A stretch of DNA of 54,026 bases from assembly GCA_041389825.1 (NCBI GenBank), contig JAWKRC010000007.1, forward strand, positions 253,093 through 307,118, read 5' to 3'. The position numbers and the translations under genes are program-made. The stretch comes from Polyangiales bacterium (GTDB taxonomy: Bacteria > Myxococcota_A > Polyangia > Polyangiales > Ga0077539). Positions within the stretch are counted from its first letter, which is position 1; every line of letters begins with the position of its first letter. Under the pieces are notes generated by a model. It saw nothing but the letters and a program-made list of their open reading frames with translations. It was not told the origin of the DNA and did not search any database. This document shows, one piece after another, positions 1-54,026 of this stretch.

Positions 1-1
1 G

Positions 2-1621
2 CGCCGCACCTACGCCAGCGCCCGCGCGCGGGGGCGCACCGCGGCCCTGCTCGAGCAGCAGCGGCCGAACCTCTTCCGTCAGTCGGTCGCGAACGTGCGG
101 CCGGGCGCGTCGGTGCGCGTGCGCGTCGCCCTCGCGCAGACCGTCGCGTGGCGCGAGGGCCGCTACGAGCTCGTGATGCCCCTGAACCCAGGCTCCCGCT
201 ACACGCCGGGTCAGGGCGGGGCCACGCCCGACCGGCCGCCCGGTGACGTGACGATCCGCGCGCGCATCGACCTGGGCGTCGCGCTCGCCGAGGTGTCGTC
301 CCCCTCGCACGCGGTGACGGTCCGCGGAGAGGGCGGCGCGCGGGAGGTCACGCTCCCCGCCGCGGTGACACCCGACAGGGATTTCGTCCTTCGCTACCGC
401 CCCGTGGCCGACGTGGCCGCGACCGCCGCGCTCGCGACGCGCGGGCCCGACGGCGGGTACCTCTCGCTCCAGCTCCTCCCCGCCGTGGATCTCCCTGACG
501 ACAGGCTCACCCCGCGGGAGCTGGTCTTCGTGGTCGACACGTCGAGCTCCATGCGCGGCCGTCCGCTGGCGCAGGCGCAGGCCGTGGTGCGCGAGGCCCT
601 CGCACACGCGCGGGCCACCGACACCGTGCGCGTCTTGCGCTTCTCCGACGCGGTGAGCGCGCTCGACGCGAGACCGCTCCCTGCGACGCCCGAGAACGTC
701 GCGAGGGCGCGCGCCTTCGTCGACGCGATGCGCGCCGCGGGCGCGACCGAGATGCTCCCGGGGCTGCGCGCCGCCCTCGCGGGCCGCGCCGACGACGACC
801 GCGTGCGCGTCGTGGTGCTGCTCACCGACGGGTACATCGGGAACGAGGCCGAGGTGATGGCCGCGGTGCGCCCCGCGCTGGGCACGGCGCGGGTGTTCGC
901 GGTGGGCGTGGGCGGCGCGGTGAACCGCTACCTCCTCGAGGGCGTCTCGGAGGAGGGCCGCGGCGAGGCGATGGTGGTGACCCCGAGCGACGACCCGACC
1001 GAGGCGGCGAGGCGCTTTCACGCGATGATCGCGCGGCCGGTGCTCACCGACGTCGAGGTCGACTGGGGCGGACTCGCGGTGAGCGACGTGTACCCGCGCG
1101 TGGTGCCCGACCTCTTCGCGGACCGTCCGCTGGTGCTCCAGGCCCGCTACGCCCGCGGCGGCAGGGGGATGGTGCGCGTGCGCGCGGCTCCGCGGACAGG
1201 AGCAGACGCTTCGGGTGCGGCTGCCCGACGTCGGCGCGAGCGCGACCGAGACGCAGTCGGCGGCCCTGCCCTCGCTGTGGGCGCGGGCGCGGGATTGAAA
1301 GACCTCTCCCGCGCGCTGCTCCTCGGAGAGACGCCCGCGATCCGAGACGCGATCACCGAGGTCGGGCTGCGGCACCACCTCGTCACGGCCTACACCTCCT
1401 TCGTCGCGGTGGACGAGGGCGAGCCCGCCCGCGCCTCCACGCGGGTCGTGCACCGCAACGCGAGCGTCGCCTCGAGCTCGGTGGGGTACGGAGCGCAGGG
1501 TGGCGGCGCCCGCCGTCGGGATCGAAGGCGCGCTCGGCGGCATCGGCGTCTCTCCCGCTCCGTCGCGCCGACTCGGCCCTCGCTCTCCGCGGTGGCGTCT
1601 CCGGCGCCCGACCCCGCCTGA
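2..1621 (+). CDS. VIT / von Willebrand factor A domain protein (5' partial, continues upstream of window)
   Basis: The reading frame of ORF 95..1621 is open back to position 2, so the N-terminus lies outside the window. It has a DTSSSM (DxSxS MIDAS) motif followed by a VWA-like pattern (VVLLTDG), and the upstream region is VIT-like. The Arg-rich low-complexity C-terminus may be over-extended. Confidence 0.65.
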   Translation, partial: RRTYASARARGRTAALLEQQRPNLFRQSVANVRPGASVRVRVALAQTVAWREGRYELVMPLNPGSRYTPGQGGATPDRPPGDVTIRARIDLGVALAEVSSPSHAVTVRGEGGAREVTLPAAVTPDRDFVLRYRPVADVAATAALATRGPDGGYLSLQLLPAVDLPDDRLTPRELVFVVDTSSSMRGRPLAQAQAVVREALAHARATDTVRVLRFSDAVSALDARPLPATPENVARARAFVDAMRAAGATEMLPGLRAALAGRADDDRVRVVVLLTDGYIGNEAEVMAAVRPALGTARVFAVGVGGAVNRYLLEGVSEEGRGEAMVVTPSDDPTEAARRFHAMIARPVLTDVEVDWGGLAVSDVYPRVVPDLFADRPLVLQARYARGGRGMVRVRAAPRTGADASGAAARRRRERDRDAVGGPALAVGAGAGLKDLSRALLLGETPAIRDAITEVGLRHHLVTAYTSFVAVDEGEPARASTRVVHRNASVASSSVGYGAQGGGARRRDRRRARRHRRLSRSVAPTRPSLSAVASPAPDPA

Positions 1622-1816
1622 TGCCTCAGGTCGGCGCGGCGACCGCGCCGCCCAGCCGGGCCGCGCGCGAAGGTTCTCCGCGCGACGCCGTGCCCAGCCT
1701 CGCCCGCGACTGCGCGCGATCGTCACGGCGCAGACGCGCTCCGCGCCCGCCTCCGCGGTCAGGTGCTGCACGAGTGACCTTCGACGCGAGCGGCGCGGCG
1801 CGCGAGGTCTCGCTGG

Positions 1817-3337
1817 TCAGGGCTCGCTCGGCGTGCAGGGCGTGACCGCGGCGCTGCGACGCGCGCGCTCCTCCAGGCGCGCGCCGAGTGGCGCCGACGG
1901 CCACGCTGTCACCCTGCGCGCGGCGGTCACCGACGCGAGGACGATGCTCCGCGTGGAGTAGCGCCGCGACGTCGTCGCAGCGCGGCGGCCGCCGCCGCGA
2001 GCAGGAGGAGCGCCGTCCCCTTCGTCGCGCGAGGCGTCGTCGCGCGGCGCGGCACCCACCCTCCAGCGCGGGTCGTCGCCCGCGTCGCCGACCTCCGCGT
2101 CGCTCGCGTCGCTCGCGTCGCTCACGTCGCCCGCGTCACCACCGTCGCCCGCGTCGCCCGCGTCGACGAGGATCACGGTCACGTCTTCACCCTCGCCCGC
2201 GTCTTCGAGCGCGGCGACGTCCTCTTCGCTCCCTGCGTCGACGGGCGCCACGGGCACGTCTTCGACCGCCGGGCCCGCGTCTCTCACCGCGGCGCGGACC
2301 CTCACCGCGCAGCGCACGGCGTCGTCGGCGGGGCCGAACCAGGTGACGCCCTCCTGCACGAGCCCATAGGTCTCGCTCACGGTCATGTCCGCCGCGACGT
2401 CGGGGATGTTCAGCACGAAGGAGAAGCGCCCCACCGCGCCGGGCGCCGTCGCGTGGTCGACCCCCGAGGGGCGGTTCGCGCTCACCCAGTTCTCCATGTC
2501 GAAGAACACGCCGCGGTGGTCGCGCGGGCCCGTGGTGCCGAGCCGCGTCGACGCGATCTGCCACGTCGCCGGGCCCGTGTTGCGGTACTCGACGTAGGCC
2601 ACGGGTCGGTCGCCCGCGTCGGCCGTCGCGGGGCAGCTCACCGTCACCAGCGTGGCCGCGTAGGCGGGCGTCGGCGGGGTCGTGTCGCAGCCGTTTCGCG
2701 AGAAGCCGTTGGCCGGCGAGCGCGACACGCGGTTCGCCGTGATGGGGCCGTAGTCGCCGTCCTCGGCGATGCGGTCGCTCGGGTTGTTGACGTTCCAGAG
2801 GCGCTGAAAGGCGCGCACCGAGTCGGCGCGGCGGTCGCTGCCGGGGCAGTCGAAGTGGACATCGTCGGTGCCGGGGTACGGGTGTCGGCAGCCCGCGTTG
2901 GTCATCGCGCGCTGCGCCGCCGACCAGTTCGAGAGGTCTACCGCGATGCCGGTCTCGTGGTTCGAGTTGCCCGGCGTCGCCGCGAGGCCGCAGGCGCCCG
3001 AGTGGTAGAGCACGTACTGGTCCGCGAGCGTGCGGAACATCGAGTTGATCCGCACCGGCGTCACGGCGGCGGCGCTCCACAGGGCCGCGCGGGCGCTCGA
3101 CTGCATCAGCGAGAAGATCCGCGACTCGCTGAGGGTGACCCCCGCGTGCGGCGCCGCGTTCACGAACACCCCTGGGAACATGCAGATCTGCGTGTCGACG
3201 AGCTGCCGCGAGAGCCCGACGACGCCCGCGGTGCTGCACTCGCGGCGCGCCGCGACCGCGGCCACGGTCTGCGCGCGCGCGAGCGGCGCGGCGAGGAGGA
3301 GCGCGAGGGTCGCGGCGGTCGTTGCGCGGAGGGTCAC
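1817..3337 (-). CDS. Secreted M15-family zinc D-Ala-D-Ala carboxypeptidase-like protein with acidic C-terminal region
   Basis: This is part of ORF 1817..3430. The likely start is the GTG 31 codons in, which gives the signal peptide VTLRATTAATLALLLAAPLARA. SNHETGIAVDLS matches the HxxGxAxD zinc-ligand motif of Streptomyces-type D,D-carboxypeptidase/VanY-like peptidases. The C-terminal part has D/G/E-rich repeats. Confidence 0.6.
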   Translation of the reverse strand: MTLRATTAATLALLLAAPLARAQTVAAVAARRECSTAGVVGLSRQLVDTQICMFPGVFVNAAPHAGVTLSESRIFSLMQSSARAALWSAAAVTPVRINSMFRTLADQYVLYHSGACGLAATPGNSNHETGIAVDLSNWSAAQRAMTNAGCRHPYPGTDDVHFDCPGSDRRADSVRAFQRLWNVNNPSDRIAEDGDYGPITANRVSRSPANGFSRNGCDTTPPTPAYAATLVTVSCPATADAGDRPVAYVEYRNTGPATWQIASTRLGTTGPRDHRGVFFDMENWVSANRPSGVDHATAPGAVGRFSFVLNIPDVAADMTVSETYGLVQEGVTWFGPADDAVRCAVRVRAAVRDAGPAVEDVPVAPVDAGSEEDVAALEDAGEGEDVTVILVDAGDAGDGGDAGDVSDASDASDAEVGDAGDDPRWRVGAAPRDDASRDEGDGAPPARGGGRRAATTSRRYSTRSIVLASVTAARRVTAWPSAPLGARLEERARRSAAVTPCTPSEP

Positions 3338-3435
3338 GGTTCCGCGGGGATCGCACCACGATTCGTGGCGAGCGTCATCGGTCAGGGGAGTGTCCACCCG
3401 AGAGCCGACACCCGACGCTCGCGCCTCCAAGCGAC

Positions 3436-4389
3436 ATGGAAGACGCGGTCCGACCGTCGTGGGAGCTCCGCGAGCGCGCGTCGACCCCGGCGCGCCCCCA
3501 CCGCTGGCTGCGGCGGGTGGCCGTGGGCCTCGGCGCGGTCGTCGTGCTCGCGGCGGTCGCGTTCGGGGTCGCGGTCGCCTGGGTGCGCTCCGAGGCGGGG
3601 CGGCGCTGGGTCGCGCGAAAGATCGAGGCCGAGGTGTCGTCGCAGGTCCGAGGCACGATCCGCGTGGGAGAGATCACCGAGATCAGCCGCACGTCGCTGC
3701 GCGCGCGGAACGTGCGGGTGATCTCTCCCGACGGCGACACCGTGATCGCCGTGCGAGACGTGTCGATGGACATCCGCTGGCGCTCCCTCGCCGCGGGCCG
3801 CTTCGCGTCGACCTCGGCGCGCGTGCGCGGCGGCACGGTGCGCATCGCCGAGGCGCAGGGAGACCCGAGCACCGTGAGCATCGAGCTCGCGTTCCGTGGC
3901 CGCGGCGGAGACGGCGGCGCAGACCGCTCGGGCGGAGACTCCCCGCTCTCGCTCCGTCGCATGGTCCTCTCGGACCTCACGGTCACCTCGCGCTTCGACG
4001 ACCTGCCCGACGCGCGCGGAGAGCGCCTCGCGGGCACCCTCGACATCGTCGTGCCGCGGCCGGGCGCCGCCGCGCGGCTCCACCTCCGGGGCGTTCGCAT
4101 GGCGCTGCACGTCGCGACGCCGCTCCCGCTGAACCTGACGGTCACCGACGGCCGCTTCGACTTCGACGGCGACGGAGAGGCGCGCGCCCGCGTCGACCTG
4201 CGCACCGACCTCGGGCGGCTCGAGACCGACGTGATCGCGCGCCCCGACGGCCCGCGGGTCTTCGCGCACGCCACGCTGCGGCGCGACGCGACGCCCTTCG
4301 AGACGCTGCCGCTCACGACGCAGGCCTTCGCCGCCGACATCGCCTCGCAGCGCTTCACCTTCGACGCGCGCCGCGAGGGCGCGCCCTGA
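3436..4389 (+). CDS. Hypothetical membrane-anchored protein (AsmA-like N-terminal region)
   Basis: An ATG at codon 39 of ORF 3322..4389 gives MEDAVRPSW followed by a single TM segment (VAVGLGAVVVLAAVAFGVAVAWV). There is weak AsmA/TamB-like N-terminal similarity (IRVGEITEISRTSLRARNVRV). Confidence 0.45.
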   Translation: MEDAVRPSWELRERASTPARPHRWLRRVAVGLGAVVVLAAVAFGVAVAWVRSEAGRRWVARKIEAEVSSQVRGTIRVGEITEISRTSLRARNVRVISPDGDTVIAVRDVSMDIRWRSLAAGRFASTSARVRGGTVRIAEAQGDPSTVSIELAFRGRGGDGGADRSGGDSPLSLRRMVLSDLTVTSRFDDLPDARGERLAGTLDIVVPRPGAAARLHLRGVRMALHVATPLPLNLTVTDGRFDFDGDGEARARVDLRTDLGRLETDVIARPDGPRVFAHATLRRDATPFETLPLTTQAFAADIASQRFTFDARREGAP

Positions 4390-4395
4390 CCGCCC

Positions 4396-6471
4396 TCAGG
4401 GGAAATAGATCCGGCTCTGCGCGTCGCAGTAGTAGTTGATCCGCCCGTTCCAGGCCTGACACGACGCGCGCGCCATGAAGTTGTTGCTGCTCAGCCCCGA
4501 GCGCGAGCAGGTCTGCGTGTCGGCGGTCACCTGCCCCGAGCGCCACGGGCACGCCTCGCCCGAGAGGCAGAAGCGCGAGATCCCGTTGACGCAGTAGACC
4601 TGCAGCGCGTCTCCGCCCGCGCTCGCGCCGCCGTCGTCGATGCACCCGTCGGGGATGTTGGCCACCAGCCCCGTGCCCGTGCAGGTGAGCGAGATGCAGC
4701 CCGTGGCCGAGTAGCCCTCGTCGACCACGCCGTCGCAGTCGTCGTCGACGCCGTTGCACGCCTCGACCCCGCGCCGCCCGCACGCGCCGCAGTTGGCCTG
4801 GTCCGTCGCGAGGTTCGCCTCGCAGCCGTTCGCCGCGCTGCCGTCGCAGTTCCCGAAGCCCGCCGCGCAGGTGAGCCCGCACGCGCCGCCCGCGCAGGTC
4901 GCCGTCGAGTTCGCCCCCGAGGGGCACGCGCCGCCGCAGCGCCCGCAGTGCGCCGTCGAGGTGTTGGTGTCGACCTCGCAGCCGTTGGCCGCGTTGCCGT
5001 CGCAGTCTCCGCGCCCCGCCGCGCAGGCCACCCCGCAGGCCCCCGCCGCGCACACCGCCGCGCCCCCCGCGGGCGTGGGGCACGCGTTCATGCACGCGCC
5101 GCAGTGCGCCGCGCTCGTCGCGGTGTTCGTCTCGCACCCGTTCGCCGCGAAGCCGTCGCAGTCGCCGTAGCCCGCCGCGCAGCCCGTCACCACGCAGGTC
5201 GAGGCCGCACAGCGCGTCTCGGTGTTGGGCAGCGCGCACGCGCGGCCGCATCCGCCGCAGTGCATCGCGTCGGTCGCCGTCGCGACCTCGCAGCCGTTCG
5301 ACGGGTCGCCGTCGCAGTCGGCGAAGCCCGCGGCGCACACGAGCGCGCAGCGCGACGCCGCGCACACGCCCACGGCGTTCGAGCCGCCGGCGCACGCGTT
5401 GCCGCAGGCGCCGCAGTGGGCCACGGCGCTGCGCAGGTCGGCCTCGCAGCCGTTGGTGGGGTTGCCGTCGCAGTCTCCGAAGCCGTCGGCGCAGGCCGTG
5501 ACCCCGCACACGCCCATCGCGCAGGCGCCCGTCGCGTTGGGCGGGTTGCACGCGACGCCGCAGCCGCCGCAGTTCGCGTTGCTCGCGCGCGTGTCGACCT
5601 CGCACCCGTTGCTCGGGTCGGCGTCGCAGTCGGCGAAGCCGGGCGAGCAGGCGTAGGCGCAGCGCCCCGCCGAGCAGCTCACCGTGGCGTTGTCGCGGGC
5701 CTCGCAGGTGCGCCCGCACGCGCCGCAGTTGGTGACGTCGGTCGAGGTGTCGGCCTCGCAGCCGTTGGCCGACGCGCCGTCGCAGTCGGCGAAGGGGGCC
5801 GTGCACGCGTCGACCGCGCAGGCACCGTTCGCGCACGCCGCGGCCGCGTTGGGCACGGAGCACCGCGCCCCGCAGGCCCCGCAGTGCGCCGTGCTGGAGA
5901 GCGTGTCGACGCAGGCGCCGTCGCAGCACGACTGCGTGCCGGGGCACGCGCGCGCCGAGCTGCACCCCGTGACGCAGAGGTTGCCCACGCAGAGCGTGCC
6001 CGCGGGGCAGTGCTCGTCGCGCAGGCACGCGACGCACTGGTGCGTGGAGACGTCGCAGCGCCCCGACGACGCGCCGCCGTCGCCCGCCGCGTCGCCGCAG
6101 TCGGCGTCGTCGGCGCAGCCCTCGGCGCAGGTGTTCATCCCCGCGACGCAGTAGCGCCCCGCGGGGCAGACGTCGTTCGTGGGCGTGCACGCGACGCAGC
6201 GGCCCGAGGTCGGGTCGCACACCGGCCCGTCGGCGCTGCCCGCGCACGAGGCCGCGTCGACGCAGCGCGGGGGGCCGAGGTCGGCCGTGACGTCGGCGCC
6301 CACGTCGGGCGGGCCGTTGTCGGGCGGGCCGTTGTCGACGCCGAGGTCGGTGACGAGCGCGTCGGTCGTGGGGCCCGCGTCGGCGCCGACCACGCTCGAC
6401 TCGCCGCCGCCGCAGCCGACCGCGCACAGAGAGAGCAGCACCGAGGCGGAGAAGAAAGTCCGTCGAAGCAT
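4396..6471 (-). CDS. Lipoprotein with about 10 tandem myxobacterial Cys-rich repeats (HCGxCGxxC...CxxGxxDCDGxxxNGCE)
   Basis: ORF of 691 aa. The signal peptide ends in the lipobox LSLCAVGC. A roughly 40-aa cysteine-rich module recurs about 10 times. A distinct C-terminal domain ends in NYYCDAQSRIYFP. Confidence 0.75.
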   Translation of the reverse strand: MLRRTFFSASVLLSLCAVGCGGGESSVVGADAGPTTDALVTDLGVDNGPPDNGPPDVGADVTADLGPPRCVDAASCAGSADGPVCDPTSGRCVACTPTNDVCPAGRYCVAGMNTCAEGCADDADCGDAAGDGGASSGRCDVSTHQCVACLRDEHCPAGTLCVGNLCVTGCSSARACPGTQSCCDGACVDTLSSTAHCGACGARCSVPNAAAACANGACAVDACTAPFADCDGASANGCEADTSTDVTNCGACGRTCEARDNATVSCSAGRCAYACSPGFADCDADPSNGCEVDTRASNANCGGCGVACNPPNATGACAMGVCGVTACADGFGDCDGNPTNGCEADLRSAVAHCGACGNACAGGSNAVGVCAASRCALVCAAGFADCDGDPSNGCEVATATDAMHCGGCGRACALPNTETRCAASTCVVTGCAAGYGDCDGFAANGCETNTATSAAHCGACMNACPTPAGGAAVCAAGACGVACAAGRGDCDGNAANGCEVDTNTSTAHCGRCGGACPSGANSTATCAGGACGLTCAAGFGNCDGSAANGCEANLATDQANCGACGRRGVEACNGVDDDCDGVVDEGYSATGCISLTCTGTGLVANIPDGCIDDGGASAGGDALQVYCVNGISRFCLSGEACPWRSGQVTADTQTCSRSGLSSNNFMARASCQAWNGRINYYCDAQSRIYFP
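4700..6100. repeat. Intragenic tandem repeat array (about 120-bp units) encoding the Cys-rich modules
   Basis: The protein periodicity is visible in the translation. The antisense frames 4754..5170, 5222..5656 and 5684..6154 also show periodic sequences, which reflects DNA-level repetition. Confidence 0.6.
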
Positions 6472-6520
6472 CGCGTCCGCACCTCCGGCGAGGGAATCGC
6501 CAGCGCGACGATACCCGACG

Positions 6521-6934
6521 CTACGGGCGCACCGTGAGGCTCCAGTCGATCTTCACCGTCGCCTCGAGCATCTTGCCGACGGAGCAGTATTTCTCCACCC
6601 CGAGGGCCACCGCGCGGCGGGCCTTGTCTTCGTTCACCGGGCCGTCGATCACGTAGCGCAGGGTGATGTGCGTGAAGACCGCGGGCACCGCGTCGGCGCG
6701 CTCGCCCTCGACCTCCACCGTGAGGTCGCGCAGCGGCTCGCCCTGCCGCTTCAGGATGTGCACCACGTCGATGGCCCCGCACGCCGCGAGGGCCGCGAGC
6801 ACGCCCTCCATCGGCCGCATCGAGACGCCGTCGCCGCCGTGGTCGGGCGAGCCCGCGAGGCGCACGGTGCCGCCGGCGTCGTTGGCGACGTCGAAGACCG
6901 CGCCGTCGGCGACCTTCTTGAGCGTGACCTTCAC
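6521..6934 (-). CDS. OsmC/Ohr family peroxiredoxin-like protein
   Basis: The C-terminal 137 aa of ORF 6521..7354 (VKVTLKK...GVLAALAACGAIDVVHILKRQ...VEKYCSVGKM) matches the OsmC fold, including the two conserved Cys. The start is a GTG that overlaps the cysK stop. The upstream part of the ORF is non-coding-looking Arg/Gly-rich sequence. Confidence 0.75.
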   Translation of the reverse strand: MKVTLKKVADGAVFDVANDAGGTVRLAGSPDHGGDGVSMRPMEGVLAALAACGAIDVVHILKRQGEPLRDLTVEVEGERADAVPAVFTHITLRYVIDGPVNEDKARRAVALGVEKYCSVGKMLEATVKIDWSLTVRP

Positions 6935-7824
6935 GCGCCCGCCTTCGGGGCGAAGAGCCCCGACGAGAGGTAGCGGTCTCCGCGGTCGCAGATGATCACC
7001 ACGATCACGCCCTCGTCGACCTCGTCGGCGACCTTGAGCGCGGCCCACAGCGCGCCGCCCGACGAGACCCCGCCGAACACGCCCTCGGTGCGCGCGAGCG
7101 CGCGGGTGGTGTCTTCGGCGTCGGACTGCGACACCTCGATCACCCGGTCGACGCGCGAGCGGTCGAAGATCTTCGGCAGGTAGGCCTCGGGCCAGCGGCG
7201 GATGCCCGGGATGCGCGAGTCGCCCTCGGGCTGCACGCCCACGATCTGCACGGCGGCCGAGCGCTCCTTCAAGAAGCGCGAGGTGCCCATGATGGTGCCC
7301 GTGGTGCCCATCGACGACACGAAGTGGGTCACGCGGCCCTGCGTGTCGCGCCACACCTCGGGCCCCGTGGTGCGGTAGTGCGCGCGCCAGTTGTCGTCGT
7401 TGGAGAACTGGTCGAGCATCACGCAGCCGCCCTCGGCGACCTTGGCGCGGGCGTAGTCGATGGCGCCCTCCATGCCGCCCGAGGCGGGGGTGAGGGTGAC
7501 CGTCGCGCCGAAGGCCTGCATGGTCTGCACGCGCTCGGCGGTGGAGTTCTCGGGCATCACGAGCTCGAGCGCGTAGCCCTTGGCGCAGGCGATCATCGCG
7601 AGGGCGATGCCGGTGTTGCCGCTGGTGGGCTCGATGAGGCGCACGCCGGGGCGGAGCTCTCCGCGGGCCTCGGCGCCCTCGATCATCGAGAGGGCGGGGC
7701 GGTCTTTCACCGAGCCGCCGGGGTTGTGGCCTTCGAGCTTGGCGAGCACGCGCACCCGCGGCTTGCGGTGCATGCGGGTGAGCTCGACCAGGGGTGTGTT
7801 GCCGACGAGTCTGGTGAGGAGCAT
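6931..7824 (-). CDS. cysK: Cysteine synthase A (O-acetylserine sulfhydrylase)
   Basis: MLLTRLVGNTPLVEL...LEGHNPGGSVKDRPALSMIEGAE...TSGNTGIALAMIACAKGY are canonical PLP-dependent CysK motifs. The start is the ATG at codon 127 of ORF 6931..8202, giving 298 aa. Confidence 0.9.
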   Translation of the reverse strand: MLLTRLVGNTPLVELTRMHRKPRVRVLAKLEGHNPGGSVKDRPALSMIEGAEARGELRPGVRLIEPTSGNTGIALAMIACAKGYALELVMPENSTAERVQTMQAFGATVTLTPASGGMEGAIDYARAKVAEGGCVMLDQFSNDDNWRAHYRTTGPEVWRDTQGRVTHFVSSMGTTGTIMGTSRFLKERSAAVQIVGVQPEGDSRIPGIRRWPEAYLPKIFDRSRVDRVIEVSQSDAEDTTRALARTEGVFGGVSSGGALWAALKVADEVDEGVIVVIICDRGDRYLSSGLFAPKAGA

Positions 7825-7835
7825 GGGGGAGTCGA

Positions 7836-8351
7836 TCAGCCCTTGATGCGGCGCTGCATCTCGGCCACGTGGGGCCGCAGCGCGGTGACGGCGTCTTCGG
7901 GGCCCCTGAAGCGCACCGAGCCCTTCGGAGACCCGCGGTGGAGGCGGAAGGTGAGCACGTTGTCGACGATCACGGGCCGGGCGATGGAGGCCCAGGGGAT
8001 CACGGCCTTGAAGGCCTTGGGTCGGCGCTCGCGCAGGCCGTAGCCGACGCAGACCGCGAGGAGGACGCAGAGCACCGCGATGCCGACGACGCGCGACTCG
8101 GTGGCGCTGCCGATGACGACGCCGAGCACGCCGCCGGTGAGGAGCCCGAGGAGGGTCATCCACGCGAGGATGAAGGGCTTGCGGTGCTGCGCGGTGATCC
8201 ACACGCCGTCGGCGACGAGGGTGATAGAGCCCTCGCCCTCGAAGCCCGCGCTGCCGGCCTCGTCGCCGAGCTTCTGGGCCTCGAAGCGGCCCTCGACGGT
8301 CTTGCCGAGGACGGACAGGTCGGCTTCGGGCGGTGGCATAGGGTCGACCAC
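7836..8351 (-). CDS. Membrane protein with bacterial PH-like (DUF304-type) domain
   Basis: ORF of 171 aa with two TM helices (FILAWMTLLGLLTGGVLGVVIG and IAVLCVLLAVCVGY) followed by a small beta-rich domain. The start is uncertain; MPPPEADL is possible. Confidence 0.45.
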   Translation of the reverse strand: MVDPMPPPEADLSVLGKTVEGRFEAQKLGDEAGSAGFEGEGSITLVADGVWITAQHRKPFILAWMTLLGLLTGGVLGVVIGSATESRVVGIAVLCVLLAVCVGYGLRERRPKAFKAVIPWASIARPVIVDNVLTFRLHRGSPKGSVRFRGPEDAVTALRPHVAEMQRRIKG

Positions 8352-8382
8352 GCTACCGTGCCGCGCGCGCGCGTCGCAACGG

Positions 8383-9874
8383 TCACTCTGCGAGGAGGGC
8401 CACGATGAACTCGCCGACCCGCGGCCGACCCGCGGAGACGTAGGTGTCGAGGGAGAAGTAGTGCGTCCCAGGGCCGAGGTTCACGCGGACGGAGCGGTCG
8501 TCGCGGGCGACGCACGCGGCCCCCGTCGCCGCGCCCGTGAGCGCGTGGATGTCGACGTCGACACCGGGCCGTGAGACCACCACGGCGCGCACCGTCGTCG
8601 CGCGGGTGAGCGCGAGCCGGTAGAGGAACTCCGGCCCCGACTCGTCGGCGCTCGACGCGCAGCCGGGGTAGCGGTCGACGCGCGAGAACCCGCCGCGCGA
8701 GGTGTCTCTCACGTCGACGAAGGGCAGCGACGGGACCTCGATGGGAGCGGCGAGCGAGCCGTCGCCCTGCATCCGAGGGGCGCTCGGGTCGGGCGCGGCC
8801 CCGCCCCGCGCGGTGACCGCGAGCGCGCGGTCGAGGCTCTGGATCGTGAGCAGGTTGCGGACGTTGTGCCCGTAGCGCAGCCCCGCCGCGGAGAACACGC
8901 AGCCGCGCGCCGCGCCGCCCGCGGTGTAGACGTTGAGGTGGATCCCGTCGGCGCCGACGCCGTGCGAGGGGAGCCCCACGAGCTCGCGGTGCAGGTCGAT
9001 GAAGGGCACGCCGCGGGACTGGGCCACGGCGCGCGAGACGGCGTTGTAGCGGTCGACCCACGCGTCGGCCGCGGGGTCGTCGTCGCGCGGAGGCACGGCC
9101 GTGAGGTGCGGGATCACGCCCCGCGCGAGGAGCCGGTCGACGATGGTGAGGAGGTTGTCTCCGTAGCGGTCGAGGTTCCGCGACTGGATGTCGTTGGTGC
9201 CGAACATCACCGTGGCGTGCGTGGGCCGCGCGGCGTCGAGCTCGCGGTCGAGGGGCGGAGGCGTCCCCGAGAGCGCCGCCCACGCGCTCCACCCCACGGT
9301 CGCGGCGAGGCTCACCCTGCGGTACGGGTCCGTCCCCCGGCGTCGCCCGCGCGGAACCAGTCGACCGTCGCGCGCAGCGCGTCGCGCCCGCGAGGTCGAC
9401 CAAGCCGCCCGCGAAGCAGGCCGCGAAGTTCGTGTTCACCGTGTTCGAGGCACCCACCTTCGAGAACACCCGCGCCTGCCCCGGCGAGCCCGCGAGCACC
9501 GCCCGCCACCGACGCGCGAGGTCCTCGGTGATCGGCGAGAGCGCGCGGTCGGCCGTGTACAGCACCGTCCCCGTCTCGGTCGGCGCGTCGGCCACCGCGT
9601 CGCCGCCGTCGACCCCCGCGTCCCGGCCCGCGTCCCGGCCCGCGTCCCAGCCCGCGTCCGGCGCGCTGTCCGTCGCGTCTGCGCGATCGTCGCCCGCGAC
9701 GTCGCGCATCACGTCTGTCCCCGCGTCGGCCTCGGGCCGGTCCACGGCGCCGAGGTCCACCGCGATCGAGGCGTCGTCCTCCGCGCCCGCCTCCACGTCG
9801 AGCGCCTCCTCGTGCGGCGACGCGCCGCACGCCGCGAGCGTCAGAGCCGCGAACATCGTCCACCGCGCGATCAC
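8383..9874 (-). CDS. SGNH/GDSL-type hydrolase lipoprotein, apparently frameshifted near 9315-9376
   Basis: In frame A the N-terminal part (9874 down to about 9376) reads MFAALTLAACGASP, a lipoprotein signal, then a DAGRDAG repeat linker, then ...KVGASNTVNTNFAA. In frame B the C-terminal part (9315 down to 8383) carries SGNH block III (MFGTNDI) and block V (DGIHLN). The two ORFs overlap and need a 1-nt shift to join. Confidence 0.5.
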
Positions 9875-9982
9875 GGCGCGAGGGTGCCACGAGCGCGCGC
9901 GGATTCCCCCTCCCTCGGCCCGCGAAACTCAGCGTAGCGTCAGCGCGCCGCGCCCCCCGCGCCGCAGGAGCCACCGCAGCCC

Positions 9983-11545
9983 ATGTCAGCCTCGGCAGAC
10001 ACCCACGCCCACGAGCGCCCCTCGGGCGGGTTCGCCCTCGCGGCGTACTACTTCAACTCGCTCCCGCCCACGCGCTTCCTCCTCGTCGCGGTGCCCGTAA
10101 CCGCGGTGCTGGTGAAGGTGCACGCGTCGCCCGTCGCGCTCTTCATCGCCAGCGCGCTCGCGGTGCTCTCGCTGGTCACGGCCATCGGCAAGGCCACCGA
10201 GGAGGTCTCGCTCTACACCAACCCCACCATCGGCGGCCTGCTCAACGCGACCTTCGGCAACGTCACCGAGCTCATCATCGCGATCTTCGCGCTGCGCCAG
10301 GGCCTGCACGAGCTCGTGAAGGCGAGCCTCGTCGGCTCGATCCTCGGCAACCTTCTCTTCCTCCTGGGCGCGGCGATGATCGCGGGCGGCGCGAAGTACC
10401 CGACGCAGACCTTCTCGCGCACGGGGTCGAGCACCTCGGTCGCGATGCTCGCGCTCGCGCTCATCGCCATCGTGATCCCCGCGGTGGCCGCGCACGGCTC
10501 GCTCCTCGACCCGGCCCTCGCCGCGAGGCCCGAGCTCGGGCCGAAGATCCTCCACCACTCCTCGGTGGGCATCTCGATCATCCTGCTCGCGGTCTACGCG
10601 CTGTCGCTCCTGTTCTCGCTGAAGACGCACCGCGCGATCCTCTCGGCCGACCCGCACGACATCGAGGAGCACCCCGAGTGGAGCCTGCGCTTCGCCATCG
10701 TCGCCCTCCTCGCCGTCACCGTGTGCGTCGGGTGGATCAGCGACGTCTTCGTCGAGGCCATCGAGGCGCTGCTCCGGGAGCACCCGATCTTCACGCACTC
10801 GTTCATGGGCGTGATCGTGGTGGCCCTGGTGGGCAACGCCGCCGAGGGCAGCGTGGCGATCTGGGTCGCGCGCGAGAACAAGATGGAGCTGTCGTTCCAG
10901 GTGGCGATGGGGTCGTGCATCCAGGTGGCGCTCTTCGTGGCGCCGATGCTGGTGCTGATGTCTCAGTTCGTGGGCCCTCACCCGATGAACCTCGACTTCA
11001 ACATCGTCGAGACCGTGGCGATGTGGGCGAGCGTTCTGATCGCGTCGCTCGCGCTGCAAGACGGCGAGAGCAACTGGTTCGAGGGCGTGATGTTCGTCGC
11101 GGTCTACGTGATGTTCGCGCTGGTGTTCTTCTTCCACCCGTCGCCGCGCGGCCGGCGAGGGCGCAACCGACCGCGTTGGCGTGCCCGCACCAACGGTGCG
11201 GACGACGGCAGCGGCGTGCCCGCACCGACGGTGCGGACGACGGCAGCGGCGTGCCCGCACCGACGGTGCAGACGACGGGGGTCGCGTGAGTGGTTGGCCT
11301 CACCCCGCGCCCCTCTCCCGCGTGCGGGAAGGGGAGCTGGCTTCACCGAAAACTGCCACGCCCCTTCTGGAAAAGGTGGCGTTGGGGAGAACTGCGATGC
11401 AGTGCCCTCGGCCTGCGAGTTCACCTCGCCGACGTGGTCGGGGATCTCCTCCGCAGGTCACGACGCACGCCTGCCCAACGCGGAAGGTCAGGGCAGTTTT
11501 CGGTGCACTTCGCTCCCTCTCCCGCACGCGGGAGAAAGCGGGTGA
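9983..11545 (+). CDS. Ca2+/H+ antiporter (CaCA/ChaA family); the annotated 3' end reads through tandem repeats into a MITE-like element
   Basis: Paired GNVTELIIAI and GNAAEGSVAI alpha-repeat motifs, 10-11 TM helices. The native protein probably ends soon after VFFFHPS (about 11150). There is no stop until 11545, inside the inverted-repeat element. Confidence 0.75.
   Translation: MSASADTHAHERPSGGFALAAYYFNSLPPTRFLLVAVPVTAVLVKVHASPVALFIASALAVLSLVTAIGKATEEVSLYTNPTIGGLLNATFGNVTELIIAIFALRQGLHELVKASLVGSILGNLLFLLGAAMIAGGAKYPTQTFSRTGSSTSVAMLALALIAIVIPAVAAHGSLLDPALAARPELGPKILHHSSVGISIILLAVYALSLLFSLKTHRAILSADPHDIEEHPEWSLRFAIVALLAVTVCVGWISDVFVEAIEALLREHPIFTHSFMGVIVVALVGNAAEGSVAIWVARENKMELSFQVAMGSCIQVALFVAPMLVLMSQFVGPHPMNLDFNIVETVAMWASVLIASLALQDGESNWFEGVMFVAVYVMFALVFFFHPSPRGRRGRNRPRWRARTNGADDGSGVPAPTVRTTAAACPHRRCRRRGSREWLASPRAPLPRAGRGAGFTENCHAPSGKGGVGENCDAVPSACEFTSPTWSGISSAGHDARLPNAEGQGSFRCTSLPLPHAGESG
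11181..11283. repeat. 35-bp direct tandem repeat, about 2.7 copies (tgcccgcaccgacggtgcggacgacggcagcggcg)
   Basis: Seen directly in the sequence. It lies between the last TM helix of the antiporter and the MITE-like element. Confidence 0.7.
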
Positions 11546-11553
11546 GGCCAACC
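11292..11553. mobile_element. MITE-like element, copy 1 (about 262 bp, terminal inverted repeats ggttggcctcacccc / ggggtgaggccaacc, subterminal hairpins ccctctcccgcgtgcgggagaggg)
   Basis: The ends are inverted repeats. It shares about 75-85% identity in blocks (gccctcggcc..gagttca; cacgacg.acgcc.tcccaacgcggaaggtcagggcagttttcggtg) with the second copy at 17119-17381. It has no coding capacity. Confidence 0.6.
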
Positions 11554-11698
11554 GCCCGCTCGCGACCACCAACCGCCCGGGGATGAGGACCAACCGCGCA
11601 CCGCTCGCTCTTGACCGCCATGCGACCGGGGGTGCGGGCCGCGCCCTCTCGCACTCACTGCGCGACCGCGGCTGCGCTCCACCGCCCCACGCCTCTCA

Positions 11699-14407
11699 TC
11701 ACCCCGTCGTGCACAGGCCGCTCGCGATGGCGTTCACCGACAGGAGCACGGTGGGCGTCATCGCCTCGGCCGCGGCCTCGTCGCCCGCCTCGCGCAGCGC
11801 CCGCCACTCGCGCAGCGCGCTCACCTGGAACGCGTGCAGCCGGCGCAGCCCCGCGTCGCGGGCTTGCAGCGTGCGCCACATCCGCGGTCGCCGCGCCTGA
11901 AGCGACGAGCCGAAGAGCGCGTCGAGGGCCTCGCGGGTGCGCGTGAGCTCGTCGCGGCACAGCCACGAGAAGCGCTCGCGCACGGCCTCGTCGGGGACGA
12001 GCGAGGCGTAGAGGTCCATGAGCTCGGGGTCGGCCGAGGCGAGGCAGGCCTCGACGTTGGTGAGCACGTACCGCAGGAAGGGCCACGACCGCGCGCCGTC
12101 GGCGAGCGCGCTGAAGGCCTTGGCGTCGCGGCGCGAGAGCGCGTCGAGGGCCGCGCCCACGCCGTACCAGCCGGGCAGGTAGTGACGGGCCTGGTTCCAC
12201 GAGAAGACCCAGGGGATCGCGCGGAGGTCTTCGAGCGTGCGCTTGCCGCGCCGCCGCGCGGGGCGCGAACCGATGTTGGATTTCTCCAGCGCGTCGATGG
12301 GCGTCGCCCACGAGTAGTAGTCGATGAAGCCCTCGGCCTCGACCAGCGCGCGGTACGCGCGACGTCCCTCGGCGGCGAGCTCGGCGACCACCGGGTCGAG
12401 CGGGTGGCGCGGGTCGCCGTCGCGGCGGTGGCGCGCGGTCGCGGCCGCGGTGCCCGCGAGGAGGAGCTCGAGGTTGTACGCAGCCGTCAGCGGGTTGGCG
12501 TACTTCTGCGCGATCACCTCGCCCTGCTCGGTCACGCGCAGCGCTCCCTGCACCGTGCCCGGCGGCAGCGCCTCGAGGAAGCGGTGCGTCGGCCCCGCCC
12601 CGCGGCTCACCGTGCCCCCTCGCCCGTGGAAGAAGCGCAAGCGCGCGCCCCGCGACCGCGCCGCGTCGGTGAGCGCGACCTGGGCCTCGCGCAATCCCCA
12701 CTGGCTCGCGAGGATGCCGCCGTCCTTGCACGAGTCGCTGTAGCCCACCATCACCTGCTGCACGCCGCCGCGCGCCGCGAGGCTCCGCCGCGTGATCGGG
12801 TGATCGAGGAAGGCCCCCAGCACCTCGGGCCCCGCCGCGAGGTCATCCACGGTCTCGAAGAGCGGCACCACCTCGAGGTCGCACACGAGCCCCTCGGGCG
12901 TGCTGCGCGCGAGCCCCACCTCACGCGCGAGAACGTACACCGCGAGGAGGTCCGACGCGCCGCGGGTCATGCTCACGATGAGCGCGCCGAGCCCGCCGAC
13001 GCCGTGCGCGTCGCGGTGCGCCGCGAGCACCCGGAAGCACTCGAGCGTCGCCCTCGCCTCGTCGTTGAGCGCCGCCCCCGGGAGCACCAGCGGGCGCGTG
13101 CGTCGCAGCTCCTCCTCCAACAGCGCGCGCCGACGGTCTTCGGGCCACGCCGCGAAGCCCTCGGCCTCGACGCCCGCCGCGGCGAGCATCGACGCCAGGG
13201 CCTTGTCGTGAAAGCCGCTGTTCTGCCGCACGTCGAGCGCGGCGAGGTGAAAGCCGAAGACCTCCGCGGCGCGGTCGACCGGGTCGAGGTCGCCCTCGGC
13301 GACGCGGGTCGCGCCCACCGCGATCAGCGACGCTCGCAAGAGCGCGAGGTCTCGACGGAGCTCGTCGGGTCGCGCGTAGCGAGCGCCCTCGGGCGCCGCG
13401 CCTCCGGGCAGCCGCTCACGCATCAACCGCGCGAACTGCCGCCACGGCTCGTCGGTGTCGCGCGAGAGCACCTCGTGACCGACGGCCCCGCACGCCTCGG
13501 CCGCCTCGGCGAGCGCGCGGGAGAGCGCGTCGGTGGGCCGCTGCACCAGCGACGAGAGGCTCAGCCCCTGCGCGAGCGCGTCGAGGTTCTCGCGGTGCAG
13601 GCTCACCGCCGCGTCGCGGAGCTCACGGAGCGCGTCGCGCGTGGTGTCGGCGGTGACGAGGGGGTGTCCGTCGCGGTCTCCGCCCACCCACGAGCCGAAG
13701 CGCAAGGTCGGGAGCGCGCCGCGGTGCAGCGCGTTCGGGTCGAAGCCCACCTCGCGCCACGCGTCACGCAGCCTTCGCTCCACCGGGGGCAGCACCCGCG
13801 GGAACACGTCGCGCAGGTAGTGCAGCGCGCCCTTGCGCTCGGCGGCGACCTCGGGCTTCTGCAAGAGGAACTCCCCGGTGCGCCAGAGGCGTTCGAGGGC
13901 GAGCTTGATCTCCTCGCGGATCGCGGCCTGCTCGCGCGGCGTGAACATCCGGTTCTCGCGGCGCACGAGGAGGAGGTACAGCGCGCGGTGCTGCTCGATC
14001 GCGACGGCGCGGCGGGCCTCGGTGGGGTGCGCGGTGAGCACGGGCTCGACGACGCAGGCGTCGAAGGCGTCGACGACCTCGGCCTCGGAGAAGCCCGCCT
14101 CGCGGAGCTGCCGCAGGTTCTGCCCCCACGATCCGGGCTCACGGAGCGTGCCTTCTGCGGACTCGCGCGCGCGGCGGGCCTGCGTCGCGGCGTTCTCCTC
14201 GACCATGTTCAAGAGGTGGAACGCGAGCGTGCGCACGTGCACCTCGCGCTCGGTCACGCGCTCCGGCGGAGGCGCGTCGGGGTCGAGGCTGCGCGCGCCG
14301 TCGACCTCTCCCACCTCTTCGAGCACCTCACGCAGACACGCGAGGAGGAAGGCGTGGTCGTCGTCGGACTTGTCGAGCTCCTCGGCGGGCGTGGCGGCGT
14401 CGTTCAT
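11699..14407 (-). CDS. ppc: Phosphoenolpyruvate carboxylase
   Basis: VMVGYSDSCKDGG (PEPC signature 2) and the C-terminal ...NAIASGLCTTG (canonical PEPC C-terminus), about 900 aa. ATG at codon 8 of ORF 11699..14428. Confidence 0.9.
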   Translation of the reverse strand: MNDAATPAEELDKSDDDHAFLLACLREVLEEVGEVDGARSLDPDAPPPERVTEREVHVRTLAFHLLNMVEENAATQARRARESAEGTLREPGSWGQNLRQLREAGFSEAEVVDAFDACVVEPVLTAHPTEARRAVAIEQHRALYLLLVRRENRMFTPREQAAIREEIKLALERLWRTGEFLLQKPEVAAERKGALHYLRDVFPRVLPPVERRLRDAWREVGFDPNALHRGALPTLRFGSWVGGDRDGHPLVTADTTRDALRELRDAAVSLHRENLDALAQGLSLSSLVQRPTDALSRALAEAAEACGAVGHEVLSRDTDEPWRQFARLMRERLPGGAAPEGARYARPDELRRDLALLRASLIAVGATRVAEGDLDPVDRAAEVFGFHLAALDVRQNSGFHDKALASMLAAAGVEAEGFAAWPEDRRRALLEEELRRTRPLVLPGAALNDEARATLECFRVLAAHRDAHGVGGLGALIVSMTRGASDLLAVYVLAREVGLARSTPEGLVCDLEVVPLFETVDDLAAGPEVLGAFLDHPITRRSLAARGGVQQVMVGYSDSCKDGGILASQWGLREAQVALTDAARSRGARLRFFHGRGGTVSRGAGPTHRFLEALPPGTVQGALRVTEQGEVIAQKYANPLTAAYNLELLLAGTAAATARHRRDGDPRHPLDPVVAELAAEGRRAYRALVEAEGFIDYYSWATPIDALEKSNIGSRPARRRGKRTLEDLRAIPWVFSWNQARHYLPGWYGVGAALDALSRRDAKAFSALADGARSWPFLRYVLTNVEACLASADPELMDLYASLVPDEAVRERFSWLCRDELTRTREALDALFGSSLQARRPRMWRTLQARDAGLRRLHAFQVSALREWRALREAGDEAAAEAMTPTVLLSVNAIASGLCTTG

Positions 14408-14467
14408 GGCGGCAACCTGTGTAGGCACGATGCCGACGCGCCGCGAGTGTCATCGCGAAGAAATGGA

Positions 14468-14626
14468 GTTCGACCTCAGTTCGGGTGGGGTCAACCCCAG
14501 CTCGGGTGGGGTCAACCTCAGTTCAGGTGAGGTCGACCTCAGCTCGGGTGAGGTCAACCTCAGCTCGGGTGAGGTCAACCTCAGCTCGGGTGGGGTTGAC
14601 CTCAGCTCGGGTGCGGTTGGCCTCCA
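14468..14626. repeat. 21-bp tandem repeat array, about 7.5 copies (consensus tcaacctcagctcgggtgagg)
   Basis: Directly visible in the sequence. It sits in the divergent intergenic region between the ppc start (14407, minus) and the lipoprotein gene start (14708, plus). It is not interrupted by spacers. Confidence 0.8.
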
Positions 14627-14707
14627 TCGCGGTGGTCACGACGCTCACGTCTGCGGTCACTGTGGCCCCACTTGCGAGCCGCGGAGCCGCTGTCGCAAGG
14701 TGCCCCC

Positions 14708-15657
14708 ATGCTCCGCCGCGCACGCTCCGCGACCGTCGTCTTCGCACTCGCCCTCGCCGCGTCGTCGGGGTGCAGCCGCGAGCGGAGCCCGTCGCGCCCC
14801 GCGATGAGCCCGGTGCTCGCCGCGTCCCCTGCCCTCGATCGGCGCGCCGCGAACGAGGAGCTCGTCGACCTCGCCGCCGATGGGCGCGCGCTCGTCGCGC
14901 GTGAGCTCCCCGCGCCGGAGAACAGCGACGCCGACCGGGTGATCGCCGCGCGCGTGCTCCCGCCCGACGCGCAAGGAGAGGTGACCGCGCTCGGAGACGT
15001 GCTCGACGCGCGCTTCATCCCGAGCACCCGCGCGCTACTCGTCATCACCCGCGACCACCACCTCGAACGACGCGACGGGACCACGCGCACCGCGATCGAC
15101 GAGCACGTCTTCGGCCCGCTCTCCCTCGACGCCGTCGGCCGCTACGCGGTCTACACCCGCGGAGAGGTGCCCGACCTCGCGCTGGCGCGCGTCGACCTCA
15201 CGACGAACCGCGCCGAAGCCGTCGCGCCGACGCTCGTCCCCGCGTGGAGCCCGGCGATCTCTCCCGACGGCGCCGAGGTGGTGGTGGTCGCGAGCATCGA
15301 GGAACGCCCGCGCTCTACCGCGTGCGTCCCGGTGAAGCGCCGCGCCGCTGGGAGACGCCTCCCGACGCCGTGCTCCCCGGCGGAGGCCCCACCGCGCCCG
15401 TGGTCTTCGGCGACACGCTGGTCTTCGAAGACGCCGCGGGCCTGCGCACGCTGGTGATCGACGGCCCCGCGCGCGGCCGAGCGACGTCGATCCCCGGCGC
15501 GTTCCGCCCCGTGGCGCGTCCCAACGGGCGTGGCTTCGTCGCGCAGCGTCGTGACCTCGCGAGCGCGCCCGCGGCCGACCCGACCCAACCCGGGATGGCC
15601 GGCGTCGGAGGCGTGGTCACGTTGCGCCTCGTCGCTCCGGCCGAGGTGACGCGGTGA
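14708..15657 (+). CDS. TolB-like beta-propeller lipoprotein, apparent frameshift near 15300-15315
   Basis: ATG at 14708 gives MLRRARSATVVFALALAASSGC (signal peptide plus lipobox). The propeller-like repeats (YAVYTRGEVPDLALARVDL...WSPAISPDGAEVVVVASIEE) continue in the frame of ORF 15244..15657 (PALYRVRPGEAPRRWE...VVFGDTLVFEDAAGLRTLVIDG) after a 1-nt shift. Confidence 0.5.
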
Positions 15658-17036
15658 CGACGCGGCGCTCGCTCACCATCGCGCTCGCGGCGCTGAGCTT
15701 CGGCGCCCTCGCGACGGGGCAGGTGCGTCACCGACGTCCGCTCTCGCCCGCGCCCGACATCCGCTACGGCTTCGACAACACCTCGGGATCGGGCTGCCGC
15801 GACTACAATTGCGGCTCGCGCTGCTACGACGGCCACCGTGGGACGGACTTCCCGGTCGGGATCGGGACCGCGGTGCTCGCGTCGGCGAACGGCACGGTGG
15901 TCGCGACGAACAACGGCTGCCCGAACTACGGCGGCCTCGGCTCCACCTGCGGCGGTCGCTGCGGCAACTACGTGCAGATCCAACACTCCGACGGGACGCG
16001 TACGCTCTTCTGCCACATGCAGCTCAACTCCATCTCGGTGCGCCGCGGTCAGCGCGTCACCTGCGGGCAACAGCTCGGTCGCTCGGCCTCGTCGGGCAAC
16101 TCCTCGGGCCCGCACCTGCACCTCTCGTGGCAGCGGAGCGGCGTGTCGTACGACGCCTTCCGCGGGCGATGCACCAGCGCGCCCGGCATCTGGACCTCGC
16201 AGGGCTCCTACCCCCACAGCCCCGGCGCGACCTGCGCGTGCGTGCCGAGCGCGGAGACCTGCAACAACCGCGACGACGACTGCGACGGGCGCGTCGACGA
16301 CAACCTCTCGCGCGGGTGCTACACGGGCGCCGCGAGCACGCGCAACCGAGGCGTGTGCCGCGACGGGCGGCAGACCTGCGGCGCGGGTCGCTGGGGCGCG
16401 TGCGCGGGGCAGACGCTCCCGAGCGCGGAGGCGTGCAACAACCGCGACGACGACTGCGACGGGCGCGTCGACGAGGGCCTCGCGCGCGAGTGCTACACGG
16501 GCCCCGCGAACACGCAGGGTCGCGGGATCTGCCGCGCGGGGCGACAGACTTGCGGCGCGGGCCGATGGGGCGCGTGCGCGGGGCAGGTCGTTCCGCGCGC
16601 CGAGACCTGCAACGGGATGGACGACGACTGCGACGGACGGGTGGACGAGGGCGTGTGCCCAGCGGACGCCGGGCCTCCGCGCGACGCGGGCGCCGACGTG
16701 CGCGACGCGAGCGGGGACGTCGCCGTCGACTCGGGAGAGGATGACGACGCGGGCTTCGACGACGACGCGGGCTTCGACGATGACGCGAGCGTCGAGGACG
16801 ACGCCGCGGTCGACGACGACGCGAGCGTCGGAGATGACGCCGCGGTGGACGATGACGTGGTGGAGTTCGACGACGTGCCCTTCGAGGACGACGCCGACGT
16901 GTCGCCGGACGACCCGCTCCCGCCGGAGCAGGACGGCTGCGGGTGCCGCGCGGGCGCGCCGCGGACCCCGGGGTGGCTCGGCGTGCTCGGGCTCGGGGCG
17001 CTCGTGGCCCTGGTGCGCCGCCGCCGACGTCGCTGA
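15654..17036 (+). CDS. M23 (LytM-type) metallopeptidase with three tandem Cys-rich (CNNRDDDCDGRVDE) repeats, a poly-acidic linker and a MYXO-CTERM sorting tail
   Basis: Signal peptide, then HRGTDF ... HLHLS zinc motifs of M23 peptidases. Three near-identical 43-aa repeats follow, then a D/A/V-rich acidic region. The C-terminus GCGCRAGAPRTPGWLGVLGLGALVALVRRRRRR is a MYXO-CTERM. Confidence 0.8.
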   Translation: MTTRRSLTIALAALSFGALATGQVRHRRPLSPAPDIRYGFDNTSGSGCRDYNCGSRCYDGHRGTDFPVGIGTAVLASANGTVVATNNGCPNYGGLGSTCGGRCGNYVQIQHSDGTRTLFCHMQLNSISVRRGQRVTCGQQLGRSASSGNSSGPHLHLSWQRSGVSYDAFRGRCTSAPGIWTSQGSYPHSPGATCACVPSAETCNNRDDDCDGRVDDNLSRGCYTGAASTRNRGVCRDGRQTCGAGRWGACAGQTLPSAEACNNRDDDCDGRVDEGLARECYTGPANTQGRGICRAGRQTCGAGRWGACAGQVVPRAETCNGMDDDCDGRVDEGVCPADAGPPRDAGADVRDASGDVAVDSGEDDDAGFDDDAGFDDDASVEDDAAVDDDASVGDDAAVDDDVVEFDDVPFEDDADVSPDDPLPPEQDGCGCRAGAPRTPGWLGVLGLGALVALVRRRRRR

Positions 17037-17118
17037 CAGACGACGTCGACGTCGCGACACGCAGCGCGCGACACGGTGGCCGTGCAGCGTCACGTCGCGT
17101 GTACGTCGATCGCTGCGC

Positions 17119-17381
17119 GGGCCCTCACCCCCAACGCCCCTCTCCCGCGTGCGAGAGAGGAGCTGACTGCACCGAGAACTGCAGCGCCCCTTCTGGGAAG
17201 GATGAGTGAGTGAGCGCTGCGAGGCCGTGCCCTCGGCCAGTGAGTTCAGCGCTCCGCCGTGCGCGGCGACCTCCACCGTAGGCCACGACGTACGCCCTCC
17301 CAACGCGGAAGGTCAGGGCAGTTTTCGGTGAAGACGGCTCCCCTCTCCCGCGTGCGGGAGAGGGGCGTGGGGTGAGGGCCA
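17119..17381. mobile_element. MITE-like element, copy 2 (inverted repeats gggccctcaccccc / ggggtgagggcc; same subterminal hairpin ccctctcccgcgtgcgggagaggg)
   Basis: It is homologous to copy 1. It lies in the convergent intergenic region between the M23 peptidase gene and rplI. Confidence 0.6.
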
Positions 17382-17486
17382 CTGCCCCACGCGCGGACGA
17401 CGGGCTGCGCGCAACCGCCGTGCCCCCTCCCGTGTTCGAGAGGGGCCTCGGGGCTGACGAGGAAGGCGGGGAGAGAGAAGCGCTGG

Positions 17487-17942
17487 TCAGGCCTGGGGGA
17501 CGACGTTGACCTTGAAGGTCGCCGACACCTCGGGGGCCAGCTTGGCCTGGACCTCGTAGGTGCCCGTCGCGCGGATCGTGTCGACCACGAGCTTCTTGCG
17601 GTCGATGGTGTAGTAAGCGTCCTTGAGGGCGGCTTCGATGTCCTTGTGGGTCACCGAGCCGTAGAGCTTGCCCTCGGCGCCGACGGTGCGGGCGATGGTG
17701 AGCTCCACGGAGCCGAGCTTGGTGGCGAGGTCGCCGGCCTCGGCGCGGATGCGCGCGGCCTTCTCGGCGGCGACGCGCTTCTCGTGCTCGAAGCGGGCGA
17801 CGTTGCCCTCGCTCGCCGGGAGGGCGAAGCCCTGCGGGAGGAGGTAGTTGCGCGCGTAGCCCGCGGCGACCTTCACGACCTCGCCGCCCTTGCCGAGCTT
17901 GGCGACGTCGCGCTGCAGGATGATGTGAATGGCCTTGCCCAT
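17487..17942 (-). CDS. rplI: 50S ribosomal protein L9
   Basis: MGKAIHIILQRDVAKLGKGGEVVKVAAGYARNYLLPQG is a typical L9 N-domain. 151 aa. Confidence 0.9.
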   Translation of the reverse strand: MGKAIHIILQRDVAKLGKGGEVVKVAAGYARNYLLPQGFALPASEGNVARFEHEKRVAAEKAARIRAEAGDLATKLGSVELTIARTVGAEGKLYGSVTHKDIEAALKDAYYTIDRKKLVVDTIRATGTYEVQAKLAPEVSATFKVNVVPQA

Positions 17943-17952
17943 GGTCGTTACC

Positions 17953-18273
17953 TCACTGCGCCGTGGTGAACGGCAAGAGGGCGATCATGCGCGCCCGCTT
18001 GATGGAACCGGTCATCAGCCGCTGGTGACGGGCACAGTTGCCCGAGATGCGGCGCGGCACGACCTTGCCCCGCTCCGTGAGGAAGTACCGGAGGGTGTTC
18101 AGGTCCTTGTAGTCGATGCTCTCAGCGTGCTCGACGCAGAACTTGCAGACCTTCTTGCGCCCGCCGCGGCGGCGGAGCTGGAGGTTCTCCTGCGCGATCT
18201 CGGCGGCGCCGCCGGCGTTGATGCCGTAGCCGCCCTTGTCGTCGAGGTCGTAGCTGCTCGGAAAGCGTGCCAT
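17953..18273 (-). CDS. rpsR: 30S ribosomal protein S18
   Basis: [59 protein letters not shown] matches the S18 family. Confidence 0.9.
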
Positions 18274-18287
18274 CTCTCAGTGCTCCT

Positions 18288-18866
18288 TCACGCCTCGCCC
18301 GGGGGCGCCTTCTCGTTGTCGTCACCCGAGGTCTCGTCGGAGCCCTCGCCCTCGGCCTCGGCCGCGCGGTCACGGTCGCGGTCGCGGTCGCGGTCGCGGT
18401 CGCGGTCACGGAAGCGCTCGCCGCGGTCGTCGGACAGACCCAGCGAGGCCTCGTAGCTCTCCTCGCGGTCGTCGTCCTCGGAGCTGACCTCGATGCGGCG
18501 CACCTTGATCTCCTCGGGGTCGACCTCGATGCCCGAGATGTCGACGTCCCTGGCGACCTGCACCGTCATGTGACGGATCACCGGGTCGAGCATGCGCAGG
18601 TTGCGCTCGAGCTCCGCCACGGTGCCCCGGAAGCCCAGGTACCGGACGTACACGTACACGCCCTTGCGCTGCTTGGCGATCGGGTACGCCAGGCGCCGAC
18701 GGCCCCAGCTCTCGATCTTCGTGAGCTTGCCGCTGGTGCCCTCGATGGCGCCCACCGCGCGGGAGATCACCTTCTCAGAGCCCTCGGCGTCGATGTCGGG
18801 CCGAAGGATGAAGATGGTCTCGTAGTCCGTGGCCCTCTTCGGGTCGATCTTGATGTCTGCAGTCAC
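18288..18866 (-). CDS. rpsF: 30S ribosomal protein S6 with extended acidic/(RD)n C-terminal tail
   Basis: YETIFILRPDIDAEG...WGRRRLAYPI is an S6 core. The 192-aa ORF ends in RDRDRDRDRDRDR plus an acidic tail. Confidence 0.9.
   Translation of the reverse strand: MTADIKIDPKRATDYETIFILRPDIDAEGSEKVISRAVGAIEGTSGKLTKIESWGRRRLAYPIAKQRKGVYVYVRYLGFRGTVAELERNLRMLDPVIRHMTVQVARDVDISGIEVDPEEIKVRRIEVSSEDDDREESYEASLGLSDDRGERFRDRDRDRDRDRDRDRAAEAEGEGSDETSGDDNEKAPPGEA
18361..18413. repeat. Hexanucleotide microsatellite (gcggtc/gaccgc) x about 7 inside rpsF, encoding (RD)n
   Basis: gcggtcacggtcgcggtcgcggtcgcggtcgcggtcgcggtcacgg on the plus strand. Confidence 0.8.
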
Positions 18867-18986
18867 TCTCGTGTCCTCCTGGACATTTCAGGCCCCGGCG
18901 GTTCGTGACCCCGGAGCGAGGACTCCCGTCGCCCATCGACGGGGGCGCGCTTGCTACCACAGCCCCCGCGCGCTGAGAAGCCCCCC

Positions 18987-19571
18987 TCAGCGCTTGGGCC
19001 GCCCGCTGCCCTTCGCCGGCTTGGGCGCGCCCGCGATCATCGCCTCGACGCCGCGCCCCACCACCTGCTCCACGAGCTCCGCCGCGCGGTCGAGCACGCC
19101 CGACAGCTCCGGGGTCTCGCTCGGGCCGAAGCCCGAGAGCACCCACTGGTCCACCGCGCCCTGGGTCGGTCGGCCGATGCCCACGCGCAGCCGCGCGTAG
19201 TCGCTCCCCGCGGTGGCCGCGATGTCGCGCAGGCCGTTGTGCCCCGCGTGCCCTCCGCCCTGCTTCACCCGCAGCTCTCCGAACGGAAGCTCCAGGTCGT
19301 CGTGCACCACGAGCACGTCCGAGAGCTTCAGGCCCATCTGCTGGAGCGCGCGCACCACCGCCCGGCCCGACAGGTTCATGAAGGTCTGCGGCTTGAGCAG
19401 CGTGAGCTCGTGCCCCGCCACCACGGCGCGCGAGGCGACCCCCGCGTACTTGTCGCGCCACTCGGAGCCGAGCGCGCGCTCGTGCACGCGGTCGAGCACC
19501 ATGAACCCGACGTTGTGTCGGTGCGATCGGTACTGCGGCCCGGGGTTGCCGAGCCCCACGAGGAGCTTCAT
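18987..19571 (-). CDS. pth: Peptidyl-tRNA hydrolase
   Basis: MKLLVGLGNPGPQYRSHRHNVGFMV...GHNGLRDI matches Pth family motifs. 194 aa. Confidence 0.9.
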   Translation of the reverse strand: MKLLVGLGNPGPQYRSHRHNVGFMVLDRVHERALGSEWRDKYAGVASRAVVAGHELTLLKPQTFMNLSGRAVVRALQQMGLKLSDVLVVHDDLELPFGELRVKQGGGHAGHNGLRDIAATAGSDYARLRVGIGRPTQGAVDQWVLSGFGPSETPELSGVLDRAAELVEQVVGRGVEAMIAGAPKPAKGSGRPKR

Positions 19572-19636
19572 CGGAGGAGGCGAAAAGGGGTGACGCGGGC
19601 GACGTCGCGCCGCCCGCGGGGGTCGTCAGGCGAGGG

Positions 19637-20305
19637 TCACTTCTTCTTGGCGGCGGGCTTCGCGGCGGCCGGAGCGGCCTTTCCGCCCTTGGCGCCCGGG
19701 GCGGCCTTCGCGGCCTCGGCGGCGGCCTCGGCGGCGGGGTCACGCTCGGGGGCCACGATCGAGACGACGGTCTGCGCCGGGTCGAGCTTCACCGACACGC
19801 CCTCGGGCAGGGTCAGCTCGCGGATGTGCAGCGACTCGCCGAGGCCGAGGTTGGTCACGTCGTGGTCGATGGCCGCCGGGATGCGGTCGGGCGTCGCGAG
19901 CACGGGCAGCGTGCGGAAGATCTGGCGGAGGATGCCGCCCTCGGACGCCACGCCCTTCGCGCGGCCGTGGAGGTGGAAGGGCACCTGCACGAGCACCTTG
20001 CGGTCGAGGGTGACCTTGTAGAAGTCAGCGTGCTCGAGGGCGCGGGTCAGCGGGTGGTAGTCGTAGCTCTTGAGCAGCGCGAGCTCGGTGGAGCCGTCGA
20101 TGTCGAGGGTGACGACGGTGTTGCGGCCGAGCGGCGCCGACAGGATCGACTTCACGGCCTTGGCGTCGACCGCGAGCGCGCGGCCCGACTCGCCGGGGCC
20201 GTAGACCACCGCGGGGATGCGGCCGGCGGCGCGGGTGCGGCGCGCGGGGCCCTTGCCGGTGCCAGTGCGGATCGAAGCCTGAACGGTGATGGTCGTGGCG
20301 GTCAT
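19637..20305 (-). CDS. rplY: 50S ribosomal protein L25 / general stress protein Ctc
   Basis: ATG at codon 17 of ORF 19637..20353 (MTATTITVQASIRTGTGKGPARRTRAAGRIPAVVYG...). The Ala/Lys-rich C-terminal tail is typical of long-form L25/Ctc. It lies directly upstream of pth, as in the conserved rplY-pth arrangement. Confidence 0.85.
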   Translation of the reverse strand: MTATTITVQASIRTGTGKGPARRTRAAGRIPAVVYGPGESGRALAVDAKAVKSILSAPLGRNTVVTLDIDGSTELALLKSYDYHPLTRALEHADFYKVTLDRKVLVQVPFHLHGRAKGVASEGGILRQIFRTLPVLATPDRIPAAIDHDVTNLGLGESLHIRELTLPEGVSVKLDPAQTVVSIVAPERDPAAEAAAEAAKAAPGAKGGKAAPAAAKPAAKKK

Positions 20306-20447
20306 GGTGCTGGATCCCTCTCCCCCATCCGCGCGCCGTCGCGAGGCGACCATCGCCCCGCGTCGTGGCCGCGGCCGTGGGTGGTTCTCTGAGGGGCGGG
20401 CGAGTACACCCGCGCCGCGCCCTTGTCCAGCGCCCCCGACGCGCCCG

Positions 20448-21053
20448 CTACTCCGCCGCGCTCATCGCGTCGGACACGGCGTTGAAGAAGCGCAGCCTGT
20501 GGTGCGGGCTCATGGGCCCCGCGTGGCGGTACATCACCCGCCCGTCGCGCGAGAGCACCATCACGTAGCTGGTGCTGGGCCTGAAGCGGTACGAGCTCGC
20601 CATCGCGCCCGACCAGTCGATGAGGATCTCGATCCCCTGCTGCCGCGCGATGTCGACCACGGCGTCGCGGGCGTAGCCCCGCGCGGGCCAGAAGTCGTAG
20701 CCGCTCAGGTTCGCGACGGGCACCACCGCCACCGTCGACGAGAGGTCCTGCGCGCGCGCGCGCTCAGAGAGCTCACGCTTGAGCGTGTCGTTCTGCTGGT
20801 TCGAGTCGCGGTCTTCGTACATCAAGATCACCACCCGACCGCGGTAGTCGCTCAGCCTGCGCGTGCGGCCCGAGGTGCCCTCCAGCGAGAAGCCCGGCGC
20901 CCGCGGCGCCTCGGGAGCCACGGGGGCCACCGCCGCCGGAGCCTCGGGCGCGGCGATGGCCACCTCGGGCGCGGGCGGGTCTGCCCGCGCGACGCTCCCC
21001 GCGCTCGCCGCCGCCAACACCCCCCACATCGCCCAGACCGTCTTCCGCATCAC
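20448..21053 (-). CDS. Hypothetical secreted protein (thioredoxin-like fold suspected, no CxxC)
   Basis: Signal peptide MMRKTVWAMWGVLAAASAGSVARA, then an Ala/Pro-rich linker, then a roughly 140-aa globular domain. It is intact, unlike its neighbours. Confidence 0.5.
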   Translation of the reverse strand: MMRKTVWAMWGVLAAASAGSVARADPPAPEVAIAAPEAPAAVAPVAPEAPRAPGFSLEGTSGRTRRLSDYRGRVVILMYEDRDSNQQNDTLKRELSERARAQDLSSTVAVVPVANLSGYDFWPARGYARDAVVDIARQQGIEILIDWSGAMASSYRFRPSTSYVMVLSRDGRVMYRHAGPMSPHHRLRFFNAVSDAMSAAE

Positions 21054-21061
21054 AGCCTCCG

Positions 21062-21989
21062 TTACGCCCTCGACGCGCGCCGCGCCAGCGCCGCCTCGAT
21101 GGCCCCTCGCGCGCCCGCCAGGTCTTCACCGACCACCAGCCCGCCCCGCCGCGTCACCGCTTCGCGCACGCCCGCCGCGCCCGCGCCCCCTACGAACCAC
21201 GGCAGCGCGCCGCACGCGTCGGCGTAGGCGCTCACCATCGCCGCCACGCGCGAGGGCTCCGGCGCGATCACCACCGAGAGGCCCACCGCGTCGGGCTTCA
21301 CGCTCGCGACGGCCTCAGAGAGGGCCGCGGCCGGGGTGCGCGCGCCGAGCTCCACCGTGCGCAGCCCCCACGACGCGAGCCGCAGCGCCGCGCCGTAGAG
21401 CCCGATGACGTGCTCCTCGTCTTCGACGCAGGCGAGGAGCACCACGGGCGCAGGCGGAGAAGGCCGGCTGCACCAACCGCGCGAGGGTGCGCACCGGGGC
21501 CATCACGCGCCGCTCGTGAGGTGCTCCTGCGCGACGGAGATCGCCCCCGCGTGCCAGAGGTCGCCCACTTCGCGCAGCAGCCGGCGCGAGCACGTGCTCG
21601 AACACCGCCGCGGCGGAGCCGGGTACGCCGTCTGCGCCACCTCGCGCTCGATCGCCGCGGGGTCGAAGCTCTGCGCGGCGTCGACGATGCGCGTAGGCGC
21701 GCGAGGTCCAGGCGTCTTCGCCCTCGGTGACCTCAGCGGGCGCCTCGTGGTCGCCCTGGTCCTTCACCACCCGCGCGGCCTCGGCGATGGCGACCCCGCG
21801 CGCGCACAGGTCACTTGGAGGCTGCTGCACCATCCGCACGTCGGACTCGGAGTAGAGCCGGTAGGCCGACGCCGTGCGGGTAAAAGCGCGGGGATGCCGT
21901 AGCGCCGCTCCCACGCGCGGAGCGTCGGCGCGGGCACCCCGTGAGCCGGCCACGACGTTGATGCGGTACCGACCCGCCGACTCGCTCAT
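21062..21989 (-). pseudogene. CarH/LitR-like MerR-family regulator with C-terminal cobalamin-binding domain, disrupted by at least 2 frameshifts
   Basis: ORF 21315..22037 begins with a MerR-type HTH remnant (YRINVVA...AFTRTASAYRLYSESDVRMVQQ). A different frame, ORF 21062..21445, encodes a B12-binding domain (VEDEEHVIGLYGAAL = DxHxxG, ...LSVV..., ...FVGGAG). It is divergent from crtI. Confidence 0.5.
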
Positions 21990-22066
21990 ACCCCGGGACT
22001 GTATCAGCTCTGCCTCAAGCGCAAAAGGTTTGTTCAACCTTCGACTTGGGGTAGAACCTCGGCCCG
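21990..22066. promoter_or_regulatory. Divergent intergenic region between the carH-like regulator and crtI (candidate light/B12-regulated promoter-operator)
   Basis: This is the only AT-enriched stretch in the area (gcaaaaggtttgttcaaccttcgacttggggtagaacc). The call rests on position alone. Confidence 0.3.
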
Positions 22067-23530
22067 ATGAGCACGGATCGACGGCGTCACGCGGTGGTGA
22101 TCGGCAGCGGCTTCGGTGGACTGGCGGCCGCGGTGCGCCTGGGGGCGCGCGGGTGGCGGGTGACGGTGCTGGAGAAGAACGACCAGCCCGGCGGGCGGGC
22201 GCGGGTGTTCCGCGACCAGGGCTTCACCTTCGACGCGGGGCCGACGGTGGTGACGGCGCCCTTTCTCTTCGAGGAGCTGTGGTCGCTCTGCGGCAAGAAG
22301 ATGAGCGACGACATCGACTGACGCCCTTCTACCGGATCCGCTTCGGCGACGGCGCAGTGTTCGACTACACGGGCGACGCGGCGGCCATGCAGAGGGAGGT
22401 GGCGAAGCTCTCTCCCGGCGACGTCGGCGACTACGAAGCGCTTCGTCGAGATGAGCAGCGCCGGATCTTCAGGTCAACTTCGAGGCCCTCGCGCACGTCC
22501 CCGTTCGGCACGTGGGGCTCGATGCTGAAGATCGCACCCGACATGGTGACTCGAGAGCTACCGCACGGTCCTACGAGCTCGTCGCGAAGTTCGTGAAGGA
22601 CGAGCGGCTGCGGCAGGTGATGTCGTTCCACCCGCTGCTGGTGGGCGGCAACCCCACTTCGACCACGTCGATCTACACACGCTCATCGCGTTCCTTGAGC
22701 GCAAGTGGGGCGATGCACTTTCCGATGGGCGGAACGGGCGCGCTGGTGAACGGCACTCTGAAGCTCATCGAGGGCCACGGCGTGCGCTTGAACGCTGGTG
22801 CAGCGCATCCTCGTCGAGGGCAAGCGCGCGGTGGGCGTCGAGCTTCGCCGACGGCTTGAGACGATCCCGCGCCGACGCGGTGGTCTCGAACGCCGACTCG
22901 GCGTGGACCTACCGCTACCTCGTCGACCCCGCCCACCGCGCGCGTGGCCCGACTGGCGCATCGAGCGCTCGCGGTACTCGATGTCGCTCTTCGTCTGGTA
23001 CTTCGGCACGAAGCGCAAGTACGAGGACGTGGCGCACCACACGATCCTGCTCGGGCCCCGCTACCAGGCTCCTCCACGACATCTTCGAGCGGAAGGTGCT
23101 CGCCGACGACTACTCGCTCTACCTGCACCACCGACCGCGACCGACCCGTCGCTCGCGCCCGAGAACTGCGACGCGTTCGACGTGCTCTCGCCGGTGCCGC
23201 ACCTCGACTCGGGCGTCGACTGGCGCGTGAAGGCCGAGCCCTACCGCAAGGCCGTGGAGCGCTACCTCTCGCGCACGGTGATGCCGGGCCTCGCCGACGG
23301 GGATCGTCACGTCGCGGATGCTCACGCCGCGGGGTTCCACGACGACCTGCTCTCGATCAAGGCGCGGCCTTCGGGATGGAGCCGGTGCTCACGCGAGCGC
23401 GTTTCTTCCGACCGCACAACAAGAGCGAAGACATCGAGGGCTGTACCTCGTGGGCGCAGGCACGCACCCCAGCGCAGGGGGATGCCCGGCGTGCTCGTCG
23501 GCGCGCGTGCTCGACTTACGGTCCTGCCGT
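22067..23530 (+). pseudogene. crtI: Phytoene desaturase (CrtI family), interrupted by many (6 or more) single-base frameshifts
   Basis: The N-terminus MSTDRRRHAVVIGSGFGGLAAAVRL (FAD Rossmann) is in ORF 22067..22321. Later CrtI blocks are in other frames: RLTPFYRIRFGDGAVFDY; RLRQVMSFHPLLVGGNP.TSTTSIYT; FPMGGTGALVNG; WRIERSRYSMSLFVWYFG; DDYSLYLH; SPVPHLDSGVDW; YLSRTVMPGLADG; GLYLVGAGTHP. The shifts coincide with G/C homopolymer runs. Confidence 0.6.
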
Positions 23531-24465
23531 GACCTACGAGGCCGACGTCGCGGAGTGCCGCGAGCGCCTTCGCACGGGCTCCTGTCGCTCGATTCTACGC
23601 GGCGTCGCTGGTGCTCCCCGAGCGGGTGCGGGCGCCCGCGTCGGCCTTCTACGCCTTCTGCCGCGTGGCCGACGACGCGGTCGACGAAGCGCCTCCCGGC
23701 GGGATGAACGACGCCGTGACGGCGTTGCGCGCGCGGCTCGCGAGGATCTACGGCGACGCGCCCGACGACACGCCCATCGACCGCGCGCTCGCGGTGGCGG
23801 TGCGACGTCACGGCGTGCCGAGCGCGGTGATCGAGGCCCTCATCGACGGCTTCCTCTGGGACGCCGAGGGACGTCGCTACGAGACGATGGCGGAGCTGCA
23901 CGGCTACTGCGCGCGCGTCGCGTCGGCGGTGGGCGTGGTGATGACCCTCTTCATGGGCCGACGTCACCCGAAGGTGCTCGCCCGCGCCTGCGACCTCGGC
24001 GCGGCGATGCAGCTCACCAACATCTGCCGCGACGTGGGCGAAGACGCGCGCAACGGCCGCGTGTACCTCCCGCTCGCGTGGATGCGCGACGCCGGGATCG
24101 ACGTCGAGACCTGGGAGCGCTCCCCTCGCCCCACCGACGCCCTCGCCGCGGTGATCGAGCGCGTGCTGGTCGAGGCCGACGGGCTGTACGCGCGCTCCGA
24201 CGCGGGGGTGCCGATGCTGCCGCGCGACTGCCGCGCGTCGATCCGCGCGGCGCGGCTGCTCTACAGCGCGATCGGAGACGAGGTGCGCGACAACGGCTAC
24301 GACAGCGTCACGCGGCGCGCGGTGGTGCCGCGACGTCGCAAGGCGCTGCTGCTCGCGCGCGCGATGACCGCGATGCTGGAGCCCGACCGGTCTCCGCGCG
24401 ACGACGACCCGCCCGCGCTGCACGCGGTGCAGTTCCTCATCGACGCGGTGCGCGCGTCAGGGTGA
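23529..24465 (+). CDS. crtB: Phytoene synthase (CrtB family); the 5' end carries one apparent frameshift
   Basis: The intact ORF 23611..24465 reads LPERVRAPASAFYAFCRVADDAVDE ... YCARVASAVGVVM ... NICRDVGEDARNGRVYLP. The upstream frame reads ...YEADVAECRERLRTGS(C)RS then a shift, then FYAASLVLPERV. This places the true start near a GTG at about 23529. Confidence 0.7.
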
Positions 24466-25023
24466 GGCGCGGAGCGCCTCGATAGGCGTGGTGCCCTCGG
24501 TGAGCGTACCGTCGTTCGAGGCCTGATCGCCCGTGACCGACGCGCGCCACGCGAGCCTGCGTTGACCGTCGCGGACGTAGACGAAGAACACCCACTCACC
24601 CGCGGTCGGCGCCTGTATCCCGGGCGGTGGGAGGGCTTCAGAGACGCGGTAGTCCGTCGGGCACCCTCGCGCGTCGACCACGCGTTGCGGTTCGTTCGTC
24701 CCGTTGAAGGCCACGTCGCCCGTGAGGCCAGAGCCGAGCGCGTCGACCACGCGCACCGTGACCTCGACCCGCGGCGTCACCAACGTCTCGGCGGAGCCGG
24801 GGACGACCGGCGCGAGCTGCGGAGCGACGACGCGCGTCTCGACCACCACACCACGAAACACCACGCCCCCCGCACCGCGGACCTCACCCGCGAGCGACAC
24901 GAGGTCGACCGGTGAGGCGTAGGAGGCTGCTCCAGAGCGCACCAGGCTCTCGTCGCAGAAGCCCGACTCGCCGCCGCACCCCGTCGTAACGAGGGCGAAC
25001 CCCAACACCCATGAACGAAGCAT
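24457..25023 (-). CDS. Hypothetical lipoprotein
   Basis: MLRSWVLGFALVTTGCGG is a signal peptide plus lipobox. 188 aa, no recognisable domain. Confidence 0.5.
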   Translation of the reverse strand: MLRSWVLGFALVTTGCGGESGFCDESLVRSGAASYASPVDLVSLAGEVRGAGGVVFRGVVVETRVVAPQLAPVVPGSAETLVTPRVEVTVRVVDALGSGLTGDVAFNGTNEPQRVVDARGCPTDYRVSEALPPPGIQAPTAGEWVFFVYVRDGQRRLAWRASVTGDQASNDGTLTEGTTPIEALRASP

Positions 25024-25041
25024 GGGAGCGAGGCTACACCC

Positions 25042-25935
25042 TCACGCGCCGCAAGGCACCGGGCGGTGGAGGGTCACCCCCGAGCGCAGCGTGCGCGCGG
25101 TGCCCTCGTTGGTCGCCTTCGCCACGAGGTCGAACCACTCCATCCCGGGGAGCTTCGCGATGGTCGCGTCGGTCTCGGCGAGGCGCGCGCGGCCCGACTC
25201 GTCGCCGAAGAGGTACGCGCCGACGAAGTCCCTCTCCTCGCGCGGGGCCATCGACCCGCCCACGGGCTCCCACAGGGCCTTGAGCGACATCGCGGCCATC
25301 TTCCGCGCGAGGGGAGTGCCGAGACGTCGCCGCGCCTGCTGGTAGTAGAAGGCGAAGTGACGGCGCTCGTCCTTCACGATGCGGCGCACGATCTGGGCGA
25401 GGATGGGGTTGGCGCTCAGCTCCGCGAGGCGGGTGTACGCGTGCACCGCGGTCAGCTCGTTGATCGCGCCCCAGGTCATGTGCGTCGCGATGAAGTCCTT
25501 CGAGATCATCGAGAGGAGACGTCCGCCGAAGTCCTGCGCGACCTCGGTCATCTTGCGCGGGCGCGCGAACTCCTCGACCGAGCGCTTCGAGGGCTCGTGC
25601 CCCGTGAGCTCCAGGAACTTCGCGAGGGCGCGGCCGTGGTAGCACTCCTCGTAGCCCCAGCAGACGAGGAAGGCCCGCGCCTCGGTGTCGGCGAGCGCCT
25701 CGGTCTCCATCAGGGCCTTCATGTAGTGCACCGTGTAGAGCTCGGTGTCCTGCATGTAGCGGATCACCGCGACCTCGCTCGGCGACACCGGGTATTTCGC
25801 GGCGTCGTCCATCGCGATGCCCGACAGGTCCAGCGGCTTCGACGCCGAGAGGAACTTGTCGAGCTGAAAGGCCTGAACCTCTTCGAAGGGCTTGAAGTCC
25901 GCCTTCGACTCACGCGCTGCGGTGCTGCTCTGCAT
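25042..25935 (-). CDS. Soluble ferritin-like diiron-carboxylate oxygenase/desaturase-like protein
   Basis: Two E...ExxH motifs at ferritin-like spacing (WGYEECYHGRAL and VKDERRHFAFYY), no TM segments, 297 aa. It resembles the acyl-ACP desaturase / AurF-type diiron families. Confidence 0.55.
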   Translation of the reverse strand: MQSSTAARESKADFKPFEEVQAFQLDKFLSASKPLDLSGIAMDDAAKYPVSPSEVAVIRYMQDTELYTVHYMKALMETEALADTEARAFLVCWGYEECYHGRALAKFLELTGHEPSKRSVEEFARPRKMTEVAQDFGGRLLSMISKDFIATHMTWGAINELTAVHAYTRLAELSANPILAQIVRRIVKDERRHFAFYYQQARRRLGTPLARKMAAMSLKALWEPVGGSMAPREERDFVGAYLFGDESGRARLAETDATIAKLPGMEWFDLVAKATNEGTARTLRSGVTLHRPVPCGA

Positions 25936-25985
25936 AGGGGGCGTGGGACTCTATACGAAGCCCGCGCCCTTGTGGATGCGCCGCC

Positions 25986-27146
25986 CTACACCTCGGCGGC
26001 GCGCTCGGCCTCTTCGGCCTCCTTCGCGCGGCGCTCCAGCACGTCGGTGCCAGGAACCGAACACGGCTGCAGCCCCCGACGAACATGCACAGGAACAGCG
26101 CCAGCACCCGCCAGCACACGAGGTACTGGATCCGTACGCCTCGGCACCCACGGAGACATCAGCGCCGACGAGCCGGCCTCTGCGATGCCCGAGGCGCCCG
26201 GCGTGGGCGAGAGGTACAGCGCGAAGTTCAACAGCGTCTGCACCAGGATCACCTTGAGGATGTCGGGCCCCACGGTGACGAAGCCCCGCGGCGTGGTCGA
26301 GAGCCCGAGGCCCAGGAGGATGAAATACGCGACGCAGAAGCGCGCCCAGAAGAAGCCCACGGTGAGCGCGAAGGCCGTCGCCACCGCGGCCTTGCCGCGC
26401 GAGAGGTAGACCTTGAAGCCCGCGTTCACCCGGTCGACGAAGTGGATCAAGCCCTGCGAGATCTTGCCGGGCTTGAGGCCCTCCTTCTCGCGGAGTCGTC
26501 GGGCGATGGGCAGGCGCGAGACCACCCCGAGCGCGCCGTGCCAGATCGGCCCCAGCGCCCGCGCCGCGTAGCGGAACACCGCCTTCAGCATCGGCGGGTG
26601 CAACACGCTCAACAGCAGCATCACGAAGCACGCGCCGAAGACCAGCGTGCTGACCGCGACGAGCACGTCGAGCGCCTCGGCGCCGGGCACGTTCAGCTCC
26701 CCCCGCGCGCGGAGCACCAGCAGCAGCACCGCCGACGAGAGGAAGAACACGATGGTGCAGAAGGCCGTGAGGAGCTCGGCCGTCGCGATGTCGGCGAAGG
26801 GCATCCCGCCTTCGACGAGGGTGGCGACCTGCGCGACGGGCGCGCCGAGCTGACCGGGCGTGATGCCCGCGACGAACATCAGCACGAACTCCGACGCCAC
26901 CGCGGTGCGGAGCTTGAGCTGCGGGCAGAGGACGCGGCCGAGCACGAACATCCGCAGTCCGCCGCAGACGCCCTCTTGCAGCGCGAAGGCCGCCGCGAGG
27001 AGGAGCCACAGCGGGCGCGCGGTGGTGAGCGCCACGCCGAGCTCGGCGCGCTGCACGGCGACCGCGCGGTACACGAAGACCGTGAAGGTCACCAGGGTGA
27101 TCGCGACGATGAGCTGGATGCCGCGGACGAGCGTGGCGCGGTTCAC
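25986..27146 (-). CDS. Polytopic membrane protein of the UPF0104 / lysyl-PG-synthase-TM (flippase-like) family
   Basis: 386 aa with about 8 TM helices. Its composition is typical of the LPG_synthase_TM domain (TIGR00374-like). The C-terminal 60 aa may be over-extended. Confidence 0.55.
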   Translation of the reverse strand: MNRATLVRGIQLIVAITLVTFTVFVYRAVAVQRAELGVALTTARPLWLLLAAAFALQEGVCGGLRMFVLGRVLCPQLKLRTAVASEFVLMFVAGITPGQLGAPVAQVATLVEGGMPFADIATAELLTAFCTIVFFLSSAVLLLVLRARGELNVPGAEALDVLVAVSTLVFGACFVMLLLSVLHPPMLKAVFRYAARALGPIWHGALGVVSRLPIARRLREKEGLKPGKISQGLIHFVDRVNAGFKVYLSRGKAAVATAFALTVGFFWARFCVAYFILLGLGLSTTPRGFVTVGPDILKVILVQTLLNFALYLSPTPGASGIAEAGSSALMSPWVPRRTDPVPRVLAGAGAVPVHVRRGLQPCSVPGTDVLERRAKEAEEAERAAEV

Positions 27147-27156
27147 GTCGCGGGCT

Positions 27157-28167
27157 TCAGCGCGAGGCCTCGATGCGCTCGAGGGAGCTCACGCCGTCGC
27201 GCGCCTCGCGCAGCGAGAACACCCCGTAGACGACGCAGGCCGCCACCGCGAGCGCCGCGCCGAGCGTCGAGTCGAGCGCGTAGCCCGCCGCCGTGCCCGC
27301 GAGGAAGGCCCCGAGCGCGATGGAGCCCACGAGGAACAGGCCCTCGACGCGGGGTCGACCGCCCTGCAGGCGGAGCGAGAGCATGCGCATCCCGTAGAAG
27401 GTGTTGACCGCGACGGCGAAGGCGACGGCCACGACCGGCGAGGCCGCGCCAGAGACGCCCGCCGCGAGGATGAGCCCGTGGATCATCAGGAACGCGAACT
27501 CGGGCGAGAGCGGGCGACCGGCTTGATGCACGCGGATCATCGAGCGGAGCATCCCGAAGGAGATCGTCACGATCGGCCAGACGTGCAGGAAGTCGTACGC
27601 GGTGAGCGGCCCGAGGTGGATCGAACGCCACACCTGCGTGCCGTAGAGCCCCGAGACGATCATGGTGCCCGAGAGCACCATCACCGACTCGATCTGGTTC
27701 AGGAGCCCCATGCGGAACACGCCGGTCTCGGTCTGCTCCCACACGGTGGTCGCCGCCGCGCCAGGGATGAGGATCGCGAGCGCGACGGCGTACCCCGGGT
27801 CAGAGCCCAGCGTGTAGATCGTGATGAGGCCGATGTAGGTCGTGTTGAGGATGTCGAGGCCGTGGTCGAGGAACTCGCCGAAGGCCGACGACTGCCGCGT
27901 GCGTCGGGCGTGCGCGCCGTCGGCGTTGTCGGCCCAGCAGTAGAGCTGCAGGAGGACCATCGAGGCGAAGAACATCCAGCCGCGCGACGGGTGCGCCGCG
28001 ATGAGGAGGCCCACCGCGAGGAGGTTCAGGAGGTGCCCCGCGTGGGTGATGGAGTTGGGGTGCACGCTCGCGGGGATGAACCGGAGCGTGGGCTCCACCA
28101 GCCACCGCTTGTAGTAGGGCAGCATCAACGAACGGTCGTCGGCCTTGTAGACGGGTGCGTTCGCCAT
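27157..28167 (-). CDS. CDP-alcohol phosphatidyltransferase family protein
   Basis: DNADGAHARRTRQSSAFGEFLDHGLDILN matches the D-G-x2-A-R...G-x3-D-x3-D signature. It is a multi-TM protein. ATG at codon 16 of ORF 27157..28212 (MANAPVYKADD). Confidence 0.7.
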   Translation of the reverse strand: MANAPVYKADDRSLMLPYYKRWLVEPTLRFIPASVHPNSITHAGHLLNLLAVGLLIAAHPSRGWMFFASMVLLQLYCWADNADGAHARRTRQSSAFGEFLDHGLDILNTTYIGLITIYTLGSDPGYAVALAILIPGAAATTVWEQTETGVFRMGLLNQIESVMVLSGTMIVSGLYGTQVWRSIHLGPLTAYDFLHVWPIVTISFGMLRSMIRVHQAGRPLSPEFAFLMIHGLILAAGVSGAASPVVAVAFAVAVNTFYGMRMLSLRLQGGRPRVEGLFLVGSIALGAFLAGTAAGYALDSTLGAALAVAACVVYGVFSLREARDGVSSLERIEASR

Positions 28168-28319
28168 AGGAGCTCTCGGGTCAGTGTGCGCGCGGTCTCG
28201 CGGTCGACGCAAACTCGCTGCGCGTGCGTAGCCGCGGTGGCACAGGCGCTTCGCGCGCTTCGCGCGGCGCGTCGGGCCACTGGCGCGGGGCGCGCGAGGG
28301 CCCGTAGTCTCCGGGCGCC

Positions 28320-29963
<1,644 letters not shown>

Positions 29964-30006
29964 ACGTGTGGTCCTCGACGGCCGCGGGGTGAGAGACTCC
30001 GCGGCC

Positions 30007-31290
30007 ATGCGCGGGCTCAGCGACTATCAGCGCCGACTGGTGGTCTTCCTCTCGGTGGCGACCTTCTTCGAGGGCTACGACATGCTGGCCCTCACCCAGC
30101 TCCTGCCCAACCTCCGCCGACACTTCGCGCTCTCCGAGTCCGAGGGCGGCGCGATGATCGCCCTCATCAACGTCGGCACCGTGCTCGCGTACTTCCTCGT
30201 GCGCCTCGCCGACCGCTGGGGCCGGCGCCGCGTGCTCTCGGTCACCATCGCGGGCTACACCGTGATGTCCTTCCTCTCGGCGCTCGCGCCCAACGCCGTG
30301 GTCTTCGCCCTCGCGCAGCTCTGCGCGCGGGTCTTCCTCATCGGCGAGTGGGCCGTCGCGATGGTCGTCGCCGCCGAGGAGTTCCCCGCCGACCGCCGCG
30401 GCACCGTCATCGGGGTCATCCAGGGCTTCTCCTCCCTCGGGGCCATCGTGTGCGCGGGGCTCGTCCCGCTGATGCTCAAGGCCCCCATGGGCTGGCGCAC
30501 GGTCTACATGGTGGGCGCAGTCCCGCTGGTGATCCTCGCGTGGGCGCGGCGCGACCTGCGCGAGACGACGCGCTTCGTGAAGCAGCAGGAGACCCTCGCT
30601 CCCCCGTCGGTGGAGCCCGCCGCCGGAGAGCTCGCCTCGCCCTACCGCCCCGAGCGCGCGGCCGCGACGCGCGACCGGCCGCTCACGGCCATCCTGCGCG
30701 GGCCGTGGCGAAAGCGGGTGTTCGTCCTGAGCGCGGTCTGGTTCTGCACGTACATCTGCACCCAGAACGCCGTGACCTTCTGGAAGGAGTTCGCCGTCCA
30801 CGACCGCGGGCTGACCGACGGCGCGGTGGGGCTCTCGGTGAGCATCGCCGCCCTCGCCTCGATGCCCCTGGTCTTCTACGCCGGCCGCCTCCTCGACCGG
30901 GTGGGTCGACGCGTGGGCGCGGCCGTGATCCTCGGCGCCGCCGCCCTGGGCACCTTCACCTCGTACACGGCCCACGACCGCTGGGCCCTCACGGCCTCGC
31001 TCGTCCTCTCGGTCTTCGGCGCGAGCGCGGTGCTCTCGCTCCTGAACGCCTACACCACCGAGCTCTTCCCCACCGACCAGCGCGGAGACGCCTTCGCCTG
31101 GTCGAACAACCTCCTCGGGCGCCTCGGGTACGTGCTCTCTCCCCTCGCCCTCGGGTTCGCCGCGCAGCGGGTCGGCTGGGGCGCCGCCGTCGCCCCCACG
31201 GCCGTCTTCGCCCTCGTCGCCCTCGGCATCGTCTGGGTCGCCCTGCCCGAGACCCGCGGCCGGGAGCTCGAAGACACCGCGCGGCTCTGA
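30007..31290 (+). CDS. MFS transporter
   Basis: 12 predicted TM helices and the MFS motif RLADRWGRRRVL after TM2. ATG at codon 14 of ORF 29968..31290. Confidence 0.8.
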   Translation: MRGLSDYQRRLVVFLSVATFFEGYDMLALTQLLPNLRRHFALSESEGGAMIALINVGTVLAYFLVRLADRWGRRRVLSVTIAGYTVMSFLSALAPNAVVFALAQLCARVFLIGEWAVAMVVAAEEFPADRRGTVIGVIQGFSSLGAIVCAGLVPLMLKAPMGWRTVYMVGAVPLVILAWARRDLRETTRFVKQQETLAPPSVEPAAGELASPYRPERAAATRDRPLTAILRGPWRKRVFVLSAVWFCTYICTQNAVTFWKEFAVHDRGLTDGAVGLSVSIAALASMPLVFYAGRLLDRVGRRVGAAVILGAAALGTFTSYTAHDRWALTASLVLSVFGASAVLSLLNAYTTELFPTDQRGDAFAWSNNLLGRLGYVLSPLALGFAAQRVGWGAAVAPTAVFALVALGIVWVALPETRGRELEDTARL

Positions 31291-31336
31291 CGATTCCTCG
31301 CCACTGTGTGACGGCCCTGGATAGACTCGCGGCTCC

Positions 31337-32180
31337 GTGGCGACGGCGCAGCCCAGCACCATCATCCCTGGGGAGTACATCGAGGCGATCAGCGGCCTCG
31401 ACCTCGCGGGGTACTCCGTCGAGGGCGTGCTCGGGCGCGGCGGCGTCGGGGTGGTCTTCGCGGCGACGCACGAGGGCGCGCCCGTCGCGGTGAAGCTCGC
31501 GTGGCCCTGGCCCTCGCGCGACGAGGGCTTTTCACCCCGAGCGCACGCGCCACCGGCCTGCGTCATGCGGCCTGAGCGGCGACCAGCGGGCGCTCAAGTG
31601 CATCGCGCCCGTCGACCTGCCCGTGTGCAACCGCGCGGTGAAGGGCGAGGCCGTGCGGCTCGGAGAGGTCAGCCACGGCGCGGTGGTGAAGCTCGTCGCG
31701 CGCTTCGCGGTCACGACGGCCGCGCGGCCTACGCGACCGAGCGCTTCGACGGAGAGGCGCTCCGCTCAAGCCAGGCCCGGCGCTCACAAGCTCAGCGCAG
31801 GCGATCCAGGCTGCACGACCGCGACTGGCGCACGGCGACCTCAAGCTTGCGAGAACGCGCGCAGGTGAACGACGAGGCGAGCTCAGGCTCATCGACTGCT
31901 GCCCATCGGCCTTGCGAGCTCCTGACCCCGGCGTGGAACCTGAACTTCCTCGTCGACGCCGCTGGTCGACAGCGCCGACCCGCGCGCGACCGGAGGATGG
32001 TCTTCCGCCACCGCGACCTCGTGGCCCTGCTCCTTGGCCTGCGAGGCCTTCACCGGCGAGCGGCCGTGGTGCACCCCGAGGTCGCCGGATGCTTTCCGGG
32101 CAGATTTCCGACCGAGCTGAAGCGCCAGACCCTGCACACCGCGCTGAGCGGTCGACAGCGCTCTGTCGAAGCTCCCTGAG
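31337..32180 (+). pseudogene. Ser/Thr protein kinase-like gene, fragmented by frameshifts
   Basis: A Gly-rich loop plus VAIK-like motif (VLGRGGVGVVFAATHEGAPVAVKL) is in ORF 31337. An alphaC/beta4-like segment (GEAVRLGEVSHGAVVKLVARF) is in the frame of ORF 31623..31868. An HRDL remnant also occurs further downstream within ORF 31337..32179. Confidence 0.35.
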
Positions 32181-32391
32181 GTGCTGCGGCCCTTCGTAAG
32201 CCTCGCGCTCGACCCAGGCTCTGGCCCGACGAGGTCAACGTCTTCGGCGTACCTCCAGGCGCGGCCCTTCGAGGTCCGCTGCGACGCGCTCGCGACCCTC
32301 GACGTGGGCGAGCTCTTCGCGAAGCCTGCGGCTAGGGGTCCGACGACCCGCGCGTCTGTGACGCGACGTGGTGTAGAACTCGCACCGCCCG

Positions 32392-35300
32392 ATGCACCGG
32401 TTGTCCTCGACCGCCGCCGCTCCGTGGCTCCTGCGCGCGCTGCTGGCGGCGGTGCCCGACTTCTTCGGCGCCAACGCCGGGCGCAACTGGGACTTCACCG
32501 TCGACGACGCAGGATCTCGTGCTTCGCCCCTGCGCAACCTCTGGGCGGGCCGGCTCGTGCTCACCCCCGGCGCCGAGCGCGTCGAGGCCGCGACGAACCT
32601 CTTGTGGGTGCTGCTGCTCAGCCCCGCCGACGCGCTGGGCGTCTCGCACGAGCTGCTCTCGAAGGTGCTCGGCCTCGCCCTCGCGTCGCTCGCGCTCGCG
32701 GCCGTCGCGCTCTTCCCCTCGGTGGCCTACCGGCGCGAGCCCCGGTACTACGACCTCGTCGCGCCCCTGTGCGCCGCCACCTTCGCGCTGGCATACCTGG
32801 ACCGTCTCGGGCCTCGAGAACGGGCTCTTCCAGTTCCTCGCGGCGAGCTCGGTGGTGCTGCTCGCGTGGGAGGAGCACGCCCCGACGCGGGTGCCGTGGT
32901 CGTCGGTCACGCTGGGCCTGCTCTTCGCGACGCGCCCCGACGGCGGGCTCTACGCCGCCGCCATCGGCTGCGCGAAGCTGATGCGCGCGAGCTCGACGGG
33001 CGTGCGACGTCAAGACGTCGCCTGGGGCTTCACCCTCGGCGCGATGGCCGGCGCGCTGGAGCTCTTCCGCCTCGCGTACTTCGCCTGGCCCTTCCCCAAC
33101 AGCTTCTACACGAAGAAGCGCACCTTCGAGTTCGGCAAGGACCTCACCAAGTTCGACTCCGCAGGGGTGGACATACGTCCGCCGAACAATGCGCCTACAA
33201 AAGCTCGAAGCGCGCCGCCGTCGCGCCCGCGCTGCTCCTCGCCTTCCGCGCCCCGGTGGCCCGCGTGGGGCTCCTCCTCTGTCGCGGGCGTGTTCCTCCC
33301 GGTCTCGCGGCGACTGGATGGAAGGAGTGGCGCTTCCTCACCTACCTTGCCCTGTCTTCACCTGGGCGTCGCCGAGGCCGCGCGCGCCCTGCGCGCTTCC
33401 CCTCGCGCTCGCGCCAGCGAGCCAGCCGTGCTCGCCCTCGCGCTCACCCCACGTCGCCGCGTACTTCGTCGTCGCCGAGACGACCCGCGCGTACCCCACG
33501 CGCTACCCGCGCTGCGCTCGCTGCAGCACCTGGAGTTCTCCGTCGTCCGCGAGCGCGCGCTACTTCGCCGCCGCGGCGCGCGTGCTCGACGTGACCGACG
33601 GCTCGGTGGTCGACCCCGACGTCGGGGGAATGTCCTACGACTCGGGCCTGCGCGTCATCGACCTCTTCGGCCTCGGCGACGTCGCCGTCGCGCACACGCA
33701 CCCGGTCGACGAGCCCGGGCTGCGCGAGGCCCTCTTCGGCGAGCGACGTCCGACCTTCGTCCACCTGCACGGCGCCTGGTACGCCGCGGTGATGCTCGAA
33801 CGGCTCGAGGAGCTCGACGGGCTGTACCTCCGCCTGCCGGGCACCATCGGCGGCGAGCACGACGACGGCTCGAACTACGTCCGCCGCGAAGCCCTCGCCG
33901 CCCCGTGGACCGAAGAGGCCGAGGCCGCGCCGCCGCTCTCCAGGCGCGGCCGCCCGTGCGCGTCGACGGCTTCACACCGTGTCAGCGCGCGGCGTCGACC
34001 GGCTTGAGTCGGTCTACGTCGAGCTCGCCTTCGCGGGCCACGACGGCGTCGCCATCCGGCAGCGTCGTGGCGATCCTGAGGCCCCGGCGCCCGCGCGAGC
34101 GCGCCCGCGACCATGGCCGGCAGGCTCTTCGGCCCCGCGACCTTCCTCGAGGAGAGCGCCCGTGGGGCCGCGTGCGGCTCACGTGCTCGCGCCGGGCCGC
34201 TACGAGCTCCGCTGGCGCAGCGACGAGGTCGAGGTCCCCCTCGGCGCCGTGTACGTCGGCGGCACGGCGCCCCGCGTACACCCGCGACGCCCGCGCGCGC
34301 GTCACCGCGCTCCTTCGCGAGGCGGATGCGTGACGCCGCTGCGTCGCGCTCCTTCCGCCTCGCCGCCGAAGAGGGCGCCGCCGACGCCGACGCGACCGGG
34401 CCCTCGCGATGTACGCGCGCGCCCTCGCGGGCCGCGCGCTGCGCCTGGGCGAGCACGGGCTCTACCGCCTCGCCGCGCAGACCTGCAGGCCGAGAATCGC
34501 AACGCTTCAGCCGAGACGACGCCCGCGCCCGATCGCTGGTGCAGCGCCTCGCCGAGCGCCTCGCCCGACGCCTACGCGCGGCGGAGCGCGCCCACGACGT
34601 CGCGCGGGCCTGCGACCTCGCCCGCGACGCGGTGCTCCTCGACCCCCGACGGAGCTGGATGCGCCGCCGCGCGGAGGAGCTTCGCCCGCTGCGTCGCAGC
34701 GAGTACGACGGCGGCCGGGAGCTCGCGGGCTACCGCTTCGCCGCGAGCGCGGCGGCGAGCGCGACCGCCGAGACGCCGACGCCCGCGTCGCTCGACGACG
34801 CGGCGGTGTTCATGATGACCCTGGGCCGCGGCGCCGAAGCGGTGGCGCTCCTCGACCGCGCGCGGCGTGTGCCCGAGTCGCCGTGGGCGCGGGTCGCGGC
34901 GGCGCGCGGTCACCTCATCCGCGGAGAGGTCTCCGAGGCGCGCGCGCTCCTCGCGTCGGTGGCCTGCGACACGGCGCGCGACCCCGAGGTGAACCGCGCG
35001 CTCGCCGAGGTCGACAACGCGCCCGCGCGCCCGACGGACCCGCTCTGCGCGCGCCCGCTCGTGTCGGGGAGCGCGCCCGCGTGGGTGTCTCCGCCGGCGC
35101 CCTTCAACGCCGTCGAGGGCAGCTTCGAGTCGACGCGCTGGCAGGGCTGGACCGCGACGGGCACGGCTTTCGGCGCGGGCCCGATCCACGACACGCCGAC
35201 GAACCAGACCTTCGTGAACGGATGGCGCGGGCAGCGCTACGCGAGCTCCTACGCGGCCAACAACGACGCGGCGACGGGCACGCTCCGCTCGCGGCCGTTC

Positions 35301-35561
35301 ACGGTGAGCGCCGACGCGATGTCCTTCCTCATCGCGGGCGGGAGCGACGAGGCCCACGTCGGCGTGCGGCTGGTGATCAACGGCGAGGCGGTGCTCCGGC
35401 AGGCGGGCAACGACACCGAGGGCTTCCGCCGGGTGTTCTGGGACCTGCGGCCCGTCCACGGTCGCACCGCGGTGCTCGAGGTCTACGACGACGCCACCGG
35501 CGGCTGGGGGCACGTCATGGTCGACGATTTCGTGCTCGAGCCCACGGTGCCGACAACCTGA
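32392..35561 (+). pseudogene. Fragmented locus for a large polytopic membrane protein (GT-C glycosyltransferase-like) with TPR-like segment and C-terminal beta-sandwich domain; many frame changes
   Basis: Hydrophobic multi-TM segments and loop motifs are spread over ORFs 32392..33594, 32519..34333 and 33189..34007. The C-terminal roughly 180 aa in ORF 34113..35561 (FNAVEGSFESTRWQGW...VLEVYDDATGGWGHVMVDDFVLEP) look like a lectin/jelly-roll domain. No single frame is intact. Confidence 0.3.
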
Positions 35562-35588
35562 AGGTCGGTCTCGCGTAGGGTCGCGGCC

Positions 35589-36772
35589 ATGCAACGCCCC
35601 CGCAGCGCCGCCTCGCTCCTCCTGGCGCTCCCCTCGCCTTCGTCGCCTTCGTCGCGGTGTTCGCGGTGCGTCACGCGCTGGGCCAGCGACGGCTCCGCGC
35701 CCTCGACGCGAAGATCACCCCGGCCATCGCGCGGCTCTCCCGCGAGCGCTGGGAGCGCCCCGTCCTGCGCGGCGCGGCCGTCGACGCCAACGCGTGGGTG
35801 GGCCTCGTCGACGCGAGCGTGCGCGCGTCGCGGCAGTTCCCCCAGCGCGGCCACGCCGACTTCGACGCCGCCCTCGAAGCGGGCCGAGACCTTCCCGCCT
35901 CGTGGACGCAGCGCGTGACCCCCGCGCGCGACGCGCTCGCCGCGCTCCGCGCCGCCACGCAGCGCTCCTGGTCGTGGAACCCCTCGCCCGTCCCCGCGCC
36001 CTCGGCGCCGATGCCGCCGCTCGGCGACGTGGCGCGCGCGTCTCGCGGGCTGCTCACGCAAGCCCTCGCCTCGCCGCCCGCGGAGTGCCTCGCCATCTGC
36101 GCCGACGTGGTCCGCGTCGGTCAGGACTTCTCCGCGGGGCAAGGCCCCCTCGGCCTCGCGATGGAGGGCCTGCTCTCTCGCCTCGCCGTCGCCGCCGCGC
36201 GGCGCTGCGCGGCCACCGCCGACGCCGACGCGCGCGCCCACGCCACGACGGAGTTCAGCGCCCTGCACCGCGCCTGGAGGCCGCTCGGCGCCTTCAAGGC
36301 GGTCGACACCCTGGGCATCGCGCGCGCCGTGGTGACGGAGCTCGACGCGGGGCTCCCGCCCGCGGGCCTCCAGCGCCTCGCCTACCTCTGGTACCGCCCC
36401 GACGCGATCGAGCGCATCGCGTGGACCGTCGACCAGCTCCCCCGCTGGCGCTCAGCAGGCGCGACGGGCGACGACCCCGCCGCGCTCGACCGCCTCGTCG
36501 AGGAGGAGAACGCGCGACTGATGGGCAACGACATCACGCAGATGGTCGCGGCGGCCTTCGGCCGGATCATCGAACGCGGTCGCTCCGGTCGCGCGTGGGT
36601 GGGCGCGATGGCGGCGGCCCTGAGCGGCCCGGGAGCGTCGATGGCCGACCCCTTCTCCACGGCGCCCGTCGCCGTGACCCGCGACGCGAGCGGGGTCACC
36701 GCGCGCTCCGTCGGCCCCGACCGGCGCGCGGGCACCACCGACGACGTGGTGGTCACCCTCCCCGCGCCGTAG
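35589..36772 (+). CDS. Hypothetical protein with N-terminal signal-anchor, probable 1-nt frameshift near 35630
   Basis: ORF 35657..36772 (371 aa) has no recognisable domain. Upstream, ORF 35589 begins MQRPRSAASLLLALP, and a 1-nt shift at a cccc run continues it as LAFVAFVAVFAVRHALGQ, which gives a classic N-terminal TM anchor. Confidence 0.45.
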
Positions 36773-36790
36773 GGACGAAACACCGCCTGG

Positions 36791-36935
36791 GCAGGGGAGT
36801 TTCATCACAGGGCCTGGGATGTTTCATCCCTGCCCGGAGGGGTTTCATCTCAGGGTCTGGGATGTTTCATCCCTGCCCGGAGGGGTTTCATCTCAGGGGT
36901 TGGGAGGTTTCCTCCCTGCCCTGGGAGGATTCCTC
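36791..36935. repeat. 43-bp tandem repeat, about 3.5 copies (gggatgtttcatccctgcccggaggggtttcatctcagggtct)
   Basis: Seen directly in the sequence. It is relatively AT-rich. It lies in the convergent intergenic region between the 35657..36772 gene and the FGE-domain gene. Confidence 0.8.
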
Positions 36936-36956
36936 TCGGCGCCGAGCGGCTCCCCC

Positions 36957-37709
36957 TCAGCGCAGGTCGGCGCAGCAGCGGAAGCCCGTGGAGTAGTCGT
37001 GGTAGCCCGGGTTGTGCGCGCGCGTGGCGTAGTCGCACCCGGGGCGGTTCTGGTGCACGTCGACGTAGTACCCGCCGCGGAACACCCCTCGGCCTCCGCG
37101 GGTGCGCGCCTCGACCCACTCGTGGAGGTTGCCCACCATGTCGAAGGCCCCGAAGCCGCTGCGGCAGCGCGGGTGCGAGCCGCTGCGCGCGAGGGTGTTC
37201 GGCATCTGGTTGAGCCTGGGGTCGTTCATCTGCGACTCGTGGAAGACGTCCCCCGGCCCGTAGAGCAGCGGCACCGGCCCGACGCGGCCGTCGTTGCAGC
37301 GCCCGCGCACGTAGGTGTCGCCGTAGGGCCACTGCGTCGGGTTGCGCCCCTTGCACGCGCGCACCCACTCCACCTCGGTGCAGAGCCGCTTGTGCGCCGC
37401 CGCGCAGGCCGCGCGGGCCTGCACCTGCGAGATGTACCCCTGGGGCGACCGCCCCCTGCGCGACTCGGCCCGGTACCGCACGCCCACCCGCGGGGGAATG
37501 AACGGGCTCCACGGCCGCGTGCGCCCGCGCGGCAGGAGCTCGACCAGCGAGCCCTCGTACGCGTCGACGCAGTACTGCCCCTCGACGTTGACCGTCCCCG
37601 GCGGGCACCGACGTCGTCGGCGCGGCACGAGCCCCGTGAGCACGCACGACAGCGCCACCAGGGCGATCAGGGCGCCCTCCCTCCGGGGCGATCGACGGAG
37701 CTCAACCAC
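36957..37709 (-). CDS. Formylglycine-generating enzyme (FGE/SUMF1) domain protein with N-terminal TM anchor
   Basis: DMVGNLHEWV, GGYY and HNPGYHDYSTGFRCC are hallmark FGE-sulfatase domain motifs. An N-terminal hydrophobic segment (ALIALVALSCVLTGLV) is present. Confidence 0.8.
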   Translation of the reverse strand: MVELRRSPRREGALIALVALSCVLTGLVPRRRRRCPPGTVNVEGQYCVDAYEGSLVELLPRGRTRPWSPFIPPRVGVRYRAESRRGRSPQGYISQVQARAACAAAHKRLCTEVEWVRACKGRNPTQWPYGDTYVRGRCNDGRVGPVPLLYGPGDVFHESQMNDPRLNQMPNTLARSGSHPRCRSGFGAFDMVGNLHEWVEARTRGGRGVFRGGYYVDVHQNRPGCDYATRAHNPGYHDYSTGFRCCADLR

Positions 37710-37781
37710 GACGCGGCGCGGAGCATATCGTCGCCGCGCGCCGCGTTCACCCCGCGCGACGGTCGCGTGTACCCTGCCACG

Positions 37782-38924
37782 ATGCGTCCCTCTCGCTCTG
37801 GCCTCTCGCTCCTGCTCCTCGGCGCGCTCGCCTGGGGGAGCGCGTGCTCCGACAGCGCCTCCAACACCCCGACCGTCTGCACGCCCGCGTGCCGCACGGG
37901 CTTCGCGTGCGTGAACGGCGCCTGCGTCTCGGCGTGCAACCCTCCCTGCGGCAGCGGAGAGCGCTGCGACACCACCTCCTCCGTCGCGCGCTGCGTCGCG
38001 GCCGACACCGACGCCGCGGTCAGCGACGCGGCCGTCACCGACGACGTCACCACGCCCTCCGACCTCGGCGGCGACCTCGACGTCAGCGCGCCCGCCGACA
38101 CGGGCTCCCCCGTCGACGACGTCACCCAGCCGGCAGACGCGGGCGCGCCCACCGACGCGCCCATGGTCACCGACGTCGGCGCCGACGCGATGGCCGTCGC
38201 GTGCGGGCGCTCGGGCGAGCCGTGCTGCCAGGGCCGCGCGTGCCTCAACGGCGGGCAGTGCGTGTCGAGCGTGTGCGTGACCGCGACGCCGGTGATGAAC
38301 GAGTGCACGTCGAGCGGCGAGTGCGGCGACGGCGGCGTGTGCGGCGGCCCCTTCGAGTGCGGAGGCTCCCGCCGCTGCTACCAGTGCGAAGCCCCTCCTG
38401 GGATGGGTACCTTCGGCGCGGCCTGCATGAGCGGCAGCGAGTGCCGATCGGGCGTGTGCTCCAACCGACGGTGCTCGCAGCCTTGCGTGTACGGGTCCGC
38501 GGGCGACACGGCCTGCGCGGCGGCGGGCGCGGGCTACGTGTGCACGGCGGCGTTCTTCCGCCCGATGATGACCGACCCGATCACCACGCTGGGCGTGTGC
38601 AACCAGCGCTGCGCCGCGAACCGCGAGTGCGCTGGCGGCGCCGCGTGCGTGCCGCTCCTCGACTACTTCGCCGACCGCATGGACTTCATCTGCGCGCCCT
38701 CCACCCTCACCGGCGCGCCGGGCGACGCGTGCAACCCGAGCGGCGCCACGACGTGCCGGTCGCTCCTGTGCGTGCCCACGAGCATGACCGCGGGCTACTG
38801 CACCGCGCCCTGCGCGACGGACGCCGACTGCCCCGCCGCCGCGCCCGTCTGCGACGCGCTCACGGTGATCCGGCCGTCGGGCGGCGCGCAGGCGTCGCGC
38901 GGGTGCCGCCCCCGCGACATGTGA
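37782..38924 (+). CDS. Secreted Cys-rich lipoprotein (about 380 aa, more than 40 Cys)
   Basis: MRPSRSGLSLLLLGALAWGSAC is a signal peptide plus lipobox. Repeated C-x-n-C modules are separated by an acidic T/D/A-rich linker. ORF 36819..38924 upstream of 37782 is antisense to the FGE gene and was rejected. Confidence 0.65.
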   Translation: MRPSRSGLSLLLLGALAWGSACSDSASNTPTVCTPACRTGFACVNGACVSACNPPCGSGERCDTTSSVARCVAADTDAAVSDAAVTDDVTTPSDLGGDLDVSAPADTGSPVDDVTQPADAGAPTDAPMVTDVGADAMAVACGRSGEPCCQGRACLNGGQCVSSVCVTATPVMNECTSSGECGDGGVCGGPFECGGSRRCYQCEAPPGMGTFGAACMSGSECRSGVCSNRRCSQPCVYGSAGDTACAAAGAGYVCTAAFFRPMMTDPITTLGVCNQRCAANRECAGGAACVPLLDYFADRMDFICAPSTLTGAPGDACNPSGATTCRSLLCVPTSMTAGYCTAPCATDADCPAAAPVCDALTVIRPSGGAQASRGCRPRDM

Positions 38925-38996
38925 AATGGACGAAGCCCCCGTCGGTGATCGCCACCGGCGGGGGCTCCGCTCACACGACGTTCGTGTCGGGTGTCG

Positions 38997-40348
38997 TCAG
39001 CTGCCCGGGTTGAACGTGAACGGGAAGCTGAAGTCCACGCTCCCGCCCTCGGGCGCCGGGAAGACCAGGCCCCGGATGCGCGACACGACGCAGGAGCCGA
39101 CCTCGGGGGCCTCGGACATGCCCGACGAGCTCGCGCTGGTGATGCGGCCCGAGGTGCCGATGGTGAAGCGCACCTCGACGCGGCCCGAGAGCGTGGGGTT
39201 GTTGCGCAGCGCGCGCTCGTAGCAGCTACGGATGCCGCCGAGCTGACCGCGGATGAGCCGCGCCACGGCGTTCGGGTCGAGGTTGCCCTCGCCGCCGATG
39301 GAGTCGCCGCCGCCGAGGCTCGCGTTGCCGCGGATCACGCGCTCGCGCACGATCTCGCCGCCGCTGCCGATGTTGTTGCCGCCGCCCTGCACGGTGCCCG
39401 ACTGGCCGAGGCCGCGGCCTCCGAGGCCGGCGCCGCCCGCGGAGGCGACGGAGCCGCGGCGCACGCCGCTCTGGCCCGAGGCGGCCGAGATGCCGCCGAC
39501 GTTCTGGAGGTCGCGCTCGGTGCCGGCCATGAGGCCGCCGTTGTTGAGCGCGTCGCGGGCGCTGTTCGAGCTCTCGCCCACGCCGGTGAGGGCCGCGAAC
39601 TCGGCGTTGTTGCTGAGGGCGTTGAGGGCCGCGTCGGCGGCGCGGGTCGCGGCGGCGGCGGCCGCCTCGGCGCGGTTGCCCGCGGCGCGCTCGCGGGCGG
39701 CGGCGGTCTCTCCGCGGAGTGCGAGGGCGTCGGGGCGGCGGCGGGGGCGGCCGCGGCCTCTTGCTGCTCGGAGGGCTCGTTGGTCTGCTCGGGCTCCTGA
39801 GGCTGCGGCTCTTCGGGAGCGGCGGGCTGCGAGAGCAGACGCACGAGGCGGGCGTCGTCGAGGCCCGCGTCGTCGACGATGGGGTCGTAGACGTATTCGA
39901 TGTACGCGACGCTCGCGATCGCCAGCACGAGGAAGAACGAGAAGCAGGCGTTGTAGGTCCAGTCGATGTTCTTGACCCAGCTTAGCGCGGATCGCCGCGG
40001 GGAGCTGCGGCTTGGGCTGCGGCGGGGCGGTACGACGAACTGGAAGAGGAAGGTGACGTCGCCGATCTGGATCTTGCCGCGCGAGCTCTCGGAGAGCGCC
40101 ACCTGCCAGCCCTGCGGGCCCTTGCGGGTGTTCGCGTTCGCGCGGAGATCCGCGAGGGACTTCACCCCGTCGGGCAGGGCGAGCCGCCCGTCCATCTTCT
40201 CGGTGAAGTTCGAGGAGTAGGTGCCCCCCGACATGGTGAAGAGCTCGAAGGAGGGCGGGAGCTCGTTGGCGTTCACCGTGAAGGTGTTGCGCTCGGTGGT
40301 GCCCACGGTCACCGAGTTGCGGTCACGGATGATCCGCTCCTCGGACAT
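38997..40348 (-). CDS. GltG/NfsG (PglI)-like protein: N-terminal FHA-like domain, TM helix, Pro/Glu-rich and Gly-rich linkers, AgmX/PglI TonB-C-like C-terminal domain; apparent frameshift in the low-complexity linker
   Basis: ORF 39335..40348 reads ...GKIQIGDVTFLFQFV (FHA-like end), then the TM helix ACFSFFLVLAIASVAYIEYVY, then a P/E-rich stretch. ORF 38997..39581 reads a G-rich stretch, then RLIRGQLGGIRSCYERALRNNPTLSGRVEVRFTIGTSGRITS...SFPFTF. The two ORFs overlap over 39335-39581. Confidence 0.55.
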
Positions 40349-40547
40349 CTTCGTGCCTGGATGATGCCGATGCGCAGCACCTTGGGCCCCGACGAGACCT
40401 TCGCCGCGGCCATCGCCTGGGTCATCGCCCCGGGGCGCCCGGGGCCGCGTTGTGTCGGTCCTGCCATTCGCTTCCTCCGCACTCTCTTCCCGGCGACCGG
40501 CGCCGGATCATCAACCCTGACACGCGAACCCCTCGCGGGGTTCCCGC

Positions 40548-40871
40548 TCAGAAGGGCTCCCTGCGCACCGCGTCGAGGATCTCTCGAATGAAGTGGATCG
40601 GCGCCTCGAAGTACGAGTACCCGAGGCTCGACCGGCCCGACACCGAGAAGGCGTAGGGCCGCTGGATCTCTCCGCGCACCTCGATGGTGGTGCTCGCGAC
40701 GTACACCCGTCGGCCGTTCTCGGTGCGCACCGTCGCCTGCACCTGCTCGCTGTTCGCGCCGGCGTCGGCGCCCGCGGTCGGGTTCGCGGGCGCGGGCTGC
40801 GCGGCCGCCACCGCGGGGGCGAGCAGCGCGAGGGCCGCTGTGAGCACCGCCGGTCTGAGAGACTTCTTCAT
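40548..40871 (-). CDS. Small secreted protein (GltF/NfsF-like position)
   Basis: MKKSLRPAVLTAALALLAPAVAAAQ is a signal peptide. The mature protein is about 85 aa. ATG at codon 9 of ORF 40548..40895. Confidence 0.45.
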   Translation of the reverse strand: MKKSLRPAVLTAALALLAPAVAAAQPAPANPTAGADAGANSEQVQATVRTENGRRVYVASTTIEVRGEIQRPYAFSVSGRSSLGYSYFEAPIHFIREILDAVRREPF

Positions 40872-41003
40872 CGCTGCTCCGTGGGAGGCTATCACCGGAA
40901 GCCCGGGAGACGCTACTGGGTGTTTCCCGTACTCCCGCCCTCGGGCGCGGGCGCGGGCTGGGCGGGGGCCTCGGGGGCGGGCTGCGCGGGCGCCGCGGGC
41001 GCT

Positions 41004-42515
41004 TCAGGCGCGGGCTGGGTGGCTGCGCGGGCGCCTCAGGTTGCGCGGGCGCGGGCGCGGGGTCGGCGCCGCCGCGGGCTGCGCGGCCTGTCGCTGGGCG
41101 TTGCGGCGGGCGCGCTCCAGCGCGGTCTGGGTGCGCTGGATGAGCTGCGGGAGGCGCGCGAGCTGGGCCTCGTTGTCTTCGCGGCGAGGGTGCTGCGCGT
41201 AGCCCGAGCCGAGGGCGTCGCGGTAGCGGGTGAAGGCCGCCTGGGCCTGCTGGAAGAGCTGGAGCCTGCGCTCGATGTTCTCGACGCCGGTGTTGGGCAC
41301 GCCGCGGGCTTGATCCGCGTAGAGACGGCCCATGTTGTAGTGGACCTCGGCGAGGCTCGGGTCGAGCGTCTGCGCCCGCTGGAGCTCTTGCATCGCCCGG
41401 TCGTACTGGCCCGAGGCGCGCAGGGCGTCGCCGTAGTTCAGGTGGCCCTTGCCCCAGCTCGGCGCGAGCGCGACCACGGCGCCGAGGTTCTCGAGGGCCT
41501 GCGGGTAGTTGCCCGCCTGCAGGAGCTGGATGCCGAGGTTGTTCCTCGCCTCGGCGAAGTCGGGCGCGAGCTCCACCGCGCGCTGGAACGACGTGATCGC
41601 CCCCGGCACGTTGTGGTCGGCCTCGATCTGCAGGAGCCCCCGAAGGTGCACCACCTCGGCGTTGGTCGCGCCGAGGCCGCTGTTGGGGTTGTTCGGGTCC
41701 GACCCGTTGATGAGGTCGTTGACGATGTAGAGCGCGAGGTCGAGGCGGCCGAGCGCGCGGTAGGCCTCGGCCACGGCGAGCTTCGCGGGCACGCTGCGCT
41801 CGTCGAAGCGCAGGATCTGCCGCGCCTCTTCGATGGCCTCGTTGGCGCGGTTGTTCATCACCAGGAGCCGCGCGTACTCGGCGCGGATCCCCGCGCTGCG
41901 CGCGTTGCTGCGGGCGAGGGCCTGCACGAAGCTCATCGCCTCGGCCACGCGGCGCTGACGGATGAGCATGCGGGAGCGGGCCACCACCGCGGGCTCGTAG
42001 TCGGGCTGCACCGAGAGCGCGCGCTGGTAGTAGTTGTCGGCCTGCGCGTCGTTGCCCTGGCGCTCGGCGATGACGCCGAGGTTGTACGCGGCCTGCGCGG
42101 CGCGAGGCTCGGCCTCCAAGGCCTGACGGAACGAGCTCGCGGCGTTGTCGAGCTGACCCGCCCTCGCGGCCTGCAGGCCCATCTGGAACGCGCTCGCCGC
42201 GTTGCCCGTGAGGGTGACCCGCGAGGCCGCCCCGCTCGCCTCGGTCTGCGCCGCGGGCTGCGGGGTGGGGGTCTGCTCAGGGGTCGGCGTGGGCGTGGGC
42301 GTCGGGGTCGCGGTGACCGTCGACGCGCCGGTGTTGGAGGTCGACTCCGACACCCCCGACGCGCCCTGCTCGCCTCCCGAGGAGGTCTGCTGCGAGGACT
42401 GCGTGGGGGTGGTCGTCGAGGGGCGGTTCTCGTTCTCCGAGGAGCACGCGACGGCCCCAAGCGAGGCGAGGAGCGCGAGCGTCGGTGCGAGAGGCGAAGC
42501 GCGCATCGGTGTCAC
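41004..42515 (-). CDS. TPR-repeat lipoprotein (GltE/NfsE / AglT-like)
   Basis: LALLASLGAVACSSE is a signal peptide plus lipobox. An S/T/P-rich linker is followed by six or more TPR units (AYNLGVIAERQGNDAQADNYYQRAL ...). 503 aa. Confidence 0.7.
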   Translation of the reverse strand: MTPMRASPLAPTLALLASLGAVACSSENENRPSTTTPTQSSQQTSSGGEQGASGVSESTSNTGASTVTATPTPTPTPTPEQTPTPQPAAQTEASGAASRVTLTGNAASAFQMGLQAARAGQLDNAASSFRQALEAEPRAAQAAYNLGVIAERQGNDAQADNYYQRALSVQPDYEPAVVARSRMLIRQRRVAEAMSFVQALARSNARSAGIRAEYARLLVMNNRANEAIEEARQILRFDERSVPAKLAVAEAYRALGRLDLALYIVNDLINGSDPNNPNSGLGATNAEVVHLRGLLQIEADHNVPGAITSFQRAVELAPDFAEARNNLGIQLLQAGNYPQALENLGAVVALAPSWGKGHLNYGDALRASGQYDRAMQELQRAQTLDPSLAEVHYNMGRLYADQARGVPNTGVENIERRLQLFQQAQAAFTRYRDALGSGYAQHPRREDNEAQLARLPQLIQRTQTALERARRNAQRQAAQPAAAPTPRPRPRNLRRPRSHPARA

Positions 42516-45500
42516 TCCGTCGCGAGGCCGGGGGCGGCCACGGGGCTGGTCTGCGGGAGCACGGCGCCGGGGGCCTCGCCGTCGAACATCCCCGGGCGGT
42601 ACTGGAAGACCTGCTGCCGCGAGAGGGCCGGCTCGATGAGCGGCTGGTTCTCCTCGAGGCGCAGGCGCTCAAGGGCGCGCGACGCGAAGGGCGTCGGGAT
42701 GTTCTGCTGGCGCGCCGTGTAGACCGCGGTGCCGTAGTTGATGATCGCGAGCGTGCGCTCGTCGGTGGCCTGCTGGTCGAAGGCGGCCTGGGCGCGCTGC
42801 CGACGCTCCTCGATCTGGTTGTTGAGGTTGTCCTCGGCCTGCTGGCAGCGGTCCATGGTCTCCAGGGCGCGGTCGGGGTTGATCCGCTCCAGGCGCTGCG
42901 CCGCGGTGCGGCACTGCGTGATCGCGTTGCGCGCGCGCTGCTCCGTCGCCCGCTCCGACGCGCTGAGCTGGAGGAGCGAGCCGATGCGCTGCTCCTGCGT
43001 GGCGAGGTGCTCGTGGGCCTCGCCCTGGCGGGTGAGCGCGCCGATGGAGTACTCTCCGCCGCGCAGGGCCACCACGTCGCGCGCGGCGCTGTCGATGGCC
43101 TGCAGGCGCGTCTGCCGCTCCTGGATCTGTCGCGTGAGCGAGGCCGAGTCGCCCGCCTGGAACTCCGAGCGCGTGAACTCGGTCACCTGGTCGTCGAGGT
43201 CGCGGAAGAGCGCCTCGGCGGCGTAGGCGGCCGCGGGCGAGCCGGGCTGCTGACCCGTCGCGCGGTAGACCTGCACCACCTCGCGCAGGGCGCGGCGGTA
43301 CTGGGTGTCGTTGTTCTGCGCGCGGTACGCGAGGGCGATGTTGTACTGGGCCCTCACGCGGTAGCGCGCGTTCTCGGCCGTCGCGGGGTAGCGGCGGAGG
43401 TACTCCTGGAGCGAGCGGATGGCCTCGCCCCACTCCTGCGCGCGGTAGGGGATGTTCGCGGCCTGGAACTCCGCCTCGCTGCGCTCCGCGCCGGGGTTCG
43501 AGCGCGGGATGAAGTTGGTCCACGCCTGCCGCGCCTGCGACCACCGACCGAGGTTGGTGTTGATGAGCGCGATGGAGGCGAGCGAGTCGTGCACGTGGGC
43601 GTCGTGGTCGTTGGCGCGAGCGAAGCGCTGATCGTTCACCACGTTGCCGTAGTACCGGATCGCCTGGTCGTAGTCGTAGATGCGCTCGAGGTTCACGCCC
43701 GCACGGAAGTTCGACACCTCGAGGATGTTGATCCTTTGCGCGAGGTTCTCGCCCTCGAGCTCGTGGCCCTGCGCGTCGCGGGTGTTGTTGTACTCGTTGG
43801 TGATGCGGACGTAGGTCTGCGTCGCCGTGTCGAAGCGCCCGGTGCGCTCGTACGCGAGGGCGGTGTAGAAGGTCGCGAGGGCGGCCTGCGGGTGGTTGCG
43901 GTTGGCCTCGACGGCCTCTTGCATCTGCCGCGCGGCCTGCTCGTAGAGGGCGCGAGACTGCGCCGGGTCGCGCGTCTGCTCGGCGCGGTGGAAGGTGTCG
44001 AGCGCGAGGCGGAAGGTGCGGTCGGTGAGCACCTGCCCGATCACCTCGGAGCGGACGCCCGCGCACTGCCGCCGCGACTGCTCCTGCGCGAGGTTCTCCT
44101 GCGCCTCCTGGTCGCCCTGGAGGACATATAGGTTGTTGAGGTCCGCGAAGGCCGCGCCGGCGACGAGCTGGTCGTTGCAGTAACGCGTGAGGACCTCGCG
44201 GTACATCGTCACCGCGTTCGGGTTGATGTTCGTGTCGACCTGCCCGAAGCGGAAGAAGGTGCGCGCGTTGAGGTAGAAGAACTTCGCGCGGTACGGCGGG
44301 TTGCTGTACGGCTGCTCAGGGTCTTCCTCGACGACGTCGCGGAGCGCGGCGGCGTTGTCGAGGCCCTCGGGGACTCGGATCGCGTACGCGTTGCGCGCTT
44401 CCATCAGGCCGCGCACCGCGTCGGGGATGTTCAACGGGTTCACCGTCTGCCCCGTCATCGGCGGCCGCGTGCACGCCTCAGCGGCGTCGTCGGCGATCAA
44501 GCGCGCGCCGGTGTCGTCGACGATCTCCGCGGGCGCGATGCCCGCGCGCACGGCGATGCACGGGTCCAGCCGACGGAGCTGCGCCTCGCGGCGGATGAAG
44601 GCCTCCTGCGCCTTCACCGCCATGTACGCGGCGGCCGCGAGGTACTGGTCGTTCTCGTTCGACTCGCGCACGTCGGCGTAGGCGCGCGACGCCTCTTGAT
44701 AGTCGCCCGACCAGTAGAGCGCGTCGGCGCGGTTGTACCGGAACTCGTACGCGGCCTCGTCGTTCGGGTAGTTCCGAATGAACTGCGTATAGGCCTCGAC
44801 CGCCGTGTGGTACTCCTCGTTCGCGCGCTGCAGGGCCTGGCGGTACTCGTTGAAGGCCTCGGCCTGCGCCGCCCCCGTGAGCGAGCGCGCCTCGATGCCG
44901 CGGCGCACCGCCTGCTGCCGGAGCTGCGTCGCGTTCTGGTGGTGCGTGATCGCGAGGTCGTGGAGGCTGTTGCGCGCGACGGTGTCGGCGTAGCGCTGGG
45001 CCTCGGGGTGGTTGTTGTTGTTGTTCCACCACTCGGTGCCCTCGGTGAACTGCGCGAGGGCGCCGCGGGCGCGGATCGCGGCGTCGAACTGACGCTGCCG
45101 CGAGTACGAGTCGGCGATGCGCACCACCACCCGCGGCGCCCGCTCGTGCAGCGGGTACAGCGAGAGGAAGATCGAGTAGATCGTGATCGCCTCGTAGTAC
45201 TTCGTCTGCTGGAAGTAGTCGTCGGCGAGCTCGAGGTACGCGTCGGCCGTCCACGGGCGGTTCTGCGGGATGTACGTCGGCCGACCCGGCACCGCGGGGG
45301 GCCGCTCGTCGCGGTTCGCCCAGCGGCGCGCCTGGATCTGCGTCGGGTCCCCCGGCGACACGATGCGCATGATGCCCGCGCAGTCGAAGGGCCGCGTCGC
45401 GTCGGGCGGAGGCCGCGAGATCGACTCGACCACCCCCTGGCAGCGCGTGGCGTCTTCGCCCGGCCCGAGGCCCCAGTCGCTCTCGGAGAAGATCACCCCG

Positions 45501-47029
45501 ACCCACTTGATGGTGTCGCTGCGGTTGCCGCGCGCGGCCTCCTCGGCGCCGGCGTAGTCGTAGTAGTCGAGCAGGAGCGAGAAGTTCCGCAGCGCCTGCG
45601 GATACCCGTTCTGCATGCGGAAGTACGCCCAGCCGACCTTGTAGAGCGACTTCGACCAGAAGGCGCCGTACTCGAGGTTGGCGTCGAACTGCGCGCGCGC
45701 CTCGGCGGGCATCTGCACGACGTTCTCGCCCGCGCCGGCGATGCCCTCGGCGGGCGCGCGGTTGGCGGGCTGCGGCGGGCGGGGCCGCGTCGAGAGGCGC
45801 ATCGAGGCCTGGTACGCCGCGATGGCGAGCGCGTTGCCGTCGTCGTCGCGCGCGTTGTCGAAGTGCCAGTCGCCGACGTAGTAGAAGACCTCGCCCGCGT
45901 AGCGCGAGGGCTGGCCGTTGGGCCCGCGCATGGGCTGGCACTGCGCGTAGAGCTGCGGGATCGGCGCGGTCTGGTTCGGCGCGAGCTCGGGCATCGCGAC
46001 GGGCGGGACTGCGGCGTCGGCGTCGGCGCCCGCGTCGGCCTCAGCGATGGCGGGAGAGATCAGCTCGGGCCCGCGCGGGCGGAGCATATCGAAGAGGTTC
46101 GGGCACATCACCGGCGGGCTGGAGTTGCCCAGCGGCGCCATCAGGTCGAGCCCGTGCTCGCCCTCGTAGTGGAAGCTCGCCGGGCACACGAGGCCGCGGT
46201 AGGCGCTGATGGACTCGTCCTCGCGGCCCATCTCCTTGAGCACCCAGCCCAGGAGGTAGTGCGTCGCGTCGCCGAGGCGGAACTGCGGGAAGCGCGCGAT
46301 GATGTGGCGGTAGAGCAGGATCGAGCAGCGGAAGTCCTGCGGGGGCGCGACGATGTCGTCGGCGGGGAGGTTCTGCGCGCGGCGCGCGGCGATCTCGCGG
46401 TCGGTGCGCTCGTCGGCCTCGAGCTTCGCGTAGGCGGCCTCGTCGTAGTAGAGCTCCGCGAGGCGGAACATCACGTCGGGCGTGCGCTCGCGGTCCTCGG
46501 GGTAGGTCTGCAAGAAGCGCTCGAAGACCTCGATGGCGTGGCGGCGCGCCTCGCGCTCGGCGTCGCGCTCGGCGCGGATCTGCCGCTCGAAGCCCGTGCG
46601 CAGCCGCGCGAGCTGCCGGTCGTGCTCGCGCGCGAGCAGACCGTTGATGCTCGTGCGAAAGCCCATCCCGCGCGTCAGGAATCCGTTGACCTCGTCCTCG
46701 AGCAGCCGCAGCGAGGCTTGCTGCTCCGCCGAGGGATCGGGCCGCGGCGCCACCGCCTGCGGAGGCCGCGTGTCACCCAGGAGCGACGACCCCGCCGCGG
46801 GCTGCTCGGGCGTGCGCGGCGTCACGGCCGCCCCCGGGTCCGCGGGCGAAGGGTTCGCCCCCGGGTCCGCCGGGTTGGCGGGCGCCGTCGGCTGCGCGCC
46901 GTTCGTCGGCTGCGCCGCGGTGCCCGTCTGCCCACCGTTCAACGGCTGCGCGTTCGCGGCCGGGCGCACCAGCGCCAGCGCGAAGAGCAGCAACCCCAGT
47001 CGCCAGCGAAGAACCCTGCTCATGGTCAC
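42512..47029 (-). CDS. Large periplasmic TPR-repeat protein (GltD/NfsD / AgmU-like), 1505 aa
   Basis: Signal peptide MTMSRVLRWRLGLLLFALALVRPAANA, then TPR-like helices along the full length and a coiled-coil C-terminal region. Start and stop overlap the neighbouring genes by 4 bp. Confidence 0.7.
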   Translation of the reverse strand: MTMSRVLRWRLGLLLFALALVRPAANAQPLNGGQTGTAAQPTNGAQPTAPANPADPGANPSPADPGAAVTPRTPEQPAAGSSLLGDTRPPQAVAPRPDPSAEQQASLRLLEDEVNGFLTRGMGFRTSINGLLAREHDRQLARLRTGFERQIRAERDAEREARRHAIEVFERFLQTYPEDRERTPDVMFRLAELYYDEAAYAKLEADERTDREIAARRAQNLPADDIVAPPQDFRCSILLYRHIIARFPQFRLGDATHYLLGWVLKEMGREDESISAYRGLVCPASFHYEGEHGLDLMAPLGNSSPPVMCPNLFDMLRPRGPELISPAIAEADAGADADAAVPPVAMPELAPNQTAPIPQLYAQCQPMRGPNGQPSRYAGEVFYYVGDWHFDNARDDDGNALAIAAYQASMRLSTRPRPPQPANRAPAEGIAGAGENVVQMPAEARAQFDANLEYGAFWSKSLYKVGWAYFRMQNGYPQALRNFSLLLDYYDYAGAEEAARGNRSDTIKWVGVIFSESDWGLGPGEDATRCQGVVESISRPPPDATRPFDCAGIMRIVSPGDPTQIQARRWANRDERPPAVPGRPTYIPQNRPWTADAYLELADDYFQQTKYYEAITIYSIFLSLYPLHERAPRVVVRIADSYSRQRQFDAAIRARGALAQFTEGTEWWNNNNNHPEAQRYADTVARNSLHDLAITHHQNATQLRQQAVRRGIEARSLTGAAQAEAFNEYRQALQRANEEYHTAVEAYTQFIRNYPNDEAAYEFRYNRADALYWSGDYQEASRAYADVRESNENDQYLAAAAYMAVKAQEAFIRREAQLRRLDPCIAVRAGIAPAEIVDDTGARLIADDAAEACTRPPMTGQTVNPLNIPDAVRGLMEARNAYAIRVPEGLDNAAALRDVVEEDPEQPYSNPPYRAKFFYLNARTFFRFGQVDTNINPNAVTMYREVLTRYCNDQLVAGAAFADLNNLYVLQGDQEAQENLAQEQSRRQCAGVRSEVIGQVLTDRTFRLALDTFHRAEQTRDPAQSRALYEQAARQMQEAVEANRNHPQAALATFYTALAYERTGRFDTATQTYVRITNEYNNTRDAQGHELEGENLAQRINILEVSNFRAGVNLERIYDYDQAIRYYGNVVNDQRFARANDHDAHVHDSLASIALINTNLGRWSQARQAWTNFIPRSNPGAERSEAEFQAANIPYRAQEWGEAIRSLQEYLRRYPATAENARYRVRAQYNIALAYRAQNNDTQYRRALREVVQVYRATGQQPGSPAAAYAAEALFRDLDDQVTEFTRSEFQAGDSASLTRQIQERQTRLQAIDSAARDVVALRGGEYSIGALTRQGEAHEHLATQEQRIGSLLQLSASERATEQRARNAITQCRTAAQRLERINPDRALETMDRCQQAEDNLNNQIEERRQRAQAAFDQQATDERTLAIINYGTAVYTARQQNIPTPFASRALERLRLEENQPLIEPALSRQQVFQYRPGMFDGEAPGAVLPQTSPVAAPGLATE

Positions 47030-49446
47030 TGCCCCTGGGTCCCCGACCCGTCGCCCGTCGGCGTCGACCCGCTCGACCCGCCCTCGTTCGAGGCGCCCCC
47101 GTTGGCGTTGTTGCCGTTGCCCTCAGCGTTGGGTTGACCCCGGCCGAGCCGCGCGGCGTCTTCAGGCGAGGCCCCCTCGGTCACCTCGGCGAACTCGTCG
47201 TTGAGCGCAGACACCTCGCGGTTCTGCTCCTCGGCGAGGAGGCGCGCGCGGTTGTTGTGCTCCTCGCGCTCCTCCCAGGCCACGTCGACGAGCCCGAGGT
47301 CGGCGCGCATCACGATCTGATAGAACTGCAGCTCCACCTCGCGGAACTGCGACAGGATCAGGTTGCCCACCACCTGCTCCGACTCCCGCTCCAGCGCCCC
47401 GAGGCGCTCGCGGTAGCCCGCCACGCGGCCCTCCTCGGCGCGCACCTGGTCGCGGATCGCGACGATGCGCCGGTCGACCTCGGCGTTCACCCGCCCGTCG
47501 AACTCCGCGAGCTGGGCGTCGAGGGTGTCGAGCCGCGTGAGGAGCGCGTCGGCCTCGCCCGGCATCCGGCCCGCGTTGCGCAGTGCCGCCGCCTCGCGCT
47601 GCACGAGGTCGCGGAGCTGCGCGCGCAGGTCGACGTCGTGCGCGTAGCGGGGGTCGCCCGGGCCGATCTGCGCGCGCGCCTGCGCGACCATCCGGCGGAT
47701 GTTCGTCACGCGGTCGCGGTACTGCTGGATCGCCGCGCGGAACTGCGTGAGCTCCTGCTGCACCTGCGCGCGGTCGAGCCCGGCGCCCTGGTGCATCGGG
47801 TCGTTGAGGTAGCGCTCGTTGGCCACCACCATCGCCTCGAGCGCGTCGACGCGCTGCTGGTTGCGCTGGAGGTTTTGCGAGAGCGTCTGCAGCTCGTTCT
47901 CGGCCTGGCGGTCGCGGCGGCGCAGGCCGTCGTCGTTGGTGGGCATCCGCCCGACCTGCGCGGCGAGCGAGCGGCGCTGCGAGATCACGCTCTGCAGGTC
48001 GACGTTGCCGGCGTCGGCGTTGCGGTCCATCGCCGCCGAGGCGATCGCGTCGCGGAGCTGCGCGGTGCGGTTGGTGATCTGCCAGATGCGCTGCCGCGCG
48101 CGCCCGAGGTCTTGGAAGATGTGCGAGCGCGACGGCGCGTTGATGGCCGCGTTGAGCCGGTCGATGAGGTCCGACGCCTCGCGCACGTAGGTGCGGCAGA
48201 CGTTGAGGTCTGACACCACGCGGAGGCTGTCGTCGAGCGTGCCCTCGTGGCGCACCCACGCGAGCGCGGGCGCGGGGATGAAGCTCGACGCGTCGAAGAC
48301 CTGCAGGTTTGAGCGCACAAGCTCCTGGAAGAAGCGCTCGGGGTTCGCGCCGCCGTTGTTCTGGTGGAGCTGCTGATAGATGGGCCCGAACTGCTGGCGC
48401 ACGTCCTCGAAGACCTGGCGCGCGCGGTCGAAGCGGCCCGTGCGGAGGAGCAGGTTGCCCCAGAGGATGCGGCCCTCGGGCACGAGGGGAGAGTCAGGCG
48501 ACGAGATCGACAGGATCTCGAGCGCGCGCTCGGCGCGGATCGCGTCGCCGAGCTTGATGTACGCCCACGCCTGCTCGAAGAGCGCGCGGTCGAAGTACGC
48601 CGAGCTCCGCGGCACGCGCTGGTAGGCCTCGATGGCGGCGTCGAAGTTCTCGCGCTCGACCTGCAGGCGGCCCACGGCGAGGATCGCGAGGTCGACCACG
48701 CGCTGCTCGTCGCTGCCCTCGACCTGGAGCTGGCTCACCCGCTGAAAGGCCTCGATGGCCTCGGGGTACCGCTGCTGGGCCGTGAGGATCGCGCCGAGGA
48801 AATACCGCGCCTGGGGGTAGATCGGCGCGGTCTGGGGAATCGCCTCGAAGGCCGCGCGCGCGCCGTCGTAGTCGGGCGTCGCGCGGAGGAAGAGGTACTT
48901 GCCGCGGATGTACGTCGTCTGGGCCTCGAGCTCAGACGGGGGGATCTGCCCGAGCTGGCGGAAGTACTCGTCGACGCCCTCGTAGTTGTTGGTGCGCAGG
49001 GCGATCTCGATGAGGCGCCCGAGCGCGCGCTGCACGAAGGGGCGGAACACCGGCTCGTTCGCGTGGCGCAGCACCTCGCGGAAGCGCGAGCGCGCGCCGA
49101 AGCGGTCGCCCGCGAGGTAGAGCGCGTCGCCGAGGAGGTAGAGCCCCTGCGGGTACGCGGGGGTGTTGGCGTAATTCTCGACGATGTCGGTGAAGAGCAC
49201 CGAGGCGCGCGCGTAGTCGCGCAGGCGGTAGAGGAGCTCCGCGTCGGCGAAGCGCTCTTCGACGCTCGTCGAGCGCTGCGGGCCGCCGCCGGCGCCGGGT
49301 CGCACGCTCTCGGTCGACTGGCGCGCCTGCGCCTCGAGCGAGCCGACCTCGTTGCTGACCGCGGTGAGGTCCTGCGCGGCGAGTGGCGCCGCGAGGAGGG
49401 TCAGCACCGCGCCGAGGGAGACGGCGCGACGGCCGCGGCGGTTCAT
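47026..49446 (-). CDS. Secreted TPR / coiled-coil protein (GltC/NfsC-like), 806 aa
   Basis: Signal peptide MNRRGRRAVSLGAVLTLLAAPLAAQ. The N-terminal half is TPR-like and the C-terminal half is rich in coiled-coil heptads (QQ...RR patterns). Confidence 0.6.
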   Translation of the reverse strand: MNRRGRRAVSLGAVLTLLAAPLAAQDLTAVSNEVGSLEAQARQSTESVRPGAGGGPQRSTSVEERFADAELLYRLRDYARASVLFTDIVENYANTPAYPQGLYLLGDALYLAGDRFGARSRFREVLRHANEPVFRPFVQRALGRLIEIALRTNNYEGVDEYFRQLGQIPPSELEAQTTYIRGKYLFLRATPDYDGARAAFEAIPQTAPIYPQARYFLGAILTAQQRYPEAIEAFQRVSQLQVEGSDEQRVVDLAILAVGRLQVERENFDAAIEAYQRVPRSSAYFDRALFEQAWAYIKLGDAIRAERALEILSISSPDSPLVPEGRILWGNLLLRTGRFDRARQVFEDVRQQFGPIYQQLHQNNGGANPERFFQELVRSNLQVFDASSFIPAPALAWVRHEGTLDDSLRVVSDLNVCRTYVREASDLIDRLNAAINAPSRSHIFQDLGRARQRIWQITNRTAQLRDAIASAAMDRNADAGNVDLQSVISQRRSLAAQVGRMPTNDDGLRRRDRQAENELQTLSQNLQRNQQRVDALEAMVVANERYLNDPMHQGAGLDRAQVQQELTQFRAAIQQYRDRVTNIRRMVAQARAQIGPGDPRYAHDVDLRAQLRDLVQREAAALRNAGRMPGEADALLTRLDTLDAQLAEFDGRVNAEVDRRIVAIRDQVRAEEGRVAGYRERLGALERESEQVVGNLILSQFREVELQFYQIVMRADLGLVDVAWEEREEHNNRARLLAEEQNREVSALNDEFAEVTEGASPEDAARLGRGQPNAEGNGNNANGGASNEGGSSGSTPTGDGSGTQGQ

Positions 49447-50222
49447 CGCTGCGCGCTCCCCTCGCTGGTTCCCGGCGGGGGCGGCGTCGACGCGGACTCA
49501 GACGCCTCGCGCAGGGTGATGACCCGCTGGACGTAGCGCACCGCGGGGCGGCTCTCGGGCGGCTCGAGCGGCCCGCCCTTCTCGTAGCCCACCACCCGGA
49601 TCTGGATGGCCTTGCCCTCGGGCACCGAGAAGCTCTGCGTCGAGCGCACGGTGAAGCGGTAGCCCTTCATGTAGGGCAGGCCCGCGCCGAGGTAGGTGAG
49701 GTTCACGCCGAGCGTGTGGTCGCCCGAGCCCACCTGGCCGTTGTAGACGGCGAACTCGCGGCGGTCGGCGAGGGCGCCGCTCTCGTCGTTGCGCGTGAGG
49801 ATCGGCGCGCCGTCGAGGGAGTACACCGCGCCGATGAGCCGGTACGAGCCGCCCATCTCGTTCTGGTGGACGATCTGCGCGCGCGAGCCGCCGACGGTGT
49901 TCTGCAGCACCGACTCGGCGAGGAGCGACAGCCGGGCCTTGGAGCGGAAGATCTCTTCTTTCAGCTCGTTGATGCGCGCCTCGAGGTCGCGCAGGCGCAC
50001 GACGTACTGCTCGCCGGTCATCGCCCCGCCGTCGGCGCCGACGCCCGTAGGCGCGGGCATCGCCGTGGTGGGCGCCCCGCCGTCGGCGTCGGTCGTCATC
50101 GGCGTCGCCGCCGGGGTGGTCGCGCTGCTCGCGGCGCCCGCGTCGCCCACCGGCTGCGCGACGCTGACCCGCGCGAAACCCAGGAGAGCCCAAAAGGCCA
50201 CCAACGCCAGACGCACTCGCAT
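49443..50222 (-). CDS. Secreted beta-rich protein, paralogue of the next gene (GltB/NfsB-like)
   Basis: Signal peptide MRVRLALVAFWALLGFARVSVAQP. It shares blocks with the 50277..51098 product: QNEMGGSYRL / QNEMGSTFRL; GDHTLGVNLTY.G / GDHSVTVSLEYQG; GYRFTVRSTQSFSVPEGKAIQIRVVGYEKGG / GYTFRARSVQTVSVPEGRALRLTVIGYEQGG; RPAVRYVQ / RPAIRYAQ. Confidence 0.5.
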   Translation of the reverse strand: MRVRLALVAFWALLGFARVSVAQPVGDAGAASSATTPAATPMTTDADGGAPTTAMPAPTGVGADGGAMTGEQYVVRLRDLEARINELKEEIFRSKARLSLLAESVLQNTVGGSRAQIVHQNEMGGSYRLIGAVYSLDGAPILTRNDESGALADRREFAVYNGQVGSGDHTLGVNLTYLGAGLPYMKGYRFTVRSTQSFSVPEGKAIQIRVVGYEKGGPLEPPESRPAVRYVQRVITLREASESASTPPPPGTSEGSAQR

Positions 50223-50276
50223 GTTCGTTCGCCCCTTCACGTCCACGACTCCGTCGACGGCTCCGCCGCGAGCCCG

Positions 50277-51098
50277 TTAGGGCTCGGAGCCCGCCGCGGG
50301 GGCGGGCGCGCTGTCGTTTCGCTGGTTCTGCGCCCGCGCCTCGGCGACCGTGGTCACCGACTGCGCGTAGCGGATGGCGGGGCGGTCTTCGACGGCGGTC
50401 GCCGCGCCCCCCTGCTCGTACCCGATCACCGTCAAGCGCAGCGCCCTCCCCTCGGGGACGCTCACGGTCTGCACCGAGCGCGCGCGGAACGTGTACCCGC
50501 GGATGTACGAGAAGATCCCGTTGCCGTTGCCCTGGTACTCCAGGCTGACGGTGACGGAGTGGTCGCCCGACGCGACGCGGCCGTTGAACACGGCGAAGTC
50601 GTGCAGCTCGGCGAGGCTGCCGTTGTCGTCGACGCGCGTCGCGATGGTCGCGCCGTCGAGGCTGTACGTCGCGCGCACGAGGCGGAACGTGCTGCCCATC
50701 TCGTTCTGGTGCTGGATGATGAGCTGCGCGCCGCCGCCGCCCGCGCTGTCGAGCACCATCGCGGTGATCTGCTGCATGCGGGCGTAGGTGCTGCCGATGT
50801 CGTTCGAGAGCGCGGTGACCTCGCGGTCGATGTCGCGGATGGTGATGGACACCGCGCCGGGCGCGACGGCGGAGACGTTTTGCGGCGTCGGCGTCGCGGC
50901 GAGCGCGGGGGCCGGGGCGACGAGGGGCGCCGATACGGGCCCCGTGGGCACCTGCGCGGCGGGCGCGGCCGCGGGGGGCTGCACCATCGCGGGCGGGTCC
51001 GCGGGCTGCGACCACGCGACGGCGGGCGCGGTGAGGAGCGAGAGCGCGGCGGCGGTGCGCCACCAGGAAGAAAGACCGCTTGAAGTGCGAGTGGACAC
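50277..51098 (-). CDS. Secreted beta-rich protein, paralogue of the previous gene (GltA/NfsA-like)
   Basis: GTG start (VVSTRTSSGLSSWWRTAAALSLLTAPAVAWSQP) preceded by a GAGAGG SD-like sequence. The region of ORF 50277..51353 upstream of it is Arg-rich junk. Confidence 0.5.
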   Translation of the reverse strand: MSTRTSSGLSSWWRTAAALSLLTAPAVAWSQPADPPAMVQPPAAAPAAQVPTGPVSAPLVAPAPALAATPTPQNVSAVAPGAVSITIRDIDREVTALSNDIGSTYARMQQITAMVLDSAGGGGAQLIIQHQNEMGSTFRLVRATYSLDGATIATRVDDNGSLAELHDFAVFNGRVASGDHSVTVSLEYQGNGNGIFSYIRGYTFRARSVQTVSVPEGRALRLTVIGYEQGGAATAVEDRPAIRYAQSVTTVAEARAQNQRNDSAPAPAAGSEP

Positions 51099-51400
51099 GA
51101 CGCGATGCCTCTCGATCCTATGGGGCGCCGGGCGCGGGCCCGACCTTGGGAGGCGGGTGTACCCCAGTGCGATGCGGAGGGTCAACGCAACGCGACGACC
51201 GCCGACAGGCGGTGTGTGAGGCCGCGAGTTCACATCGGGCTTGGACCTGGGCGGGCCGCCGCGGATAGAATCCCGCCGGTCGCGGAGGACGGAAGGAAGT
51301 GCATGCAGGCGAACGCTCGCGGTAGGGGCGGAGACCGCACGCGGGGCTCGCACGTCTCAACGCTCACCCCGATGAGACCGCCGCCCCGACGAGGGGCCGT

Positions 51401-52012
51401 GTGAGCGCCGAGCGCCAGCACGATCCGGATGAGGTGCTGCTGGAGCGGTTCCGGCGGGGGGACGCTCGCGCCTTCGAGGACCTCATGCGACGACACCGCA
51501 ACGCGCTCTTCAACTTCATCTACAGGTCGGTGCGCAACCCCGCGACGGCCGAGGAGATCCTTCAGGACACGTGGCTCCGGATCGTTCAGGGCGCGGGGGA
51601 CTTTCAGCGCGCGTCGAAGTTCTCGACCTGGGCGTGGACGGTGGCCCGCAACCTCTGCATCGACCACGCGCGCAAGGCCGCGCTGCGGCGTCACCCCTCG
51701 CTCGACGCGCCGCTCAAGCGCGACGAAGACGGGCCCACGCTGCTCGACTCGCTGCGCGACCCCGACGCGAGCGTCGACCGCGCCGCGGTGAGCCGACAGC
51801 TCCAGGGCGAGATCGCCGCGGCCATCGAGGCCCTGCCCGACGACCAGCGCGAGGTGTTCTTGATGCGCGAGTACGGGTGCCTCCCGTTCAAGGAGATCGC
51901 CGAGGTCGTCGGCGCCCCTGAGAACACGGTGAAGTCACGGATGCGCTACGCTCTCGAACGCCTTCAAGAGCGCCTCGCCGAGTACGAGGACTACGCGAAG
52001 GCCCTGGGTTGA
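51401..52012 (+). CDS. ECF (sigma-70 family, RpoE-like) sigma factor
   Basis: Region 2 ILQDTWLRIVQG.. and region 4 YGCLPFKEIAEVVGAPENTVKSRMRYALERL. 203 aa. Confidence 0.85.
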   Translation: MSAERQHDPDEVLLERFRRGDARAFEDLMRRHRNALFNFIYRSVRNPATAEEILQDTWLRIVQGAGDFQRASKFSTWAWTVARNLCIDHARKAALRRHPSLDAPLKRDEDGPTLLDSLRDPDASVDRAAVSRQLQGEIAAAIEALPDDQREVFLMREYGCLPFKEIAEVVGAPENTVKSRMRYALERLQERLAEYEDYAKALG

Positions 52013-53355
52013 CCATGGACTGCGAAGCCTGCACCGACCTCCAGCTCGACCTGCTCTACCAAGAGCTCGCCGAGCCTCGCGCCGCCGAGGCGCAGCGTCA
52101 CATCGACGACTGCGCCGACTGCCGCGCGGCGTGGGAGCGGCTGGTCCGCGGTCGTCGCCTCGGGGGTCGCCTCGCCCCCGTCGAGGCCCCCGCGCCGAGC
52201 GCGTCGCTCCTCGCCGCCATCGCCGCCGCGGCGGAGAAGCACCGAGCCGCGCCGCCCGCGCCCGACGCCGGCGGCGCCGGCGCCGCGCCCGTGGTGCCCA
52301 TCGACGCGGCGCGCGCCCGCCCCTCGTGGATGCGCCGCCTCGGAGAGATGGCCATGCGCCGCCAGGTCGCGATGGCCGCCGTGTCGATCATGGCGATCGG
52401 GATCGGGCTCCGCTTCGTCCCCTTCCGATCGCCCACGCAGCCCGCGCCGCCCGTGGAGTCGACCGCGCCCGCGGTGATCCCCGCGACGGAGCTCCCGCGC
52501 GCGCAGCCGCCTCCCCCCGCCGCGGAAGACGACGGGAGCGCGGCCGCCGCGCGCCGCGGCCGCGCCGCGCCCGCGTACCTCGGCTCGACCCCGGTGGTCG
52601 CCGCGAGGCAACCCTCGTCTCACGCCGCTTCGACGAGCCCGCTCGCGGCGAACGCGCGCCTCGCGCAGGGCTCCGCCCCTGCCGCCGCGCCTGCCGCCGC
52701 CGAGGAGTCGCCCGCCGACGAGCGGAACAACGCCGTCGGCGGCCTCCAGCTCCAGCGTGAGGTGGGTCGCGGCGGCGGGGCGGCGAGCGCGGGCGGCCTA
52801 GGGTCCGCCAACCTCGGCAGCGCGGGGTCCGCGGCCCGCGGCCGGAGCGCCGTCGACGCGCTGCGTTCGCCAGTCACCGAGGGCACGTACGAGGCGCAGC
52901 AGCAGGCGCCCGCCGCGGCCAACGTCCCGATGCAGGGCCGCGACTCGGCCGAGCCCGACCTGCCGCGCGACGCGCCCGCGCCCCTCGCGCAGGGCTGGCG
53001 CGCGCACCGCGACCAGGGCGAGCACCGCCGCGCCGCGGGCGACCTCCAGGGCGCGATCACCGAGTACCAGCGCGCGATCGACAGCGCGCCCGACTCCGAG
53101 CGGCGCGCGCTCGCGGTGACCCTCGAGGGTCTGCTCCGGCAAGCGGGGCGGGTCGACGACGCGATGCGCGTGCGCGGTCAGTACGTCACCCGCGCGGCCG
53201 AGTCTCCTGCGCAGGCCGAGTCGGTGCCGCAGTCGTCGAACGTGCGGCCGACGACGCCGACCCCGAGGAGCTCGCCCGCGCGGCCGATGGCGCCTCGCCC
53301 CTCCCGCCGCGCGGTGACCAACCTGAACGACTCGACCAACCAGTACGGGTTCTGA
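52009..53355 (+). CDS. Zinc-finger (ZAS-type) anti-sigma factor with TM helix and Ala/Pro-rich periplasmic region
   Basis: Its start overlaps the sigma gene stop (ATGA). It carries the HIDDCADCRAAW (Hx3Cx2C) ZAS motif, the TM helix VAMAAVSIMAIGIGL, and a C-terminal TPR-like ending. Confidence 0.7.
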   Translation: MTMDCEACTDLQLDLLYQELAEPRAAEAQRHIDDCADCRAAWERLVRGRRLGGRLAPVEAPAPSASLLAAIAAAAEKHRAAPPAPDAGGAGAAPVVPIDAARARPSWMRRLGEMAMRRQVAMAAVSIMAIGIGLRFVPFRSPTQPAPPVESTAPAVIPATELPRAQPPPPAAEDDGSAAAARRGRAAPAYLGSTPVVAARQPSSHAASTSPLAANARLAQGSAPAAAPAAAEESPADERNNAVGGLQLQREVGRGGGAASAGGLGSANLGSAGSAARGRSAVDALRSPVTEGTYEAQQQAPAAANVPMQGRDSAEPDLPRDAPAPLAQGWRAHRDQGEHRRAAGDLQGAITEYQRAIDSAPDSERRALAVTLEGLLRQAGRVDDAMRVRGQYVTRAAESPAQAESVPQSSNVRPTTPTPRSSPARPMAPRPSRRAVTNLNDSTNQYGF

Positions 53356-53368
53356 CGGCGCCCTCGCG

Positions 53369-54026
53369 TCAACGCTCCGCCACGGAGCGCCGGAGCACCG
53401 TGCCGTTGCCGAAGAGCACCGTGTCGACGACGCCGCGCGTCGACCGCGCCGCGACGGGCGCGAGGTGAGACGGCCAGCGCTCGGCGATCACGTCGACCGC
53501 ACCGTCGGGCGCGACGGCGCGCAGACCCGCGGCGGAGACCTCGACGCGCACCCGCTCGCGAGAGAACACGCCGTGGCCTTCGTAGGGCGACGCGAGCGGG
53601 TCGGAGAGCACCACGCCGCGGCGCCACCGACGCGCGTCGCGCGTCACCCAACCGCGGCTCCCCGCGCAGGGGACCACCTCGACGGAGCCTCCCACCGCGC
53701 GCGCGTCGCGGACCGGTGACGGGATCGCGAGCCGCCACGTTCGCCCGCCGTTGTCGCTCACGTGGACGCGCCCCGCGCAGCGGTCGCCCTGCGAGGGCGA
53801 GAAGCCCACGAGCCTCCGTCGGTCGAACACCTCGACGAGGCGGAAGGGGAGAAGCGTCGCGCGCCATCGGTCCCCGCCGTCGTCGGTCCACCAGAGCGCG
53901 GTGCCTGCGATCCAGTAGGTGTCGTCGTCGACGATGCCTCCGCGCACGCCGAGGTTCACCGCGCCCTCGGCGGGTGAGACCAGGGTCCACCGCCGGCCGC
54001 CGTCCTCGCTCTCGGCGACGCCGCCT
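53369..54026 (-). CDS. BNR/Asp-box repeat (sialidase-like beta-propeller) protein, 5' partial (continues beyond window end)
   Basis: Three S-x-D-x-G-x-x-W Asp-box repeats (TDDGGDRW, SDNGGRTW, and SEDGGRRWT in the frame extending to the window edge). Confidence 0.55.
   Translation of the reverse strand, partial: GGVAESEDGGRRWTLVSPAEGAVNLGVRGGIVDDDTYWIAGTALWWTDDGGDRWRATLLPFRLVEVFDRRRLVGFSPSQGDRCAGRVHVSDNGGRTWRLAIPSPVRDARAVGGSVEVVPCAGSRGWVTRDARRWRRGVVLSDPLASPYEGHGVFSRERVRVEVSAAGLRAVAPDGAVDVIAERWPSHLAPVAARSTRGVVDTVLFGNGTVLRRSVAER

Follow-up and report, generated by a model that had tools for sequence, protein, structure and literature searches.

A lineage-restricted tandem array of 21-bp dyad-symmetric units between divergent ppc and lipoprotein genes in the Polyangiales

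Plasmid iterons are tandem direct repeats, such as the seven 22-bp units of the R6K gamma origin and the 17–22-bp units of RK2 and pPS10, to which the initiator binds cooperatively. Mycobacterial MIRUs, which are counted among the intergenic minisatellites (VNTRs), measure 40–100 bp, lie inside operons and contain small overlapping ORFs. By definition, the stem of a REP element bears a conserved tetranucleotide, GTAG or CGTC, at one of its ends (PMC3733652). In Myxococcus xanthus, the enhancer-binding protein PexR binds interrupted palindromes of the form CACCG-n6-CGGTG, three to six of which occur in tandem between genes at katB and ahpC-pexR, and forms ladder-like cooperative complexes (PMC12754779).

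The array described here, which lies between the divergent genes for phosphoenolpyruvate carboxylase (ppc) and a probable lipoprotein, has features of each of these systems. Like the PexR sites, it is myxobacterial and consists of short interrupted palindromes placed head to tail upstream of divergent genes, and its dyad symmetry implies binding by a dimer. Unlike the PexR sites, it has other half-sites, a spacer of 7 instead of 6 nt, and seven to eight near-identical units instead of three to six diverged ones, while its window-type units behave like a minisatellite (whole-unit change, and different loci in two genomes); neither a sigma-54 promoter nor an adjacent regulator gene was found beside it. 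With REP/BIME elements it shares a GC-rich stem-loop of about 20 bp, an extragenic position, tandem reiteration, lineage specificity and variability between close relatives (PMC3733652), but REPs occur in tens to hundreds of copies and this repeat apparently in very few, its units have one orientation with almost no linker, and no GTAG/CGTC tag or RAYT gene was seen. Tandem units of tens of bp, whole-unit differences between near-identical genomes and within-array homogenisation are also known from intergenic minisatellites such as the MIRUs, although the present unit is a 21-bp palindrome which is non-coding and lies between divergent genes. Plasmid iterons are matched in number (seven to eight direct repeats) and period (21–22 bp, about two helical turns), but the array lies in core chromosome and has no rep gene, DnaA box or AT-rich element. 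The sequence family is new, and a description of the 21-bp repeat was not found in the literature, while the general kind, i.e. intergenic palindromic tandem repeats or operator-like arrays, is known.

The intergenic array and its flanking genes

The window is the whole stretch of DNA that was analysed (54,026 nt), and the coordinates of the features discussed are listed in Table 1. An earlier note on this DNA had described a 21-bp tandem array that takes up most of the ppc/lipoprotein intergenic region; the array is real and the limits given for the region are exact. Tandem Repeats Finder (TRF) called it with a period of 21, 7.2 copies, 87% matches and no indels, which places it among the strongest short-period arrays of the window, and a repeat search found seven copies in register. 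The consensus 21-mer GGTCAACCTCAGCTCGGGTGA has six matches at ≤3 mismatches, all within the array and spaced exactly 21 bp, with no match in the rest of the 54 kb and none in 100 dinucleotide-preserving shuffles. The distance between the ppc start codon and the first unit is 59 bp, and that between the last unit and the lipoprotein start codon 90 bp, and the G+C content over the array is 0.60–0.66, against 0.70–0.82 in the flanks. The window array is a real, intergenic, non-coding, lineage-restricted palindromic minisatellite.

Table 1. Features of the ppc/lipoprotein intergenic region and its flanks (window coordinates)
Feature	Position	Strand	Basis
Intergenic region between divergent ppc (−) and probable lipoprotein (+) start codons	14408..14707 (300 bp)		ORF list, translations
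ppc, phosphoenolpyruvate carboxylase, 902 aa	11699..14407	−	PF00311, E=5e-226
Probable lipoprotein gene, signal peptide and lipobox	14708..15657	+	Translation
ppc-proximal leader or promoter segment	14408..14450	−	Sole ppc-side part conserved with the sister genome
Tandem array, consensus GAGGTCAACCTCAGCTCGGGT	14466..14617	+	TRF score 213; 6 matches vs 0 expected; 7 in-register copies
Seven contiguous 21-nt units	Starts 14472, 14493, 14514, 14535, 14556, 14577, 14598; whole 14472..14618	+	Unit parsing
Decayed eighth unit (GGCCTCCATCGCGGTGGTCAC), lipoprotein-proximal array edge	14619..14639	+	Edge copy 71% identical
Lipoprotein-proximal upstream segment, conserved with the sister genome	14653..14707	+	blastn, 84%

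Translation of ppc begins with the ATG at 14407 on the minus strand and that of the lipoprotein gene with the ATG at 14708 (MLRRARSATVVFALALAASSGCS), and neither ORF can be extended into the array. The window belongs to a Polyangiales MAG (metagenome-assembled genome), a protein of which matches the window ppc product at 100% identity; the next relative, at 87%, is the ppc protein of the MAG GCA_023428035.1 ('Proteobacteria bacterium OH_CBlB_99', hereafter the sister genome), all others being at ≤62%. The lipoprotein gene is frameshifted near 15300 relative to the intact 311-aa orthologue of the sister, as its tblastx segments (14771–15310 and 15301–15651) lie in different frames. Neither the lipoprotein nor the intact orthologue has a match in Pfam or NCBIfam, and the label 'TolB-like' formerly given to it is not supported by either database.

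Dyad units in the window and in the sister genome

Each window unit has the form N-ACCYCA-N7-TGRGGT-N, i.e. a dyad of 6–7 bp with a 7-nt spacer and a 2-nt linker, and the motif ACCYCA-N7-TGRGGT has six exact matches in the window against none expected. The near self-complementarity of the unit makes a long quasi-palindrome of the array as a whole. The dyad within each unit was missing from the earlier note.

The ppc locus of the sister was taken from four assemblies (L013–L016). Synteny with the window holds on both sides of the array at 84–88% nucleotide identity (blastn), where L013 127–2499 corresponds to window 17033–14653 (84%) and L013 5132–7864 to window 14431–11699. On the ppc side, synteny stops at window 14431 in blastn, while a local alignment of the flank covers about 43 nt, with none of 300 shuffles scoring as well. 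Nothing is alignable between the syntenic blocks, which enclose 221 bp in the window (essentially the array) and 2.6 kb in the sister, the latter containing a 229-aa gene, a Trp_DMAT prenyltransferase gene, a 59-aa ORF and a tandem array. This array (L013 4842–5030) has about eight copies with a period of 22 and lies on the ppc side in the same orientation as in the window; the lipoprotein-proximal segment of the sister sits behind the 229-aa gene, away from the array. The array thus stays upstream of ppc with its orientation kept in both genomes, despite a 2.4-kb three-gene block gained or lost beside it. Its units (GGGGTTGAACCCCAGGGAGGTT and GGGGTTGAACCTCAAGCTTGTT) all fit ACCYCA-N7-TGRGGT (8/8), and have the same arms and 7-nt spacing as the window 21-mer, while loop and linker differ in sequence. 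No comparable array is present at two ppc loci of more distant relatives, one with a 47-bp spacer and the other with a 400-bp spacer holding only an 11-bp × 3.7 repeat; the array is therefore not conserved beyond the genus, and a conserved ppc regulatory element was rejected because of this absence.

A second array of the sister lies on another contig (locus L011, see below), so that 23 units could be compared (seven in the window, eight in L011 and eight in L013). All 23 fit ACCYCA-N7-TGRGGT and have an arm-to-arm spacer of exactly 7 nt, the linker being 2 or 3 nt, and nine arm positions are invariant. A comparison of the 21-mer with the 22-mer type gives 0.09 differences per site in the arms (0.007 without a single covarying pair) and 0.69 in the loops, and within the ppc array of the sister the loops differ by 0.49 and the arms by 0.045. 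The dyad arms and their spacing are under constraint, and the loop and linker sequences are free. Given fixed arms and spacing, together with a period of 22 in the sister ppc array and in one L011 unit, it is the 19-bp dyad with its fixed 7-bp spacing, rather than the 21-bp period, that forms the functional unit. The only variable stem position takes the forms C:G, U:A and U.G and is unpaired in two of 19 distinct units, and 91.7% of the stem cells are paired. The stem covariation does not exceed that of column shuffles (76/500), and selection at the RNA level is thus not proven.

As hairpins, the window units have a stem of 6–7 bp and a 7-nt loop, with energies of −4.4 to −10.5 kcal/mol. Folding of the single-stranded array gave −112 kcal/mol on the plus strand (z −8.8) and −88 kcal/mol on the minus strand (z −7.3) relative to shuffles. 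The plus-strand hairpin is the more stable one in 22 of the 23 units, and T.G intermediates outnumber C/A by 7 to 1, which hints at strand-specific selection, but only as a statistically insecure hint, as the units are not independent.

Distribution and whole-unit turnover

A scan of 185,579 species-representative genomes for RACCTCAGCTCGGGTGNGGT returned 11 loci, ten of which are single matches in unrelated phyla, about the number due to chance. The remaining one, L011, is the sole tandem array and contains 8.4 copies of the window-type 21-mer, among them one 22-bp unit (a 1-nt indel), with a 64-bp higher-order repeat. The array is the only sequence that this contig shares with the window. 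A mobile element with shared flanks was rejected on the ground that array flanks at unrelated loci, as those of the window and L011, have nothing in common. In the JGI metagenomes one solitary match was found, inside a long ORF (chance), and viral contigs and 72,556 plasmids gave none. The window-type unit, including its loop and linker, therefore occurs upstream of ppc in the window and at an unrelated locus in the sister, the ppc locus of which has the other type; this arrangement requires that sequence was copied or converted from one locus to another. In all three cases the array is upstream of a gene, in the same orientation, and none lies between convergent genes.

The L011 locus is represented in four assemblies, with eight units in two of them and seven in ERZ27268836, while a Logan contig ends inside the array. 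The seven- and eight-unit versions align over 3,926 bp with no mismatch and a single 21-bp gap, corresponding to one unit, although this difference could be an assembly artefact. At the sister ppc locus, three assemblies that are 99.8–99.97% identical have eight units each. The one-unit indel, the decayed edge units and the 64-bp higher-order repeat together show minisatellite dynamics. Whole units are gained and lost, each array is homogenised internally, and turnover between close relatives is fast. The 21-mer is thus neither confined to the window nor invariant in copy number, given the L011 array of the sister with its seven or eight units. The arrays also break short-read assemblies, as two Logan contigs end inside them.

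Possible roles of the array

The reading put forward here, tentatively and with a probability judged somewhat short of even, is that the array is a set of sites at which a sequence-specific protein, encoded elsewhere, binds DNA as a dimer, and that these sites would form a cooperative operator or upstream activating sequence (UAS) over the divergent upstream region. Under this proposal, the arms would be constrained since each dyad is a putative site of such a dimer, and a filament or oligomer of cooperating protein would assemble on the seven to eight neighbouring dyads, which follow one another at about two helical turns. This assembly would cover the shared upstream region of ppc and of the divergent lipoprotein/M23-peptidase gene cluster, and the bound array may activate or silence these promoters, as PexR does in M. 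xanthus, with changes in copy number tuning the occupancy. Four features favour a protein site: the arm sequence is invariant and not merely complementary, the arm spacing is fixed, the array stays upstream of ppc despite the neighbouring three-gene indel, and PexR of Myxococcus offers a precedent proven by experiment (PMC12754779). A single variable stem position within an otherwise conserved arm sequence would likewise fit base-specific recognition.

Cooperative binding of a regulator had been suggested in the earlier note, and it remains plausible as a prediction from the dyad-symmetric units, the conserved arms and the PexR precedent. No candidate regulator gene common to the three array loci was found, and no sigma-70-like or sigma-54-like promoter is recognisable near any of the arrays. 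For the sigma-54 −24/−12 element (TGGCAC-N5-TTGC), crude scoring at the three loci gave a best weighted score of ≤16 out of 20.5, with about 23 hits per kb, which equals the background. Solitary ACCYCA-N7-TGRGGT dyads outside the arrays are absent from the 54-kb window and from the fetched loci, so no regulon is visible there. Copying between loci that includes the unconstrained loop and linker is, moreover, typical of repeat families rather than of operators.

The helical argument of the earlier note, according to which a unit of two helical turns presents every copy on the same face, is weakened by the period of 22 in the sister ppc array and by the 22-bp unit in L011. A period of 21–22 bp, close to two helical turns, was counted for the protein-site reading, as was the exclusion of a coding repeat, of known RNA families and of a replicon or centromere, and the drift of a 22-bp period off the helical phase across eight units was counted against it. 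Also entered against it were the absence of the array in more distant relatives, the plus-strand hairpin bias and the presence of other palindromic repeats in the genome.

If the dyads are protein sites, nature would offer here a rare operator array next to a promoter that evolves in the manner of a minisatellite, in which close relatives differ by gain, loss and replacement of units and yet share unchanged recognition arms. The array would then provide a built-in and heritable way of adjusting a gene of central, carbon-fixing (anaplerotic) metabolism in myxobacteria of an uncultured lineage. A broader version of the proposal, considered improbable, is that modular, low-copy, spacer-less dyad/hairpin arrays form an undescribed class in the Polyangiales, which would move between promoter regions, change by whole units and be read by a dedicated dyad-binding or hairpin-binding protein, their copy number setting the expression of the neighbouring gene, here ppc.

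The main rival, which is somewhat unlikely but not far behind in the weighing of evidence, is a REP-like hairpin minisatellite without a dedicated regulatory role. A stem-loop with a 6–7 bp stem and a 7-nt loop would reach new intergenic sites through copying or gene conversion and multiply locally through slippage or unequal crossing-over, its arms being kept for propagation (hairpin-promoted slippage or a hairpin-recognising enzyme), and any effect on ppc would be incidental, acting via DNA or RNA structure or promoter spacing. The presence of the window 21-mer, loop and linker included, at an unrelated sister locus without shared flanks argues for such a repeat, as do the one-unit difference between otherwise identical L011 assemblies, the decayed edge units, the 64-bp higher-order repeat and the position of the arrays at indel or hypervariable junctions. 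A 19-bp dyad with 91.7% paired stem cells in a strictly intergenic position agrees with the imperfect extragenic palindrome of 20–40 bp expected of a REP, the plus-strand bias towards wobble pairs fits selection on a single strand, and head-to-tail reiterated REP clusters are documented (PMC3733652). The genome is in general rich in palindromic repeats and MITEs: the window has two further palindromic tandem arrays and two MITE-like copies, of which at least the array and the MITE copy that lie in the Na/Ca-exchanger/ppc spacer have no counterpart in the sister. These points are met by an apparently very low copy number, with one locus in 54 kb and the 21-mer type on a single sister contig, although MAGs lose repeats. 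The stems are followed by CA, TGA or TCT linkers and the next stem, with no GTAG or CGTC tag beside them, and neither RAYT nor another transposase was seen among the window ORFs scanned. The location of all three arrays upstream of a gene in the same orientation, and the non-significant covariation, also speak against a REP-like element. If the array is only REP-like, its value is practical, since it marks hypervariable intergenic DNA and is a possible strain marker. Neither this nor the protein-site reading touches a long-standing open question. A link to the neighbouring MITE-like element was dismissed as coincidence, as copy 1 has ends that agree with the unit junction at 13/14 positions, but copy 2 lacks the matching part.

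Less probable again is a transcribed hairpin array, acting within a 5' leader or a small RNA, whose stem-loops would work as RNA, for instance by affecting stability, processing, pausing or termination or by acting as a sponge for a protein. Each unit folds alone (−4 to −11 kcal/mol), with the sense strand the more stable in 22/23 units, and the array as a whole folds better than shuffles on both strands (z = −8.8 plus, z = −7.3 minus). At all three loci, the strand with the more stable hairpins is the one that is sense for the gene next downstream, the last L011 unit with a T-rich tract is terminator-like behind a ParA-like gene, and the loops of the sister 22-mers (GGGAGGT) contain a GGA motif. 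Rfam 15, however, gave no match at gathering score in the whole window, and at E ≤ 10 only generic long-hairpin matches (eukaryotic miRNA precursors) far below threshold, while no promoter or terminator was found in the region of the window array. The loop sequence differs between the two types, which makes a loop-reading sponge unlikely, and the covariation is not significant, the arm sequence being invariant instead of freely covarying. The protein-site, REP-like, RNA and phase-variation readings are not fully exclusive of one another.

Phase variation is quite improbable. As a contingency locus, the array would change promoter geometry by gain or loss of 21-bp units and thereby switch ppc or the lipoprotein operon, for which the position of the window array between divergent start codons would be suitable and the seven versus eight units of the sister L011 array, with no mismatch over 3.9 kb, would be the supporting variation. 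That variation was nevertheless seen at a different locus of a different genome and may stem from the assembly, and the ppc array of the sister has eight units in 3/3 assemblies. A whole-unit change of 21 bp keeps the helical phase and is thus a poor switch, the unit is far longer than those of classical contingency repeats, and ppc is a housekeeping anaplerotic gene, neither a surface nor a virulence gene. The L011 difference shows minisatellite behaviour, not phase-variable gene control.

The reading of the array as the replication iterons or the partition centromere of a plasmid-like element, whether integrated or ancestral, is effectively refuted. The seven to eight direct repeats of 21–22 bp resemble plasmid iterons, and a period of 21 with 7.2 copies lies within the 17–22 bp of iteron direct repeats; the L011 array is also located 83 bp behind a gene for a ParA-superfamily ATPase. 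However, the window is core chromosome (rplI, rpsR, rpsF, pth, rplY, fumarase and ppc), and rep, parB and parR were not seen in the ORFs scanned, which belong to ribosomal-protein, metabolic, transporter and other non-replication families. No DnaA box (TTATCCACA-like, ≤1 mismatch) occurs in 14000–15200, the lowest 40-bp G+C content in the spacer is 52.5%, with no AT-rich unwinding element, and 72,556 plasmids and the viral contigs scanned have no match to the repeat. A strict iteron label, to which the earlier note had likened the array, was given up for want of a rep gene, DnaA box or AT-rich region in this core chromosome. The centromere was rejected as well: the ParA-like protein of L011 is the product of the second gene of an AlbA_2/HATPase_c_4 plus ParA-like cassette that is 57–60% identical across many phyla, and the homologues of this cassette have downstream spacers of about 100 bp, varying neighbours and no array.

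The weakest proposals can be dismissed briefly. CRISPR, already set aside in the earlier note, was rejected here too, as the units abut with a linker of 2–3 nt and no spacers, and no Cas family was found in 24 window ORFs scanned with Pfam, which include all those within 7 kb of the array. A protein-coding heptad repeat, (SSGEVNL)n, is refuted by the 22-bp period of the sister ppc array and the 1-nt indel in L011, both of which rotate the frames, in agreement with the earlier note, which took any such translation to be antisense to or outside the convincing genes; in the window array the three forward frames are largely open, third-position G+C is high in the VNLSSGE frame and the ATG at 14463 opens a 114-codon ORF, but this ORF would overlap the lipoprotein start out of frame, a word-index search among 5.8 billion proteins found no homologue of the heptad translation, and an exhaustive HMMER search of 1.84 billion representatives gave only generic heptad-repeat proteins. 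The ORF P0272 is faintly similar to the heptad translation.

Mobile-element-like sequence around the ppc block

The block comprising ppc, the 21-mer array, the lipoprotein gene and the M23-peptidase gene is flanked on either side by a copy of a MITE-like element (Table), which has long terminal inverted repeats (..GGCCTCACCCC..CCCTCTCCCGCGTGCGGGA..) and forms, over its entire length, a single long hairpin (DNA fold −104.7 kcal/mol, z −9.7). Copy 1 is missing from the syntenic spacer of the sister genome (GCA_023428035.1). The ends of copy 1, GGGTGAGGCCAACC (window 11292–11305 and 11540–11553), agree at 13 of 14 positions with GGGTGAGGTCAACC, the junction sequence in the 21-mer array, where 0.32 hits per window are expected by chance at ≤2 mismatches. 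Three CCAACCGC motifs come next at a spacing of 21 bp (window 11546–11610). This likeness is probably a coincidence, as copy 2 lacks the CCAACC part of the match; less probably, it marks a decayed array.

A tandem array also lies in the spacer that separates the 3′ end of ppc from the Na/Ca-exchanger gene, and its 35-bp repeat contains the palindrome CCGCACCGACGGTGCGG. The equivalent spacer of the sister genome is only 157 bp long and has no such repeat. The stop codon of the sister's exchanger gene (..CACCCGTAG) is replaced in the window, and the exchanger ORF therefore continues to 11545.

Features of the window and of the loci compared
Feature	Locus and position	Strand	Description
35-bp tandem repeat	window 11178–11278		2.9 copies, 96% matches
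MITE-like element	window 11283–11562 and about 17125–17385		~280 bp, two copies ~82% identical
Three-gene block	L013 (sister ppc locus) 2538–4775, equivalent to window about 14640–14652		between array and lipoprotein gene
174-bp repeat	window 16241–16652		2.4 copies, inside M23-peptidase gene 15654–17036
Period-43 tandem array	window 36789–36932		period about 21+22, 2.9 copies, 92% matches
Two-gene cassette	L011 (another sister contig) 1094–3128; also L019–L022 (other genomes)		AlbA_2/ParA-like
Intrinsic-terminator-like site	L011 829–855	minus	last 21-mer array unit, then GCCTATTTCT
14-bp tandem repeat	L017 (distant ppc locus) 5409–5478		GGGGATCGCGGAAC, 5 copies, intergenic, downstream of ppc
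11-bp tandem repeat	L018 (distant ppc locus) 2354–2394		GCTGATCCACC, 3.7 copies, intergenic, upstream of ppc

Genes adjoining the array

The array is located at the edge of an indel of three genes, which in the sister genome encode a 59-aa ORF, a 384-aa aromatic prenyltransferase of the Trp_DMAT family and a 229-aa ORF, and which are missing from the window. The lipoprotein gene (window 14708–15657) is frameshifted near 15300–15310 relative to the intact 311-aa sister orthologue (two tblastx segments with a change of frame), and is either a pseudogene or the product of an assembly error. It had been labelled 'TolB-like' in the earlier note, a label that lacks confirmation, as neither the window nor the sister version matches any Pfam or NCBIfam family. 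In the adjacent M23-peptidase gene, the 174-bp repeat codes for a series of MopE-type putative metal-binding motifs (PF11617), and the sister orthologue has kept it (L013 518–919).

The AlbA_2/ParA-like cassette and an array-like protein match

The cassette at L011 consists of a Schlafen AlbA_2 + HATPase_c_4 protein (~400 aa) and a ParA-superfamily ATPase (~330 aa) whose Walker A motif, KGGVGET, is atypical; the two genes overlap by 4 nt. The cassette recurs at 57–60% identity in Nitrospirota, Bacillota, Acidobacteriota, Verrucomicrobiota, Planctomycetota and other phyla, and looks like a horizontally spread module with no assigned function. Its first gene is broken into two ORFs in the sister MAG. 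The terminator-like site, called 3 times in overlapping positions against an expectation of 0.2, is found immediately 3′ of the ParA-like gene.

The sole faintly array-like match of the exhaustive protein search, P0272 (JGI metagenome 3300067032, 63-kb contig), is a called 205-aa 'protein' of LSSGQLN/LSSAELT repeats that appears to be a translated 42-bp tandem repeat. It is adjoined by a 206-aa ORF, with an AlbA_2 gene 2 kb further on, surroundings reminiscent of the order at L011 (array, 208-aa ORF, AlbA_2 cassette).

Other tandem arrays and their assembly

Both Logan contigs of the sister terminate within tandem arrays (L016, ppc locus, 1–60; L026, L011 locus, 3′ end). The tandem arrays of this genome break unitig-level assemblies, so that public short-read assemblies probably contain too few of them. 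The period-43 array, unrelated to the 21-mer array, is built of GGGATG-TTT-CATCCC-type hairpins and lies between the convergent 3′ ends of ORFs 35657–36772 (plus) and 36957–37709 (minus). The array as a whole has a fold of −107 kcal/mol (z −7.2), with no further copy in the window or the other loci compared. Short intergenic arrays, such as those at the two distant ppc loci, seem to be common in these high-G+C lineages.

Follow-up and report, generated by a model that had tools for sequence, protein, structure and literature searches.

A CarH-type carotenoid locus of a Polyangiales bacterium, with frameshifts that probably stem from a local stretch of low assembly accuracy

The divergent arrangement of crtI and carH is already known from Sorangiineae, and for the Sorangium pair regulation by B12 and light has been shown experimentally (PMC9304148). 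At Pcrt-Sc1 of Sorangium cellulosum, carH is divergent from crtI, which is followed by crtB (Perez-Castano et al. 2022, PMC9304148), the same layout as in the locus described here. The CarH proteins of Sorangiineae, which are AdoB12 photoreceptor-repressors, and the regulator of the present locus have in common an RxWERRY motif, a Wx9EH motif with the His after the Trp, and the signature ExHxxG-x41-SxV-x26-GG. Wx9EH, located in the four-helix bundle, separates CarH from the B12-independent CarA, and the Sorangiineae CarH operators are reported to be plastic, with one direct repeat accompanied by degenerate repeats (PMC9304148).

Frameshifted genes have also been considered from the side of sequence quality. 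Kastor (PMC12007338) and Homopolish (PMC8011154) deal with frameshifts and premature stops in long-read and hybrid assemblies that mimic pseudogenes and that are exposed by close relatives.

Here, we report an analysis of a carH-crtI-crtB locus on contig JAWKRC010000007.1 of a Polyangiales bacterium, contained in a window (the whole stretch of DNA that was analysed) of 54,026 nucleotides. The features of the locus are as follows.

21062 to 21990, minus strand: carH-like regulator gene (ORF fragments, Pfam, intact orthologues, indel list)
21991 to 22066, no strand: divergent carH-crtI intergenic region, presumed promoter/operator (read from the sequence and compared with relatives)
22067 to 23532, plus strand: crtI, phytoene desaturase family (Pfam, TIGR02734 on the orthologue, indels)
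23529 to 24465, plus strand: crtB, phytoene synthase (Pfam SQS_PSY, NCBIfam)
21446 to 23592, no strand: low-fidelity tract 1 (three-way polarised alignments, Poisson spread, alignment view)

The original prediction of a MerR-type HTH and B12-binding regulator divergent from crtI and crtB is confirmed by Pfam matches, ORF fragments and motifs, and its assignment to the CarH/LitR-type architecture was right. Four close relatives (L081, L001, L163 and L165), represented by independent assemblies from separate samples, carry the carH-crtI-crtB locus intact, encoding proteins of 306, 492 and 310 aa, respectively; the nearest of them are 93-96% identical in nucleotide sequence in the flanks, and all are intact. 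Among 80 genome loci, 21 likewise have carH in divergent orientation to an intact crtI-crtB, each of them of the Myxococcota type, and the genome scan recovered the arrangement seen here in the Sorangium loci L011-L013, L015, L019, L020 and L022. Exact look-ups with five proteins of the window gave no same-strain sequence, and a scan of JGI metagenomes yielded nothing nearer than 67%. Sequences of relatives include GCA_023428035.1, ERZ27268836 and SRR11928969.

The regulator consists of a MerR-type HTH, a four-helix-bundle module with Wx9EH, and a Rossmann B12-binding module. The intact 306 aa orthologues of L081 and L163 match the Pfam families MerR_1, B12-binding_2 and B12-binding, and the former matches MerR as well. 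In the window, the pieces of carH lie in three reading frames, as judged from ORF fragments, and the gene has no uninterrupted reading frame. The recognition-helix motif RxWERRY is RAWERRY in the L081 orthologue, by regular expression, and TLRAWERRYGIP in the window fragment 21764-21937; Wx9EH is WHAGEISVAQEH in L081, likewise by regular expression, and LWHAGAISVAQEH in the window ORF 21503-21640. The cobalamin-binding motif, D/ExHxxG/P-x41-SxT/V-x22-27-GG, is fitted by the L081 orthologue, and the corresponding segment of the window falls within ORF 21062-21445, an undamaged 3' part of the gene that has no indels against L081 and encodes a C-terminal fragment matching Pfam B12-binding. The damage, which relative to intact L081 amounts to 8 indels that shift the frame and 1 that preserves it, is confined to 21458-21947, and these frameshifts are probable sequence errors. 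The best NCBIfam match of the regulator is the CarH repressor model NF052513, with a score of 123.8 bits, below the cutoff of 400; by this NCBI criterion the protein should be filed as CarH-like and not as an equivalog.

Family membership and the literature suggest that the locus would operate as a CarH module of the standard myxobacterial kind. AdoB12-bound CarH would act in the dark as a repressor on the promoter region between the divergent carH and crtI; on illumination CarH would be released, turning on crtI-crtB and starting carotenoid synthesis. The intergenic region contains an inverted repeat, AAGGTT-N5-AACCTT, at 22025-22041. Its sequence overlaps with a -35-like TTGTTC and a single TnnACA half-site on the minus strand, and a -10-like TAGAAC lies at 22052-22057. 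We only infer an operator here, because a consensus promoter scan of this region found nothing and the strict CarH repeat nAnnTnnACAn is absent from the equivalent region of L081.

Relative to L081, the crtI gene carries 18 indels that shift the frame and 1 that does not, including a 10-bp deletion at 22319. Pfam matches in the window are confined to an 84-aa N-terminal FAD-binding fragment (NAD_binding_8, Amino_oxidase), and the intact 492-aa orthologue of L081 scores 635.5 bits on TIGR02734, for which the cutoff is 238.1. Damage to crtB consists of a 4-bp insertion at about 23585 that shifts the frame after some 18 codons and leaves approximately the first 27 codons, where the relatives carry a GS(K/R)SF motif, out of frame. 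The remaining ORF, 23611-24465, is intact (284 aa) and matches SQS_PSY from profile position 15 with 227 bits, the cutoff being 26; the best NCBIfam match of crtB is 15-cis-phytoene synthase, yet below the equivalog cutoff. The frame changes counted originally (at least 2 in carH, at least 6 in crtI and 1 in crtB) thus hold as lower bounds, given that the alignment to L081 yields 8, 18 and 1. The flanking genes, also called intact at the outset, are so.

Tract 1 spans 2147 bp and has sharp edges, both of them intragenic: it begins within carH and stops 20 codons into crtB. Relative to the relatives, it contains 29 small indels, of which 27 have lengths that are not multiples of three and 2 are in-frame; a gap-lenient alignment introduces more compensating pairs and brings the total to about 46 events. 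When changes were polarised with an outgroup, 121-124 substitutions were specific to the window and 32-33 to L081, an excess of about 90, and gap columns were distributed 60 to 0. In the neighbouring segments, the window-specific and L081-specific counts are balanced (17 vs 22, 22 vs 19, 13 vs 10 and 12 vs 12), and the indels of the flanks, over approximately 7 kb, are exclusively intergenic or multiples of three. In the alignment to L081, no frameshifting indels occur in the adjoining 876 bp of crtB or in the 384 bp at the 3' end of carH, where the tract 1 rate predicts about 11.8 and 5.2 indels, respectively (0 observed; P about 7e-6 and 6e-3); nor do these two segments show any excess of substitutions. 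The enrichment of frameshifting indels in tract 1 is far beyond chance.

Within the tract, events are uniformly spread, close to a Poisson distribution. Insertions and deletions are nearly equal (15 and 14, totalling +29 and -31 bp), and substitutions have no AT bias, with GC>AT changes at 3.9% and AT>GC changes at 5.4% per site. In the crtI portion, the changes are flat over codon positions (25/32/34), compared with 0/2/15 in the L081 lineage. The undamaged part of crtB has position counts of 2/2/8 for window-specific and 1/1/10 for L081-specific changes, so that from 23611 onward the gene still shows divergence of the kind left by purifying selection. Transitions are strand-asymmetric, with 44 at purines and 19 at pyrimidines of the plus strand (p=0.002), and the excess has the same direction in carH, on the minus strand, as in crtI, on the plus strand. 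Baseline divergence within the tract is that of the flanks.

An origin of the indels by homopolymer slippage can be rejected. The original prediction had placed all of them at G/C homopolymer runs; in fact, only 3 of the 29 fall in G/C runs of at least 3 and 4 of the 29 in any run of at least 3, and several are 2-10 bp long and non-repetitive.

Two further stretches of the contig display damage of the same kind.

26052 to 26145 (94 bp), no strand: mini-tract like tract 1, at the 3' end of an LPG_synthase_TM gene
31529 to 34322, no strand: low-fidelity tract 2 (DNA alignment to L163)

The mini-tract combines three deletions of 1 bp each with a cluster of about 12 substitutions; every one of these changes is specific to the window in comparison with three relatives. 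Tract 2, about 8 kb from tract 1 and in genes unrelated to carotenoids, contains 46 small indels, of which 44 are frameshifting, in a kinase-like gene and a gene for a 656-aa membrane protein, both of which are intact in L163. Its left edge is intragenic, and it extends to at least 34322, where synteny with L163 stops. The 5.4 kb preceding it contain just a single 1-bp indel, which lies between genes, and a single insertion of 66 bp that keeps the frame. A frameshift at about 32790 is backed at the protein level by four homologues, and GC3 phase plots and a frame-tracking dynamic-programming script, noisy as they were, nevertheless indicated this tract. Pfam returned 0 matches on three frames of the kinase region, the fragments being too short. 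Deletions outnumber insertions in tract 2 by 32 to 14, an excess that natural decay would also be expected to produce and thus a counterpoint to a technical origin. A protein search with the tract 2 membrane protein gave matches of at most 74% identity and missed the known L163 orthologue, for which reason negatives from this tool are weak evidence; with CrtB as the query, it returned one cluster at 90% or above, the L001/L163 lineage.

Taken at face value, the frameshifts could reflect pseudogenisation in place, whereby light-induced carotenogenesis was lost and carH, crtI and the start of crtB are decaying under relaxed selection. Damage to carH, crtI and crtB alike, as the members of one functional unit, the flat distribution of crtI substitutions over codon positions, as without selection, and the intactness of every close relative, which implies a lineage-specific change, are all in keeping with such a loss. 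A dead operon, however, should decay throughout, and the remaining parts of crtB (876 bp) and carH (384 bp) are free of indels and excess substitutions, with crtB retaining its third-position bias. Natural mutation in bacteria is biased toward deletions over insertions and toward GC>AT over AT>GC changes per site, and both the deletion and the AT bias expected of decay are missing from tract 1. Because the baseline divergence of the tract equals that of the flanks, the decay would have to be recent and yet very dense in indels, with roughly one for every three excess substitutions, and an equivalent tract with an intragenic left edge lies some 8 kb away in unrelated genes. We therefore consider loss of the pigment genes unlikely. 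A real but localised mutational event, in which kb-scale tracts were scrambled by error-prone repair or synthesis or by recombination with a decayed allele, would account for sharp intragenic edges and several tracts per contig, and the strand-asymmetric transitions common to oppositely transcribed genes could reflect synthesis of one strand. We know of no bacterial process, however, that introduces a small indel about every 50-75 bp across 2-3 kb, and read error is a simpler account of the identical features, which makes such an event very improbable. In particular, there is no support for recombination having brought in a divergent or decayed allele: the third-position excess of the tract (34 vs 25 and 32) does not exceed ordinary lineage divergence, which places the underlying allele as near to L081 as the flanks are. 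The boldest form of the idea, that the contig bears several true kb-scale "mutation showers", sharp-edged and densely mixed in small indels and substitutions, with the spectrum of a single strand, and that a CarH-controlled carotenoid module has just been disabled by one of them, is the one to which we give least credence; if true, it would reveal an undescribed process of localised error-prone DNA synthesis in bacteria.

We favour the explanation that the frameshifts arise from a local stretch of low assembly accuracy and that the genes are probably intact in the organism. Of the two possibilities raised at the outset, the low-quality stretch is preferred over the decaying pseudogene cluster, because the damage forms one contiguous tract with intragenic edges, the remainders of the damaged genes are constrained, and a second tract affects unrelated genes; there are at least two such kb-scale low-accuracy stretches on the contig. 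Over the relatives, tract 1 has an excess of about 4% substitutions and 1.5-2% small indels, corresponding to approximately Q12. Within an assembly that is accurate elsewhere, a gap or a segment with weak support may have been closed with a single error-prone read or a few of them, or missed by polishing. Deletions of 10 and 6 bp and a substitution excess of about 4% are high for a polished consensus, so that a technical origin would require very low read support in these tracts.

The main value of these observations is cautionary: annotation at face value would depict a lineage lacking photoprotective carotenoids, a kinase and a membrane protein. Given close relatives, error tracts can be told from true pseudogenes by a read-free test, which combines polarised lineage-specific changes, the position of tract edges relative to gene edges, the codon positions of substitutions, and the balance of insertions and deletions. 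The intact relatives, for their part, add a further lineage of uncultured Myxococcota in which carH is divergent from crtI-crtB, as characterised in Sorangium.

Among described systems, CarH of Thermus thermophilus (TtCarH/LitR) and CarH of Myxococcus xanthus at the carB operon have the same domain organisation and B12-binding signatures as the regulator analysed here, and both are likewise linked to carotenoid genes. In M. xanthus, unlike here, carA-carH lie within a large operon and form no divergent pair (PMC9304148). Compared with the Sorangium proteins, the CarH of this locus is just 49-52% and CrtB 56-63% identical; clear tandem 11-bp direct repeats are not seen, a single TnnACA half-site lies within an inverted repeat, and the genes of this window read as frameshifted. 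Typical residual errors of long reads are scattered genome-wide and enriched at homopolymers, whereas the changes reported here are limited to kb-scale tracts and mostly lie outside homopolymers, more like an unpolished or single-read fill. The resemblance to gene-fragmenting errors of long-read and hybrid assemblies is that intact genes take on the appearance of pseudogenes and can be detected through close relatives.

The interval 21062-24465 of the window, whose G+C content is about 73%, holds pieces of three genes, namely a regulator, crtI and crtB, all of which were identified from their open reading frames (ORFs) and Pfam matches, in agreement with the carotenoid locus of the original prediction:

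Within 21062-24465, minus strand: carH-like regulator, parts spread over three reading frames
21062-21445, minus strand: C-terminal ORF of the regulator, 127 aa, Pfam B12-binding match
From 22067 (ATG start), plus strand: crtI, first 84 aa matching NAD_binding_8 and Amino_oxidase
From 23611, plus strand: crtB ORF, 284 aa, strong SQS_PSY match (227 bits)

Among the ORF fragments of the regulator, the N-terminus reads MSESAGRYRINVVA.., along with TLRAWERRYGIP, and the middle fragment carries LWHAGAISVAQEH. The multiple frame changes that had been described are likewise borne out: the regulator occupies three frames, crtI is readable for its first 84 aa only and then meets a stop, and the first codons of crtB, VTYEADVAECRERLRTGS.., sit in a different frame from the 284-aa ORF. 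Elsewhere in the window, large genes of 1505, 909, 806 and 547 aa are unbroken, so the contig is accurate overall, with discrete bad patches.

Relatives were sought by a CrtB scan of species-representative genomes, followed by exact-protein look-ups. The scan yielded one close locus, on a metagenome-assembled genome (MAG) contig with 93% protein identity (L001), and the look-ups yielded contigs from four separate samples: L081 (Logan, SRR11928969), L082 (DRR438468), L163 (ENA ERZ27268836, 16.9 kb) and L165 (SRR13347294). The window, L081 and L163 share the gene order pth, L25, a secreted redoxin-like protein of ~195 aa, carH, crtI, crtB and an FA_desaturase_2-like gene. Comparison of these orthologous loci established that L081 and L163 have unbroken carH (306 aa), crtI (492 aa) and crtB (310 aa) genes; as far as L001 extends, it agrees with them in gene order and in having unbroken genes.

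Alignment against L081 and against L001 gave an identical list of 29 indels at 21458-23589, 27 of which have lengths that are not multiples of three. They measure 1-4 bp, apart from one 10-bp and one 6-bp deletion, and are balanced between 15 insertions (+29 bp) and 14 deletions (-31 bp). The earlier claim that all coincide with G/C homopolymer runs does not hold, as just 3 of the 29 fall in a G/C run at least 3 long. A gap-lenient alignment adds compensating pairs, such as the -A/+T pair at 23395/23402, with a spacing of eight bases, and the +2/-2 pair at 23476/23494, for a total of ~46 indel events. Outside this interval, indels relative to L081 are limited to lengths divisible by three (9, 12 and 6 bp), to intergenic positions and to three clustered 1-bp deletions at 26072-26143. 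At the indel density of the affected stretch, the other 876 bp of crtB should contain ~11.8 indels and the carH 3' end ~5.2, and none was observed in either (P ~7e-6 and ~6e-3, respectively).

Substitutions between the window and L081 were polarized with L001 or L163 as the outgroup:

Stretch 21446-23592 (tract 1): 121-124 window-specific, 32-33 L081-specific
pth/L25: 17 window-specific, 22 L081-specific
Secreted protein: 22 window-specific, 19 L081-specific
carH 3' end: 13 window-specific, 10 L081-specific
Rest of crtB: 12 window-specific, 12 L081-specific

With the gap columns of tract 1 (60 window-specific, 0 L081-specific), these counts place the window-specific excess in one contiguous stretch, which starts within carH and stops ~20 codons into crtB. 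By codon position, window-specific substitutions in crtI are flat (25/32/34) against 0/2/15 in the L081 lineage; undamaged crtB shows normal third-position bias in both (window 2/2/8, L081 1/1/10). The 160 differences from L081 in tract 1 are distributed almost as a Poisson process (index of dispersion 1.1-1.4; longest clean run 72 nt), and per-site rates reveal no GC>AT bias (GC>AT 3.9%, AT>GC 5.4%). Plus-strand transitions are asymmetric, with 44 at purines versus 19 at pyrimidines (p=0.002). The parts of carH, on the minus strand, and crtI, on the plus strand, are skewed in the same direction (11:3 and 33:15, respectively), and the asymmetry is therefore not linked to transcription. Such a one-strand bias could come from a single or a few same-orientation error-prone reads. 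The third-position excess does not exceed ordinary lineage divergence. Added to the near-equal numbers of insertions and deletions, these features give tract 1 the look of random noise (~4% substitutions, 1.5-2% indels) superimposed on an allele that is no more distant from L081 than the flanks.

A second region, 31337-34486, was flagged as similarly fragmented by a GC3 and codon-usage frame tracker; kinase motifs there are spread over three frames, and four membrane-protein homologues change frame at ~32790. In L163, which spans it, a kinase-like gene (335 aa) and a membrane-protein gene (656 aa) are both intact. The affected stretches outside the carotenoid locus are as follows:

31529-34322, possibly to ~34486: tract 2, 46 small indels relative to L163, 44 not multiples of three (L163 synteny ends at 34322, making this the minimum extent)
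26052-26145: mini-tract, 94 bp, in the 3'-terminal part of the minus-strand LPG_synthase_TM gene (25986-27146), window-specific relative to L081, L082 and L163

Mismatch rates at first and second positions in tract 2 reach 9-14%, versus 3-6% in fumA and the major facilitator superfamily (MFS) gene, and its left edge, like those of tract 1, falls within a gene, ~190 bp into the kinase. The mini-tract combines three 1-bp deletions (net -3) with ~12 clustered substitutions, and the ORF stays open. Relative to L163, the 5.4 kb preceding tract 2 contain just two indels, a 1-bp one between genes and an in-frame insertion of 66 bp at 30590 in the MFS transporter gene (29968-31290); in contrast to the tract indels, the insertion resembles ordinary natural length variation. 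Short frame blips from the tracker (1187-1275, 9337-9381, 15342-15647, 39744-39974, 40355-40426 and 50245-50278) may reflect overlapping genes, noise in the tracker or additional small patches of error.

The original prediction left a choice between a low-quality stretch and a decaying pseudogene cluster. The former is favored: the frameshifts probably represent a local sequence-quality artefact, for example unpolished or low-support fill, rather than loss of carotenogenesis. We consider pseudogenization in place unlikely, given that crtB and carH parts remain constrained right up to a sharp line, which decay of a dead operon would not produce, that the expected mutational biases are missing in tract 1, and that a second tract lies in unrelated genes. 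Even less probable is a real localized mutational or recombinational event, for which we know of no fitting process. Replacement of tract 1 by a distant allele is argued against by its third-position excess, which stays within the normal divergence between lineages.

Beside crtB, a 572-bp segment (24469-25038), preceding the FA_desaturase_2-like gene, is present in the window and L082 and absent from L001, L081, L163 and L165; it is a natural insertion/deletion polymorphism and carries a 188-aa lipoprotein-like ORF (24457-25023, minus strand) that has no Pfam match.

The orthologous CarH combines MerR_1, B12-binding_2 and B12-binding domains. Its top NCBIfam match is the CarH repressor, at 123.8 bits, under the 400-bit equivalog cutoff; membership in the CarH type is instead supported by the signature motifs RxWERRY, Wx9EH and D/ExHxxG-x41-SxT/V-x22-27-GG, all present, which Perez-Castano et al. 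list as CarH-defining (PMC9304148). CrtI scores 635 bits on TIGR02734 (cutoff 238), and the top match of CrtB is 15-cis-phytoene synthase. In the carH region (21195-21990, relative to L001/L163), CarH has diverged between the two relative lineages far more than its neighbours: L081 and L001 share 74% amino-acid identity in CarH, against 96% in CrtI and 92% in CrtB. Even in its intact form, the regulator is thus fast-evolving.

Judging from motifs and gene arrangement, the module would be expected to follow the CarH mechanism of Thermus, Myxococcus and Sorangium: the AdoB12-bound repressor would occupy the promoter in the dark, and light would free it. A repeat search and promoter scan of the carH-crtI intergenic region found no canonical tandem-repeat operator; all that the region offers is an inverted repeat, AAGGTT-N5-AACCTT (22025-22041), which contains one TnnACA half-site and overlaps a -35-like TTGTTC. 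A related TTGTCAAAGGTT element recurs in Sorangium, Enhygromyxa and Plesiocystis intergenic regions (L011, L012, L029, L036, L044 and L061). This type of element is a candidate for a CarH operator or promoter and departs from the strict nAnnTnnACAn repeat.

The useful output of this analysis is the diagnosis of error tracts, the module itself being of a known type: 21 of 80 genome loci carry carH, crtI and crtB intact in this divergent arrangement, among them Sorangium, Enhygromyxa, Plesiocystis and Polyangiales MAGs, and in Sorangium cellulosum darkness with B12 was shown to repress the crtI-carH pair and light to induce it (PMC9304148). A normal member of this system, with artefactual frameshifts, is the most economical reading, and nothing seen here deviates from that account of Sorangiineae.

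Follow-up and report, generated by a model that had tools for sequence, protein, structure and literature searches.

The locus considered here, in which homologues of Myxococcus gliding and sporulation genes lie divergently from an ECF sigma factor gene, raises the question of which envelope machine it encodes and whether that sigma factor controls it. It is found in a stretch of 54,026 nucleotides (hereafter the window) of contig JAWKRC010000007.1 from a Polyangiales bacterium. The cluster is genuine, widely conserved in myxobacteria, and related to the gliding and sporulation machines of Myxococcus. An earlier note on this DNA had described it as a Glt/Nfs-type trans-envelope machinery; since no integral outer-membrane (OM) component is encoded in the cluster, the term trans-envelope is unproven.

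Gene content of the cluster

The list of open reading frames and their translations shows seven consecutive coding regions on the minus strand between 51098 and 38997 (p1 to p7, in the direction of transcription), with 4-bp start/stop overlaps between p2 and p3 (49443-49446), p3 and p4 (47026-47029), and p4 and p5 (42512-42515). The seven tightly packed genes of the earlier note are therefore recovered as regions and overlaps, although the seventh is not an intact reading frame.

The first two genes encode A-like secreted proteins. The product of p1 (50277..51098, minus strand) has 273 aa from GTG 51098, the most likely start, which is accompanied by the RBS GAGAGG. It consists of a signal peptide, a Pro/Ala linker, a helix, and a beta-sandwich domain, shares 66-74% identity with its orthologues, and has no match in Pfam or NCBIfam. 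Its paralogue p2 (49443..50246, minus strand; 38% identity to p1) has 267 aa, or 259 aa from the probable start ATG 50222. The AF2 model of p2 (pLDDT >90) predicts a long helix (residues 78-117) followed by an eight-stranded beta-sandwich (residues 121-243), and the structures that it matches are sandwich folds only, of the transthyretin/TssJ-like kind. Both proteins had been taken for beta-rich secreted counterparts of GltA/B or NfsA/B. The paralogy stands, but this identity is not supported, as GltA/B and NfsA/B are OmpA-like OM barrels (PMC4488436, PMC11761067) and the confident model of p2 is a helix plus a beta-sandwich; no OmpA-like OM beta-barrel GltA/GltB is encoded upstream of the gltC-like gene.

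The next four genes, all on the minus strand, correspond to what had been read from the sequence. The gene p3 (47026..49446), which overlaps its neighbours by 4 bp on both sides, encodes a GltC-like secreted protein of 806 aa with Pfam TPR matches and a coiled-coil-like C-terminal half; its best NCBIfam match is gliding_GltC (NF033756), with 83.4 bits against a cut-off of 450 and over the TPR part only. The giant GltD-like TPR protein p4 (42512..47029; 1505 aa) is matched in NCBIfam only by YbgF and BamD TPR models, and its homologues occupy the D position in every related cluster, with 24-63% identity. The GltE-like TPR lipoprotein p5 (41004..42515; 503 aa), with the lipobox-like sequence LGAVAC, has gliding_GltE (NF033758) as its best match, at 124.9 bits (cut-off 225). 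In the GltF position, p6 (40548..40895; 115 aa; probable start ATG 40871) encodes a small secreted protein with a signal peptide, the C-terminal 45-70 aa of which are conserved at the same position in related loci. The same-position proteins of G4-class clusters have been listed as GltF homologues (Luciano et al. 2011).

The last gene, p7 (38997..40467, minus strand), is GltG-like and frame-disrupted. Its layout comprises a cytoplasmic FHA-like domain, a TM helix, a Pro/Ala linker, and a TonB-C-like domain, whose proposed membership in the AgmX/PglI family is confirmed by model NF033768 (88.5 bits; cut-off 40); TIGR01352 (TonB_C-like) is also passed, with 31.6 bits against 27.1. The pieces of p7 match the GltG model NF033760 at positions 224-412 and 477-647 only, with 45.5 and 78.7 bits against 650. 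Thus, of the FHA-TM-TonB-C-like protein described earlier, the AgmX/PglI domain is upheld, but not an intact reading frame, nor a Pfam FHA domain (none was found in p7), nor the N-terminal FHA that in canonical GltG covers residues 1-114 (PMC11761067).

Relation to the Glt, Nfs and G4-class clusters

The genes p3 to p7 are homologues of GltC, GltD, GltE, GltF, and GltG in the same order as nfsC-G, and the top NCBIfam matches are GltC, GltE, and GltG. The window thus holds the Glt-like core complex (Group B: gltC, D, E, G), with a G-type protein of the AgmX/PglI family and the linked C, D, and E TPR proteins in order. The match to NfsA-G and GltA-G suggested before holds as far as the homology and order of these five genes go, but barrel A/B proteins are missing and the equivalog scores for GltC, GltE, and GltG are 83/450, 125/225, and 45+79/650 bits; other paralogous clusters likewise remain below. 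All Glt equivalog scores lie far under the cut-off, and the cluster is probably distinct from both Glt and Nfs in the strict sense.

The locus probably encodes a G4-class Glt-like envelope complex, belonging to a paralogue class of the Agl-Glt and Agl-Nfs machines, an assignment that draws on architecture, protein sizes, synteny, and tables from the literature, and not on phylogeny. This class has already been catalogued, without an assigned function, from M. xanthus (MXAN_1919-1923), S. cellulosum (sce5940-5945), H. ochraceum (Hoch_6494-6498), and S. aurantiaca (STAU_2684-2688) (Luciano et al. 2011, supplementary file 5), and the cluster of the window is probably a further member. In that table, it is the G4-class rows, not those for glt or nfs, that agree with the protein sizes and with a G lacking FHA: in the window, C has 806 aa, the FHA-less G ~490 aa, and F 115 aa, while G4 clusters present a C of ~800 aa, a D of 1100-1430 aa, a small F, and an FHA-less G of 447-511 aa, in the order C-D-E-F-G and with no listed homologue of gltA/B (Luciano et al. 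2011), nor of gltH/I/J/K. The window cluster is also homologous to clusters adjacent to mglBA. Anaeromyxobacter-type relatives sit directly 3' of mglB-mglA, an adjacency that matches the G4 cluster of M. xanthus, where MXAN_1919-1923 adjoins MXAN_1925/6; in these loci, the gene before C is A-like and shares 45-46% identity with p2. Among the loci with BLAST homology to the window cluster, L004 and L006 follow mglB-mglA. In contrast to G4 clusters, the window shows a duplicated A-like gene, a longer D (1505 aa), a frame-disrupted G, and, as a partner, the divergent ECF/ZAS pair instead of mglBA.

The gene order is conserved in related genomes, as the earlier reading required. In a genome scan of related Polyangiales/Sandaracinaceae MAGs, A-like, C, D, E, and G were colinear at each of the 49 loci; L001-L006 and L087 also show the order A-like, C, D, E, F, G.

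That the cluster is the organism's canonical Agl-Glt gliding machine gathered into one operon, as the earlier note had it, is improbable. Both systems have homologous C, D, E, (F), and G proteins in the same order, with Glt models as the top NCBIfam matches, a TonB-C-like AgmX/PglI domain, and, presumably, the common logic of an inner-membrane (IM) TonB-like transducer acting with a periplasmic TPR scaffold; moreover, the two paralogous secreted proteins of ~260 aa upstream of the C gene recall the arrangement gltB-gltA-gltC. However, the scores are 5- to 8-fold under the equivalog cut-offs, G has no N-terminal FHA, and beta-sandwich proteins (as predicted for p2) stand in the place of the GltA/B barrels. 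None of the barrel GltH, GltI, GltJ, GltK/CglB, and AglRQS was seen among the scanned ORFs of the window, and no TolQR/AglRQS motor was found in it. The gene and Pfam tables of seven loci (L001-L006, L087) likewise show no motor genes at distances of up to 10 kb from the cluster. The claim that everything lies in one operon was therefore overstated, and the nfs genes, too, form a single operon. In addition, a canonical glt cluster (sce2906-2921) exists in Sorangium apart from that of the sce5940-5945 type (Luciano et al. 2011), and gliding is normal in an M. xanthus mutant in the G4 D gene (PMC3169522).

An Nfs-type machine for spore-coat assembly is very unlikely. The single operon and the succession A-B-C-D-E-F-G resemble nfsA-G, but published sizes and architectures include a short NfsC (512 aa), an NfsG of 682 aa with FHA/TonB, the NfsA/B barrels, and NfsH, none of which is matched in the window, and nfs-type rows are restricted in the published table to Myxococcus and Stigmatella (Luciano et al. 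2011). A housekeeping envelope system of the Tol-Pal/YbgF or BamD kind, unrelated to Glt, is scarcely credible: although p3 and p4 match YbgF and BamD TPR models, and an IM-anchored protein, a Pro-rich linker, a TonB_C-like domain, and YbgF-resembling TPR partners recall Tol-Pal and TonB-ExbBD, those matches are generic TPR ones under the cut-off, GltC, GltE, and GltG come out on top where models exist, the AgmX/PglI domain is present, and the whole gene order is that of Glt-like clusters. The cluster also differs from Tol-Pal and TonB-ExbBD in its far larger TPR scaffold and in the cytoplasmic FHA-like domain of its transducer, and it encodes no stator, TolB, or Pal.

The disrupted GltG-like gene

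In the given sequence, the presumed key energy-coupling gene of this probable G4-class cluster, p7, is broken by four frame shifts, leaving no single translatable protein. Its span of 1471 nt is 3n+1, and translation from ATG 40467, with the RBS GGAGGAAG, reaches a stop after 52 codons. According to tblastn with intact orthologues of 489-490 aa, the coding sequence passes among three frames, and the switches, all on the minus strand, lie near 40350, 40030, 39985, and 39715. The first (40340..40360; …LRIGIIQ / GTKMSEERII…) falls at a GG/GGG run, the second and third (39970..40035) enclose a conserved PPQPKPQLPAAIRAK stretch in the third frame, and the fourth (39705..39730) lies at …PTPSHSAE / TAAARERAA….

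This disruption reflects either local indel errors in the sequence or very recent decay or inactivation. We give somewhat less than an even chance to the frame shifts being real, in which case the TonB-like energiser would be a fresh pseudogene and the machine non-functional in this strain. Four switches within 750 bp, against ~11 kb of uninterrupted upstream operon, argue for it, as do the intact long housekeeping genes and the normal G/C homopolymer spectrum of the window. On the other hand, when scaled to p4, the p7 pieces are as well conserved at the amino-acid level (ratios of 1.07 and 1.17) as intact orthologue pairs are (1.11 and 1.09), p7 keeps its codon-position GC bias, and four independent indels without other decay would be unusual. 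Furthermore, the window contains another eight or so stop-less frame switches at scattered positions, which points to sequence-quality problems.

The divergent ECF/ZAS pair and a possible mechanism

The region 51099-51400 separates p1 from a divergent ECF sigma factor gene (51401..52012, plus strand; 203 aa). The protein holds Sigma70_r2 (PF04542) and r4_2 (PF08281) and reaches 237.6 bits with NF009166 (cut-off 206). The following anti-sigma factor gene (52009..53355, plus strand) starts at ATG 52015, 3 nt after the ECF stop, or at TTG 52009, with a 4-nt overlap; its product has a ZAS motif, one TM helix, a periplasmic Pro/Ala region, and a weak TPR. The motif, C-x23-HxxxCxxC (RHIDDCADC and an upstream Cys), is kept in 33 of 49 loci, and Pfam did not detect zf-HC2 in this protein. 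With sigma-70 regions 2 and 4 in one member and HxxxCxxC in its adjacent or overlapping partner, the pair noticed earlier is genuine. ECF orthologues, 68-78% identical, occupy the same divergent position, and the anti-sigma factor has orthologues as well.

The proposal that this pair regulates the operon fares less well. Linkage supports it, as 41 of 54 loci have an ECF gene no more than 3.5 kb from the cluster, in 40 of them in divergent orientation, but the operon promoter is sigma-70-like and not ECF-like. It is located at 51156..51185 (minus strand), with a -35 TTGACC (51185-51180) and a weak -10 TACACC (51161-51156), and in 30 of 47 loci the A-like gene is preceded by a CGTTGACC-N16/17-T(G)nTATAA element (TTGACC-N17-TATAAA type). 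A promoter of the ECF type was looked for upstream of p1 but not found, and toward the operon only the sigma-70-type one is conserved; hence, the link between the sigma factor and the operon is one of synteny only. Toward the ECF gene, an ECF-type promoter-like motif, (G)AGACC-N16-CGTC(TCA), lies 45 nt upstream (51332..51356, plus strand). AGACC-N16-CGTC is conserved in L003, L015, L001, and L009, among others, in every case faces the ECF gene alone, and is not statistically specific in the window (5 matches vs 3.9 expected). The ECF gene also has a sigma-70-like promoter (51242..51271, plus strand; TGGACC-18-TAGAAT), whose TAGAAT/GATTCTAT element is kept in L003 and L005.

The interactions, energisation, and output that we infer for the machine start from the observed homology, order, linkage, predicted fold, and promoter conservation. 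In the canonical system, GltG interacts with AglR and contacts GltD, GltF, and GltC (PMC3169522, PMC11761067). By homology to Glt, the IM protein p7 would couple a proton-driven stator of the TolQR/AglRQS type, encoded elsewhere, to a periplasmic scaffold formed by the giant TPR protein p4, the TPR lipoprotein p5, the small connector p6, and the TPR/coiled-coil protein p3. The secreted helix and beta-sandwich proteins p1 and p2, duplicated in the clade of the window, would replace the GltA/B barrels. Basal transcription would proceed from the conserved sigma-70-type promoter, and the co-inherited ECF/ZAS pair probably has a sensing or tuning role. A bolder and rather doubtful proposal is that the G4 class constitutes a distinct envelope machine and not a spare copy of the gliding or sporulation ones, in which a TonB-like transducer and a TPR scaffold would act on secreted helix/beta-sandwich subunits rather than on OM barrels, and which in Polyangia would have an ECF/ZAS pair of its own for stress signalling as a monitor.

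In the scheme based on homology to Glt, p1 and p2 are the most conserved subunits and probably dock on p3; between cluster types whose D proteins share only 24-29% identity, p2 reaches 45-49%. The helix/beta-sandwich family has more than 1500 members, currently mis-annotated as dihydrolipoamide acetyltransferase or DUF1192.

Gene layout and relationship to Glt proteins

The window, with about 73% G+C, is chromosomal and holds ribosomal protein genes, pth, and the genes for PEP carboxylase and fumarase, among others. Positions 51098-38997 of the minus strand form an unbroken coding run with a strong third-position GC bias, in which p1 (50277-51098), p2 (49443-50246), p3 (47026-49446), p4 (42512-47029), p5 (41004-42515) and p6 (40548-40895) are single clean ORFs, followed by p7. 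The gene p1 starts at GTG 51098, preceded by GAGAGG, while p2 probably starts at ATG 50222, which is the start of a 97%-identical protein of 259 aa annotated elsewhere; the p2/p3, p3/p4 and p4/p5 junctions overlap by 4 bp. On the plus strand, 302 bp from p1, lies the ECF sigma gene (51401-52012), and the membrane anti-sigma gene, which extends to 53355, starts either 3 nt past the sigma stop codon or overlapping it by 4 nt. The anti-sigma N-terminus bears the motif C-x23-HxxxCxxC. Together, the ORF calls, the overlaps and this ZAS motif indicate that the layout described in the earlier note (a seven-gene minus-strand run with a divergent ECF/anti-sigma pair) is essentially right. The cluster is flanked by a gene for a Cys-rich lipoprotein (37860-38924, plus strand), convergent with p7 and kept at that position in the closest clade (L001, L007, L008, L011 and L021; 47-50% identity), and, beyond the anti-sigma gene, by a BNR-like gene (53369-54025, minus strand), which is likewise conserved.

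The top NCBIfam match of p3 is GltC (83 bits against a cut-off of 450) and that of p5 is GltE (125 against 225), while both halves of p7 match GltG (model positions 224-412 with 45 bits and 477-647 with 79 bits; cut-off 650). The C-terminus of p7 clears the AgmX/PglI domain model (88.5 bits against 40), the family to which it had been assigned from the sequence, and also TonB_Cterm (31.6 bits against 27.1); this domain has no match among PDB sequences. The FHA domain that had been ascribed to the same protein was not recovered by Pfam, and p7 differs from GltG in the absence of its canonical N-terminal FHA. A 2025 structural study has described a second, central FHA-like domain in GltG before the TM helix (PMC11761067), and it is at this domain, just before the TM helix, that p7 begins. 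For p4, 68 homologues were found, the nearest with 63% identity and all from Polyangiales or Myxococcota MAGs, and more distant homologues (22-30% identity) sit in the D position of other clusters.

Conservation and class of the cluster

On the contigs that encode p4 homologues, the genes are arranged as in the window. A scan of GTDB species genomes yielded at least 562 D-like loci, and the following counts refer to the best 80 of them, all from MAGs and with no more than 63% identity. The A-like, C, D, E and G genes are colinear in all 49 loci containing them. Of the 54 loci with enough sequence, 41 have an ECF gene no more than 3.5 kb upstream, in divergent orientation in 40. A pair of A-like paralogues is restricted to the clade of the window (11 loci), the other 52 loci having a single A-like gene. 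The possibility that the order might not be conserved in related genomes clearly fails. Clusters of this class occur very widely among uncultured Polyangiales and Sandaracinaceae and keep a rigid gene order; in Polyangia they are accompanied by a ZAS-type ECF pair.

Paralogous Glt-like clusters were already catalogued in 2011 (Luciano et al. 2011). One of the types listed there, named G4 in M. xanthus, comprises MXAN_1923 (809 aa), MXAN_1922 (1111), MXAN_1921 (490), MXAN_1920 (91) and MXAN_1919 (447), with counterparts in Sorangium (sce5945, 802 aa; sce5944, 1431; sce5943, 449; sce5942, 82; and sce5940, 511), Haliangium (Hoch_6494-6498; 823, 1202, 422, 120 and 490 aa) and Stigmatella (STAU_2688-2684), whereas the canonical glt set of Sorangium is listed apart (sce2906/7, sce2914-18, which includes a 681-aa FHA GltG, and sce2920/1) (Luciano et al. 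2011). These G4-type rows fit the 806, 1505, 503, 115 and ~490 aa of p3 to p7, together with the FHA-less G protein, while neither the Glt sizes (673, 1218, …, 640 aa) nor the Nfs sizes (512, 1219, 499, 96 and 682 aa) do. The genes mglA and mglB of M. xanthus are MXAN_1925 and MXAN_1926, and two Anaeromyxobacter-type contigs carry mglB, mglA, A-like, C (~770 aa), D (~1170), an extra TPR gene, E, F and G (~450). The C, E and G proteins of these mglBA-adjacent clusters, and of an obg-adjacent type, likewise fall below the Glt equivalog thresholds. The match to NfsA-G/GltA-G proposed in the earlier note therefore holds for the conserved order and the Glt-related C, E and G proteins, but not for the identity of the system, given the sub-threshold scores and the sizes. 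According to sizes, architecture and synteny compared with the published tables, the cluster is a real, conserved and Glt-related one that belongs to an already catalogued paralogue class, and is very probably neither a Glt nor an Nfs system.

It has been reported that a mutant in the D gene of the M. xanthus G4 cluster exhibits no motility defect (PMC3169522). The cluster should be annotated neither as a gliding nor as a sporulation apparatus, and sce5940-5947 and MXAN_1919-1924 offer concrete handles on the role of a third type of Agl/Tol-like machine. What is added here to the 2011 catalogue is the wide spread and rigid order of the class, a predicted helix/beta-sandwich subunit and the ZAS-type ECF partner in Polyangia.

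Several variants were observed among the relatives. The mglBA-adjacent loci L004 and L006 have an additional gene between D and E for a TPR protein of ~526 aa (13486-15155), and L005, one of the distant ECF-linked clusters, has one between F and G for a protein of ~196 aa (15929-16519); both genes are absent in the window's clade. A third type (L087, 6927-18586), located after rplU-rpmA-obg, holds A-like, C, D, E (short, at 360 aa), F and G, followed by genes for a protein of 192 aa and a BBP2-type OM barrel of 431 aa, so some relatives do carry a linked barrel. L020 and L083 (match at 10001-~14000) encode a second TPR paralogue of the D type that shares 45-50% identity with p4 and is not accompanied by any of the remaining cluster genes; L020 and the full cluster L009 come from the same MAG. 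Finally, L088 (10001-13483) encodes a distant D-like TPR protein, alone in a polysaccharide locus (Wzy_C, glycosyltransferases and GH44) with an ECF-like sigma factor gene nearby, a setting that recalls the link of Nfs to the spore-coat glycan.

A-like proteins, proposed assembly and regulation

The proteins p1 and p2 match nothing in Pfam or NCBIfam. For p2, an AF2 model computed from an alignment of 30 sequences predicts a helix of 40 residues and an eight-strand domain with pLDDT >90, in addition to a signal peptide and a Pro/Ala linker that is disordered, whereas GltA/B and NfsA/B are OM barrels according to experiment and AlphaFold (PMC4488436, PMC11761067). The proposal that the first two genes are GltA/B- or NfsA/B-like is not supported by this model, and no gltA/B homologue was given for G4-type clusters by Luciano et al. 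2011. The A-like family is large (909 and 1582 matches in two protein searches), with members labelled "hypothetical", "dihydrolipoamide acetyltransferase" or "DUF1192" among the 120 best matches listed, all of them close relatives. It is also the best-conserved component across cluster types (45-49% identity for p2, against 24-29% for D). The predicted fold makes this subunit a helix/beta-sandwich protein that had gone unrecognised, and not an OM barrel.

In the Glt machinery, GltG binds AglR, and its TonB-like domain binds GltD; GltF bridges GltG and GltC, GltE binds GltD, and GltC docks the OM module (PMC3169522, PMC11761067). By homology, p7 would relay the work of a stator, encoded at another locus, to a periplasmic scaffold of p4, p5, p6 and p3, with p1 and p2 standing in for the OM module. 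The cluster encodes no integral OM protein, and hence the trans-envelope span is putative. No MotA/TolQ/ExbB or ExbD/TolR genes were found in the window, nor, in the gene and Pfam tables of seven related loci (L001-L006 and L087), any motor genes up to 10 kb from the cluster. A run of small genes at 17.5-21 kb, considered as a TolQR/AglRQS candidate, was rejected, as it corresponds to rpsF-rpsR-rplI, pth and rplY.

In 30 of 47 loci, the region preceding the A-like gene contains a shared CGTTGACC-N16/17-T(G)nTATAA element, predicted to be a textbook sigma-70 promoter. In the window, the putative operon promoter (minus strand) has a -35 TTGACC at 51185-51180 and a weakened -10 TACACC at 51161-51156. 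Toward the ECF gene (plus strand), the sequence contains a putative promoter, TGGACC-18-TAGAAT, and, nearer the gene, an ECF-like motif common to several relatives, (G)AGACC-N16-CGTCTCA (51332-51356). No ECF-like motif was found facing the operon, and a search of the window with the ECF motif for regulon members gave no excess over chance. The sigma/anti-sigma pair, previously regarded as a natural candidate regulator, is therefore a candidate regulator or sensor of the cluster solely through its conserved linkage (41 of 54 loci).

Reading frame of p7

The energiser gene p7 is broken in the window as sequenced. Its orthologues in related contigs are single ORFs of 489-490 aa, but tblastn with these intact proteins splits the window's copy over three reading frames of the minus strand: residues 1-40 lie in the first (40467-40348), the FHA-like domain in the second (40357 to ~40030), the conserved PPQPKPQLPAAIRAK stretch in the third (40025 to ~39975), the TM helix with the beginning of the linker in the second again (to ~39715), and the remainder, including the C-terminal domain, in the third. 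The whole span (40467-38997) is 1471 nt, that is 3n+1, and the ORF from its ATG meets a stop after 52 codons, so the seventh gene is not the intact protein gene that had been read from the sequence.

Two explanations can be considered, local sequencing or assembly indels, which are slightly favoured, and very recent decay. The pieces of p7 are conserved to the same degree as intact genes (identity relative to p4 of 1.07 and 1.17 in the window, against 1.11 and 1.09 in intact orthologue pairs), and codon bias is kept. Frame switches on the same strand elsewhere, which may represent indels or pseudogenes, bear on whether those of p7 are artefacts; a codon-position GC model points to about eight more without stops (~1180/1294, 9361, 15338, 21688, 23067, 31530, 32802 and 35631). 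Long housekeeping genes and ~11 kb of the operon are free of them, and the homopolymer-run spectrum, a test for indel-prone sequencing, is normal.

Pfam searches with ORFs of 31.3-37 kb and of other messy regions offered no proof of further frame shifts. The segment 31336-33950 (plus strand) holds a Ser/Thr-kinase-like start (GYSVEGVLGRGGVGVVFAATHEGAPVAVK) followed by a polytopic membrane-protein gene, each of which seems to change frame, near 31530 and 32802, where the upstream frame stays free of stops for 650-790 nt; none of the single ORFs there has a Pfam match. Elsewhere, the coding signal is messy between an ORF with a B12-binding domain (21062-21445, minus strand) and a nearby phytoene/squalene synthase gene (23611-24465, plus strand), and the stretch 21062-24465 may be a light-regulated carotenoid locus.
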